NCBI RefSeq assembly: GCF_022045235.1
Contig: NW_027266275.1
Coordinates: forward strand, 28,148,001-28,212,000
Reading direction: 5' to 3'
DNA: 64,000 bases
From: Haliotis cracherodii
Lineage: Eukaryota
The translations under genes and the position numbers were made by a program. This document shows, piece by piece, positions 1 through 64,000 of the stretch. The first letter of the stretch is position 1; each line of letters opens with the position of its first letter. The notes below the pieces were generated by a model. The model searched no databases. It saw only the letters and a list, made by a program, of their open reading frames with translations, and was not told the DNA's origin.

Positions 1-74
1 AATTAGCACAGACACAACCAAATAGGACAGACAGTGACGTTAGATGAATAGGTTCTGTTTGTTACAATACTTGC

Positions 75-200
75 CTGTTCATAGTCTTCTGTAATAGTTT
101 TTGGTTCTTCATGTCTCTGGAACCACATCATGTATTTTGTATGGAACCTCCAAGATTGCTTTTTCAATGCTTTTGCTGCCAGGTATTGAGCCTTAGTACC
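75..200 (-). CDS. CNOT3: CNOT3 NOT-box exon ([10 protein letters not shown]...EDYEQ), GC donor
   Basis: Highly conserved peptide; homology ends at CAG|GCAAGT. Confidence 0.95.
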
Positions 201-3200
201 CTGTAAAATTGATAAACTTACAAATCACTGTACACCAACAGTAAACTAAACCACATAGATGTAAGTAAGCAGTTCAAACGTAATCAAAAGGTTCAAGCAC
301 ATTTCATGTCAATAAATAACATTGACTGACTGCTTGATCGTTGTTTAATGCTTCACTCAGCAATATTTCAGCTATATGACATTGATGTGTAATTAATCAA
401 GTCTGGACCAGACAATCCAATCAATAACAGCTCAATTCATCATATTTTTACTATGAAAACCAATGACATCTCCATTCAGTGGAAAAGTCAGCTAACTTGC
501 CAAACTTGAAAGCTGTGTAGGCAGCACCTCCAATCATTGTGAAGCAGGATTTTCTAGACAATGAGGACTTCACAATTACATTGTGTGTGTGAAGTGAGGG
601 GGGCTGTCTCAAAACATCAGGAATAAAGTTTCTTATTCTTCATTTACCTTTTGAACAGCTACCTAGTCAGAACTAAACAATTACATGAAGAGAAAAAAAC
701 TACTTGGGTTTAAGGGGATTAAATCGGAGGTAAGTGGACATGACAAAAAATGTCAGAACTTTCTCTTGTCGTATCTTCGGTATGTGACATAAGAAATGCT
801 CAAGCTGCAAACAGGTTATTTAAATAGTTTACTTTAGCTATCAACATGAGCATGGCATAAACATGATTAAGGCTAAGTTTCAAAATTAACAGCTCTACTT
901 AAAATCAGTCATCTATTGGCACAATGTCTTTACAGGTTCAATATTAACAGTGAATCAACACAAAGTGAATGTTTAATGCTGGTCAGCAATATTCCTGTGA
1001 CCGAGTACATAAAGAAGATCTGTAAATATCATGTCTGGATCAGGCAAACCAGTGACTGAAATCATCAACAACAATACATGCCATAGATGTCAAACACAAT
1101 CATCAAAACCACAGCACATATCTACACAATCCCCATTTTAGTTGTCTCACGGATGTTGAGACATTGTCATATTCATGATAACATATATTTACATGTGAAA
1201 AACCCCCAACTTGTTTCATAGATTATTACAAAGTAGAACAAAAGGGAAGAATAAATATTGATTTCAAAACAGAATCATGGCCATTACCATCATTTTATAA
1301 ATGATACTACCACCTCTCACAAGATGATCTTGGACAATAACATGTGTCCCTAACTTTTGATGTGGTAGGGTTTGTTAAGATACATGCAATTATTACGTTT
1401 CATGCCTGTAGATAGTAACCATGGCTCAGGTTACGGACAATAATAAAGCCATGTTAACCAAAAAAACTCAATTCTGGCCTTGACCCAAAATGCAAGACCC
1501 ATCCTGGAGATGGTGTATACTAAGTTTAACGATATAAGCCTTAATACTTTTTATAACAACCCTTGCACAGTAAAGGAAATAACTGATGACAAAACCTGAA
1601 AGAATATCCATTCAGATGAGGCTGCTGACTTGATGGGTTGGTTCCATGTTTAACACCGTACTCAGCAATATTCCAGCTATATGATGGCGGTCTGTAAATA
1701 ATCAAGTCAGGACCAGACAATTCAATGATTGATAGGCTGCTAACTGGACATCCATACTAGGTTCTGGATAAACCCCTAAATCAGGTGAGCAAACTGACTG
1801 CTGTATCATGTACCACTGGCTATGAATAATTAACTAAAGATGGTACAAAACATCAACAGTGTCGAAAAGCACCTATACCAACATACACTCACCTCCATGT
1901 AGTAAAAGATAAAGAATAGTGTTTCTGTTGACAATCTTTGGAAGAATTCTACGGAGTCAGCATGGGGAGGGGGGACTTGGGGATAGTACGAAGGTGTAGG
2001 GCATGGATTCCTTGGCAAGTAGTGCCTGTAACAATCAACATAGAATGAGATACAAGTTCAGTCACTAAAGTTTCTAAATCTTATAATATCATTTAATCAT
2101 GACACAAAAAGAACAGTTTCTTCGGGGCAATCAATAATTTGTGTTTTTGTTTTTTTTAATATAAGGTCTATAAAAGTCAAAATTTTAACAGAAGAATTAT
2201 CTTTCCTTGACTTAAAATATGTCGCATTGTTGCATTGTCTTCTGCCTACAGGTTGAAAAATATTCCAGCACGCTCCCCCTTCTTTTCTATTTTTTTGCCC
2301 AATAGAAAGAAAAGGAACTAAAATCATGTTGAATATTTTACAGCCACCATACCTTAATCTTTCAGAGTCTGAAGGATGAGGCAAATGATGAAAAGCAGCT
2401 TCTAACATAGAAAGCTGATAATAATGTTCTTTGCTGAGTGGCATGGGTCCAAGAGGTGCTACACCTAACAATGGATTTAAGTGGATGGTAGTGGTCTGCG
2501 GTGCCTGTTGCTGTTGTTGGACCGATGGCTGTTGTGCTGTGGATGTCGGCACCGACTGTGACTGCTGACTGGGGATGGTCTGTTCAGGTGATGGGGCGGT
2601 GGGCTGTGAAGGAGGGGCTTGTACTGTGGAGCTGAGAAACACACCTGAAAAATAAATTTTCCTATATACATATATGACCTTAATGGCAATCTACCACTCA
2701 CGTTTTTTTTTTATTTGACATAACCGTTTCATTTCACAGAATCTCCGAAAAGAAACTATTTGGGGAATAAAATCCACAAAAAGAGTGCAATGGCACTGTA
2801 GCTCACCTTGATATGTAGTCAACAGAGACAGACACTTAAAGAAGCTGCTGGCACTAATGTTTCTCAAATATATTCAGCATAAATTTGAACCTTTTGAACA
2901 AATTTGGGTGTCACCATTGGTGGGAACAAGCATGTGAAGTTAAGTTTCATTGGTCCAGCGGTTTCTGAGAGGAAGATGTTAATGAAGGATGATGGACAGG
3001 CTCACTTGACTTTCAGTAACAAACAATAGAACTGTAAGCTATTATTAAAATCAAATTCTTTAGTGATATGTGCTCATGGTTGTCCTTGAAAGATACCTTT
3101 GCTATCTGTTGTGACATGAGATGTTGGTATCTGACTCTCTAAACCTGCTTCAACAATTGCTTGCTGTGCCATTGATTTTAATGAAGACATCAATTCAGGA

Positions 3201-6200
3201 CTCTGAAACACAAAAGATGATTTCTGTCAGCAAAACAGTTTTTGTACTTGTTGATGCCACACTCCTGGTCATCTCCCTACCACTAGTACCAGACTAGCCT
3301 TAGTGCCATAAAAGATCATAATTACAAACAGAGCTGATGTTATGCGGGCCAGTCAGTAATTTACCAGCTACATATTGGAGGTACGTAAATAATCCAGTCT
3401 CTGCCAGGCAAAGCAGAGGTCCCACCTATAGCGATCTTTGTGCTAAGACGATCTTAACTCCCTTACTTCAACATAGACTTAGGACAGATGTAGTGCTAAT
3501 ATCGCTTTGTGGAACGGACCCATGTTCGACAAAGGTCAAATCTTGCAAGGATGGTGTTCTACATAGCCACTGGTTCCCTGGCATCTCAAAGCATAATTAC
3601 TCAAAATTAGAACCAGCCAACAAATGAATTCAACTTGCCTGTAATGATGGCCCAACAACAGTAAGGGGACCATTCATTGCCAACGGAGCATCAGTCTTAA
3701 GTTGTGACTGTGACAAGATTAATGTTGTTGATGATGCTGTAGAGTTGGTGGAGCCTATGGGTGAAGGTGCTGCAGCGCCACTCATTAACGGTGACGGTGC
3801 TGATGGTACAGACGGATTTCCCGATGAGTTTAACACAGAGACAGAGTTGACACTGGTTGATACAGAGTTAGGGGTACCATTTGTTGTTGCACTGCTTGCC
3901 GCTGCCACATGGTCTAAAGAGTTGCCTGTGGGCTTAGCATCTACAATACAACAGCATGTCATAGCCTCAAATCAATATACACAGTCAATTTGTCAACATC
4001 AAAATAATATGGAAGTGACATGTACAATAAAAGCTGTCTTACCTATAACCTGTAAATTGATTGATGTACAACACAAACATTTAAACAATTTGCAAATTGT
4101 TTTTTTGTAAGTGGTGCATTTGTCATTAACAGAACAGTGTGAGAATCATCCACCAATAAAGTGCTTCACAGAACAGAAGCCAAGGCAGGCCAATTACCAC
4201 AACATTCACTGGACAACTGTCAAATAGCGTGGACCTTTGTACAGAAACTGGTCACAAGAATAATTAATTAATGCAAGTACTTTCTGGCAAGTTCTACACT
4301 ATCTAGGCCTGACACTATATCTCTTCAGAAGGGGTTGCATAAACCAAGTGGCCTTCCACCCCAACCATCAGGCATATGTCCCAAAACAGCAAATGCAATG
4401 AGGAAAACCACAGCCCTAAAGCCATTCCTAGATATTTCTTAAATTCAGCAAGATCTAAGCAAAAGGGCATCGGCATAAGCTAGCAGTATAATAGAGAGAA
4501 CAGGCCATGTGACAGCTGCCAGTATGTTGGATGTCCCGACCATCAGGCAGGGTGGTCAGACAGACAGACAGATGGACAGACAAGACTGATGGACGGGCAG
4601 ATGGCTTACCCTGGAGGAAGCTACTGTGAGCAGAGGCATTTCGCTGCCCCCACACAGAAGGGATGGAATGGGAGAGCCGTGGAATGGGAGTACCTACAAG
4701 ATACAAGTGCTAGTGTTAATGGAGTCAGTCAGTGTGGAGCTGTTGTACTTGTACTGCTCTCCCTCCCAGTGGGCCCTTCAGTGTCAACACAACTGAAACA
4801 ACTAGGTGGCTGGCAGGCACGCAGGCAGGCAGACAGGCAGGCAGGCAGTCAGCACGTAGGTTACACAGAATGTTAGCAGGTATTGGTACAAGTAGTAGTA
4901 GCAGAGTCAAGGAGATTCACAACTGCTGTAGTCTTAATGATTCAAGCTTGTTACTGCTGAAAGAAAAGTCAGTGACATGCAATGCCATAACATACCTAGT
5001 CAGCTAGCTACCAGTCCTGAAGCTATATTAGTGGAGTATGTAAACAGAGGTAGAACATTACTGCCTGCTTTGTAATTCCAGACAATTTTTTAAGGATGAA
5101 AAATAAAATTCCTTCTGTAAGAACCTGACTGAATCCCCCCCCCCACCCCCACCCTACACTCAAAACACACTTCAACATCTCAAAACAATAATTTTTTTAG
5201 AAATTCCCTTACCTTTCTCTGGTAATCAAGAATAGTCTTAGATAAAGTAAGAATAGAACAAACTGCCTTTGTCAAAATCATTATAATGTTTATATACTAA
5301 AGTAATATTTTTTTCCTCTAAACCAGTTCTAAGTGCATAAATGTATGCAATCAAATACCAGCAATTTTCCCTGAAGATTTCATCCTTTTGAATAATCAAC
5401 TGGAACCACAAGAATTATTTCCCATCACCATGTTACCTGGAGCAGTAGAAGAGGGTTTTCATCATGCATACTGACAGACTGCTCAGACAACAGTGTTAAG
5501 CTGCCACCATCGGTTACATCTCACACAAATATGGGAAACAATCAACAGAACAATTTCCATCTTCTTATAAAAGAAGAATCAGCAATTGCAGATTGAGAAG
5601 TACAGATTTGAAAAGTGTGTTGCACATCCTTGCTTTTGAATCACCTAAAGTGGCTGATGTATTCTTTCTATAATATAACAAAAAGTATTTCATTGTTTTT
5701 ATACCTCAGAACAGGAGGTTAAACATTTCTTTCGTAAAGTTTTCAAAAACCTTTTCTCAAAGGAAGAATGTGAACACAAAATCAAACCTGCGTTAAGCTG
5801 AACTATGTGAGAAAACCAAAACGGTGCTGAAACTGTGTGAAAGTTCTTACCCGGTGCACTGTTCTGACTGCTGGCAGCCGCTGCGTATGCTGTGAGAGGA
5901 GGGGTTGGAGTCGTGGGATGGTGATTGCTAGAACTACTGTCAGAATTTTGAGAATGGGGGTTACTGAAAAAGAAATATAATATGCTTACTGACAATAGAT
6001 GTAAACAAGAGTCATCAGAAGATGGCCCCAACAAATTCAAAAGAACAAATTCATCTAACTGTTTAGTCCAACTTGATTTCAATCTAATCTGTGTCCGTAT
6101 ACAAGAGTAGTTAGTAAACTATCAAAACAATACCATGGAATTGGGATTTGAAACTTTGTATTTCTACATACAGATACACACCACTATGAACAGCCAAAGT

Positions 6201-7005
6201 CAAACTTGTTCCATGGAAATGGAAAAAACATAAATTCTAAACACCGATAAGTAGCAAAAGGCACCATTTTAGCCCTTTGTTCATATATGTACCAAGTTTG
6301 GATGAAAAATGTTGAATAGTGTTCTGATCTGGAAACCTCACCAACCTCCATTTCAGCCAAATTCCTAAACAGCAAAAGGCACCACTTCAGCCCTTGGATA
6401 ATACATGTACCAGGTTTGGATGAAAAGACTTTCACAGTTTTTAGGTGAGATGAGGTGAAATGGGGTTTAACGTCACGTCCAAGATTATTGCACTTTTATA
6501 GAGACGTGCACGTACGTGTGTGTTTGTGTGGCTGCATGTACTAGTCCGGACTGATTTAGCAGATTTATAGTGCTAGCACACTGAGATATCATGCCGCAGT
6601 TTAACATGAATATCGGTACCCCACTCAGACACAGTACACTGACTCCGAGCCCACCAGTCCTTGTTTTAGCCCCTTAATGCCGAGCGCCAGACAGGGTTAC
6701 AACAAGTACCATCTTTTAACGCCTTTTGGTATGACGCGGCTGGGGATCGAACCCCCGACCTTCCGCTCTACCACTAGACCACGGAGGCGGTCTTCACAAT
6801 TTTTAAATTATGCTCGGGAAATGACACCTACCCCCACCCCTTTTGAAACTAAGTCCAAATTGTTCCCATGGAAATCAAGAAAAATAAAAATTGCCAAAAA
6901 TCTTTTATAGCAAAAAAACACTTCAGGATTTGTTTGATAAGTCTGCCAAGTTTTGTTGAAAGATATTGAATGTTTTTTTAGTTACGCTCTTGAAACGAAA
7001 TGATT

Positions 7006-7056
<51 letters not shown>

Positions 7057-10000
7057 GGGGAGATAAAAAAGATACATCATATAGAATAAAGTTTGATACT
7101 ATTGAGAAAAGACAATAAAACCATCCCTTACATATGATGAGTGAATTTAGTTTAATGACACAGTAAGTAATCATTCCATTTACATCATGTCAGCCTGTAA
7201 GAGTTGAGTAAGGACAGACATCACTGAACACAAGCATAGGTTCACAAGCCATGCCACTGAGCTAAAATGACATGCCACTGAGCTAAAATGACAATCAGCC
7301 AAGACAACAAACATAGGCTACTGGGATCAATTTAAACTCCCATTGCGCCATTTATGGTCAATGGCGCTCTTTGCAATCAGTTAACAGACAGCACACGAAA
7401 AAAACATCAAATTTGTGATGTCAAATACAAAATCAAGTTCATATGAGAGGATCGCCTGAAGTGATGCAGTTCTTAAATAACTAGAAACATGATCAGGGTG
7501 AACCCAGGAATTGAACACACTATCATATGTTTCTGTCATGCTTAAGGGATGCAACACAGGCCTTCCAGAGTAAAACAAAGATTAGACCCTTTGGGACAAA
7601 ATAGTTTGCTCACAATCTCTGTGCTAAACTAGAAGCAGGGGAGATAACTTTTCTGTGAAAAGTAGATGTAACACTCCTTGAGGCTGAAGTTTTCACCACT
7701 CACCTTTGAGTTGTCTGTTTTGAAGGCGTGGTCTGTTTGTTACTCATTGTTATTGTTGGTGTCAATGACTGATTGCTTCGCAGCTTCTGGAAGTCATAAA
7801 ATTTATTTTTTTACACACTATAAATATTAAATAGAATTAATCATACTTAAACCATTTAACGCGACATCCAAGATTATTGTACTTATATTGCGACGCACGC
7901 ATATGTCTGGCTGCTTGTACTAGTTCGGACTAATGCAGATTTTGTAGTGATAGCCCACCGTGATACCATGTCGCAGTTTAACATGAATGACCAACTCAGA
8001 AACAGTTTACTGACTCCAAGCCAACCAGTATTTATTTTAGCCTCTTAATGCAAACACCAGGCAGGGTAACAACAAGTACCAAAAGTCTTTTGGTACGACA
8101 CGGACGGGGATCAAACCCGTAACCTTCCGCTCTCCAGGCAGGCACTCTACAACTAGACCATGGAGCGGTCATTTACCAATCAAGCATCATGCAATTGAAA
8201 TGTTGAAAAGATAAACATAGTCTTTTTCTGTGAGATATGTTACTTGAATGTTATCATGAACAAAATATATTCAAGTGTATGGCTTTGAGAGTGTAACACT
8301 CCAAAAGTAAATACAGCATATAAACCAAACATATGTCGTTGGTGGAATTAAACAGAATCACGGCATATGCTATTCATCGAAAGGTTATCATGATCTATCA
8401 TGATCACTGTGATACTGGAAGTAGGTCAGATGAGAATGAGAATGTCACTGTGTTGTTTCCTTCATCCTTTTATTAATATCACCATTAATACAGGCCTGAC
8501 ACAAGAATTTAAGAGTGAGTGAGTGAGTGAGTGAGTGAGTGAGTGAGAGTGAGTGAGTATGGTTTTACGCCGCTTTTAGCAATATTCCAGCAATATCACG
8601 GCGGGGGACACCAGAAATGGGCTTCACACATTGTACCCATGTCAGGAATCGAACACTGAGTCTTTGGCGTGACGAGCAAATGCTGTAACCACAAGGCTAC
8701 CCGACCGCCCCGAAAGAATTTAAGAAGTTCAATGCAATGAGTCACCACAGAAAAGAATTACATGAAGCTTACTCCACAGCGAGATTGACCTTAAACATAG
8801 GTCACTCAGAACCTGTTCAATGTATGTCCCCACCCTAAAGATGGCATGTCTATGTTTTGTTCACCTACAGTTAATCCCCCTAAGTTAGATGGTAACAAAT
8901 GTTTAGGCCATGATATTGAAGATGACCTTGACCTATAACATGACTGATCAATGTGGCAAATAGATTTCCCAGGGCTATCAAGGTGATGCACGTGGTATGA
9001 CATCTCTGAGATCTCCAAGCACTGCATGGTTTCAAAAACAGCGACAGCAGTCAAATTAAGTCAAAACCTTACATGATGCTGCTTAATGGGTAAAGCATCA
9101 TGGAAACAGGAAGACAAAGTCATCAATATGCCCCACAATGGTAAATACTTGACGTGAAGAAACTCGTTGCCACGGAAACTCAAAAACATACCAAACTATC
9201 AAAAGGCACCATATCACAACCAGAACCATCTACATGTATGTGCCAAGTTTGGTGAAGAAATATTAATCTTATGTTTACAAGATCTGTTTCGGAAACGAGC
9301 ACCACCACCATTTTTAGCTTAAGTCAACATGGTCAAATTTGTTGCCAAGGTAACTAAAACAAAATAAGGTTTTCAAAAATCCCATACCACCAGTTCACAA
9401 CTAGACCAAATATTAAATGTACCAAATTTGTATAAAAAACCATTTACGGTTTTTCAGATCTGCCTGAAGACGAGCACTACCGCCATTTCAAGCTTAAGTC
9501 ACAGATGTTGCCATGGAAACTCCCAATTATTTTTTTTAAAGAAATCCCAAACTATCAAAAGGCACCAGTTCACTGCTAGACCAATCTATGTACCAAGTTT
9601 GAGGAAGAAATATTGTACGGTTTTCAAGATCTGCTCCGAAAATGATGTCCACTTTAATACCCCCCACAAAACATGTTGCAGGGGATAAAAATATAATTCT
9701 GAATATTGTAGGGATATTTTGTACATGTAATCACTACAAAATGCCTACTAATAAGCAAGATTAAGAAACAAGCACATTTCTTTCAATATTGTTAGCTTCC
9801 TGGGTGACGCAGTCATCAAAATCACTTTTTTCAGTCAGGGATGATTGTGATTTGAAACCTGATTGATCAATCAGAATTGAGTATTATCCAAATTCATGGT
9901 AGAATTTTAAGAATTAATAGTTGGCACCCCTACCTCATCTGGCTGTGATTTATGCCTCTTCCTCTCAACTTCTTCAGACTTGTCCTGAAAAACACACACC

Positions 10001-13000
10001 TACATTTCAGTTAACAACTGCTCTATATTACAAGTAAAATTATACAAGAAGATATCAGAGTTTGTTCATCATTACTTTAGCTTGTCATCAATGCTTACCT
10101 CTGATTGCGCACTCCCTGTGGAATGGTTAACACTTGGACTAGGTGAAGGGGAACTTGAGTTTGTTGATGTCGGCGTGCTCATTGCCATTGTCATCAGTTT
10201 CTCTGCATCCTCGTTTTCAGGGGGTGATGATGGCTGTAGTGTACCTGAAACACAAAGGAATCATGGAAATTCCACATGCAGAACACCATGTCACAGTAAT
10301 CCACATCCCATCTTTATCATGTCTGGTGGAATGGGCGTTGTCCCACTCGCCCGGCACCGTTTCATATGTTGTTTCACCCATCAACTTTAAAGAGAGTCTG
10401 ACAATAGTCTGTATACTAGTTTTCAATGCAAAAGCAATTTGAAATACATCATAGATACAGTAACTTTTTACACAATTTTCAGGTGTGATGCTGCACCCGG
10501 GTACTCAACAGCACATTTCTGTCCATTCTCTAAGTCTCTTGTATATGGCCAGGGTATTTCTGAACATACTTCCACACAGACAGGCCATAGTGTGGTTGGA
10601 TTAGTGAGCGATTCTTCTAAGGGCATTATGGGCAGCAAGCTTATAGTCAGTAAAGATGCTGAAAGGGTTTAGTTGAAGCTGCAGGTATCCGACATGAGAT
10701 TTAATCGAACTGAATAACCTTTCATAAATCGGAAAAACATATGAATTAATATATTAAATGTTTTCACTTGTTACATTTAATTGTATTTAGGAGTTGGATA
10801 AATTTGGTGAAATAAATTCATGAGGTGAGATAATACACCAGACTCACAGCAGGGCTCGACTTAAGGAACTTGATTTAACTTGCACCATGTGCATATTGAC
10901 ATGAAAATATAGTTGCAACAGGAAAAACTAGGATGCACCCGGGTCCCATAAATGTATCATAGTAAATATCTGATCTTTGATAACACAACATGTAAGACAG
11001 ACTATAGCCGGCTAAACACTGATACATTATCCCTAATCCCCTTCAGTCTGCCGGGTGAGTGGGACTGACCAAAGTCAGACTGTAACAAATTGAGTCTTTG
11101 CAGGACGAACCTGAGGTTGATGAGGAACATTCAGGTAAATGACAGAACAAGTTACATGCTCCAATTGCTTTAGGCTTAAAAAAATAAAAGAATTGGTCCT
11201 CAGGCAATGTTTTTTGAAAATATAGCGCAGGTGGGCGGTGTTTTTTTGGTTTTATTAGGTTGTTCAAACTAGAATATAACCAAATAACAGCTGTGTAACC
11301 AAAAAAACAACTGTATACACTCAACCTTGGAAAGGGTCTCCTTACATAAATGTATTCCTTAATGAGTAAAATATTGGAATAGAGTATTGGACATGGAATA
11401 TTTAACAATTTAAAAAAAAAAAAATGGAAACAAAAACGAAAAGTGCGGCAAACTTTATAATGCCTGAGAACCAAGACTATTATTTGTCTTAGCCTTTACA
11501 CTGATTCAAGATTGATAAACAAATAGGCATGCTGTGGGCAGGTTTCCAGCTTCGGCCTCCAAACAAAAACTTTACCATTCTCACCTATCTCCTCCAGATC
11601 TAGGTCATCATACACAAACATATTTTCTTCAAAGTCTGGTTCTTGGTTGGATTCAACATAATACTCAACATCATCTTTGATCTTCTTTATCTGAAAAATG
11701 AAGGCATTTCTCTGTCATTAACGTCTTACAAAAGTAAATTAAATGCTGCCTTTGTTAGAAACATCATGTTTGATTGAGAGACAATGTGATATTAGCAATG
11801 ATGAGACACTATAGTTCTCTAACCTGGTCTGGTGTTATGGCATCATTATCCACCATCCTCATGACCATCTCCAGCTTTTGAATGTGGACTTTGTGTCTGT
11901 CTTGCCAGCTCTTCAACTCATCCAGTTTCTCATGCTTCAGACAAATTCAATATTCATTAAGGTATCGAGAAATTATTAATTTACATTTTACTTAATAGTT
12001 GACATTGGAGTGTTTGAGAAGAGAGTAATCCTTGGATAAGCCATGAAAAGTCAACATTCATTAATGTAGTGGCTAGTAGTGTTTCGACTGATTTCGAACT
12101 GAAACTGAACTGTCACCTACTAAAAACTCAACTGTTACTCAATTCTTCCATCATGGTAACAACCTAATTGCACAAAAGGCATGGGTAAAATTTCCTCCTC
12201 TTATATTGTCATTGTAAATGTTATATTTGGTACAACATACATACTATCAAATTGTACTTTCACTACCATAAGCAACTTGCATACCTCAGTTTTCTTTCTC
12301 TTGGATGTGCACGTTAATGTCTCCAGTTCACTTTCAAACTGATCAAGCTGGACATTGAGATTATCAATCATGTGCTGCAAAACATGAAACAATTCTCTAT
12401 AAAAGCATTTATATCACCTCCATTCCTGTATTTGGCACCCTCACCTAGATACCTACATATACTATTGACTATCTTTAAGTTCATGACCTTAAGTATAATA
12501 CATATATTCAGTCACTACAATCATTAAATAAGGTAACCAAGACATTTTTCAAAACTGTCAGCTCTAAAACAACCTTGTACCAATCCTTGAAAATATTTAG
12601 TTAGATGCCCAGAAACTATCTGGAATGAGAGACATAACAAGAGTCATCAGAAGATGACAAATCCCCCCGTCCCCCACAAATTCGAAAGAACAAATCTTCT
12701 GACTGTCACTTTAAGTCCATCTTGATGGGAGAATTTCTATCAAATGTGTGTGTCCATATACAAGAGTAGTTATTGAGCTATCAAAACGATACCATGGAAT
12801 TGGGATTCAGGACTTCATATGTTAGGTACGGTACATACCACTATGAACAGAGTCAAAGTCAAACTTTTTACCATGGAAAAAGATTTTTTTTTAAATCCCT
12901 AAATAGCAAAAGGTGCAAGTTGACAATCTGGTCCTTGTGTGTGCACAGTTTCAAGAGAATAATTATTAGTTTTAAAGATATGGTCCGAAAACACTACCAA

Positions 13001-16000
13001 TTCAAACTTGTTCCATGGAAACGAAATTTTAACACCCATAAATAGCAAAAGGCATCACTTCAGCCTTTGGTTAATACATGTACCACGTTTGGATGAAAAA
13101 TGTTGAATAGTGTTTTAGTTTGGATCCAGAAACCTCACCTACCTGTTTCAGCTAAGTCTAACGTGTTACCATGGAAACAGGGAAAAATAAAATTTTGAAA
13201 TTTTCCTAAATAGCAAAAGGCACCACTTCAGCCCTTGGTTAATACATGTACCAGGGTTGGATGAAATGACTTTCACAGTTTCCGTGTTGTGCTCTGAAAA
13301 CAACACCTACCCTACTCCCAAGTCCAAATTGTTTCCATGGAAATTAAGAAAAAGAAAAATGCCAAAAATCAGTAAATAGGAAAGGGCATCACTTCAGGAT
13401 TTGTTAGATATATCTGCCATTTTTGTTGAGAAATATTGAACATTTTGAAACATATACAGTAAAAGCAACATCTAAAATAACACAATATTAGTAAAGTAAT
13501 AGTTTGTGCTTAGTACGGGGCACTTATAAAGATGACAAGCAGATTTGGTCAGAAGAGTTTATTGGGAATGGGGTGCTTAATATAGCAAATGTGGTATTCG
13601 TAATTGCATTACTCTGCAAAGACCTATTTGTATCGCTAGATAAAGACTACACGATATGTGAAGGTACGAACCGATAACCAGTTTGTGATTTCTCCTTTCT
13701 CTTTTGTTTGTGGGTCAAGCTTTGCAGCAGCCCCAAGACCCTCCTTTGAATAAGCTTTCGTCTTTGTTTCTCGCTCAACCACCTTGAATCTTTCCATTTG
13801 CTGTAAACAAGAATATCATGCTTAATGTCACCATTGCTAAGACAACAGACTTATTTATACTACATAGCAAGAAATAATTATATTTTACTGAACTTGATAT
13901 GAACTATGAAGGCAATATTTCTTGACAAGATATCTTGACATTCTGAAAATAAATTCATGGAAACATTTGCTGTATTGGATACAAATGGTCCAAGAGGAAG
14001 TATGTCAGTTACTTACTGTCAATATTGTACTGGTACACTGGTTCATGACATTGACAGTAAGTAACTGGCATTTTACTTAATGTCAGTTACTGTCAATATC
14101 ATTGTACTGGTACACACGTTCAAGAGGAAGTATAATGTCAGTTACTTACCGTCTCTATGAGTTTTCTGTGGTCCAACAGAGTGGACTTGTCTTTGATGTC
14201 GCTGTTGGCAACCCATGATTTGATCTGATCACGCAATCGCTGTAAAATGAGAAATGTTTTATGTTTATTCTGCCTGAAAATGTGTGGCATAAAGTAGAGC
14301 CTACCTGAGAAACATAACATTACAAAACTAAGTGTCTTAAAATTGCTGAATGTATCACAAAGAATAAATATTTCCATGGCATCAAACTTTAGCATGCTTA
14401 GCTATGATTCAGACGATAAAGCCCACAAAAAGAATTCTCTCCAAGGAAGCTTAGCTGATAAACAGTGTTTTGTATAGACTGTAACTTTCTCCAAATTTCA
14501 CAGTTTCTGCATATGCAGTGTAGTGCACATAATGTTAAGGCATGAAAAGAGATGAAAATACCTGTAACTTCTTGATTTCTCTTTTCAGATCAGTTTCATA
14601 TTTCTCCTTCTGGTTGCTATTAGTTGCTTGTTGTACCTTTTAAAGAGAAAAACAACTTTACAAACCTCAAAACCAAAAACAGTCCATATGCTATACAAGC
14701 ATAGTCCCATTCCAGACTTTCTTGCATATTTGCTTAACAGTTACGTCTCCAATATTAATCTATGATTTATCGATATTTACTCAGCGATTATCGATGGCCA
14801 GCCCTACGAGGCACTGTACATAAAATTCAAGCATGCCATTTCCTGTGTTATGTATGCCATGGGCATGGCAGCACTAGTAATTTCCAACCTGAAAATTAGA
14901 AATGTTAAGTGTCAATCCATTCATACTATGAAGTCACTATAACTTCAACAATGAATGACTAGTAGCCCTTCCACACAGTTGGAATTTAACATAAATCCAT
15001 TAGGCCTGACTTGCACCAATAGAAACTAACATTTGTAGTTCACTAGTGCTCATAATGATATCATATAGCAAAACTGTAATAAATGGCAAAATTCTTCTAG
15101 TCCTCATGATACCTTAACCGTTGGGCAGAATGGCAAGGACTAGTGCCAATTTCTACTGCTGACTTGTAAAATTCAGGAAGAACCAGTGACACTTCAGTGT
15201 GGACTACCACCTTTACCATAAGGTAGATCATTTTTGCAGACAAGTGAAAATAAAAGTTCACTCTAACCCTGTTTCAGTGTTTCCAGTCATTGATCAATAC
15301 TACTAACTACCGAGACAAGTCTCTGTTAACATCTGGGATAAGATTGGTCTTCAGTATCCTATGCTTGCCGAAAGAGGCGACTAATGGGATCGGGTGGTCA
15401 GGCTCACTGACTTGGTTGATGCATATCAGTGTATCCCATTATGTTGTTTGATGCACATGATATCAATCACTGGATTGCCTCGCCCGGACTCAATTATTTT
15501 TAAAGTCATATAGCTTGAATATTGCTGAGTGAAGTGTTCAACAAACATAACAGAAAAGTGATTCAGATTGATGCTTGTCATCGTTCAAATATATTTCTGC
15601 TTCCCATCAAATGTATCAGGGTCTTTGACTGATGGTCAATAAACATGTATTTAATACACTTCATCAAGTTCACATATAAAAATCTATGCCTGTTTGCCAA
15701 CACAACGCACAAACAAATAGAAGGTGTAAAAAGCAAACAAGTAGACAACCAATAATCAAAATAATATGTGCCTAAACTAAATACAGTGGAATGCTTAATA
15801 GTACACAGCTGCGAGAACTTCCTGGAAATTTATCACACAATCCAACTCACTGCTGCCTCAGTACCTGGCATATCTGCATTACATTAATTATTCCTTTGGA
15901 TTATAATCAATATTCATTCACTGACACTGGATCATCAAGGATGACCATATACATGACAGTGAAATTCAAGGATTGGCAATCCAGGGTATTCTGAGAATAT

Positions 16001-18825
16001 CATTCTCAGGGAACCGTCAATGACTTGGCTCTATAAAACAGGCACCTGTGCAACCAAAGATCATTAAAAAATGCAACCTAATATGTAATATTAGATGAAT
16101 AGATGACCACGGAAGTTTATCCAACATGCCCGATCATAATGATAAATGAGTACAGTGAATACAGAAACAAAACTTTTCAATGCTCTGCCTACACTGTAAT
16201 ACATTACATTAGAAGACTTAACAGATATAAAACAAATCTATAGACATGATGAACCAGACCATGTCATTGCCATGATTGCTGAATGTATTGAACACATAAG
16301 TGAAGGTTTGTGGTTCAAACATAAACACAAGTGTCTGTGTGTAGTATGGATCATATTTATCATGTTTATAGATATAGTTTCTTTGGTTTAGTTTTGTACA
16401 TTGCAATATATCATTCCATCCATGCTAACATGTACAATCAATAAAACATACAACAGACAAATGAAATAAGACAGTTTACCACAAAATATTAAGTAGGACA
16501 TATGAAATAATTATGCTTTGGATCTCTATACATACTAAACAGTTTGTAAATTGATAATCTGACAAATTGCTGTACACTACAATCCTATGTTTAATACATA
16601 CACTGTAGGGACTGGTTCTATCATATTTAGTACATGTTGAGTGAAAGGATTCACAAAGAAAATATGCAAACAATGTCCAGGACATGTGAGTGTATACCTT
16701 TTTCCATATGTCTTCAAATACTTCAACACCTTCACTAACTTTCTTAAGGCATCTGTCAATTTCACCTGAAAAGAAGAAAAAATATTTTGTGTTGTCTAGT
16801 AACAAGTAACAAAAATGCAAACTTTTCAATTCCTGACAAAGACCACAAATCTGTCGATTGACACCCGTGACACCCTTTTTAGTATTCAAATCTAATGGTT
16901 GGAGGTAACTCTAAGGAGCCAATCTGGATCATACACACAAAATAATGTTGCATAACTGTCACCTGAACGAAGATCAGGGATCATATTCTGATGCAGTTTG
17001 CATTAAATTTAAATTAATTTTGCATCCCTGTCATATGAACATCCCCTTCTACATCCTTATCACCAACACCTCTGGGATCACTTGTGGATTGAATTCCCCA
17101 ATATTATGCTCTAGTGCACATAAATCATAACTGACATCAGTAAATGCCACTAACTTGGTGTTTATGAGCCATCGATTTCTAAATCTTAATAACGCATCAA
17201 TACTGAATGAATTATGTATTTCACAAATTCACAACTTTTTTGTAACTAAGTATACCATATTGACATACATAAGAAGTTCAGATGTGTGGGATCTTTTGAA
17301 ACTTTTTCAGGAATGTAGTCTGTGTAGTTAGCAGTTAGACTAATAAAGAGAAAAAACTGCCATGAAAGCTTCTATTAGCCCATGAACAACATTTGTACAT
17401 ATGGACCTATCTCGCATAGCTTGAGGGAATACCATAGATCATCCATCGGCTGTGTGTGTTTCATACAAGATATGAATAAGGGTAGTTACCGGTAGGCAGT
17501 TTTCCAATGCATGCCATACTTATTTGACAAACATGATAAAAAAAGGATGGTCTTTAAATTCAAATATATATTTTTAAATAATGTAAAATGTTTGTGTAAG
17601 TCTGCTTTCGATTTTAAGAATGTTGCGATCATAATCCTATAATTTACAAGTGTGAATATGCATGATTGGTTATTATTTTCATGTATATGCATGTACAGTT
17701 GTAAAGCAATGCATCCAGAATGGCTTGTCCTCAAACATGTCACAAAGTAGTAAACAAATATACAAAACTTGGAAACAACCCTGAAAGATCAAAGAATTTC
17801 AAAGATCAAATTAATTCTGATTTTGTCCCATTAACTGCTTTCCATGGTTAACCCATACATGGTCGGACAATAAATTGGTCTACGGTTTTAAATATCTTCA
17901 TGATCATTAGTGAAATCTTCATTCTATGTACATGATCCCAATGATGTATGTTTCTATTGCAATATCAGTACATTTAATGATGGAAAAATAATCACTGTTT
18001 ATCTTCCTCAAATTTCTGTGAATATACAGAGTGGACTGCTGAGTTTGAGGCCATGCAAGTGCTGAGGATAGAATTATGACAATGTTTATTAATGCATCTA
18101 CTTAACCATAACAAATTTAAGATAGATTTCAAAACTACTGATTTCATTAACTTGTACCAAATTAAAACTCTTCTTTTGTGCTCAGCATATTAAGTTGTGC
18201 CATGTTAATCAGAACTTGGTGGAATCAACAGGACTGTCAAAATGACATGTAGCTGATCTAGTTGCAATAATGAAAAATATAATTTGTCAAATGATGATGT
18301 ATAGTAGCCTGTTGCGATCGGAAGACATATTAAATCATAAGCCTTTCTGCATTGACAATGTGGGAGAGCGAGACCACATTTACAAATCTGAGCATCAGAT
18401 TTAGAGGGTGACAATTCAGTTACTTAATTATATCCAATACTTTTGATATCACAATTGAGGTGAAATTCAAATAGTGAAATCCTGACCAGATTTATTCTAT
18501 CCTGAGTACGCTGTATATGGCAGATGCACACAACAATATTTGAAGGTTTCAGACAGGAAATGTTTTGTTTTCCCTGGTGCATCTACAGAACATTCAACAC
18601 GTTTCCATATGTGCATCACTTAGTCAGGATCTCGCTGAAACATGTGTATTAACTCTCTAATTTCACCTCAATCGAGTATGCAGATAAATTACAGCAATGT
18701 TATTTCTGCAGCTGATTAGATTTCTGCAACACAAAATCTTCTTTCATTATAACGAAACCAGAGTGTGGAAAGTGTTTGCTGTTATAAGATCTCTCCTCAC
18801 CTTGAAGCTTTCGCCTGTCAGCCAT
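75..18825 (-). CDS. CNOT3: CCR4-NOT transcription complex subunit 3, spliced gene, 3' end off-window. Exons: 18801-18825, 16698-16765, 14562-14636, 14150-14239, 13672-13800, 12285-12374, 11824-11934, 11585-11690, 10099-10244, 9934-9984, 7704-7786, 5851-5963, (4610-4693 optional), 3639-3940, 3097-3202, 2353-2644, 1893-2025, 75-200
   Basis: Spliced translation begins [31 protein letters not shown] (Not3 N-terminal domain), includes [22 protein letters not shown], and ends in the NOT-box [52 protein letters not shown]. All splice phases are compatible. Confidence 0.97.
1893..2025 (-). CDS. CNOT3: CNOT3 exon ([11 protein letters not shown]...FFIFYYME)
   Basis: NOT-box start, AG/GTGAGT bounded. 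Confidence 0.95.
2353..2644 (-). CDS. CNOT3: CNOT3 exon (Q/P-rich, then LGVAPLGP...HPSDSERLR)
   Basis: Conserved segment preceding the NOT-box. Confidence 0.93.
3097..3202 (-). CDS. CNOT3: CNOT3 exon ([15 protein letters not shown]...)
   Basis: SSLKSMA motif recalled from CNOT3 homologues; AG/GT bounded. Confidence 0.88.
3639..3940 (-). CDS. CNOT3: CNOT3 S/T/A-rich exon ending at a GC donor
   Basis: Open frame DAKPTGNS...GPSLQ; CAG|GCAAGT gives the phase 0 required by the next exon. Confidence 0.82.
4610..4693 (-). CDS. CNOT3: CNOT3 candidate cassette exon ([28 protein letters not shown])
   Basis: TTGTAG acceptor, G|GTAAGC donor, 84 nt, phase 1-1, open frame. Confidence 0.55.
5851..5963 (-). 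CDS. CNOT3: CNOT3 exon 12 (NPHSQN...[14 protein letters not shown])
   Basis: CAG/GTAAG bounded, phase 2-1. Confidence 0.82.
6004..7070 (+). mobile_element. Helentron-associated (HINE-like) non-autonomous element, interrupted by a SINE
   Basis: Starts AACAAGAGTCATCAGAAGATG; about 150-bp internal subrepeats; (CAGA)n microsatellite; colinear with 12637-13450. Confidence 0.6.
6444..6792 (-). mobile_element. tRNA-derived SINE with a V-domain-like core
   Basis: A box TGGTCTAGTGG, B box GGTTCGATCCC, core GTCATACCAAAAG..ATGGTAC..TGGCGCTCGGCATTAAGGG; 13-bp TSD at 6431-6443 and 6793-6805. Confidence 0.85.
7704..7786 (-). CDS. CNOT3: CNOT3 exon 11 (low complexity)
   Basis: CAG/GTGAGT bounded; phase 0-2 is needed to link the neighbouring exons. 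Confidence 0.78.
7853..8170 (-). mobile_element. V-domain-like SINE copy
   Basis: Similar to 6444-6792. Confidence 0.8.
8514..8712 (-). mobile_element. Short tRNA-derived SINE with (ACTC)n tail
   Basis: Reverse complement of 33488-33650; TSD AAGAATTTAAGA. Confidence 0.85.
9105..9690 (+). mobile_element. HINE-like element, related subfamily
   Basis: Three related subrepeats; terminal CCCCC..GGGG-ATAA palindrome. Confidence 0.5.
9934..9984 (-). CDS. CNOT3: CNOT3 exon 10 ([17 protein letters not shown])
   Basis: AG/GT bounded, phase 0-0. Confidence 0.82.
10099..10244 (-). CDS. CNOT3: CNOT3 exon 9 (S/P-rich, [15 protein letters not shown])
   Basis: AG/GTAAG bounded, phase 1-0. Confidence 0.88.
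11585..11690 (-). CDS. CNOT3: CNOT3 exon 8 ([32 protein letters not shown])
   Basis: Conserved end of the Not3 domain. Confidence 0.95.
11824..11934 (-). CDS. CNOT3: CNOT3 exon 7 (HEKLDELK...[11 protein letters not shown]...DQ)
   Basis: Conserved Not3 helix, phase 0-0. Confidence 0.9.
12285..12374 (-). CDS. CNOT3: CNOT3 exon 6 ([18 protein letters not shown]...KKTE)
   Basis: AG/GT bounded, conserved peptide. Confidence 0.92.
12637..13450 (+). mobile_element. HINE-like element, second copy
   Basis: Same start and subrepeats (CCATGGAAAC..AAATAGCAAAAGGCACCACTTC..TACCAAGTTTGG). Confidence 0.6.
13672..13800 (-). CDS. CNOT3: CNOT3 exon 5 ([22 protein letters not shown]...NWLS)
   Basis: Conserved Not3 motif, phase 0-0. 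Confidence 0.93.
14150..14239 (-). CDS. CNOT3: CNOT3 exon 4 ([30 protein letters not shown])
   Basis: AG/GTAAGT bounded, conserved peptide. Confidence 0.95.
14562..14636 (-). CDS. CNOT3: CNOT3 exon 3 ([25 protein letters not shown])
   Basis: AG/GT bounded, conserved peptide. Confidence 0.95.
15330..15550 (+). mobile_element. SINE-like copy (family of 60587-60846)
   Basis: Sequence similarity. Confidence 0.75.
16698..16765 (-). CDS. CNOT3: CNOT3 exon 2 ([23 protein letters not shown])
   Basis: AG/GT bounded, conserved peptide. Confidence 0.95.
18801..18825 (-). CDS. CNOT3: CNOT3 coding exon 1 (MADRRKLQ)
   Basis: ATG...CAAG|GTGAG; conserved N-terminus. Confidence 0.93.
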
Positions 18826-18829
18826 AGCT

Positions 18830-19430
18830 ACGAATACCAATAGAACAGTAATGTGGGCATGCTACGACTGCTGCAAAATATCCCAAATTGACATGAAAGA
18901 CAGACAAAAAGTGGGAAATCCTCTGTCAAAAGACTCCTAAGATAAACCAATATGGCTGCTATTCACTCGCAGGCAAATCACATAACAAAAGTGCTTGCGC
19001 GACTTCGGATGAGAAGTAGGTCCGAGTGGTATTTTCATTCCTGGGTATGAAAAATGAACTGCTTCAAATTGACTTATTTCTTAGTCATTTATATAGTCAT
19101 TTTAATTGTAGTCAAAATTAAAATCACACAAGGCCAATTTTTAGGTGAAAATAACGAATATGGTCGACGATATTTTCTTGCACCGGAATGGCCGAGGCTA
19201 AGTTTATGCGCATGCGTTACCAGACACTCGGCTTAGTGTTTACATGCGAGAGGACAAGTTACAAACTAATTTCACTCAAGTTATGCCGTGTTATCGGTAA
19301 CTTTATCAGACATTTTTTCTAAGAGAACGAAAGTGACTGGAATGGAAAGTCTGAATGCTTGTCATTCTTAATCGTTAAGAGGTGAAGCAATGTAAACACA
19401 GGAGGAAGGTTGAGCCCAAGTTCCAAGTGA
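18830..19430. promoter_or_regulatory. Probable bidirectional promoter and 5' UTR region for CNOT3 and CEP131
   Basis: Head-to-head genes; visibly more CpG; YY1-like CCAATATGGCTGC at 18947-18959; NRF1-like TGCGCATGCG at 19207-19216; candidate plus-strand UTR donor (CAA|GTGAGT near 19426). Confidence 0.55.
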
Positions 19431-19666
19431 GTGCACTCTCAGTGACAGATTCTTATGTCTTCATTAAAAACAGAAATGCTTCAATCGAAATGGAATCGTT
19501 CGTGTCGTGTTATCAAAACACGTGTTTTTTCGTTATTAACCACACCAATGATAATTATCTGTAACTGACAAATACTTATCTGCCCCGATTTTTGGTGCAT
19601 TTTCATTATTGCAACACCATGATGATTTCAACAACAGCTTTGCCTGACAAGCCTTTAGAGACAGAC

Positions 19667-19824
19667 AGCAGTGGTGGAAACTAACATGTTTAGTCCACTA
19701 GCCCTTATAATGATAACATATAGCAAAACCACCATTAAATGGCAAATTTTACTATTCCTTATGATGCCTTTACTATTGGGCAGTTTGACAAGGACTACAG
19801 GACTGGTGCTAATTTCTAACGCTG
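19667..19824. repeat. About 150-bp interspersed repeat (other copies at about 15015-15160 and 28717-28864)
   Basis: Shared TAGCAAAAC..AAATGGCA..TTGGGCAG..GGCAAGGACTA..GTGCCAATTTCTA. Confidence 0.7.
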
Positions 19825-22261
19825 GACAGTACCCAATTTTGCTAAATTTTTGCCTTTTGACACCTACACATAAAAAAAATAATAAATATATGCGTATATG
19901 ATCAATGATGGTGATAAGTAGAACTGTTGGTAATTTGTTCCAAGAGATATGACGGGAGACTAATTTCTGTGGACTCAATTGGGTCTTCAGAGTAGGGCCT
20001 ATATGGGTTATGGCTAAAACGGCACCTCAGCAAAATGTCATAGAGAAAACAGCACAAATTTGTGAAAATGGAACCTCGGTCATGCGAAAACAGCTACTTT
20101 TTAGAGGCGAAAACAGCATCTTATGGAGCACCTTTAGAATTCAGCACCACAACGTCTCGTGAGGACAATCTCTACTTTAGGTCAGATGTCACCATTTTGT
20201 TAGAATCTGTAGAACTCCAACAAGCAACCTGCAGATTGTTAGCCCCAAAGGTCACTGATTTTTACATACAGTAGTCCTGCCTAAATGAAATGGGGACAGA
20301 CATTTATGAAGGATGGCCATGGTGTTGCAATCTATGGACACTTACAAGTGGTCACAATGCCATTTGGCTCTAACAGCTCCAGGTGTCAGATGTTGAAACT
20401 CATGAGTATGCATGAATGACCAGTATTTATTAATTTATTGGGTGCTTTTGTGCAGAAAAGTGGAGGGGGAACAGTGTATGGTTAGCATTGATCATTTTAA
20501 GGACCTAGGGAGGCTTTGGCATTGCTTCTGACGCCATGATGGTGAGTCAGCTTCATCATCTTATCTGAGCAAATGTAACAGCTGAAAGAGACTTAGAAGT
20601 TTCAGTACTTCCATGACACCAACCTTTTCATGTTTTTTATAATTGTATCAGAAAACAACAAGGTTAACAAGGATGACAAGAGGCTATGTTTGCATGATTC
20701 AACTCCCATGCTTGAAAGGGGTACAAACCTTTACCCTACACAGATTGTAGCATCATCATTGACTCATTGCAAAAGATGTACCACGGTAGTTTGATCATGT
20801 TCTTGCTGGTGGATGTTTGCAGGCAATATATTTATACCTAACAAACTGCATTCCTGTGCATGATAATGAAAACAAATGAGTCCAAAAATTAAGTATGTAT
20901 GTTAGAACCCAATATGATCTCTTTAGTTCAGTTAATTAAAGTGAAACTGAAAACAAATATTTTGAAATTATAAATGCTTTCATAAACTTAGGCTTGCTAT
21001 AAAATGCAATAAACAATGTCATAGGGTATTGTGACATGTTTGTAATGAGTGTGGTACTGAACTCTAAAGGTAGGACCATGATGTTTACATTTGTGTACAA
21101 TCTCAGTAGCGATGTCTACACAATATGGTGAGAATGGTACTTAGTATTATTTCTGAAAATACATGGGAATAATTCGTTAGAAGAGGTGGTATGTTTGATC
21201 TTAACCCTAACTAACAACTAAGGATTGGAAAGGGATAGGTATCCCTAAGGAAGGGAACTAAGGTTGAAGGATAGAGTTGGGGTATATCTACCCGACACAG
21301 CTAATGTGATCAGTGTTTGAAATTAAGCATGTACATCGTGGGGTCCTTGTTATGACCCTAATGCTAGAAGTTCAAGATTTCGATGTCCCTATATATTCAA
21401 ATGCTGTAGGAGCAAACCCTTAGGACCCCACTTAATTTGGAAACACTGCTATGAGGTCATTGAAGCAAGGGCCACAGCAGGTATCATTCTCTTTCAGATT
21501 AAATCCTCCTTGGGGCACTTATTGCATTTTCCTTGCTCAAGAAAATCTACATGACTTAGTTGTAACCATTTTCCTTAATAAAAATGTTACCACACAAAAA
21601 ACTTCGTTTTTGTATGATATACGACCACCCTTACGGGGCCTCACCCTCCACGGCGCGTCACGCCAGGGGGAGCAACTCTCACCCAAATCACTTTCCTTAT
21701 GTCATCTGTAAGAGACAGACGTGGCTGGGTTTTTTCAAGAGACAAAAAGAGTATCAGATTATCGTTCGACATGAACCATGGCTGACCAAACTATGTATGG
21801 TACATTTCTTTCATTGCAAAGGAGTAATACTTCGCATTGTAAAGTTATAGAGTTGTAATTATACGCCACGTGTACGGTACCTTTGAATTCAAATGGCGTC
21901 CATATTGTAGTTCCACAGTCTGATACATGTAACACCAAGGCCATTAGAAAGGGCTTGGGGTTTTGTTATATCATACAGCATTGGTCTACAATTTTTTCCT
22001 TTACATAAACCCAAGGTGGTGTGTTAATTTATAAACTACTCTTACCTTTTTTACGGGTTTTTACACCTTCGCGTAACATGCCCCTTTGGTGTTATAATTA
22101 TACTACGACATTGGCTATTAGTATCGCGTTACATATCGCATTCTACATTACGCCTTTGCTTCTAGTTTCACAATTTATGCACATATCTTTCGGATCTTTA
22201 TATCACACTGATACACTTTAATACCCTTCCCGCCTACCTCAGAAATTATGGTCTTTTTTAC

Positions 22262-23390
22262 AGACCTTCAAACTGTGTACGGGGTGTTCTGCATCCATTC
22301 CCACCCGCCCAAGACCGGCATGAATGCTGCCTGAAATGTCTGGCTGAGGACAGGCATGAAAATGGGTCATGCCCGATCTGCATTGCCTTCACCCCCGTGC
22401 CCAAAAGAAGAGACAAGTAGATTAAATGCACTTTAAAGGTCTCTTAAAGGATCGGCTAAGACCACTCCCCCAACCCCCTCTAAAAAGGGTAAAAAAGCTG
22501 CCGAGATTTTCTCCTCCGCTCCCTCCCCGGGGGCCGGGGGAGAAGGCTCGAGGGTCCCCGTAGTAAAAACTGCACCCTCTCCTGCACCGTCTTTGGCAGA
22601 CATCTCTGCTCTACTGAAGTCGCAGATGGCGTCGACGATGGAGGAGGTGAAGTCTCAGCTCCGATAGCAGCTGCGGGCCGAGCCTTTCCCGTTTTCAGCG
22701 CCGGACGCGGCATCGAGACCTCGTGATATGCGCTGTGTCAGCCGAGGCAGGCCACTTGGTCTCGGGGACGATCCGAGACCGGGCTTCGGCTATGGCTCGA
22801 GGTCACTCCCCATCGGAGGTGTGGTGGGTGCTGGCCCGTGCACTACCGACGCAGTTTTCCCATGCGGAGCCAGATGCCTGTTCTGAGGTGGTTGCCTCCC
22901 TTTCCTGCGTGCGGTGCGGAATTGAAGGCTGCTTACATATGCTTCGAGGAGCAATATCGTAATGCATGCCAACAACGCTGTGTGTCCGTACACTCCGCGT
23001 ATCTGTCGGCTGTACAGAGGGAGTTAGCGGGGGACTTACGGAAGTTCACAGTCATCTTGCGCGGGACGCTATTCGTAGCTGTGCTTCGCAGATGATGTGC
23101 GCAGTTATGGGCATGCGCAGGCTGTGCCATATAAGATGGGTGCCACCCTCTGCCCTGGGGCTCAGCAGGTGGTCCGAGAGGCCATGCAATTGTATGCTTC
23201 CATCAAGGACTCTAAGGCCTTGTTGGAGGTACCAAGCGTTAAACCGCGTAAGCGGACCTCTCCGCTTGACTCCTCCTACGCTGACGCACCGGGTCGGAAG
23301 TCCACACCTGCTTTGAAGCCAATGCCTCAAGCCGGATGTTCCCTTGCCGAGGTTGATGCACTTCTTATAAAAGCTGCGATCGAACAGTTC
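22262..23390 (+). pseudogene. DIRS gag remnant
   Basis: Frameshifted Cys/His cluster FKLCTGC..DRHECCLKCL..H..CPIC at about 22262-22430, typical of the DIRS gag N-terminus; disrupted downstream. Confidence 0.7.
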
Positions 23391-23392
23391 CC

Positions 23393-24665
23393 GTGGGACA
23401 GGAAAGCGAGTGCTTCTACTCGACATATTTCCTAGTCACCAAAAAAGACGGAGGGTTCAGGCCTATTCTCAATCTGAGATGGCTGAACAAACTTATAGAG
23501 GTACCATCCTTCAGGATGGAGACACTGCGCTCAGTGATCTTAGCTGTCGAGACAGGAGAATGGCTAACATCAACAGACCTAAAATACGAGGTTTACATTC
23601 GACGGGAGGTGTTATTAGTTCAGGGTTCTACCATTCGGGATCTCCACGGCCCCGAGGGTGTTCACCAAGCTGATGTTAATTCCTGCCCAAGTGGCCAGGT
23701 CGAAAGGTCGGTTCTGCCATCCGTACCTCGACGACTGGTTACTAAGAGATCTATCGCAATTCCTGAGTCAGATAGCTACACAAGAAGTGATATTCTGATC
23801 ACTCTAGGGTGGATAGTCAATCTCAAGAAGTCAGATCTGAGCCTTATTCAGAATCTAGGCTTCCTAAGGGCGAATTTCAACACGGTGAGCAGACTTGTAT
23901 CTCTGTCACAAGCTCGCATTGCCAAGGTCAGAAGTGTTACTTCCAAGTTCCTTCTGTCCGCAAGTCACACTGCTCGTACATGGCTCCAGTTACTGGGCAA
24001 CATGGCGGCGACAGTGGATGTGGTCTGGCAGGCGCGCTTGAGAATGAGACCCATTCAACAAGCACTCCTTCGACTTTGGGTGAACTCGGAAGATCTCGAG
24101 ACTGTGTTCGAGACTCCGCAGTGGCTCATTACACACCTTCAGTGGTGGACCGAGGTCGGGAATCTGTCCCAGGGGCTCCCCCTCGACACTCCCGTTCCGT
24201 CTCTCACAGTTCAAACAGACGTGTCACTCTCTGGCTGGGGAGGCGTTCTGAACGATCACACTGCCTCGGGCCTATGGTCAAAGCAGGAGATCAAACTGCA
24301 TATCAATGTGCTAGAACTGAGAGCGGTCAGGTTGGTGTTCCAACGCTTCCTGGATCTGCTTCGTGGCCAAGTGGTTCGTCTAGAGATGGACAACCAAACG
24401 GCGATGACTCCGGAAGCAGGGGGGAATGGTGTCTCCGTCGCTTCTCCAAGAGATGTGGCAGTTCCTCCTTTGGTGTGACACTCACGATATCAGGGTGATA
24501 CCTGTTTATCTCCCAGGGGTGGACAACGTCCGTGCGGACGCTCTGTCTCGCCGGATCCTCGCTCCTCACGAATGGAGGCTCGACCCGGGGACATTCGGGA
24601 TTATCTCCCAGTTATATGTGTCGTTCCAGGTGGATCTGTTTGTGTCTTGGGAGAATCATTCATGC
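23393..24665 (+). pseudogene. DIRS pol remnant (RT, RNase H, start of methyltransferase-like domain)
   Basis: FLVTKKDGGFRPILNL; LPFG..APRVFTK and YLDD (23724-23735, shifted frame); RNase H TDVSLSGWG, HINVLEL, DN; EWRL..VDLF. Frameshifts, stops and deletions present. Confidence 0.9.
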
Positions 24666-25200
24666 AATGTCCGCCGATCCTGAACTAACTGTCTTCCACC
24701 TGGACAGGGTCAGTATTCGGCTGCCGGACTCTTACCGTCCTAAGGTCACACACGCCTTCCACGTGACGGCTCCTATTCAGCTACCTGCTCTTTTCCTCGT
24801 CGGGGACCACTGCAAGACATGCTCATGTCTTGGATGTCCGCAGGACCCTCAAGGCCTATATCAGCAGAACAAGGGGTATCTGTAAGGATAACCAACTATT
24901 TTGCTGTTATGGCGGTAGGAAGGCTGGCTCACATGCGAGCAAACAAACAATCTCGAGGTGGATAGCGTCAACTATTTGTACTGCATACCCGCTTCAAGGC
25001 AGGGACCCCACTACCAGGTTGAAGGCTCATTCGGTTAGAGCAGTGGCTACGTAACAAGCGTACGCCACAGCTCTGCCCATTGAGGAGATCTGCTCTGCGG
25101 CTATTTGAGCACATCAAACATTACCAACTCGACAAGCACTCAAGCAAGCGTGCTCGGTTTGGTCAGTCAGTTCTCCAAACTGGGCAAAGTTTTACATCTC
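24666..25200 (+). pseudogene. DIRS tyrosine recombinase C-terminal remnant
   Basis: LDVRRTLKAY..LF..SKQTISRWI..KAHSVRAVA (H-x-x-R), followed by stops and a degraded HY motif. Confidence 0.88.
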
Positions 25201-26689
25201 TAGCCGATTGAGCCTTCGAGATTTTAGACCGCCCTCCGTTTATACTGCTCAGTAATGGTCCGTATTCTCTCTTCTGCGGTCGATAAATACCAGTCCTTAC
25301 TACTTGATAATACTCGTATTTGCTCACGCACTCCTTCGATCCACGGGGACCCTCTGGCCTAGCTCAGCTTGGGTTATTTTGTCTCGTGATCTACACCCCT
25401 ATATCACTTGTTTCGAGTTGTCGAATATGATAAGCCACGTCCTGTCTCTAGCCCCCGCTTTTGGACGGTGGTGTCTCATGATAAGGTTGATTCCATTTAT
25501 TGAACTTTTTTTATTCATTGAAATAATCAAAATATGATGTATTTATTTACACTTGTTGCTGACGGATGCCACTGCCTAGATTATCTTAAGGAGTCTATCT
25601 TGATGCAATAAGTGTCCCAAGGAGGATTTAATCTGAAAGAGAATTTTACAAACCTGTAGAGGTTATGAATTCTCTGATGAAATCCTCCTTGGGGCACGGC
25701 CACCCACCTCCCCACATTCCGTCAGCATTAGACATATGGAAAGTGATTTGGGTGAGAGTTGCTCCCCCTGGCGTAACGGCCGTGGAGGGTGAGGCCCCGT
25801 AAGGGTGGTCATATATCATACAAAAATGAAGTTTTTTTTGTGGTAACATTTTTATTAAGGAAAATGGTTACAACTAAGTCGTGTAGATTTTCTTGAGCAA
25901 GGAAAATGCCATAAGTGCTCCAAGGAGGATTTCATCAGAGAATTCATAACCTCTACAGGTTTGTAAAAATTAGCGCTATAACTGCCATGCCTGGTAAACT
26001 GTACTAGCTGGTGACCTGTTATTGCAAAGGACCAGTCATATTCCTAATTGACTTTTGTTATTAAGAATACATCAGAAAAGCACCTTGCTCAAATAAATAA
26101 TTAGAGAAGACGAGCGGGGATGTCATGTGAATAGGAAAAATGCAACAATAAGGCGATGCTCATTTGGTAGTCACTGCCTACATTCTGTCCATTATTTCTT
26201 CCCCAAAATAGAATTTAACAACTGAAGTGAGCACTTTTTTTCAAATATTCATGTCCTGAATATAAAGTCAAATCTGTTGTAAATTGTGTTATGGATAAGC
26301 ATGTGTAGGTTTGTTTTTTATTCTTTAGTTGCGTTCATTGGCAGACAACAAATTACACCTTCAAATAATGTGTTCCTTGTCATAGCCCTCATGTTTAAAG
26401 TTAAAAAGTTAGGAGATCCCTTGATTCAAAGACTGTATCCATGATAGCATCAAACCTGAAGGACCCACCATAATTTTGAACACTGAGTAAGACCTGCAAA
26501 AATTGTTTTAATGCACAATGGACCTCAGTCCTTCATGTTCATTATTTGGATACTTTTGAAGAAATATTTTGAGTACATTTGTTTCAAGTAATGATTACTT
26601 GATACACAACCGTCCCGGAAGAACAACTGTATTTAAACTGTGCTGTCTTTCAGTGTTTATGTTAATGTAATTTCTCCAGATGAAGTGCG

Positions 26690-26827
26690 ATGTCCAGAAG
26701 AAGTGTTAACGGGGATGACCTTGACCTGAGTCTGACAGGGTCTCAGATATCAAGTTCAGGGCGAAGACCTGGATCTGGGAGACAGTTAAAGAGACCCAAT
26801 TCCTTGGTGGATATCAGGACTGCAAAG
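26690..26827 (+). CDS. CEP131: CEP131 first coding exon (MSRRSVNGDDLDLSLTG...)
   Basis: Acceptor AG at 26678-26679, DLSLTG motif, AAG|GTATGT donor. Confidence 0.85.
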
Positions 26828-29800
26828 GTATGTACAATATATGTGAAAGAAAATGGCTGACTTGATTTATGCCATGGTCATTCATGTTACACCATATCAC
26901 AACAAATTGAGTCTGGCCCTTTATTATCTGAACATGCTTGAGTTTATTTCAAATCGTGTTCCTGCACATACCTACCATAAAACATAAATGCATAGCAAGC
27001 ACTCAGTGAATGTTGTACCTTAGTGCTAGACTTAAGTGTTTCCTATTTGGCCCTTTGTCATGTCTGGTCATGTTTTTTTTGTTACACTTGTTTAATTGGT
27101 TATAAAAATCGGCAAACCCATCTCTTTCTCCTCAGACACTTCTCATCCATGCAGTGAAAATTACCTGTCTTAATGTTGTCTTTTGCTTGTTGATTGATGA
27201 GATATTGTTTCAATGGGATGTCTACTTTCATTTTACGTATGGGGTCGACATTCACAATAATTTAGTGGTGTGATAACTTCAGGGTTTTTGTATAGGGCTA
27301 TTGTGACACTTTTCATGATCACATTCTGCAAAATCATGGGCTACTTGTCATAACCATAATGTTAAACGTTTGAAAATTTAACAGTTTCCTTCAAATACCA
27401 TATGAGCAAACTTCAAGGAACCAAGGACCCTGCTTAATTTCCAACATTCCCAACTGATGATGGATAATATGATGATATTGATAGTAAGATCGCATTACAA
27501 TATACAGTCAAACTTATGGTTGTCTTGAAGTATATGCTTGGTCCCTGCATTTTTCTTCATCATTTTTTGTTTGTGTCAAACTGAATAACTGAAAATATTT
27601 TCTCTTTCCCATCAGCTTTGACACAACAGTGTTTGACTATATATATAGTATGACTCTATGCTATCGTGGGCTCTAAATTATCATGGTATCATCACTAATC
27701 ATACAAGTGTTATACACTCTGTATGAACAAGGAGAGCTAAGTGGCAAAGGGACAATTTGGTGTATGGATATTGATTCAAATTTTATAAGAGAGACAATGC
27801 TATACATGTAAATATCGAATAAATTTTGTAAATATATTTAAATGTATAAGTAAATTGTAAAGGAGTGCTTCTGTTGATGACATTTCTAGAAATACTATTG
27901 TATGTATTTATTATCTTATTTAACATGTACTTGTGTGGTTACATGAATGTCTTTTATGAAAGGGTGTGGTCTGAGGAGGAGGAATGATGCAAGGGAGATA
28001 ACTCTCATTAAGGAAGTGAATGTGTGTTATGAAAGTGCATGAATCGTATCGGTGAAGTTTACAGTTGAAAGTATAGAATGTTAGTTTGATTGTGTTGTGT
28101 ATTGTCATAGTGGTTTAGGAATGATTGTGTGGCTGGTGTATCAGCCAACATGATTGATACACCAGATATTGCTCTACATGCCTGTAGTTAATCTTACCTT
28201 CACTGTCATCATGATCATTGCATCAGTTCCCTTTTTTTGGTAGTATATGATACAATGTGCAAAACCTCATCAAATCTTGTTATGCTAAGAACTGTTTCCA
28301 AAACATCAAAGGGAATGACAACAGAACAAAAAAACCAAACATATTTGATGAAATCTTTAAGTAAACGAGCAATAGTTAGAGTCCTCTTGTACCATCTTAA
28401 AGTATTACTTTTGCCGTCTTTTTAAAACCATCACATACCTTATATATACTGGTATCATTTTGTGTGGATACATGAGCTCACTATACAATTTATACTCATA
28501 TCGTGACATAATGCACGTATACTCCAGGGAGTTGTTACAGCTCTGATTTGTGTTCTCTGTTACAGACATCCAGCAGCAATGATGTGTTCCTCTCCGATAG
28601 GGACAAGAGGAAATCACCAAGAGGTAAAAAAACAGGAGACTCAGTGTCCACCCTCAATTAATTATGTGTTATATTGTATTGATATTTTGTGTATGATAGA
28701 CTTAGGTAGCTGTCACAGTGGTAGAAACTAACCCCACTAGTCCTAATAATGATAAGATATAGTAAAACCCTAAAAAATGGCAGCTTTCTACTGCTCCTTC
28801 TGATATCTTAACAATTGGGCAGATTGGCAAGGACTACAGGATGAGTGCCAATTTCTATATGCTGTTTCGTTGTATGTTATGTGTCAGACTTTGGAAGCTG
28901 TCATTGGTATGTTGTGTATATGACAGACTTTGGTAGCTGTCATTGTATGTTGTGTATATGACAGACTTTGGTAGCTGTCATTGTATGTTGTGTATGTGGC
29001 AGACGTAGGTAGCTGTATTTGGTATGTTGTGGATGACAGACTTTGGTAGCTGTCATTGGTATGTTGTGTATGTGGCAGACGTAGGTAGCTGTCATTGGTA
29101 TGCTGTGTATATGACAGACTTGGGTAGCTCTCATTGTATGTTATGGATGTGGCAGACTTGGGTAGCTGTATTTGGTATGTTGTGGATGACAGATGTAGGT
29201 AGCTGTCATTGGTATGTTGTGTATATGACAGACGTAGGTAGCTGTCATTGGTATGTTGTGGATGTGACAGACTTGGGCAGCTGTCATTGTATGTTGTGTA
29301 TATGACAGACTTTGGTAGCTGTCATTGTATGTTGTGTATGTGGCAGACTTGGATAGCTGACATTGGTATGTTGTGGATGTGGCAGACTTGGGTAGCTGTC
29401 ATTGGTATGTTGTGGATGACAGACTTGGGTAGCTCTCATTGTATGTTGTGTATGTTGCAGACTTGGGTAGCTGTCATTGGTATGTTGTGGATGTGGCAGA
29501 CTTGGGTAGCTGTCATTGTATGTTGTGGATGTGGCAGACTTGGATAGCTGACATTGGTATGTTGTGGATGTGGCAGACTTGGATAGCTGACATTGGTATG
29601 TTGTGGATGTGGCAGACGTAGGTAGCTGTGACTGGTATGTTGTGGATGTGGCAGACTTGGGTAGCTGACATTGGTATGTTGTGAATGACAGACTTGGGTA
29701 GCTGTCATTGGTATGTTGTGGATGTGGCAGACTTGGGTAGCTGTAATTGGTATGTACTTTCAGGACCACCAGCACCTGTCAGTGGGCGGGGCAGTGATGT

Positions 29801-32800
29801 CAGTGGAGCGGCCTCAAGCAGGATCTCAGGACGCAAGAAGGATTTGTCTGCTAAAGAGCCCAATGTGTGAGTCTCCAGTCTTTCACATGTTCATGAGTAA
29901 CATAGCGATGATGTGGTGTTTCACGACACAGGAAACTTGAGGCTTATTCCATATAGGGCCCAGTGTGTTAAACCAACCTGTTGTCTACCTTTGTCATATT
30001 TAGTGCTTATTTTGCTACAAGCACCGTAAGACCCTTCCCACCCTTATACTACATTGCATCAGCAGAACAGATAAATGAAATTCTTTGATATATAACAAAC
30101 TTTGTGCATATGGTACAGCATGTTAGTTGTCTTGTAAAATAATTACTCATGTAGGTTTAACTATACATGATGATTGAACATGGTTTGTCAGGTAAGTATA
30201 CCGTCACAAGTAGTCTATTGATTATTTGTGTCAGCTATTGAAATAACATGGATGACTTTTAAATTATTGGTGTGGGCTTGATTTGTCAGTTTATGCCTGA
30301 ACGCAGTAAAAATTTGCTTCTATGTGAAGGTATTTTTCTGATGAGGAAGGGTTACAGAACCAAGCATATTTCTTTCTAAAATGTAATCTGATTGTTGGGT
30401 TTATTGTATATTTTAGGAAGGATGATTTCCTTGCACTGTTTGAGTCCTCCCATCAGCCGAAGATCAAGAGGCCCGGCAGCACACCGTCCAAGGTCAAGAA
30501 GCCTGGGGCCAGCTCAGTCAAGACAGCATGGGAACAGCAGGTGAGAATACTGGGCTGTCCTGACATCTATTTCTGTGCCCTGTACTGGCATCATACATAC
30601 CTGGGTTATACCACAACCATCTTCTGCATCATCGGACAGCTCCTTATTGTCTCACTTATGTGCTGGTACATTTACACTCGTTCTAATGTAGCTGTGAACT
30701 AGAATACGGCCTGTGCCAAATATGTTTCAGTCTACTATCACAAACTTGCCTCTTGGCATGATTTTCAGCAGAGTTTTTTTGTGTTAATATGTGGACTATT
30801 ATTAGCTTAAGCTAACTGGTACAGACATAATTGTAGGCTTCAGAAAGACTTAGGATATGTCCTCATGACTGGTATTCACATAGCAATGTTGCAGTATATT
30901 TCTTTAGACCTAGTATTCACATAGCAATGTCGTAGGATATGTCTGTAGAACTGGTATTCACATAGCAGTGTCATAGGGTGTGTCTGTAGAACTCGTATTC
31001 ACATAGCAGTGTCATAGGGTATGTCCTTAGACCTGATTTGTTGTAGGATATGCCTTTAGACTGGCTACTCACATAGTGCTGTCCTAGTACATTTCCTTAG
31101 ACCTGGTATTCACATTGACAAGCATAGGGTTTCTGGGTACCTATTCTAACCCTGATTCCTCATGGTGGAAATGATTGGAAGTATATTGCATAAAATGTAA
31201 GTTTCTAAATCAAAAGTAACCATTAGTGCATCATGATTCAAGGTTGTGTTTTTGCCACAACATATTTCCTGTTTAGTGTGGTGAATGTTTCCAGCCCAGT
31301 AAGCCTGCTGTCCCGAGTGGTCGTACAGCCTCTGCCCGGTCGGAGGCAGCAGACACAGACAGGACTGAGCCACACAATATATTCCAGCCTGACACAGCAG
31401 ACAGTAGTTCTGATGACTTGGATCAAATAGAGGACACCCTTTCTCGCTCCCTCAATAGGCTGCAGAGTCTTCAAAATCAGTTGTCTGAGGCCAACAAGAA
31501 CAATTCATCCTCTACCGACGACCCAGAAGTCCTTAACAGTCAACGTTCCAACAGATCCACCTCGAGGAAAAACATGAATAGTATTGTTAATAATATGACC
31601 GCCCAAGGGCATTCTACAAAAACAAGACCCTCTTTGTCTTCAATGGAAAACTCTTATCAGAATATCAAACCGAAAGCTCCAGTGAATCAAGTTCGTAAAG
31701 CTGCATCTAATCAAGTCGGGATGAATGTAGCTGAAGATTATATTCAAACATTGAATACTGCTGCTTTAAAGATACAGCGGTGGTTTCGTCGCCATTACAA
31801 ACGGAAGATGGTGAGCGAGGCTGCGATGAGACGATTGTTTGACCAGAAACGACAGGAGCATGCTGAACTGAGACAGCAGGAGCTTGCCATGTCTACACAA
31901 GAATCGGACGAGCAGCGTGCTGATGAGAGAAAGAAGCAGCGAGAGGAAAAAGCCCGGCAAGCCCGGCTACAAGCCATTCAGGTACTTATGACCAAATTTG
32001 TAAACAGTGTGTTCAGGGAGTCTCAGTTGAAGTATATGAAGCTTGAGTAGCAATCTTGACAAGATTTTCAAGAAAAGGAATTGAATCTTATGGTTCCATG
32101 TCAACACTGATTATGACATTGTTTGCTTCTCTTTTGAAAGTTGGTGCCCTGGAATCCTGAATTGTTCCTAATTCTGTTGGGGGCATAGGTTGCTAAGTGA
32201 TCTAGGGCACCAAAACTTCAGGCGTTTCTTCCACTTTTAGCTGACACTGTGACATAAGTCTATTCTTGCAATGTACTGTTTACTAAAATTCAAATAATGT
32301 AGGGTTTCACCGAAGTGGTAAACGTCTGAGACCTGCATCACTTCGGGCTTTCCTCCCACATTAAGCTGACACGCCGTGATATAACTGGAATAATGTTAAA
32401 AGCGGCGTTAAACCCAACTCACTCACTCACTCAAATAATGTAACAGCTTATAGGCCTGGCATATCACTCTACATTCATTTCCAACTGTCATGTCCATGTC
32501 AGTTTCATATGTTCCATTGTCACTGACTGTCATTACACACCTGGTGGCACAGATGGCACAGGTGACCCATTTGTCTAACCTGCTGCAGTTTGCTGTATCA
32601 AATTATGAACCTTGATCGTGGGTTTGAGTCCTGATCTGCCCTGATTATGTTTCTAGGTTTGTCAGCACCATACCCAAGATTGTTGGTTGCATCACTTAAG
32701 GCTTTACTCCCACATCATTAAGAGCACTGCAATATAGCTGAGATACCTTTCAAAGCAGCACTAAGCCCTCTCACACTTTCTGTTTCTGACATAGGAGCTG

Positions 32801-35800
32801 CAGAAGAAGCGATCTGAGAAGAGAGAGGAAGTGAAGAAGAAGGCAGAGGAAGAGGTGGCCTACCTGCAGGCAAGTGGTAAGATCACAAAGAGTCCCTCCA
32901 GGTCATCTTTAGCCAAGAAAAAGGGGGGTTCCAGAAATGGGTCCAAGAGGGGGGCTTCTAGTCCCAGAGAGGGTCAGGACAATGCTTCACAATCCACACC
33001 CAGAGATGGGGGGCAGAATGGCAGCGCTGCACCTGGCACCGTGGAGGACATGTTCCAGGTAAGAACACGGCAATCGGGAGTTAAAGTTGCTTTAGTGCTT
33101 TATGTGACAGCTGACTTCATGTGCCAAGTACTTTCTGAAACGAGTAAAAAAGATACTTAGATTGAATGTGGTTGTGATCCTTTGAGTGCTCAGAGTGGAA
33201 TTGTTTTCAACATAACCTTAACTACACCTTTAGCCAACCTGTAACAAACAGTATGCACAGATCATATTTGGATGGTTTTCACATTACCTTAATCTATAGA
33301 TTCACACATGTGTTCGAATCCCAGTTCGCCTCAATTATATTGTGTCATCAGCACCATGCCCATGCTCATTGGATTCACCAAAATCATGTCAAGCTTTCCT
33401 GAGGCTTTCCATCAGTCTTACATGCCGTGATATCACTGGAAAACTATTGAAAGCGCTGTTAAACCCAACTAACTCACACACTCACATGGGCGGTCGGGTA
33501 GCCTAGTGGTTAAAGCGCTGCTCGTCACGCCCAAGACCCTGGTTCGATTCCCGACATGGGTACAATGTGTGAAGCCCATTTCTGGTGTCCTCCGCCGTGA
33601 TATTGCTGGAATATTGCTAAAAGCGGCGTAAAACCATACTCACTCACTCCCACACTCACATAGATTCACAATAGTTGTAATGCTAGGACAGCTTTATGCA
33701 AGTAGGCCTTTGGAATGCATAGAAGAAAAAATATGGGTCCACTGATCTGCAGTTGTAAAATATCTGCTCTATGAATCTTTTGTTGGAATGACCTCACATA
33801 AAATCAATAGTGGTGTCATGAACAATGGATGACATCGTCGTCATTTATTTGTGACAGTGTGTTCATATGACATCAGATTGCTATGGAACTCTTTGCAGAC
33901 AATTGAACAATTAACCAATCAGCTTTGAGCTAAAATTATGATGCTCAGTAAGAATTATGTATGTACCACTATTTTGTGAGACATGCAAGAACAATTACAC
34001 TTTTTCTAGTCATAATGTGGCTGAAATATTGTTTCTTTCAGTCAGTAAATGTAAGTACTGTATAAATCATGTCCTCAGATGCCGTCATCACATCGCGAGG
34101 AGGCGGAGGGTGCAGGTGCCGAACCCTCTCCTCGTCTGCCTAGTCCCAGTCAGGCTGCTACAAGGTCCACGCTCAATGACCTGTTTGACACACTCAAGAA
34201 ACTTGAGGAAGAGGAGAACTTTGTTACTCCTCGAGCAGAGAAAAGAACATCATGGTGTAAGTGGACAAGCATGATTACTTGTAATGAGCTTGTCTTCGGT
34301 CATCCACATATTCACTGGCTAAAACTAAATGTGATTTACGTGGCAGGGTTCCGATTAGTTTTGTCTCATTGAACTTTTATGAATCTGGACCATGATATAT
34401 TGTTATGTGGATAAGGAAATCAAGTATGAAAATCCGGTATATATGGCAATTTGCAGAAACTGGTTTGTTTTTTTAATGTTTGAAGTTATACACTTGTATA
34501 TTGGATGATACTGGTTGTTTTCTGGTTAAAAAATTTCCTAAAAACATTATGGAATAAAAACAAGAACTCCCTGAAGTGATTGTTTGACTATTTTACATTG
34601 TTTTGAGATCATGTATTGTCTGAATATGTCCAGTATTTGTTCTTATTGGATTAAGTATGTGTTGTGTTTTGAACAGTGACAGAATTGGAAAAGAGGAAAG
34701 AAAAGGAAGACTGCATTGAATCTAATCTGACCGCAGAGAACTTGGAGAAACTCAATTCAAAACATGGCCTGAAACAAAGTGGTTTCCTGACTGATGGAAA
34801 GCTGAAGAGTATTATGACGTTTTTGGATGAGGTGCAAGTCAGTGATCGTCTTAGTGAGATTGACACTGTAAGTCTCTCAGATACGTCTCATTTCAATATG
34901 CCATATTTGGCAATTCCTGCTACTAAGTTGGTTAAGTCTCCAACATCATCACTATTAACTGATTTCACATTAGATCACATGTCAAGCCGAAGAAGTTAAC
35001 TTGCTAACAAAGAATACACTATTCAATCATTCTAATCAAGCATCAAGAGCATCTTGAATTAATTGAGTGATTACTTAAGCTAGGGGTCGTCACTTGAATT
35101 AATTTGTTGACACAGTGATTTACAGCATGTGAAGTCTGGTCAGTCAGTCAGTCAGTGTTGAGTGAGGGTGAGGGATGTTGGGACTGTACTGCATTGTTGT
35201 GTGGCAGGAGATCAACAAGATGAATGAGGAGCTGGAGAAGCCAGCGCTGTTGGTGCCATCGGGGGAGGAGTTGGCCCAGCTGGAGCAGGCCCAGGCTGTG
35301 GCCAGTGAGGTGACTAGCACAGTCCTGTCACAGCGCCTCGAGCTGGATGAGAAACGCAGAACTGTTACTATGCTACAGAAAGCCCTGGTACGCCATGTGG
35401 TGGACATTTCAATAGACCTTGTTATTTATTCTAAAGAATGGAATAATTCCTATAATTTCAGTTTAGCTTTTTAATATAAGTTTGTCCAAATGTTCATTAA
35501 CATTAACTTTCTTTGGTTACAAGTTACATAGATGCCACTGACTGACTGGTGTAGACAGCAGTGTTAGATGCCACTGACTGACTGGTGTAGACAGCAGTGT
35601 AAGATACCACTGACTGCCTGGTGTAGACAGCAGTGTAAGATACCACTGACTGCCTGGTGTTGACATCAGTGTAAGATACCACTGACTGACCTGTGTAGAC
35701 ATCAGTGTTAGATACCACTGACTGACTGGTGTAGACATTAGTGTTAGATACCACTGACTGACTTGTGTTGACATCAGTGTTAGATACCACTGAGACATCA

Positions 35801-38800
35801 GTGTTAGATACCACTGACTGACCTGTGTAGACAGCAGTGTAAGATACCACTGACTGACTGGTGTAGACATCAGTGTTAGATACCACTGACTGACCTGTGT
35901 AGACAGCAGTGTAAGATACCACTGACTGACCTGTGTTGACAGCAGTGTTAGATACCACTGACTGACCTGTGTAGACAGCAGTGTAAGATACCACTGATTG
36001 ACCTGTGTAGACAGCAGTGTAAGATACCACTGACTGCCTGGTGTAGACATCAGTGTAAGATACCACTGACTGCCTGGTGTTGACATCAGTGTAAGATACC
36101 ACTGACTGCCTGGTGTTGACAGCAGTGTAAGATACCACTGACTGCCTGGTGTTGACATCAGTGTAAGATACCACTGAATGACCTGTGTTGACAGCAGTGT
36201 TAGATCCTACTTATGTTGACAGAACCAGCAGAGGGAGCTGACAGTGCGGCATGCCAGGGAGACTGAGAAGGAGATGAAGAAGAGGCTGGACCACCAGAAG
36301 GAAGAGTACGAGGAAACCGTCAAGAGACACCTTGGCTTCATTGATCAGGTACTTTTCTACTCACATACTGCCCTTTGTTTACTAATGTATCTTCACCATC
36401 TTTGAACAGTGTGCATTCTGCAGAGAAGGCTACACTTGTTCTCGTTGGATACCATTTCTGTGGTATGTAGTTGAGTAAAAGCATGACACTTTTCATTTTT
36501 ACACTGTTGAGAATCAGCCATTGAGTTTTCCTTGTTATGATGAGTGACCTTGTTAGTATGTTTTGGTAAGACATCGCTGTACAATGATCAAGTTATTTTC
36601 AGGTGTCACTTCAAGTGTTGGGTCAAGTCATGGAGTTTCTGTGTCTGTATATGTATGGACATCTTTGTTGGGTCATGTTGGGGTTTCTGTGTCTGTATGT
36701 GTTTCGACACCTGTGTTGGGTCATGTCGGGGGGTTTCTGTGTCTGTATGTGTTAAGACACCTTTGTTGGGTCATGTCGGGGTTTCTGTGTTGTGTCTGTA
36801 TGTGTTCTGACACCTTGGTTGGGTCATGTCAGGGGGTTTCTGTGTCTGTATGTGTTGGTACACCTGTGTTGGGTCATGTCAGGGTTTCTGTGTCTGTATG
36901 TGTTCTCACACCTTGGTTGGGTCATGTCAGGGGGTTTCTGTGTCTGTATGTGTTTGGACACTTGTGTTGGGTCATGTCAGGGTTTCTGTGTCTGTATGTA
37001 TTTGGACACCTGTGTTGGGTCATGTCAGGGGGTTTCTGTGTCTGTATGTGTTTGGACACCTGTGTTGGGTCATGTCAGGGGGTTTCTGTGTCTGTATGTG
37101 TTCTGACACCTTGGTTGGGTCATGTTGGGGTTTCTGTAATGTGTCTGTATGTGTTCTGACACCTTGGTTGGGTCATGTCAGGGGGTTTCTGTGTCTGTAT
37201 GTGTTCTGACACCTTGGTTGGGTCAGGTCAGGGGGTTTCTGTGTCAGTATGTGTTAGTACACCTGTGTTGGGTCATGTCAGGGGGTTTCTGTGTCTATAT
37301 GTGTTCTGACACCTTGGTTGGGTCATGTCAGGGGGTTTCTGTGTCTGTATGTGTTTGGACACATGTGTTGGGTCATGTCGGGGTACTGTGTCTGTATGTG
37401 TTTGTACACCTGTGTTGGGTAATGTCGGGGTTTCTGTGTCTGTATGTGTTCTGACACCTTGGTTGGGTCATGTCAGGGTTTCTGTGTGTATGTGTTCTGA
37501 CACCTTTGTTGGGTCATGTCAGGGGGTTTCTGTGTCTGTATGTGTTCTGACACCTTGGTTGGGTCAGGTCAGGGGGTTTCTGTGTCAGTATGTGTTAGTA
37601 CACCTGTGTTGGGTCATGTTGGGGTTTCTGTGTCTGTATGTGTTCTGACACCTTGGTTGGGTCATGTCAGGGTTTCTGTGTCTGTATGTGTTCTGACACT
37701 TTGGTTGGGCCAATTTGGGGTTTCTGTGTCTGTATGTGACCTGGTAGTATCATCTTGTGTTGCAGCTGATTGATGACAAGAAGACACTCAGTGAGAGATG
37801 TGAACAAGTGGTGAAGGAACTGAAAGTCATTGACAAGAAATACCAGGATAAGATAAAGTCCATGGATGACAGGTTGGTCATGTTTTTTGCATGGAGTCTT
37901 TCATCATGCAGGGTTTTTCAGGAAATTGACTGATTGTTATCCAGTGCCCTGAAGATTTTGATTTGAAGTGTTTTTGATTTTGCTGATGGTATAGAAGAAG
38001 GTGTTGCACATCCTCTAGTCTGTTATGTTCTATGTGCAGCCACAGTCGCAAGTAAGCAACATCCTCTTTAATCAGGTATGTTGTATGTGCAGCCATGGCC
38101 GTGAGATGCAGAAGCTGAAGGACATCCATGCTGCTGCTGAGAAGTTAAGGAGAGAGAAGTGGATTGAGGAGAAGACCAAGAAGATCAAGGTACAGCTAGA
38201 TATACAACTCTGTTAAGTGTTGTGGTAGCTACTCGGCAATCAACCCTGTGAGTGAGTTGGAATTTACACCGTTTTTAGCAATATTCCAGCAATGTCACAG
38301 CGGGGGACACCAGCAATGGCTTCACACATTGTACCAATGTGAATATACCCTGTGAAGTTTCCATTCAAAATATTAACCTTTCAAATGCTTGTAATCAATC
38401 ATCTTCCCGAGGCAAGAGAGAAAACTGACTATAAAAGTCCAGTTTCCACCCTTGCTAAACTAGGCTGTTATTATGGAGTTACATTTTGGCTGGACTAATG
38501 AGTCTATGCATAGTCCAGTCCAAATCGCGCACCGAAATCAAAATCCAGTTAGTAAACTGTCATGCAGATTTCGGTCGATTGCATGATTTGCAAAGCATGT
38601 GTACCGTCAACTTGTTGTCAACAGATATTTTCCAAGTCTTTCCATGTTTTTGATCAAGGCGCTCAAGTGATTTGAACCACTTTGCAATGTAAGACCCGTT
38701 TTATTACAATATAGATCTTGATTATTGATCAGATCGTCTTGACTGCGCGCCACCATTTTGTTTGAAACAAATGCAAGTGAAACGAGAGGTGGAATCTGAT

Positions 38801-41800
38801 TGGTCCATAGGAAAAGCTTAGAAGGGACATAACTCGTAATAACCACTGGTGGCGCTACAATCGAGCAAGGGTGGAAACTGGACTTTTAAAGTCAGTTAAC
38901 TCACTTGCCTTGGGAAGATGGTATTCAATTGACCAGAAAAAGGTATTTTCACAGAAATTTTTGGTGAATCCTTAGACTTTTTGTTCTTTTAAAGGTAAAT
39001 CTTTTTTCTGTGTTGGCTTTTTGCACAGAATGAACACTTGAGTAAATGACTACACATGTAAGAGTTTATTAATGTGTTGAGAGTGATGTAGACTAACCAG
39101 GAAGTTATGTGTACTCTAGGAGATGACAGTGAAGGGTTTGGAGCCAGAGATCCAACGTCTCATCGCCAAACACAAAGCAGAAATAAAGAAGATAAAACAG
39201 CTCCAGGAGGGTGACATCCTTGAGTCTGACGAGCGGGCTTCACATCGCTATGTGAAGATGATGGAGGAACTGCGTGAACAACTGGAGCAGGAGAAGGAAG
39301 CAGCATGCAACAGGGAGAGGCAGATGGCCAAGGAGAGGTACGCTTAGTTAAACCTGGAGTCAAACATAGCCATGTATAGAAGTGGTAGTATTTTTTCACT
39401 CAGCTTCACTTGTGTTATCCTCTTGATGGGTTCATAAAGACATGAAGAGTCCATGAATCTAGATTCTGTCTTGAAAATGCTTTGAAAAGGGATAATGTCA
39501 TGTGTAGGCATCTGTATGTCCTGTGTAGGCTTGTATGTCCCATGTAGGCATGTATGTCCTTTGTAGGCATCTGTCATGTGTAGGCATCTTTGTTATGTGT
39601 AGGCACATATGTCATATGCAGGCATATATGTCACGTGTAAGCATCTATGTTATGTGTAGGCACCTGTGTCATATGTGGGCATATATGTCATGTGTAGGCA
39701 TCTGTGTCATGTGTAGGTATATATGTCATGTGTAGGCATTTATGTCATGTGTAGGCATCTTCCATGTGTAGGCATCTATGCCATGTGTAGGCATCTATGT
39801 CCTTTGTAGGCATCATTTTTTAGGTATTTATGCCATGTGTAGGCATCTACTTGTAGTCATCTATGTCCTGTGTAGGCTTCTATGTCATGTGTGGGAATCC
39901 ATGTTGTGTAGGGATCTATGTCATGTGTAGGCACCTATGGCATGTGTAGGCATATATGGCATGTGTAGGCTTCTGTCATGTGTAGGCATCTATGTGTAGG
40001 CATCTCTGTCATGTGTAGGTATCTATGTGTAGGCATCTCTGTCATGTGTAGGCATCTATGTCATGTGTAGGCATCTATGTCATGTGTAGGCATCAATGTC
40101 GTGTAGGCTTCTATGTCATGTGAAGACATCCACATGTAGGCATCCATGTTGTGTAGGTATCTATGTAATGTGTAGGCATCCACATGTAGGCATCCATGTC
40201 ATGTAGGTATCCATGTCATGTAGGTATCTATGTCATGTGTAGGCATCCACATGTAGGTATCACTGTCATGTGTAGGCATCCACATGTAGGCATCCATGTC
40301 GTGTAGGCATCTATATCATGTGTAGACATTTATGTGTGTAGGTATGAGAAGCAGTTGCAGCAGGAGGAGGAGTCGTACCAGCAGCAACGGCGACGGCTCC
40401 ATGCCGAGGTACAGGAGGAGAAGGAGAGGCTGTCCCAGCACGCCTCCCGGCAACGCACTGAAGTGGACAAGCTGCAGAGACAGCTGGAGGACAGCCACAA
40501 GATGGCGCTTGATGCCATGAAGTCAGAGTTTGAAAAGGCTCGAGAAGAACAGGACAGGCGACATGCTGTAAGTAACACTACTAGCAAGGCATTCTATCTA
40601 GAGCAATACAAGGACAACTGTCTATGGATAAACAAGTTCATTAATAGAGCAAAGTGAAGTATGATCAACCATCAAAACCATACTTCACCTTAATGTACAT
40701 CACTTGCTTGTTAAAGATGTTTGGATATTATTCACCTTAACATTGCCTCAAAGGTCATAAAGAAGTTGTTTATCTCATCACACCAACTTGTAAATGTTAC
40801 TCAAAGATGTTGTAGCTATAATGTACATTTTCATTATAACCTGTCTATTCTACTCCTTTAGTGTAAATGTAGAACATGTCAGATTTTATCTGACCTCGAC
40901 CAAAGGTCATGACTCTCAACATAAAGTTTATGGAGTTTTAAGCTCTCCAGGGTGTGATTGTATAAAACAATCTTAGCGCTTAGGTGATCGTAACTCCCAT
41001 ACCTTTAACATAGACTTACGACAATCACAGTGCTAAGGTTGTGTTGTACAATGGCACCCTGCACTCTATTGTTGCCAGAATTTATTGCTATGCAAAATGA
41101 TTTCTATGATTTTTGATTACTATCCATTTATCTATCTATGACTGACAGCTCTTTTAGAATTGTCTCATTTACATATTTAATCTTTTTGCAACATAACTCA
41201 TACACATGATATAAGGTTACCACCTGACTTGAAGTCTTACACAAAATATGATATACATCCCATGGAATTGTCCCTGGCACCTGCTTGGAGTACCTTCTGG
41301 TTTCTTGACAAACCTGTAGGGATTCCAGGGAAGAATATAGCTCCCCAGCAACCTATGTTGTTGCTGTTGTAAGCGGCTCCTAAAGGGGTGGACAGTCTCG
41401 GTGGCTTGGTTGATGGTGTGTCTTTGTTGACATCGTATCCCAATTGCGTGGATCAATGCTGATAGAGGCAATCACTAGTATGCTGGAATATGGTGCTTCA
41501 TTAAATAACAATCAATCATGAATTTATCTCCTTGTCAAATTACATTTGTATCACAGGTCCCCATTACCATGAGGCCAAATTAATGGATAGTACTTCAAGT
41601 TAATGGATAGTTCTTCAAATTAATGGATAGTACTTCAAAGTAATGGATAGTACTTCAAAGTAATGGATAGTACTTCAAGTTAATGGATAGTACCTCAAAT
41701 TAATGGATAGTACTTCAAATTAATGGATAGTACTTCAAAGTAATGGATAGTACTTCAAATTAATGGATAGTACCTCAAATTAATGGATAGTACTTCAAAT

Positions 41801-44800
41801 TAATGGATAGTACTTCACCAAATGACGACAAAGTAGGACCATCTCAGTGCAATGGCATCATACACCATTGATGCTCTCCTGCCCCAGGCCCCGTGGTTGT
41901 AGCTGCGATGTAACTGAACTCCATGCAAGTACAAGAGATAGTAGTGTTGATAAATATTATTCCTTCTGCAGATTGAGGTCCGTGAGCTGAATGAACGTTT
42001 GCGTGTTGAGAAAGAGGCATGGGAGGAGAACTACATGAAGAAACAAGAGACGTGGCTGACTCAGAAGGAGCGGGAACTCAAGTCCCATGTGCGGAGAGAC
42101 CGGGACAAGGAGATAGAGCTGGTTATACAGCGGCTGGAAGAGGATGCCACACGGTCTAGGGACGAGTGTGAGCGAGCTGCAGAAAACAGAATCAAGTAAG
42201 TGATTGCTACTTTCTATCATGGTGAAGATTGACGTTGTCACATACAGACATCAAGAATAAACATCTAAGGTTCCTCTTCCTGTCAATTTTTCTAGTTTCT
42301 AGTTTATTTAGTTTTTACTAAATATGTTATAGTTTATTCACTGTACATTGATTATGCTAAAAAGAACTCTAAAAAGAACAATATTTTAATAATGAATTCA
42401 ATCCTTCTTTAAATAGAACATAAATATGCCACAAAAATGCACAGTACACCAGTGGCAACTCCCACTATTCATGATCAACATAACTGTTGCATGACATCAC
42501 AATGGCTGGTAATGATGTCATAATCAGTGTAACTTCATTCTCCCTGATGATACCAATGAAACATGTCGTTGAAAGTACTCAGCATTGTGTTTTGTTTATA
42601 TATGTACTACTTTACAAACCTCCCTGAAGACATTGGGTTTTGTGTACACTTTGTTGGTGATGCAGTTACATATCGCTTTCTGTTTCCTGTAGACGAATGC
42701 GGGACAAGTTCAATAATGAAATGAAGGAGCTCGAGAGTTCCGAGAGGCATGCAGTACAGAAGTACAATGAGATGAAGGTAAGATGCGCATGATGCCACAA
42801 GGTGTCACAACAGTACGTTATGTTAACACTGAATCAGTCTCTGACATTCAACAAAGGACATGCTACTTTGTCATGAAGGGACCAAGGACAAGGGACGTGG
42901 ATATGTAAGAGACATACATTTCATGTTGAAGTAAAAGAAAATATTTAAGAATTCCTGGCAACACAGCAGTGCATAGATACAACTAAGAGTATATTACCAA
43001 AGCAAGTCTATTCACAGGTAAAGTAAAAGCATGCATTTGAAAACCATATTTTACCATTTTATGTCCTGGCCTGTTTGTCTAACATCCATCATGTGTCGTG
43101 GGCATCTGGCATTAGCATCATCTCCACAGATACCAATGTACCAATGAAGATGAAACTTTGTATACTTGTTCCAACTGATATGGACACCCTAATTTGTTTA
43201 TGAAATTTGAATCCAATTTTCAATATTGGCCCTTTTGTTCAAGAGGTGCAAATCAGATATACAACATGGCTGCCACAACAGCCATAGTGAAAATCCTATT
43301 TGTGGTAAAACTAAAGTGAAATGTGGTATATGTTTAGTTAGTAATAGATAGGGCTCAACACATGTTCCCATTTTTCAAAATTTAAACTTTGGACCTTGTT
43401 TGGACTTACATTCTGTACATGGTCATTTCTTTTCACTGTAACCATCATCTTCTCAGAAACCACTGGACCAATGAAGCTGAAACGTCACAGCTTGTTTCCA
43501 CCACTGATGACGCCTGAACTGAGGTTCAAATGTGATTTTTTTACATGGCCACTACAGCCATTTTTATGAACTTATAAGACAGTTACTCAGCCATGTCAAA
43601 AATGTATATGTTTAGCTTGTAGTGGGACTTAATATATCTGTTCCACATTTTGCTATAATGTATATTTTGACCTTGTCTTGACCTTTGTGTTTTTATTATT
43701 TTCTTAAAACATGAGGCCAAATAGACTTCCTATCTGAAATTAGTTGTCCTGAGTAATTATTTGAATATCAATGCTGACAACTTTTCTTAAGTGTCTGTCT
43801 TTGTTGACATTTTCTCTATTTCCTGCAGATCCAGGTGAGCTACACTTCCCAGACACTATTTTATGTCTCCTTTAGTGCCAAGAATAGAAGATTCATCTAA
43901 CAGAGATGAGGATTGTGTTTCTGTGTTGTAGGCTCAGCTGACGGAGATCGAAGGTGAATGTGAAAGGTTGAAGGTCATTGTTAGACAGAAGGATCAGGAA
44001 GTCCTGGATATAAAGAAGGTAAAGCAAGGAAACCTGTGTCATACTTTCCCCATCTCATAAGATTTGTTTACCCAGGCCTCGTATTTGTATGTTATTTGCT
44101 TTACCTAACATTTACCTGCAATATATCTTGCATGAGAACTGTCCCTCCAAATACTTTGAAGCAATGCCTGGCAAACATATTCTATTGTTTGAATTGTTTG
44201 ATAGGCATTACTTAGAAGTTGACGGATGACAAGATAGACACAATTTTTTATGGATAACAACTTCTTTAATACTGTAAAAGGCGACGTTTTCGGTATAGAT
44301 CCTTATACCGTTGTCAAGCAAGACTTAGGAAAAACAGCCGACTCCTTCATCTCTGACTCCACGGACTTCTGCTCCAAACTCAAGAACATCACCAATCCAG
44401 ATCAAATCATCAGTTACGATGTAGTAGACCTTTTCACCAACGTACCCATAGATGACACTCTGCAAATTCTCCGCCGTCGCATCACTGAAACCCCTCCTGA
44501 AACCAGCCTAACCACCGAATCCATCATCGCCCTCACCACCGCCTGTATCTCCACCACATACTTCACCTGGGGCGACGAGTATTATCAGTCTTGCTTGACA
44601 ACGGTATAAGGATCTATACCGAAACGTCGCCTTTTACAGTATTAAAGAAGTTGTTATCCATAAAAAATTGTGTCTATCTTGTCTATATTCTCTGATGCTG
44701 TGTGTTGCAGCTGACAGACAGGCTCCATGAGGAACGCAGCCATGTATCAGATATCATTCGCCAGGAGTTTGCCGACCGCATTGTAACCACAGAGGAAGAA

Positions 44801-47435
44801 AACAAAAGGTTGAAAAATGAAATGTCAGAATTGAGAGCAAAACACCGAATTGAAATCGAGAGGGGGAAGAGCGACATCGAAGAAATCAAAAGACAAAAAG
44901 ATGATGAGATGGAGGAGGTACACAAGAGGTATAGAATCTCTGATTATGCATATTCATGTAATCAACAGTACAATGGTATTGAGCTGGGACGAGTCCAAAT
45001 TTATGACCCAGGTACTTGACCCCGTATTACACGACCCTACCCGTGGCCCTACTGTAGGTCTCAAGAGTTGGGTACTTAATATCCGATTTGGAATTGTTTT
45101 ACCGCAGCCCTGGCAAATGCTATTTAGATACATGTATAAAACAATCAGATCATGCATACACTGAAGTCGACTGAAGCTATATCTTTACTCAAACATGTAA
45201 ACGTCGGAAAGAATGTGTGCATAGGCAGAAAGAAATGCAAACATAAGCGACTTTTATCATGATTGTATTTAAACAACATATTACATAACTAACCATGGGT
45301 CTGGGTAGTCCTGTGGGTACCGAGGTCCCAACCCCAGTACACAAGTCACTCGTCCAGCCCTACAAAGGTATAATACACTAATGGTAGTTACCGGTAGTCT
45401 GAAGTTCATTGAGGAAGAAGATATGATTTTAATTCCAAATACTTAATTGTTGTACACCATGTTCCAAGGTCTCAGTATTTCATCTGGTCAGTAAAGGGGC
45501 AAGAATGTATGTGTATTATCAATGCATGTCAGCATATTTTGTGAGCAAAGGCAAAAGTGACATAGATTGTAGAGGTTACCACTTTCATGAAACCATTATC
45601 TGTGTGGTTGTAAATTTACAATATTGATGCTGCTGTAATGGTTGATATTGTGTTGTGAGGGTGCTGTAATGGTTGATGTGTGTGTTGTCATGGTGCAGTA
45701 ATGGTTGATGTTTGTGTTGTGAGGGTGCTGTAATGGTTGATGTGTGTGTTGTGAGGGTGCTGTGATGGTTGTCTTGTGAGGGTGTTGTAGTGGTTGATGG
45801 TTGTGATGTCAGGGTGCTGTAGTGGTTGATGGTTGTGTTGTTAGGGTACTGTAGTGGTTGATGGTTGTGTTGTCAGGGTGCTGTAGTGGTTGGTGGTTGT
45901 GATGTCAGGGTGCTGTAGTGGTTGATGGTTGTGTTGTTAGGGTGCTGTAGTGGTTGATGTGTGTGTTATCAGGGTGCTTTAATGGCGGATGTTTGTGTTG
46001 TCAGGGTGCTGTAGTGGCTGATGGTTGTGTTGTTAGGGTGCTGTAATGGTTGATGTGTGTGTGTTGTCGGGTGCTGTAATGGTTGATGGTTGTGTTATCA
46101 GGGTGCTTTAATGGCGAATGTTTGTGTTGTCAGGGTGTTGTAGTGGCGGATGTTTGTGTTGTCAGGGTGTTGTAGTGGCTGATGGTTGTGATGTCAGGGT
46201 GCTGTAGTGGTTGTTGGTTGTGTTGTTAGGGTACTGTTGTGGTTGATGGTTGTGTTGTCAGGGTGCTGTAGTGGTTGGTGGTTGTGATGTCAGGGTGCTG
46301 TAGTGGTTGATGGTTGTGTTGTGAGGGTGCTGTAATGGTTGATGTGTGTGTGTTGTCGGGTGCTGTAATGGTTGATGGTTGTGTTATCAGGGTGCTTTAA
46401 TGGCGAATGTTTGTGTTGTCAGGGTGCTGTAATGGCTGACGGTTGTGTTGTCAGGGTGCTGTAATGGTTTTGTTGTCAGGGTGCTGTAATGGTTGATGGT
46501 TGTGTTATCAGGGTGATGTAATGGCTGATGGTTGTGTTATCAGGGTGTTGTAATGGCTGATAATTGTGTTGTCAGGGTGCTGTAGTGGTTGATGTTTGTC
46601 TTGTCAGGGTGCTGTAATGGTTGATGGTTGTGTTGTCAGGGTGCTGTAATGACTGGTGGTTGTGTTGTCAGGGTGCTGTAGTGGTTGATGGTTGTGTTGT
46701 CAGGGTTCTGTAATGGTTGATGTTTGTGTTGTCAGGGTGCTTTGATGGTTGATGTGTGTGTTGTCAGGGTGCTGTGATGGTTGTGGTGTCAGGGTGTTGT
46801 AATGGTTGATGGTTGTGTTATCAGGGTGCTGTAATGGCTGATGTTTGTGTTGTCAGGGTGCTGTAATGGTTGATGGTTGAGTTGGCAGGTGCTGTAATGG
46901 TTGATGGTTGTGTTGTCAGGGTGCTGTGATGGTTGTGGTGTCAAGGTGCTGTAATGGTTGATTGTTGTGGTGTCAGGGTGCTGTAGTGGTTGATGGTTGT
47001 AATGTCAGGGTGCTGTAGTGGTTGATGGTTGTGTTGTCGGGTGCTGTAATGGTTGATGGTTGAGTTGGCAGGTGCTGTAATGGTTGATGGTTGTGTTGTC
47101 AGGGTGCTGTAATGGTTGATGTGTGTGTTGTCGGGTGCTGTAATGGTTGATGGTTGAGTTGTCAGGGTGCTGTAATGGTTGATGGTTGTGTTGTCAGAAT
47201 GCTGTAATGGTTGATGGTTGTGTTGTCAGTGTGCTGTAATGGTTGATGGTTGTGTTGTCAGTGTGCTGTAATGGTTGATGGTTGTGTTGTCAGGGTGAAG
47301 CAGGCCATCGTGAAGAAAGAGGAGGTGGTGAACCAGCTACGTCAGCAGTACCAGGCTGCCACCAAACGTGCAGACCACCTGGAGGGGCTCCTCAACCAAC
47401 AGCGGAAACAGCTCCTGGGGAAGAAAGCTACATAG
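26690..47435 (+). CDS. CEP131: Centrosomal protein of 131 kDa (AZI1), about 1150 aa. Exons: 26690-26827, 28566-28623, 29764-29866, 30417-30540, 31295-31981, 32795-33058, 34079-34256, 34677-34867, 35208-35387, 36223-36348, 37766-37872, 38093-38189, 39120-39337, 40342-40567, 41972-42195, 42693-42777, 43932-44018, 44711-44928, 47294-47435
   Basis: N-terminal DLSLTG..RRPGS, DFLALFE, IQ motif (LNTAALKIQRWFRRH), RHLGFIDQLIDDKK, EKLRREKWIEEKTKKIKEMTVKGLEPEIQ, RDKEIELVIQRLE, and C-terminal KRADHLEGLL match recalled CEP131. Phases are consistent (3453 nt). Confidence 0.95.
28566..28623 (+). CDS. CEP131: CEP131 exon (TSSNDVFLSDRDKRKSPR)
   Basis: Phase 0-1 bridge, AG/GTAA bounded. Confidence 0.7.
28870..29755 (+). 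repeat. Minisatellite, about 39-bp unit
   Basis: GGTATGTTGTGGATGTGGCAGACTTGGGTAGCTGTCATT. Confidence 0.95.
29764..29866 (+). CDS. CEP131: CEP131 exon (GPPAPVSG...KEPNV)
   Basis: TTTCAG/GTGAGT bounded, phase 1-2. Confidence 0.75.
30417..30540 (+). CDS. CEP131: CEP131 exon (KDDFLALFE...AWEQQ)
   Basis: DFLxLFE motif, AG/GTGAG bounded. Confidence 0.85.
30868..31115 (+). repeat. Degenerate minisatellite, about 40-bp unit
   Basis: CTGGTATTCACATAGCAGTGTCATAGG... repeated. Confidence 0.75.
31295..31981 (+). CDS. CEP131: CEP131 large exon with IQ motif
   Basis: 229 open codons including IQRWFRRH and EEKARQARLQAIQ. Confidence 0.9.
32795..33058 (+). CDS. CEP131: CEP131 exon (ELQKKRSEK...EDMFQ)
   Basis: AG/GTAAG bounded, phase 0-0. 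Confidence 0.88.
33488..33650 (+). mobile_element. Short tRNA-derived SINE with (ACTC)n tail. Partial or related copies at about 32302-32432, 32610-32775, 33310-33480, 38248-38341, 56790-56912, 62215-62300, 63935-63990
   Basis: A box TAGCCTAGTGG, B box GGTTCGATTCCC, tail AAAGCGGCGTAAAACCATACTCACTC; TSD CACACTCACAT. Confidence 0.88.
34079..34256 (+). CDS. CEP131: CEP131 exon (...TLNDLFDTLKKLEEEE...)
   Basis: Conserved motif, AG/GTAAGT bounded. Confidence 0.88.
34677..34867 (+). CDS. CEP131: CEP131 exon (LTAENLEK...KLKSIMTFLDEV)
   Basis: Conserved motif, phase 1-0. Confidence 0.88.
35208..35387 (+). CDS. CEP131: CEP131 exon (EINK...LELDEKRRTVTMLQKAL)
   Basis: Coiled coil, AG/GT bounded. Confidence 0.9.
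35528..36205 (+). repeat. Minisatellite, 36-bp unit
   Basis: ATACCACTGACTGACTGGTGTAGACAGCAGTGTAAG. Confidence 0.95.
36223..36348 (+). CDS. CEP131: CEP131 exon (NQQRELT...RHLGFIDQ)
   Basis: Conserved peptide. Confidence 0.92.
36615..37740 (+). repeat. Minisatellite, about 50-bp unit
   Basis: GGGTTTCTGTGTCTGTATGTGTTCTGACACCTTGGTTGGGTCATGTCAG. Confidence 0.95.
37766..37872 (+). CDS. CEP131: CEP131 exon (LIDDKKTLSERCE...)
   Basis: Conserved peptide. Confidence 0.92.
38093..38189 (+). CDS. CEP131: CEP131 exon (...EKLRREKWIEEKTKKIK)
   Basis: Conserved peptide. Confidence 0.93.
38400..38920. mobile_element. MITE with about 57-bp TIRs and a 9-bp TSD
   Basis: CATCTTCCC...CCCTTGCT / AGCAAGGG...GGGAAGATG; flanks GTAATCAAT and GTATTCAAT. 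Confidence 0.85.
39120..39337 (+). CDS. CEP131: CEP131 exon (EMTVKGLEPEIQRLIAKHK...)
   Basis: Conserved peptide. Confidence 0.94.
39495..40341 (+). repeat. Minisatellite, about 19-bp unit
   Basis: ATGTCATGTGTAGGCATCT. Confidence 0.95.
40342..40567 (+). CDS. CEP131: CEP131 exon (YEKQLQQEE...QQQRRRLHAEV...)
   Basis: Conserved coiled coil. Confidence 0.92.
40948..41061. mobile_element. Short palindromic MITE (related copy at about 3417-3520)
   Basis: CAGGGTG...CACCCTG fold-back; shares the AACTCCC..AACATAGACTTA core with 3417-3520. Confidence 0.6.
41577..41817 (+). repeat. Tandem repeat, 20-bp unit, 12 copies
   Basis: TAATGGATAGTACTTCAAAT. Confidence 0.97.
41972..42195 (+). CDS. CEP131: CEP131 exon (EKEAWEENY...RDKEIELVIQRLE)
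   Basis: Conserved peptide. Confidence 0.93.
42693..42777 (+). CDS. CEP131: CEP131 exon (RMRDKFNNEMKELESSER...)
   Basis: Phase 2-0, AG/GTAAG bounded. Confidence 0.9.
43932..44018 (+). CDS. CEP131: CEP131 exon (AQLTEIEGECERL...)
   Basis: Phase 0-0, coiled coil. Confidence 0.88.
44228..44683 (+). mobile_element. Penelope-like retroelement fragment: RT piece between inverted 98-bp terminal (pLTR-like) repeats
   Basis: Arms 44228-44325 and 44587-44683 are reverse complements (one 1-nt indel); the core encodes IISYDVVDLFTNVP..TYFTW...YYQ (PLE-type RT). Confidence 0.85.
44593..44630 (+). ncRNA. Minimal hammerhead-ribozyme-like motif (variant core)
   Basis: UUGACAA-C-[GGUAUA/UAUACC stem II]-GAAAC-GUC; mirror copy on the minus strand at about 44281-44319. 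Confidence 0.55.
44711..44928 (+). CDS. CEP131: CEP131 exon (LTDRL...IIRQEFADR...EEVHKR)
   Basis: Conserved peptide. Confidence 0.93.
44979..45362. mobile_element. hAT-like MITE
   Basis: Degenerate TIR (TAGGGCTGGACGAGT-like); 8-bp flanks CAATGGTA and CAAAGGTA. Confidence 0.65.
45630..47297 (+). repeat. Minisatellite, 32-bp unit, about 50 copies
   Basis: CAGGGTGCTGTAATGGTTGATGGTTGTGTTGT. Confidence 0.97.
47294..47435 (+). CDS. CEP131: CEP131 last coding exon (VKQAIVKKEE...KRADHLEGLL...KKAT*)
   Basis: Conserved C-terminus, TAG stop. Confidence 0.92.
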
Positions 47436-48816
47436 TACCCTCAAGGCATCAATGTCCTCATGCGTAGACGTCACAGTATGGCTAGTTTTATCTCACCTTG
47501 ACACCATCAAAGTGGGCGCTTTTTATGGGTCGTTGTCTGTTGTCCATCCACCATTCTGTCTTTAGCACTGGACTTGAAATAGTTTCTTCTCCTCATCTGC
47601 TAACATGTAAATATGCTTTTCGCATCATATGTTCTAAATGTTCAAGACTACATGTGGGATGTTTATCTCCCCAGTAGCCATTGGAGATACTCCAGTCTTC
47701 AGGGGATGTTCATTAGATTCTTCCTGACAATGAAATAAGGTTTAAGATTTATTAATTCAAAACGATTCATAGCATTTACAAAAAATAAGGTGTGTAGAAT
47801 AAGTTGAACATCAAATTATATCTACCACATGTTCACTGAACTTTAAGAACTTTTAAGCAGAATTATGTTCCGTGACAAATAGTTAGAAATCTATCAAACA
47901 ATGAATGGTCGGATGTCCAACTTTTTATAGAGCATTATGTCATTCAAACTGGACCAATTGTCATGATATTTTTCATGTTCCTATAGACCAGGAAACCTTT
48001 TCAGATCATCTGAATAATCCTAGTACAATGCCAAACTTGATAAGTATTACATGGCTATTTTTACAGGATTTTTAAAAAAAGAAACCTACAGCTAAAATCG
48101 TATTGCTAAACTGGAACCTCATTACTGAACATCATGCTACTCACATTATCACTGCTGAGGTTTTATGTCATTTAATAAAGGTGAGCTTCTGTACCTCTGG
48201 CACTCTGTGTATTTATCACTCACATCTATCTGCTTCAGTTACATTGTTGTTCTATTTATATGTTTGGTAGTAAGTGCCCATGAAGTCCTGATGTGTATTT
48301 TTTGTTATTACTTATTACAAGCTTCAGAGCTTGTATGTAAATAGTATTTTATGTTTGAATGTTTTTTACTATTACAAAAGTATTTATTTAATACAAAACA
48401 AGAAATATATCTTTGATTATTTGTCACATACTGTTTTAGTAGTACACCCCCACATTAAGTCATAGCAAAAAAAGTATATTTGAAATATTATGACAACAGT
48501 AACACACTTAATAACACTAAAGAAAAATAAGCCGTCCACCAATATTTTCATTGCCTAAGAATCCATTGTTTTGTACTGTTTCAGTGTAACAAAGTTACCA
48601 TTCATATTGATTGATTTCTGTGAGATACATCTTGTTAATGTTATGGTACTTGTGAAAGTTTTGAGTTACATATCAATTATTTGTGATTATTTGTTAGTGC
48701 TGCTGTTGAATGAGATAAGGTGCTCAGTGTACAAACTGTCACAACCCCTTGTGGTATATCTTGAGTCCAATACTGTAATCATTATGCTTTTGTCGTGACT
48801 CTTGTAATGCCGTTAA

Positions 48817-49062
48817 GATATGGTGTAGAATAGGTCTTCAGCAACCCATGCTTGCCGTAAAGACGACTATGCTTGTCGTAAGAGATAACAGGATCAGGTG
48901 GTCAGACTCGGTTGATGCATGTCATCGTATCCCAATTGCGTGGATCTGTGCTCATGATGTCAATCCCTGGATTGATTGTCTGGTCCAGATTTGATTATTT
49001 ACAGACCACCATCATATAGCTGGAATATTGCGGAGTGCAGTATTAAACAACAAACAAATAAA
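48817..49062 (+). mobile_element. SINE-like copy (family of 60587-60846)
   Basis: Sequence similarity; (AAAC)n tail. Confidence 0.78.
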
Positions 49063-49289
49063 TCATGTATTGTCATGACTCTAATGTTGTGTTGTGATGC
49101 TGGTAATGTCACATTAAACTCTGGAGTTGTGTCATGACCCGTATTGTGACATCCGGCATAAAACTAGCGTTCTGGTCATGTGTCTAGTGTTGACATGCTG
49201 CTGTGTCATGATGTGTAATGTTGCATCGCTCTAGTGTTGTGGTATGTCTCTAGTTTCATACTGTATGAGTGTTGAGTCATACAGTCAAT

Positions 49290-51365
49290 CTGGTGTTATC
49301 ATGCTGCATCACACCAGTGTGAGAGTCATGCTACATCAGTCTAATGTCATGCTGCATCACACTAGTGTGAGTCATGCCACATCAGTCTAGTGTTGTCGTG
49401 CTGCATCAGTCTAGTGTTGTGTCATGCTACATCACACCAGTGTGAGTCATGCTGCATCAGTCTAGTGTTGTCGTGCTGCATCAGTCTAGTGTTGTCATGT
49501 TGCATCAGTCTACTGTTGTGTCATGCTACATCACACAAGTGTGAGAGTCATGCTACATCAAACAAGTGTGAGAGTCATGCTGCATCAGTCTAGTGTTGTC
49601 GTGCTGCATCAATCTAGTGTTGTCGTGCTGCATCAGTCTAGTGTTGTCATGCCACATCAGTCTACTGTTGTGCCATGCCGTATAAGTCTAGTATTTTGTC
49701 ATGCCACATCAGTCTAGTGTTGTCATGCTGCTTCAGTCTAGTGTTGTCACGCTGCATCAGTCTAGTGTTGTCACGCTGCATCAGTCTAGTGTTGTCATGC
49801 CACCTAAGTCTACTGTTGTGCCATGCTGTATAAGTCTAGTATTGTGTCATGCTACATCACACAAGTGTGAGAGTCATGCCACCTCAATCTAGTGTTGTCA
49901 CGCTGCATCAGACTAGTGTTGTCATGTCACTTCAGTCTACTGTTGTGCCATGCTGTATAAGTCTAGTATTGTGTCATGCCACATCAGTCTAGTGTTGCAT
50001 GCTGCATCAAACTAGTGTTGTCACGCTGCATCAGTCTAGTGTTGTCACGCTGCATCAGTCTAGTGTTGTCATGCCACCTCAGTCTACTGTTGTGCCATGC
50101 TCTATAAGTCTAGTATTGTGTCATGCCACATCAGTTTAGTGATGTCATGCTGCATCACACTAGTGTTGTCACGCTGCATCAGTCTAGTGTTGTGTCATGC
50201 TACATCACACAAGTGTGAGAGTCATGCTGCATCAGTCTAGTGTTGTCGTGCTGCATCAGTCTAGTGTTGTCGTGCTGCATCAGTCTAGTGTTGTCATGCT
50301 GCATCAGTCTACTGATGTGCCATGCTGTATAAGTCTAGTATTGTGTCATGCTGCATCACACTAGTGTTGTCATGCTGCATCACACTAGTGTTGTCACGCT
50401 GCATCACACTAGTGTTGTCATGCCACCTCAGTCTAGTGTTGTCATGCTGCATCAGTCTAGTTTTATGTCATGCTACATCACACAAGTGTGAGAGTCATGC
50501 TGAATCAGTCTACTGTTGTGCCATGCTCTATAAGTCTAGTATTGTGTCATGCCACATCAGTTAAGTGTTGTCATGCTGCATCACACTAGTGTTGTCACGC
50601 TGCATCAGTCTAGTGTTGTGTCATGCTACATCACACAAGTGTGAGAGTCATGCTGCATCAGACTCGTGTTGTTGTGCTGCATCAGTCTAGTGTTGTTGTG
50701 CTGCATCAGTCTAGTGTTGTCATGCTGCATCAGTCTACTGATGTGCCATGCTGTATAAGTCTAGTATTGTGTCATGCCACATCAGTTTAGTGTTGTCATG
50801 CTGCATCACACTAGTGTTGTCACGCTGCATCACACTAGTGTTGTCACGCTGCATCACACAAGTGTTGTCATGCAGCATCACACTAGTGTTGTCACGCTGC
50901 ATCACACTAGTGTTGTCATGCTGCATCACACTAGTGTTGTCACGCTGCATCAAACTAGTGTTGTCATGCCACCTCAGTCTAGTTTTGTGTCATGCTACAT
51001 CACACAAGTGTGTGTCATGCTACATCAGTCTAGTGTTGTCGTGCTGCATCAGACTAGTGTTGTCATGCCACCTCAGTCTAGTGTTGTGTCATGCTACATC
51101 ACACAAAGTGTGTGAGTCATGCTACATCAGTCTAGTGTTGTCGTGCTGCATCAGACTAGTGTTGTCATGCCACCTCAGTCTAGTGTTGTGTCATGCTACA
51201 TCACACAAAGTGTGTGAGTCATGCTACATCAGTCTAGTGTTGTCGTTCTGCATCAGACTAGTGTTGTCATGCCACCTCAGTCTAGTGATGTGTCATGCCA
51301 CATCAGTCTAGTGTTGTCATGCTGTATTGTCATCAGTCTGCATTCTATTGTCATGCTGCATCATT
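49290..51365 (+). repeat. Minisatellite, about 24-bp unit with higher-order variant blocks
   Basis: GCTGCATCAGTCTAGTGTTGTCAT. Confidence 0.95.
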
Positions 51366-53371
51366 GCATGACTACTGTGTGGTGAATGACTCAAAGTATG
51401 TCATGTCATGTCATGTCAGGATTTCCTGAGAGTCCAAGGATCTGAAACTACTGTGATATTTTACAATGACCTGCCATTGTCACCACTGATGTTTTCATAT
51501 CATTTAGTGTTCAGTTGTGTGCATATGTAGATCTACAATTACTATTATCACATTTTGTTTTATTCTATATCATATCCTGCCATATTTGAAGCGGAGTGCT
51601 AAGATTTTATGCCTGAGGACATATATTTTCCACACACTTGCAATGAAATACATGCATTATCATAGTATAGCAGTTGAAGCACTTTTTCAACAGTTTGCAT
51701 TTTTTTATCCCTCTAGAACATGAATGCCTACTGATCAGGATTCAGCTGAATTGAGGATTAATGTGTAATGATTTTTCTGCAAAAACATTGGATTGACATA
51801 CCAAAGTGTGAGAAGATATTGATTTTAAAGGAAAGTATGTAATGCTTTAGAGGAATTGAAGTTGATTAATAGGATTCTGTATTTGATTTCCCATATGAAA
51901 AAATAACACATCTCTTACTTGGTGTGAGTAACGTGTGCACTTGACACTTTCCCCTCAGCTGTGCACAATGCATTATTTATTCATGTTGGTAGATTACCTC
52001 GACAAAATGTTCACTATTGATGCACTTATTTAAGTTTAGATTATGCCAATGGCTGATTTATGAAAGTGTACATTTACTGCAGAAAGAGACTTCACACGGC
52101 CCGGGTCTTGACTGAAATAATGCAGAAATAGGACCCATGCACATGGCACTTTTTGTTAGTTGAACAAGTGGGTTGATAACTTTCTTGATTCTTAACATTG
52201 TCAGCAGAACACAAAGTACATGTCATTTAGATGTAACTGCCAGCATGTTTATTACATCACAAGTAGCTGATGACAGTATAAGGGCTGTTTGACGTCTATC
52301 TGGCTGGTCAACTCTTCCTGCTAATGTTACTAGTCATAAGCCCTACTACACTGTTATTAGGGTTCTTTAATCTGACGGGGGAAATCGTCAGTAGCTCCTG
52401 TTTTTGTGCCCTTGGTATGCATCCATTCAGACATACCAGTTTTTTCACTGTTCATTGACCCATCCTCCAATCTGTTTATCTTTACTGTCGATATACATAC
52501 CTACCTGTGCCTCTGTATTTCTGATCAGTCAGATCTAGCCATCTCTCTAGCAAAGAATTACCTGTCATGCAGTATCCTTGATTACACACTTGCTATAATG
52601 TTTGTTACAGGTGTTCATATCTGTGAATACCAATACAATATAAAGTTGCATGGGCCCAGGTATTCATTAGCACGTGCATAGGTGTTGGTAAAAGTTATTC
52701 TTATTCTGAACCATGACCTTCAGGTTGAGTGAGATAAATACTTGAGTATGTGCATTAACCTCAAGGTCAAGGTTAGTAAGCATTATTTGCTGCATTGTGG
52801 GGATGTATCAATGTTTCTGTTATGACATTTCTCTGTCCTATTCCTTGGATATTGATTGTAAGGGCTATACCAGTTAATGGAATATTGACTACTGTAAACC
52901 ATAATGAACTACAAAACTCACAGAACAGATATATTTTCCCCCGGTGATTCATCACTTTTCTAGGAGGTAACATTTCAGTATTGTCATCACCTGTCATGTT
53001 AGTAATGCATGACAGTCGATTGTTAATGATCAACTTAACTCCAGGATGTAGAAGCCATGTTTTCTGTGTCCCGAGGGTGGAGAAAAGACCATGCTTCTCT
53101 ATCTCAGCTGGCTACCTAAGCTGTGTATGTCTTGTTCCTGTACATTCATATGTATTTGTGTTTCCATGCTCCACATGGTTAGAGTCTTTGTAACTATTTA
53201 ATTAACGTTTCTAAAATAGAAATAAAAAGCTTTAAAGTGGCTATGGAGTCCTGTTCTTGTTCTTAAGGTATACGATTCATTTTATCTAAAGCAGTATTAA
53301 GTTGAAGTGCACAACAGAGATGAAAGTCAGATCCTCCTTGATGGGTCTTTGCTGTTGTTAAAACAAATAGT

Positions 53372-53668
53372 TAAGGTGAAATTGGTTTTAATGTCGTGTT
53401 CAACATTATGCATGTGTGTGTGGTCGTGCGCTTATACAATTCCTGACTGGTGCTAACCCACTGAGATACCATGCTTTATCATTGATACCCCACTCAGACA
53501 CAGTGTACTGACTCTGACTCAGCCAGTCATTGTTTTAACCCCTAAATGCCGAGCGCCAGGCAGGGTAACAAGTAGTACCATGTTTTATCGTTTTTCGGTA
53601 TGATGCGGCTAGGGATCAAACCCCCAACCTTCTGCTCTACAGGCAGATGCTAGACCATGGAGGAGGTC
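53372..53668 (-). mobile_element. V-domain-like SINE copy
   Basis: Similar to 6444-6792. Confidence 0.8.
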
Positions 53669-55375
53669 ATGTACATATAGAAATCAAACTAAGTAAACAG
53701 TTTGTACACTTGACTTTATTTACAAATGCTTCACAGGATTTCTGGTACACGGAGATACATAACAAAGACAGGCACTACAGAGAACATGGAGCTACTGAAA
53801 GAGAGGAAATGACAAATAAAGTATGACTTCAGCTGACCTTGGTCAACCATTCATACAATACATGGTGACGTGATGAATATTTGTAAACCAGTATAGCTGC
53901 ATGATTTTGATACAAGTTAGTACCATTACCTTGAACAAAACTGTTTAATGGAAAAACTTTAACAAACTCTCTTACATTGCATTGTTTAACAGTGAACATG
54001 CTCATCAATATTAGGTACCTGTATATTAATTTAATCTGCTGTGCACTGTGCACCTTTAAGGCAGCTGGGAGACTATGCCATCATCACCAGTGGTTGGAGC
54101 TGGCAATGAGTGTATGGATAGGTGGCCACTCTCACCATTGCCTGGATTAGCTAATGTCTCACCCAACTGAGGCGTTTCTTCCTAAATATCGGTTTATAGT
54201 TTCCCCTGACCCACAATTTCATAAATGTAAAAAAAACACACTAAAATTATAGAAGTTTTTTAAGTTATTTTAACATTGAATAAACTTTAAAAAGACCAAT
54301 ACCACAGTGCAGCAATAACAACAGAACCAATGTCTACGTGCCTGAAACCATTTGAAAGCACCGTTGAAGTAAGCAATGTTAAATGCAATCGATACTTTTT
54401 CAGTAACAATGATTCACATGCTTCAAGCCAAGCTGCCTACAAACACGTTTCAAATGAATGACAACTGCTAGCATCCAGTATATGTATTTGATATTGATAG
54501 TGAATACTAAGTGGTGCCACACATGATCAGCAAAATAACACTTCATGATCAACAAAACACAACACAACACAACACAGCACACCTCGACAACAGTACTCAA
54601 CATTGTTTGCACATACCCCGCTATCACAACAAAAACCTCCAATAATGTAAAGATACATGTAATGACACCCTATCCCAGTCATCTGATGGACCAAGTATTC
54701 CCTCATAGTGGCAGGAACATGCCTGTTGACTTTCCCAGCAAACTACACAAACTGTATTCTGATCGACATACCTGTTACTTATCCCAATAAACAACTAACA
54801 GTTGCTTTGAGGTCAATGGGCATTAGTAAGCTTGTGACCTTTTCCACTCAAACTCCAAACTTTTAGGTCAAGTGACATTGATGTGTCTGTCGATATCCCA
54901 CTAAATCCACTTATTCTGAGGTGAAGATCATATGTCTTACCTCCCCAATCTCATAACAAAGTTCATGGAGTCGGTGTCCTTTGACGTAATTTATACCCGT
55001 TTCAAATGCTACAAAAGTAGAAGAAAAGCCATTTTGAAACCATGCTGACAGGATGTGTACAATTATTGTAATTAGTTTTAACACAAGTTAAAGGGATTTT
55101 TCTCTTGATCTGTTACAAAGCTGAACACATATTTCAATTCAATATTGGAGAAAATAACTGCATCATCCTTACAAAATGTATGGGAAAAGAAACTTTATAG
55201 CAAAACAAAACTCACAAACCTGATCATAAGCATTTCTTGTCTGTGTCTGTCAACCTTCAACTATGAACTTTTAACCTGTTGGCATTAGTTGCTTTCAATC
55301 TTCAACTATCAACTTCTTAGTGTATCGGTTGATTAATAACTTCAGCCATCTACCTCTGTGTGTACTGGTTGACTA

Positions 55376-55882
55376 CGAGGACTGGTCAAAAAGTTTTAAG
55401 CCTAACAAACAAATTCAATATTTGTAAAAGTGCTTTTAATTTTATATTTCAACATAATATCCCTGCTTTTCAATACACTTGTCAAATCGATACTGAAGCT
55501 TTTCAATTCCAGTCAAGTAAAAGTTTTCTGAAGACACCCAGAAAACCCCATCCATGGCAGCTTTGAATTCATCGTTGTCGGCATAGCAGTTTCCACGAAG
55601 GTGTTCTTTCATTTTAGGTAACAAGAGGAAATCACTCGCTGCCAGGTCTGGCGAGTATGGAGGGTGAGGAAGCTCTTCAATTTCGCATTGTCGCACAGCA
55701 GCCTTTGCAAGTCAAGAGGTATGAGCGGTGGCATTGTCATGATGAAGTAGAGCTCCAGCAGTCAACAGACCAAATACACTTGCAATGAACTACTCAAACA
55801 ATGTACTACACTGACTTGTTCACTTTGCTATGTCTCATAGTTGAAAGTTAGTCAGGCTTAGAACGTTTCTGACCAGTCCTCG
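55376..55882 (-). mobile_element. Internally deleted mariner (DD34D) element
   Basis: About 30-bp TIRs (CGAGGACTGGTCA...), TA duplications at 55374-55375 and 55883-55884; transposase remnant HHDNA..(34 aa)..YSPDLAASDF with an internal stop. Confidence 0.93.
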
Positions 55883-57639
55883 TATAAGTACTTTCTGACT
55901 TTATAGCTGCACAGTTCACAGAACCCCACCATTCTTGTCACATATTCCGCATCTCAATCACAACAAGGAATATATACAACATACTTTTACATGTATATAT
56001 AAATTTATGTGACAATGAATTCATGATGGGATGCAACATTTATTTGAAATGGATGCTTACAATGAACGTGTTTGAGACTCCGTTAGATGATGCATCATGG
56101 GATAACAGTGAAATCCGTCTAAATCCTGTTAAAACCTATTAAATCCAGTTAAACCCGGACAGAACTGTTCCCAGTGAAATGTCTGTATTAACAAACTGAG
56201 TCATGTCACTATAACTACTCCGTAGCCTATGGAGAAATAGGTGTGTTCATGTCACATTACTTATGTCCATACGAGCATACAGGACCCAAAGGCTATTTCT
56301 ACTAGCTTGAGGAATGATGTATCATACCGCAAGAACCTTCTCTCTATGGTCAAATGATTCACTTACTGCAAGAACATAGTTTACTGGTTTTCAAATGATA
56401 CTTTCTATTATATTAAAACATATATTATTCTCATATCATGACATGTGCATCCCATTCTGAAGTGTCTGTGATGAAGAGGTCTGAGGAAATATACAGCACA
56501 ATCTTTATATACAGAATATATGTCAAAGAATCAATAAAATGGAATGGTAATTTAGAATCAACAACATGACAAACAAACTGTAGAGATCAGATGTTAAAGA
56601 GCTTGCTGTTAGAAAGAATCTGTCAAACTTCATTAGCCTGATTAGTAGATACATATACCCAATAACAACATTCATATATTAAACATATACACAGTTTGAT
56701 ATTTTAACAGTGTCCTGTGCACCCACCTGACACTGCCCTCCGTCAGACACATGAGCTTAAATACTGCTCCTTAGTAGATTCACCATTCAGCAAGCTGGCT
56801 TTTACACCGCTTTTAGCAATATACGAAAAATAGGTTCACACATTGTACATTGTGTGGAATCAAACCAGGGCTTTGGCGTGATGAAACAACGCTGTAACCT
56901 CTAGGCTACCCTACTTATCACTGTAGTAGTTAAGTCATCAGGGATGTGGAAACTTCCATTATCTAATTTACAATAAACACAGTCATCATATATATTTGTC
57001 CAGATCTAGGCCTCCAGTCCAACTTGAGATACACGCAATTTTCCTGCCTGTATAGTGGATTTCAGGTCAAAACATCAGGTCCATCAGTCTAAAGCATTGT
57101 TTGGGACAAGTCAGAGCTTTCCTCACCCTGGATATTAAGGTCGACAGAGTGATGTTGTAACATATTAGTGACAGTCATGGGTGTACTTTGATGAAGCGGA
57201 ATGCCTATGAAGATGTAGCTTACAATGACACAATATGCTCAGTTGATGATAATGTCCAATATGTCAGTTGTCTGATGCAGTGAAACCTCATTCACTCCAA
57301 GTCCTCACAGCCATTGAAAATATATCTGTATTTCATGAAAATGCTAGTCTGTTAGAGCTTAGTGCCAATAAAGATTCAACTGGGAGTATTTTTATCAAGT
57401 TAAGTGAGTTTTGAGTTCGAGAGGTTTCACTGATTATTATTCATCACAGAGACGGAGAGTTGTGTTCCATGTATCTGACACTCCCATATTCAGATTTTTA
57501 TGTAACTTGACAGTCACCATCACTCGTGGAATACTGGTGTTGAGATATATTTGTTCAGATCTGTGTCCCACACATATATGTATTGTACCCCATTGAAAAG
57601 ATCCACACTTCCATGTGCTCATACTTCCTCCCTTCCTGA

Positions 57640-57836
57640 TCCCCCTCACACAAGACACACACTTCCTCGTCTTGTCATCCCCTCACACAAGACACACACT
57701 TCCTCGTCTTGTCATCCCCTCACACAAGACACACACTTCCTCGTCTTGTCATCCCCTCACACAAGACACACACTTCCTCATCTTGTCATCCCCTCACACA
57801 AGACACACACTTCCTCGTCTTGTCATCCCCTCACAC
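57640..57836. repeat. Tandem repeat, 37-bp unit, about 5.3 copies
   Basis: TCCCCTCACACAAGACACACACTTCCTCGTCTTGTCA. Confidence 0.95.
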
Positions 57837-57894
57837 GCGCTGGATCTCGAACAGCTTGACATTCGTGTCGTACCATACTGGGGGGTCAACATTT
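57831..57894 (-). CDS. HID1: HID1 last coding exon (NVDPPVWYDTNVKLFEIQRV*)
   Basis: Conserved C-terminus, TGA stop. Confidence 0.95.
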
Positions 57895-60800
57895 CTGAAA
57901 CAATAAACATACATGACATCAACTTGTCCTCTGGCCAGTCGGTCATACGGGTCATTCTGATTGGCAAGTAGTTAAGTAGACTTTAGAATGCTATCATTTA
58001 TGTCACAAATAAATAGGTAAAAAGTACTGAAAGAAATTCATATGTGACTTTTGTCATATAATATTAGAAGGGAGGGAAAATCAGTGGGGTCATCAATAAA
58101 CAAAACATTGAGTCATGAAAAACTGAACAGGTATTTTACCGTTACAATATTTGTGTAAACTATTGGCATCTTGAATGATGGAGTGGACAAGTATTTGGGA
58201 GGAATGACAAGTATCAAACTCTTGCTCAGACACTCTCTTCATCCAATAATCAGAATTTGTTTGACTTCAATTTTTCCACAAACAAATCTTCCTTGACTAA
58301 AATGATTTTACACTAAAACACAGGAAAACAAAATGCACATCCATATTATTCTGACATGCACTACTGGCAGATTGAAATCTTGTTTCACAACATGGCTGCA
58401 GGTGAGCTATGTGGTGATGAGGTTGCAGCTGAGGGTGTACTGACCTGAGATAGATGACTCCCCAGAGGTATGTCCGGAACCACATGGTGGTGCCGCTGTT
58501 GGCCTGGTACTTGCGGATGAGGATGGGGTGGGGCACTGGGAGGAGACCCACTAGTGTGCCATGTTGCAGGAACTTGAGGATTTCACTCTCGTCGGTCAGA
58601 CCCCTGTAAAAAAACCACAACATATTCCGTGACTCCTGATGCATATTCCCTCTCCTTGACATGTGTTCTGTATCAACTATTCCAAAGGGATGACCATTCA
58701 CTACTCCACTCACTGCATCTGAAACCACCCAGTGTTCCACTCACTCACTCACTCACTCACTCACTGTGTCTGAAACCCCCCAGTGTTCGACTCACTCACT
58801 CACTCATTCACTTTATCTGAAACCCCCCCAGTGTTCCACTCACTCACTGTGTCTGAAACCACCCAGTGTTCCACTCACTCACTTTATCTGAAACCCCCCC
58901 AGTGTTCCACTCACTCACTCACTTTATCTGAAACCACCCAGTGTTCCACTAACTCACTTTATCTGAAACCCCCCCAGTGTTCCACTCACTCACTTTATCT
59001 GAAACCCCCCCAGTGTTCCACTCACTCACTCACTTTATCTGAAACCCCCCCAGTGTTCCACTCACTCACTCACTTTATCTGAAACCCCCCCAGTGTTCCA
59101 CTCACTCACTCACTTTATCTGAAACCCCCCCAGTGTTCCACTCACTCACTCACTTTATCTGAAACCCCCCCAGTGTTCCACTCACTCACTCACTTTATCT
59201 GAAACCCTCCAGTGTTCCACTCACTCACTCACTTTATCTGAAACCCCCCCAGTGTTCCACTCACTCACTCACTCACTTTATCTGAAACCCCCCAGTGTTC
59301 CACTCACTCACTCACTTTATCTGAAACCCCCCAGTGTTCCACTAACTCACTCACTGTGTCTGAAACCTCCCAGTGTTCCATACACTCACACACTCAATGT
59401 GTCTGAAACCCCCCAGTGTTCCATACACTCACTCACTGTGTCTGAAACCACCCAGTGTTCCATACACTCACACACTCACTGTGTCTGAAACCCTCCAGTG
59501 TTCCATAATATCACTCACTGTGTCTGAAACCCCCCAGTGTTCCATACACTCACTCACTGTGTCTGAAACCACCCAGTGTTCCACTCACTCACTGTGTCTG
59601 AAACCACCCAGTGTTCCACTCACTCACTGTGTCTGAAACCACCCAGTGTTCCACTCACTCACTGTATCTGAAACCCCCCAGTGTTCCATACACTCACAGA
59701 GTGTCTGAAACCCCCTAGTTTTCCACTCACTCACTGTATATGAAACCCCCCAGTGTTCCATACACTCACTCACTGTGTCTGAAACCCCCCAGTGTTCCAT
59801 ACACTCACTCACTGTGTCTGAAGCCCCCTAGTTTTCCACTCACTCACTCACTGTGTCTGAAACCTCCCAGTGTTCCATACACTCACTCACTCACACACTC
59901 ACTGTGTCTGAAACCCCCCAGTGTTCCATACACTCACTCACTGTGTCTGAAACCACCCAGAGTTCCATACACTCACACACTCACTGTGTCTGAAACCCCC
60001 CAGTGTTCCATAATATCACTCACTGTGTCTGAAACCCCCCAGTATTCCATACACTCACTCACTGTGTCTGAAACCACCCAGTGTTCCACTCACTCACTCA
60101 CTCACTGTGTCTGAAACCCCCCAGTGTTCCATACACTCACTCACTGTGTCTGAAACCACCCAGTGTTCCACTCACTCACTGTATCTGAAAACCCCCAGTG
60201 TTCCATACACTCACACAGTGTCTGAAACCCCCTAGTTTTCCACTCACTCACTGTATATGAAACCCCCCAGTGTTCCACTCACTCACTCAGTGTCTGAAAC
60301 CCCCTAGTTTTCCACTCACTCACTGTATATGAAACCCCCCAGTGTTCCACTCACTCACTGTATCTGACACCCCCCAGTGTTCCACTCACTTGTCTATACA
60401 GATCTTCTCCACCTGTGGTACAAGCACCTGCAACATCCTCATGATGGTCTGCAGTGGCAGCTTCTGTTTCCAGGACTGGACCTGAAAGTTATAGCACCAC
60501 TGTAGTTTTACAGTTTTACCTGGCGCTGTGGGTAAACTCAGGTTCACACAGGGCCCACATGACTCCTGAAATCATCTAGACCCAGGAAGATCCGGGGTAG
60601 AATAGGTCTTCAGCAACCCATTCCTGCCGTAAAAGGCAACTATGCTTGTCGCAAGAGGCGACTAACGGGATTGGGTGGTCAGGCTCGCTGACTTGGTTGA
60701 TGCATGTCATCGTATTCCAATTTCATGCTCATGATGTCAATCACTGGATTGTCTGGTCCAGACTTGATTATTTACAGACTGCCGTCATATATCAGGAATA

Positions 60801-63443
60801 TTGCTGAGTGTGGCGTTAAACAACAAAGAAAGAAAAGAAACAAAGAACCTCAAACTCTCATCATCCCTAGAGTTAATGACACAGGATTCATATCCAGGAA
60901 AGGGACAGAACATAAAATCACTGTCACAGATATATTAACACTAAAGGCAGGAAATGGAGAATCAAATAGACAGTCCATGCTAATTGCACTGATGCTCCAA
61001 CTGCTTCATGGCAGTTTACTCACCCAGTCTGGTGTGGCAACCCACGCTCCCGGCCCGGCAGTGGACCCTGCTCTCATCATGGGAGCCCGTGTGGGAATCT
61101 CGGCAGTCATGGGAGGCGTCACGTTGGAAGGGCTGGCTGGTGGAGTGGGCTGTATTGAACAGAGAAAGGGTTCTGTAGTTCATCTGGATCAGTCAGCAGG
61201 ATAATTGTTTTACAAGGATTAAAATGGAATCCAGGCTTTTAGGCAACCATGACACATAATCATCTTGGCCCAATGTGGCACAACCAAACTAGATTTAACT
61301 CTGGATAAAAAAGGTACAATGGATCTTCATTTGTTAAAGAATCAATAGCAACATTAACAATTCACAGACCTAGTGCAACCTCGACCAACAGACAGACCTA
61401 CCATAACCTTGGCTAATTGACAGAACTTCCATTATCTTGACCAACAGACAGAGCTGGTGTAACCTTGGCTAATTGACAGAGCAGGTGTAACCTTGGCTAA
61501 TTGACAGAGCTGGTAAGGTTTTTTTCTCTAAACTAAAAGATATTGACCTATCAAGCACCCTAATCATACAGAGATAATATTTGACACAAGTTACTAAGTA
61601 CATTGCTAGACCTACACTGAAAATATGCATGGGACGTAGCACAGTCCCCTTTAACTGACTGAGATTACCGCTGTATGTGTTGAAGCAGATTCCTGCTGTA
61701 TCCTAGAATCACAACCAACGATAACAGTATACATATGTGCTGCACATACCAGACTCTTGGCCTTTTGCAGTTTGGGCTTGTCACTCTCTGCATCTTCTGT
61801 GGCAGAAGCCTCCTCGCCTGGTGCTGAGGTGGGGTCCCCGATCTCGCTGGGAGGCTGCACGTTGTGAGTCCCACTGGACTCGGCCAGCTCCTTCAGTGTT
61901 GGAGCTTTGTGTCCCTCGTCAGGAGCAGCCCTCTCAGTCATCTTGTCCAGACCTAGCAGAAACAGGTCACAAGGCATCAGCATTTGTGTGATCATAACAA
62001 GTGAATACTAGAGAGAAGTAAATCAAATACCTTATTTTCAAAGGTCCCATGCAATGTTTCAACATCCCTCACTTTACCAAGAAAACAAGACAAACATAAC
62101 TTGACCAAATGTCACCTCTGCATATTGTTAATTTCACAAAGAAACTAAATTAGTATGATGTGAGAAAGATTGTTCCCTAGAAGGCATCAAACTGAAGAAA
62201 TACATATTTGCCCCATCAGTTTGAATATGGACAGTTTTAGCAATACTCCAGCAATAGGGGGGGGGGGGGACACCAGGAATGGGCTGAACACATCATACTC
62301 ATGTGGCAGATATATATCAGGCTACCACACTCCTAACCCATGCACAGAATGGAGGCATATCAAGAATACTTACGAGGTAAAGCAGCAAGGCTGGCCTTGA
62401 GTGTGCCAGGTTCTGCTTCGGATGCAGGGATGGCTCCCTCCATCGTCTGTGGGTCTCTCGTGTCTTGAGGCGGAGCGGAGAACTTCTTCCCTCGCTTGGT
62501 AAGAGCTTTGGCAATAGCTGAATGGTCTGTTGGCAGGTTTGCCATTTGATGGAACACATTTCTTTTGCGGATAATTGTGTACACCAAGTTGGAGTTGCCT
62601 GGTAAGAGAGTCAGTGATAGTCAGGGTCATTCTCAACACAGATACAGTAAACAGATAAATGCAAGTTGAGTGCTGCCAGTATATAAGCACTGCTCTCTGA
62701 TCTCCCATATATGGAACTGGATCAGCAGACTTGTGCTTAATTTCAAAGGCTAGTTACTTGTAAACCAGAAACGTTGATGCTGTGATGAAAGTGTATAGCT
62801 GATGACAAAGTAAATGTTAAATGTCCACTTAGCTAAATGCCTACTACTCCTAATGTTAACTTTTGATGATGTCAAACATCGTAAAGTGTTGGAATTGAGA
62901 AATACTATCATAAACCAAATGTCAAATTTTTGGTCTTGTTTTAGCTCAGAGAAACATGTTTAGGTGGCTGTTTACCATCAAACTGATACTGTATGATGTT
63001 GTTGAAGACCTCGAGGAGGAAGAACACAAGATGGTGGTTGGTGGGACTGGCGTACAAGAACCATGGAGTACTGAAAGCCTGCAACAAAGAGGGACATCTC
63101 ATGAGTGAGTGAGTGGGTTTGGGTGAGTGAGTGAGTGAGTGAGTGAGTGAGAGGGTTTGGGTGGGTGGGTGGGTTTTGGTGAGTGAGTGAGTGAGTGAGT
63201 GAGTGAGTGAGTGTTTGGGTGAGTGAGTGAGTGAGAGTTTGGGTGAGTGAGAGTTTGGGTGGGTGAGTGAGTGAGTGAGTGAGTGAGTGAGTGAGTGAGT
63301 GTGATCTTAGACCCCTGGGCAAACTTTCCCCCTTACAATTTTAGTAAGAGATTACAACCATGAGACCAGTGCCGTTCTTACCTCTAGTAAATGCAGCATC
63401 TTGGTACTAGCAACCATAGACAGAGTCTTCAGGTAGGGAGACA
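57831..63443 (-). CDS. HID1: HID1 domain-containing protein (dymeclin family), 3' part. Exons: 63382-63443, 62976-63078, 62374-62598, 61750-61952, 61024-61149, 60390-60481, 58445-58603, 57831-57894
   Basis: SPYLKTLSMVA..LLEAFSTPWFL...NNIIQYQFDGNSNLVY.IIRKR, KLPLQTIMRMLQVLVPQVEKICIDKGLTDESEIL.FLQHGTLVGLLPVPHPILIRKYQAN and the terminal VKLFEIQRV* match recalled HID1. Confidence 0.96.
58445..58603 (-). CDS. HID1: HID1 exon (GLTDESEIL...WGVIYLR)
   Basis: Conserved peptide. Confidence 0.95.
58705..60389. repeat. Minisatellite, about 35-44-bp unit containing (ACTC)n
   Basis: CTGAAACCCCCCAGTGTTCCACTCACTCACTCACT(TTAT/GTGT). Confidence 0.97.
60390..60481 (-). CDS. HID1: HID1 exon (VQSWKQKLPLQTIMRMLQVLVPQVEKICIDK)
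   Basis: Conserved peptide. Confidence 0.95.
60587..60846 (+). mobile_element. Third SINE-like family (GTCGTAAGAGGCGAC hairpin, A-rich tail)
   Basis: Near-identical copies at 48817-49062 and 15330-15550; fragments at about 330-432, 960-1060, 1636-1735 (minus) and 41340-41500. Confidence 0.8.
61024..61149 (-). CDS. HID1: HID1 exon (PTPPAS...WVATPDW)
   Basis: WxxTPxW motif, AG/GTGAGT bounded. Confidence 0.85.
61750..61952 (-). CDS. HID1: HID1 exon (LDKMTE...KAKSL)
   Basis: Phase 1-0, DKxTE motif. Confidence 0.85.
62374..62598 (-). CDS. HID1: HID1 exon (GNSNLVYTIIRKR...EPGTLKASLAALP)
   Basis: Conserved peptide. Confidence 0.93.
62976..63078 (-). CDS. HID1: HID1 exon (AFSTPWFL...IIQYQFD)
   Basis: Conserved peptide. 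Confidence 0.94.
63103..63302. repeat. (GAGT)n microsatellite with interruptions
   Basis: Direct inspection. Confidence 0.95.
63382..63443 (-). CDS. HID1: HID1 exon (SPYLKTLSMVASTKMLHLLE)
   Basis: Conserved peptide, AG/GTAAG bounded. Confidence 0.93.
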
Positions 63444-63633
63444 CTGGCAACACAGACAATACTTTGTCAATACAAACACACAGACATCCAGATGTTACAT
63501 TGCAACCCTGAGCAGATTATCTGCTGAATTTGTATCATATCATATCAAATTGGATTTCAAAATTTTAATTTTGTAGTTTTAAAGGAAAATGCGCACATTG
63601 TATTGACTATCTCAAAAACACAAGAGCAAGAGA

Positions 63634-63922
63634 GGAGGTGAGGTGAAATGGGGTTTAAGGTCACGTCATAGATAATTGCACTAGTATACCAGTCCGGATT
63701 AATGCCAATTTAACCGTGCTAGGCTACAGAGATACTATGTTGCAGTTTAACTTGAATACCCCACTCAGACACACTATGCAGACTCTGAGCTGACCAGTCC
63801 TTGTTTTAGCCTCTCAATGCCGAGCACGAGACATGAAAACAACAAGTACCATCTTTTGGCATGACGCCGGAAGGGATCAAACCCCTGACCTTCCGCTCTA
63901 CCACAAGACCAAGGAGGCCGTC
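63634..63922 (-). mobile_element. V-domain-like SINE copy
   Basis: Similar to 6444-6792; AGCAAGAG flanks. Confidence 0.8.
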
Positions 63923-64000
63923 TAGCAAGAGTGATGAGTGAGTATGGCAATATTCCAGCAATATCCTGGCAGGGGACACCAGAAATGGTCTAGCAAGAGA

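What the first reader, a model, noticed from the sequence alone, without database searches (positions are those of the whole stretch)
45630..47297. About 50 tandem copies of the CEP131 terminal splice acceptor, nearly all followed by an in-frame stop
Seen: the real last-exon acceptor GTTGTGTTGTCAG|GGTG (47293/47294) is the final unit of a 32-bp minisatellite, so the intron holds dozens of essentially identical acceptors. The upstream exon ends in phase 2, so splicing to a typical upstream unit reads AG|G GTG CTG TAA (R-V-L-stop). Unit variants switch among TAA, TAG and TGA at that codon (ctgTAAtgg, ctgTAGtgg, ctgTGAtgg, cttTAA, cttTGA) and rarely lose the stop. The few units just before the true site differ after the AG (CAG|TGTG, CAG|AATG). 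Inference: either an array of alternative terminal exons giving a CEP131 lacking about 44 C-terminal residues, with a copy-number-dependent 3' UTR and no downstream exon junction to trigger NMD, or a decoy array that must be silenced (it is UG-rich, the type bound by TDP-43/CELF). Caveat: A/G transition bias alone could explain the stop-to-stop changes.
Basis: partly seen in the sequence, partly recalled or inferred. Interest (0 to 1): 0.8.

Follow-up and report, generated by a model that had tools for sequence, protein, structure and literature searches.

The report
Splice-acceptor minisatellite in abalone CEP131 intron
The last intron of a mollusc CEP131 gene ends in 53 head-to-tail copies of its own splice-acceptor region, but assembled RNA shows splicing only at the final, genuine copy, so it is one more example of a known repeat type ("mirage" minisatellite) and not a shown isoform switch.

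Summary
A 32-bp minisatellite (53 units, 45629-47297) fills 70% of the last CEP131 intron. It runs in register through the true acceptor (AG 47292-47293) and 4 nt into the last exon. Five upstream copies match the true site over -22..+4. Of 67 upstream AGs, 39 would read R-V-L-stop.

The functional reading is not supported. Spliced RNA contigs from four runs (two organisms) all join 44928 to 47294. No contig covers the last two units next to the exon. Contigs can miss rare isoforms.

The stops are not evidence of selection. The array is T/G/A-rich, all three frames are closed, variants spread by multi-unit block duplication, and the few independent changes fit a neutral transition bias.

This is a "mirage" minisatellite, a tandem repeat spanning an exon-intron boundary. 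The type was described in amphioxus, and human F7 intron 7 has a donor-side counterpart. This scan has already reported it at least eight times on other DNA of this genome, which those notes take for black abalone.

New here: the same gene carries a second exact acceptor array (39495-40341) and a third, degenerate one (35530-36222). Arrays in this gene lean toward the acceptor end of their introns (p about 1.6e-4, post hoc).

It is most likely a tolerated amplification; exon-side signals probably pick the last copy.

The parts
44711..44928 (+). Penultimate CEP131 coding exon; the donor after 44928 is in phase 2 (AAG AG|gtatag)
   Evidence: Spliced contigs in 4 runs. 72% identity to Argopecten CEP131-like residues 1040-1111. 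Sequence read.
44929..47293 (+). Last intron, 2365 nt, GT..AG. The 5' 700 nt are not part of the array and are partly repeat-derived. The 3' 1663 nt are the array.
   Evidence: Joint 44926>47292 (cut +2), skipping 2365 nt, in X1-X4. Intron and array geometry.
45629..47297 (+). 32-bp minisatellite of 53 units. Each unit carries a branch-point-like TAAT/TTGAT, a T/G-rich tract and (C/T/G)AG. The units run in register with the true acceptor and the first 4 exon bases (GGTG).
   Evidence: TRF. Unit table. Per-column variation. Internal block duplications of 143 nt at lag 385 and 139 nt at lag 289. Locus-specific in the genome.
47197..47261 (+). The three decoy acceptors nearest the exon (AG ending at 47197, 47229, 47261). 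They are the only in-register decoys without G at +1 (|AATG, |TGTG, |TGTG).
   Evidence: That they are weakened by selection is inference.
47262..47293 (+). Final unit, which is the functional 3' splice-site region. Candidate branch A at 47271 (TAAT, 22 nt from the acceptor G) or 47278 (TTGAT, 15 nt). Acceptor AG at 47292-47293.
   Evidence: Motif positions. Junction use. The choice of branch point is inference.
47294..47435 (+). Coding part of the last exon: 45 codons plus the split Arg codon, stop TAG at 47433-47435. It opens with a purine-rich stretch (6 GAR triplets in 45 nt, against 0 after a decoy).
   Evidence: 81% identity to residues 1113-1144 of the 1155-aa Argopecten CEP131-like protein. 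tblastn. Sequence features.
47436..48180 (+). 3' UTR. RNA contigs reach at least 47800. The first AATAAA is at 48174. There is no AATAAA or ATTAAA inside the array.
   Evidence: The poly(A) site itself was not shown.

Best explanation
This is a 'mirage' minisatellite. A 32-bp piece of DNA, made of the last 28 nt of the intron (branch-point region, T/G-rich tract, CAG) plus the first 4 nt of the last exon, was amplified in tandem to 53 copies. The likely processes are replication slippage or unequal exchange, with later multi-unit block duplications.

Because amplification leaves the last copy joined to the exon, the gene keeps an intact 3' splice site. The other copies become intronic look-alikes.

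The spliceosome uses the final copy. The likely reason (inferred) is that only this copy is followed by exon sequence: a purine-rich enhancer-like stretch, with the terminal exon defined together with the poly(A) signal. Each decoy is followed by G/U-rich repeat with G-triplets.

The in-frame stops are a by-product of T/G/A-rich sequence, not a selected feature.

The array is most likely neutral or slightly deleterious. The three decoys nearest the exon may have been weakened at +1 by selection (inferred).
For: Array anatomy and register with the acceptor.

Only the canonical junction 44928>47294 appears in spliced contigs of 4 runs from 2 organisms. The same contigs show three upstream introns as positive controls. 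No contig lies over the array next to the exon.

The canonical junction gives uninterrupted homology to scallop CEP131-like residues 1040-1144.

The unit is unique to this locus, so it was copied from the local junction and not inserted as a dispersed element.

Block duplications are present inside the array.

Stops are expected. All 3 frames are closed, and the longest open run is 31 codons. Among shuffled units, 18% have a stop within 4 codons and 83% within 32. At the TAA codon there are three distinct variant states, two stop-keeping and one stop-losing; with the array-wide transition:transversion ratio, P is about 0.24 (my arithmetic).

The true exon start has 6 GAR triplets and 31% A. 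The stretch after a decoy has 0 GAR triplets and 11% A.

The repeat type and its harmlessness to splicing are described in amphioxus (PMC3087553, PMC3902484). Human F7 IVS7 has a donor-side version (PMC1557585).

The same gene has two more acceptor-copy arrays.
Against: The RNA evidence comes from assembled contigs. These drop rare variants and break in repeats, so low-level decoy use cannot be excluded.

One small X3 contig lies somewhere in 47022-47218 (mean bin depth 4.75) and I could not inspect it.

The runs' RNA status is a guess by the tool. It is supported only by the GT..AG joints they carry.

Only 4 exon bases are shared with the unit. I put the chance of that at about 3% from the base composition, so the exon-spanning part of the definition rests mainly on the register of the AG.

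Selection of the true site by exonic enhancers is inferred from vertebrate splicing rules and was not tested in molluscs.

Array copy number was not confirmed in independent DNA.
Confidence: 0.8

Rival explanations
1. Leaky decoys. A minority of transcripts splice from 44928 to an upstream copy. The stop then lies in the last exon, so the transcript escapes NMD. The product is CEP131 ending in R-V-L and lacking the conserved C-terminal 45 residues. The amount would depend on copy number.
For: Five decoys match the true site over -22..+4. 39 AGs give R-V-L-stop. This is the last intron, so no exon junction lies downstream. There is an uninspected X3 contig within 47022-47218. Contigs cannot show absence.
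Against: No assembled contig in 4 runs joins 44928 to any decoy among the joints shown, or runs from the exon into the array. The C-terminus is 81% identical between gastropod and bivalve, so loss should be selected against. Amphioxus mirages and human F7 pseudo-sites stay silent (PMC3087553, PMC1557585).
Confidence: 0.12
2. Functional cis-element. The array is kept because its G/U-rich RNA binds splicing regulators (TDP-43/CELF/hnRNP-like proteins), or stacks branch points and U2AF sites. Through this it would tune removal of the last intron or 3'-end processing of CEP131.
For: The array is 81% G+T, with TGT and GGG motifs in each unit. Arrays lean toward acceptors in this gene.
Against: There is no conservation evidence. 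Units differ by about 15% and show block turnover typical of neutral minisatellites. Sister arrays in the same gene have unrelated unit sequences, which points to a shared origin process and not a shared binding function. Nothing here tests binding.
Confidence: 0.05
3. Assembly exaggeration. An acceptor-region repeat exists, but its length of 53 units is inflated or collapsed by assembly of a repetitive stretch.
For: No independent DNA evidence was obtained. Short-read contigs cannot span the array. Abalone intronic minisatellites vary in copy number between individuals (PMC6905558).
Against: The units carry a non-periodic pattern of variants and internal block duplications, which argues against a simple assembler loop. 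Many similar arrays are reported in this assembly (unchecked notes).
Confidence: 0.05

Closest known systems
'Mirage' minisatellites of amphioxus (Adh3, troponin C, globins BflGb6/BflGb9, PGBD5). Sources: PMC3087553 and PMC3902484, which cite Canestro et al. 2002 NAR.
   Same: A tandem repeat whose unit spans an exon-intron boundary. Many units keep the AG signal. The genuine junction is the copy attached to the exon. mRNA is spliced normally. Units are 10-160 bp.
   Different: The host is a mollusc, not a cephalochordate. There are far more copies (53, against 3-6 in the globins). Only 4 exon bases lie in the unit. It sits in the last intron, so decoy use would not trigger NMD. Length polymorphism and somatic instability were not tested here.
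Human F7 intron 7 37-bp VNTR with 5' pseudo-sites (PMC1557585)
   Same: A minisatellite whose boundary unit is the authentic splice site. It is followed or preceded by sequence-identical pseudo-sites that stay silent. It is a natural model for how one site is chosen among identical ones.
   Different: F7 repeats the donor, and the first (most upstream) site is chosen by 5'-to-3' scanning. Here the acceptor is repeated and the last (most downstream, exon-attached) copy is chosen. F7 has only 6-8 copies (from my own knowledge, not checked here).
Other splice-junction arrays already reported by this scan in the same genome (notes s1-823176, s1-831974, s1-841662, s1-834460, s1-820420, s1-823187, s1-834443, s1-823195)
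   Same: Same genome, same architecture, and the same outcome of canonical splicing only.
   Different: Different genes and unrelated unit sequences. This one is in a terminal intron, and its gene carries three such arrays.
(TG)m(T)n tract at the CFTR exon 9 acceptor, bound by TDP-43 (from my own knowledge, not checked here)
   Same: A UG-rich repeat right upstream of an acceptor.
   Different: The CFTR tract is a pure dinucleotide repeat and does not copy the AG. Here the longest pure TG run is only about 12 nt, and the units are complex 32-mers carrying their own AG.

Membership tests
Mirage minisatellite | Tandem array of minisatellite-size units | tested here: met
   32 bp x 53.1 copies, 84% matches; 53 aligned units.
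Mirage minisatellite | The repeat unit spans an exon-intron boundary, with the splice signal plus exon bases inside the unit | tested here: met
   The array runs in register through AG 47292-47293 and 4 exon bases (GGTG) to 47297. The exon part is short: 4 nt, with about 3% chance by my estimate from the composition.
Mirage minisatellite | The authentic junction is the array's boundary unit, and mRNA is spliced normally | tested here: met
   Joint 44928>47294 in one spliced contig of each of 4 runs. This junction gives contiguous CEP131 homology. Rare aberrant forms are not excluded.
Mirage minisatellite | The unit is derived from the local junction, not from a dispersed repeat family | tested here: met
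   Matches of 85% identity or more lie only inside the array itself; elsewhere in the 1.18-Gb genome only 69-76% TG-rich matches.
Mirage minisatellite | Length polymorphism or instability between alleles or individuals | not testable with these tools
Internal block duplications show past turnover only.
   No such joint is listed, and no contig covers 47219-47291 in 4 runs. The evidence is from contigs, so rare use remains open.
   Three distinct variant states at the codon, 2 stop-keeping and 1 stop-losing; P is about 0.24 under the array's own transition:transversion ratio (my arithmetic). All frames are closed and composition predicts stops. Units are not independent.
UG-repeat splicing silencer (TDP-43/CELF type) | Regulator protein binding to the repeat RNA, with an effect on site choice | not testable with these tools
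   Only composition is known: 41% G, 41% T, and 5 TGT per 45 nt.

The most novel reading that the evidence does not exclude
Splice-acceptor regions in this mollusc genome may be preferred seeds for minisatellite formation. In this one gene, 3 of about 15 acceptors are the last unit of an array, and arrays lean toward the acceptor end of their introns. That would point to a junction-linked amplification process. One candidate is slippage seeded by the TG-rich 'TGTGTTGYAG' acceptor tracts; a transcription- or splicing-coupled DNA event is another. If so, the abalone genome would be a natural library of graded decoy-site experiments, some of them (like this last-intron case) leaking truncated proteins in a copy-number-dependent way.
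Probability: 0.15. Interest if true: 0.65.

Novelty: new member of a known kind. Interest (0 to 1): 0.3.

Why it matters
On its own it matters little. The gene is spliced normally, and the repeat type is described in amphioxus and, for donors, in human F7.

It does offer a clean natural test of 3' splice-site choice. Five decoys are identical to the real site over 26 nt, so the choice must come from outside the classical splice-site window. Because this is the last intron, any mis-choice would escape NMD and yield a CEP131 lacking a strongly conserved C-terminus.

Together with the other cases in this genome, it suggests that mirage arrays are common in a mollusc. I found no paper reporting this. 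If confirmed, it would bear on how introns grow and how new splice sites and introns arise.

Tried and rejected
- **Pfam scan of six exon translations:** only sub-threshold coiled-coil and IQ noise, no family for CEP131.
- **ESM Atlas:** closed for new sequences.
- **The look-up of encoding contigs:** I tried it with the ORF over the last unit and exon, to get other assemblies or individuals.
- **Original mirage paper:** Canestro 2002, PMC117041, is not held. I relied on two papers that describe and cite it.
- **Unit tiling:** fuzzy-regex tiling failed and was replaced by wrap-around alignment. The repeat finder output for higher-order structure was uninformative and was replaced by a diagonal scan.
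- **Rejected: selected stop codons.** See the neutral test.
- **Rejected: dispersed satellite or transposon origin**.
- **Rejected: recursive-splicing ratchet points.** The units read AG|GGTGCT, which is not an AG|GTRAGT-type juxtaposed donor.
- **Rejected: alternative poly(A) use inside the array.** No AATAAA or ATTAAA is present there.
- **Joined model:** Exons were searched one by one. Scripts only prefixed the two donor bases to downstream DNA to see where the frame closes.
- none occurred.
Full report
**What is there**

Reading 44700-47700 and Tandem Repeats Finder show one array at 45631-47297. It has period 32, 53.1 copies and 84% matches. A wrap-around alignment to the consensus, written from +1 after the AG to the AG, resolves 53 units.

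Of the 53 units, 45 end in AG in register, the last and genuine one included. The others end in CAT or CAA, or have lost one base of the AG. Three units are 25 bp long because of a 7-nt internal deletion.

The array continues in register through the acceptor AG (47292-47293) and the first four exon bases, GGTG. The 5'-most units are the most degenerate (GAG instead of CAG). The last seven units are almost identical to the consensus.

Inside the array there are multi-unit block duplications: 143 nt at lag 385, 139 nt at lag 289 and 81 nt at lag 183. Unit variants were therefore spread in blocks and are not independent events.

The unit is private to this locus in the 1.18-Gb assembly. Elsewhere only weak 69-76% TG-rich matches appear. 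So it is not a dispersed satellite or part of a transposon.

**The gene**

Pfam has no model that recognises the exons. The 201-residue exon at 31418-32020 was searched against the representative protein library. It finds full-length proteins that their sources name centrosomal protein of 131 kDa. They come from scallop, a sea slug, lancelet, sea urchin and fishes, and the best hits are molluscs.

tblastn of the scallop protein maps 16 exon pieces across 30421-47423. The penultimate exon (44711-44928) aligns to scallop residues 1040-1111 at 72% identity. The last exon aligns to residues 1113-1144 of 1155 at 81% identity. The junction 44928|47294 therefore gives uninterrupted homology with one split Arg codon.

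The C-terminal 45 residues that a decoy-spliced mRNA would lose are strongly conserved.

**Is any decoy used?**

It used three runs of the best-matching organism and one run of a close relative. The tool only guesses that these runs are RNA.

Each run holds one contig with GT..AG joints at 42195>42693, 42777>43932, 44018>44711 and 44928>47294, so they are spliced RNA. All four use the genuine acceptor.

Contig depth is zero over 45446-47021 in all runs. In the bin 47219-47415 the depth equals what the canonical contig alone contributes: for example 29.7 x 124/197 = 18.7 for X1, and likewise for X2 to X4. So no assembled RNA runs from the exon back into the last two units, as any decoy-spliced mRNA would.

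Three limits apply:
- Contigs drop rare variants and break in repeats.
- 32 further joints were not displayed.
- One small X3 contig (mean bin depth 4.75) lies within 47022-47218 and could not be inspected. It does not connect to the exon.

**The stop codons**

Of the 67 upstream AGs, 39 give R-V-L-stop, and all 67 hit a stop within 21 codons. The codon is TAA in 32 units, TAG in 16, TGA in 4 and TTG in 1. Three of the four TGA arise from the 7-nt deletion.

This is not evidence of selection, for these reasons:
- The array is 41% T, 41% G and 12% A. All three frames are closed, with 35-42 stops per about 555 codons and a longest open run of 31 codons.
- Random shuffles of the unit give a stop within 4 codons in 18% of cases and within 32 codons in 83%.
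- At the codon itself there are only three distinct variant states, two stop-keeping and one stop-losing. With the array's own ratio of transition to transversion states (17:19), the chance of two or more keeping out of three is about 0.24.
- The sister array at 39495-40341 shows the same "every decoy is followed by a stop" property. There the stop is simply the next unit's own TAG acceptor.

**How the right copy is probably chosen (inference)**

Five decoys are identical to the real site over -22..+4, and six over -20..+3. The discrimination must therefore come from further downstream.

The real exon opens with a purine-rich stretch: 6 GAR triplets and 31% A in 45 nt. A decoy is followed by G/U-rich repeat with 0 GAR triplets, 5 TGT and a G-triplet.

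Under established exon-definition rules from vertebrates and flies, SR-type binding to such an exon start recruits U2AF to the adjacent tract. The poly(A) signal helps as well; the first AATAAA is at 48174 and there is none in the array. The first AG downstream of the chosen branch point is then used.

Each unit has its own branch-point-like TAAT and TTGAT. In the last unit these lie 22 and 15 nt from the acceptor G.

The three decoys closest to the exon are the only in-register ones without G at +1. In the second array the nearest decoy likewise reads TAG|A instead of TAG|G. This fits selection weakening only those decoys within reach of the exon complex. It is post hoc and rests on two or three mutational events.

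**What it is called**

Earlier notes of this scan led me to the term "mirage". I checked the literature myself.

[quoted passage not shown] PMC3902484 says the same for amphioxus Adh, troponin C and PGBD5. The original paper is not held.

Human F7 intron 7 is the donor-side counterpart. It is a 37-bp VNTR whose first unit spans the exon-intron boundary, with identical silent pseudo-sites (PMC1557585).

Abalone intronic minisatellites are known to vary in copy number (PMC6905558). I found no paper describing splice-junction arrays in molluscs.

All defining features I could test are met. Allelic length instability could not be tested.

**Context in the same gene**

The 19-bp array at 39495-40341 has about 47 units. 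It ends exactly at the TAG| acceptor of the exon starting at 40342. The frame is kept (..AKER|YEKQLQ..), and that exon is 80% identical to scallop residues 833-906.

The 36-bp array at 35530-36205 carries the 9-mer TGTTGACAG. This 9-mer occurs four times in the whole window: three times in the array and once as the true acceptor at 36214-36222. That is a third, degenerate case.

A 50-bp array ends 27 nt before the acceptor at 37765. Over the six CEP131 introns that hold arrays, array ends lie closer to the acceptor than uniform placement predicts (Fisher combined p = 1.6e-4). This result is post hoc and is driven by the two abutting arrays.

Several acceptors of this gene share a T/G-rich tract of the form TGTGTTGYAG. 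That low-complexity sequence is a plausible seed for slippage.

**Verdict**

The functional interpretation is not supported by the available RNA evidence or by the neutral test. The structure is a large new example of a known repeat type, already reported repeatedly by this scan on other DNA of the same genome.

Its residual interest is as a natural splice-site-choice experiment in an NMD-insensitive position, and as part of a possibly genome-wide tendency in this mollusc.

Noticed in passing
window 39495-40341: Second mirage array in the same gene. About 47 units of 19 bp (ATGTCATGTGTAG|GCATCT type) end exactly at the TAG| acceptor of the exon starting at 40342. There are 46 upstream AG decoys, and all meet a stop. 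The decoy nearest the true site reads TAG|A instead of TAG|G.
   Followed up: yes
window 35530-36222: The 36-bp x 19 array carries copies of the 9-mer TGTTGACAG. In the whole 64-kb window this 9-mer occurs only in this array and as the true acceptor at 36214-36222. It looks like a degenerate third acceptor-copy array.
   Followed up: partly
window 36616-37738 and 28878-29755: A 50-bp x 23 array ends 27 nt before the acceptor at 37765. A 39-bp x 23 array ends 8 nt before a TTTCAG|G followed by an open frame that ends at a GTGAGT donor. That exon was not verified by homology or RNA.
   Followed up: partly
window 42777-43932: Spliced contigs in all four runs join 42777 directly to 43932. No 6-nt microexon around 43770-43840 is present in them, although rare forms could be missed.
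   Followed up: partly
window 44067-44660 and 45052-45445: Summed contig depth is in the hundreds to thousands, with many loose ends and internal-deletion joints. These intron parts belong to abundant, expressed repeat families.
   Followed up: no
window 47022-47218: In run X3 only, a small contig (mean bin depth 4.75) lies on the exon-proximal units of the array without reaching the exon. It could be pre-mRNA, a cross-mapping TG-rich repeat, or a decoy product. It was not displayed.
   Followed up: no
window 49285-51324 and 58698-60390: Two more long arrays lie downstream of CEP131: 24 bp x 82 and 39 bp x 41. The unit of the second carries CTAAC plus C6AG, which looks like a branch point plus acceptor. 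No exon or gene was assigned to either.
   Followed up: no
window 55442-55696 (- strand): An 84-aa ORF contains a PYSPDLA..DF stretch, reminiscent of the C-terminus of mariner/Tc1-type transposases. This is from memory and was not searched.
   Followed up: no
window acceptors at 37765, 43931, 44710, 47293: Several CEP131 acceptors share a T/G-rich tract of the form TGTGTTG(C/T)AG in place of a classical C/T tract. It may make acceptor regions prone to slippage.
   Followed up: partly
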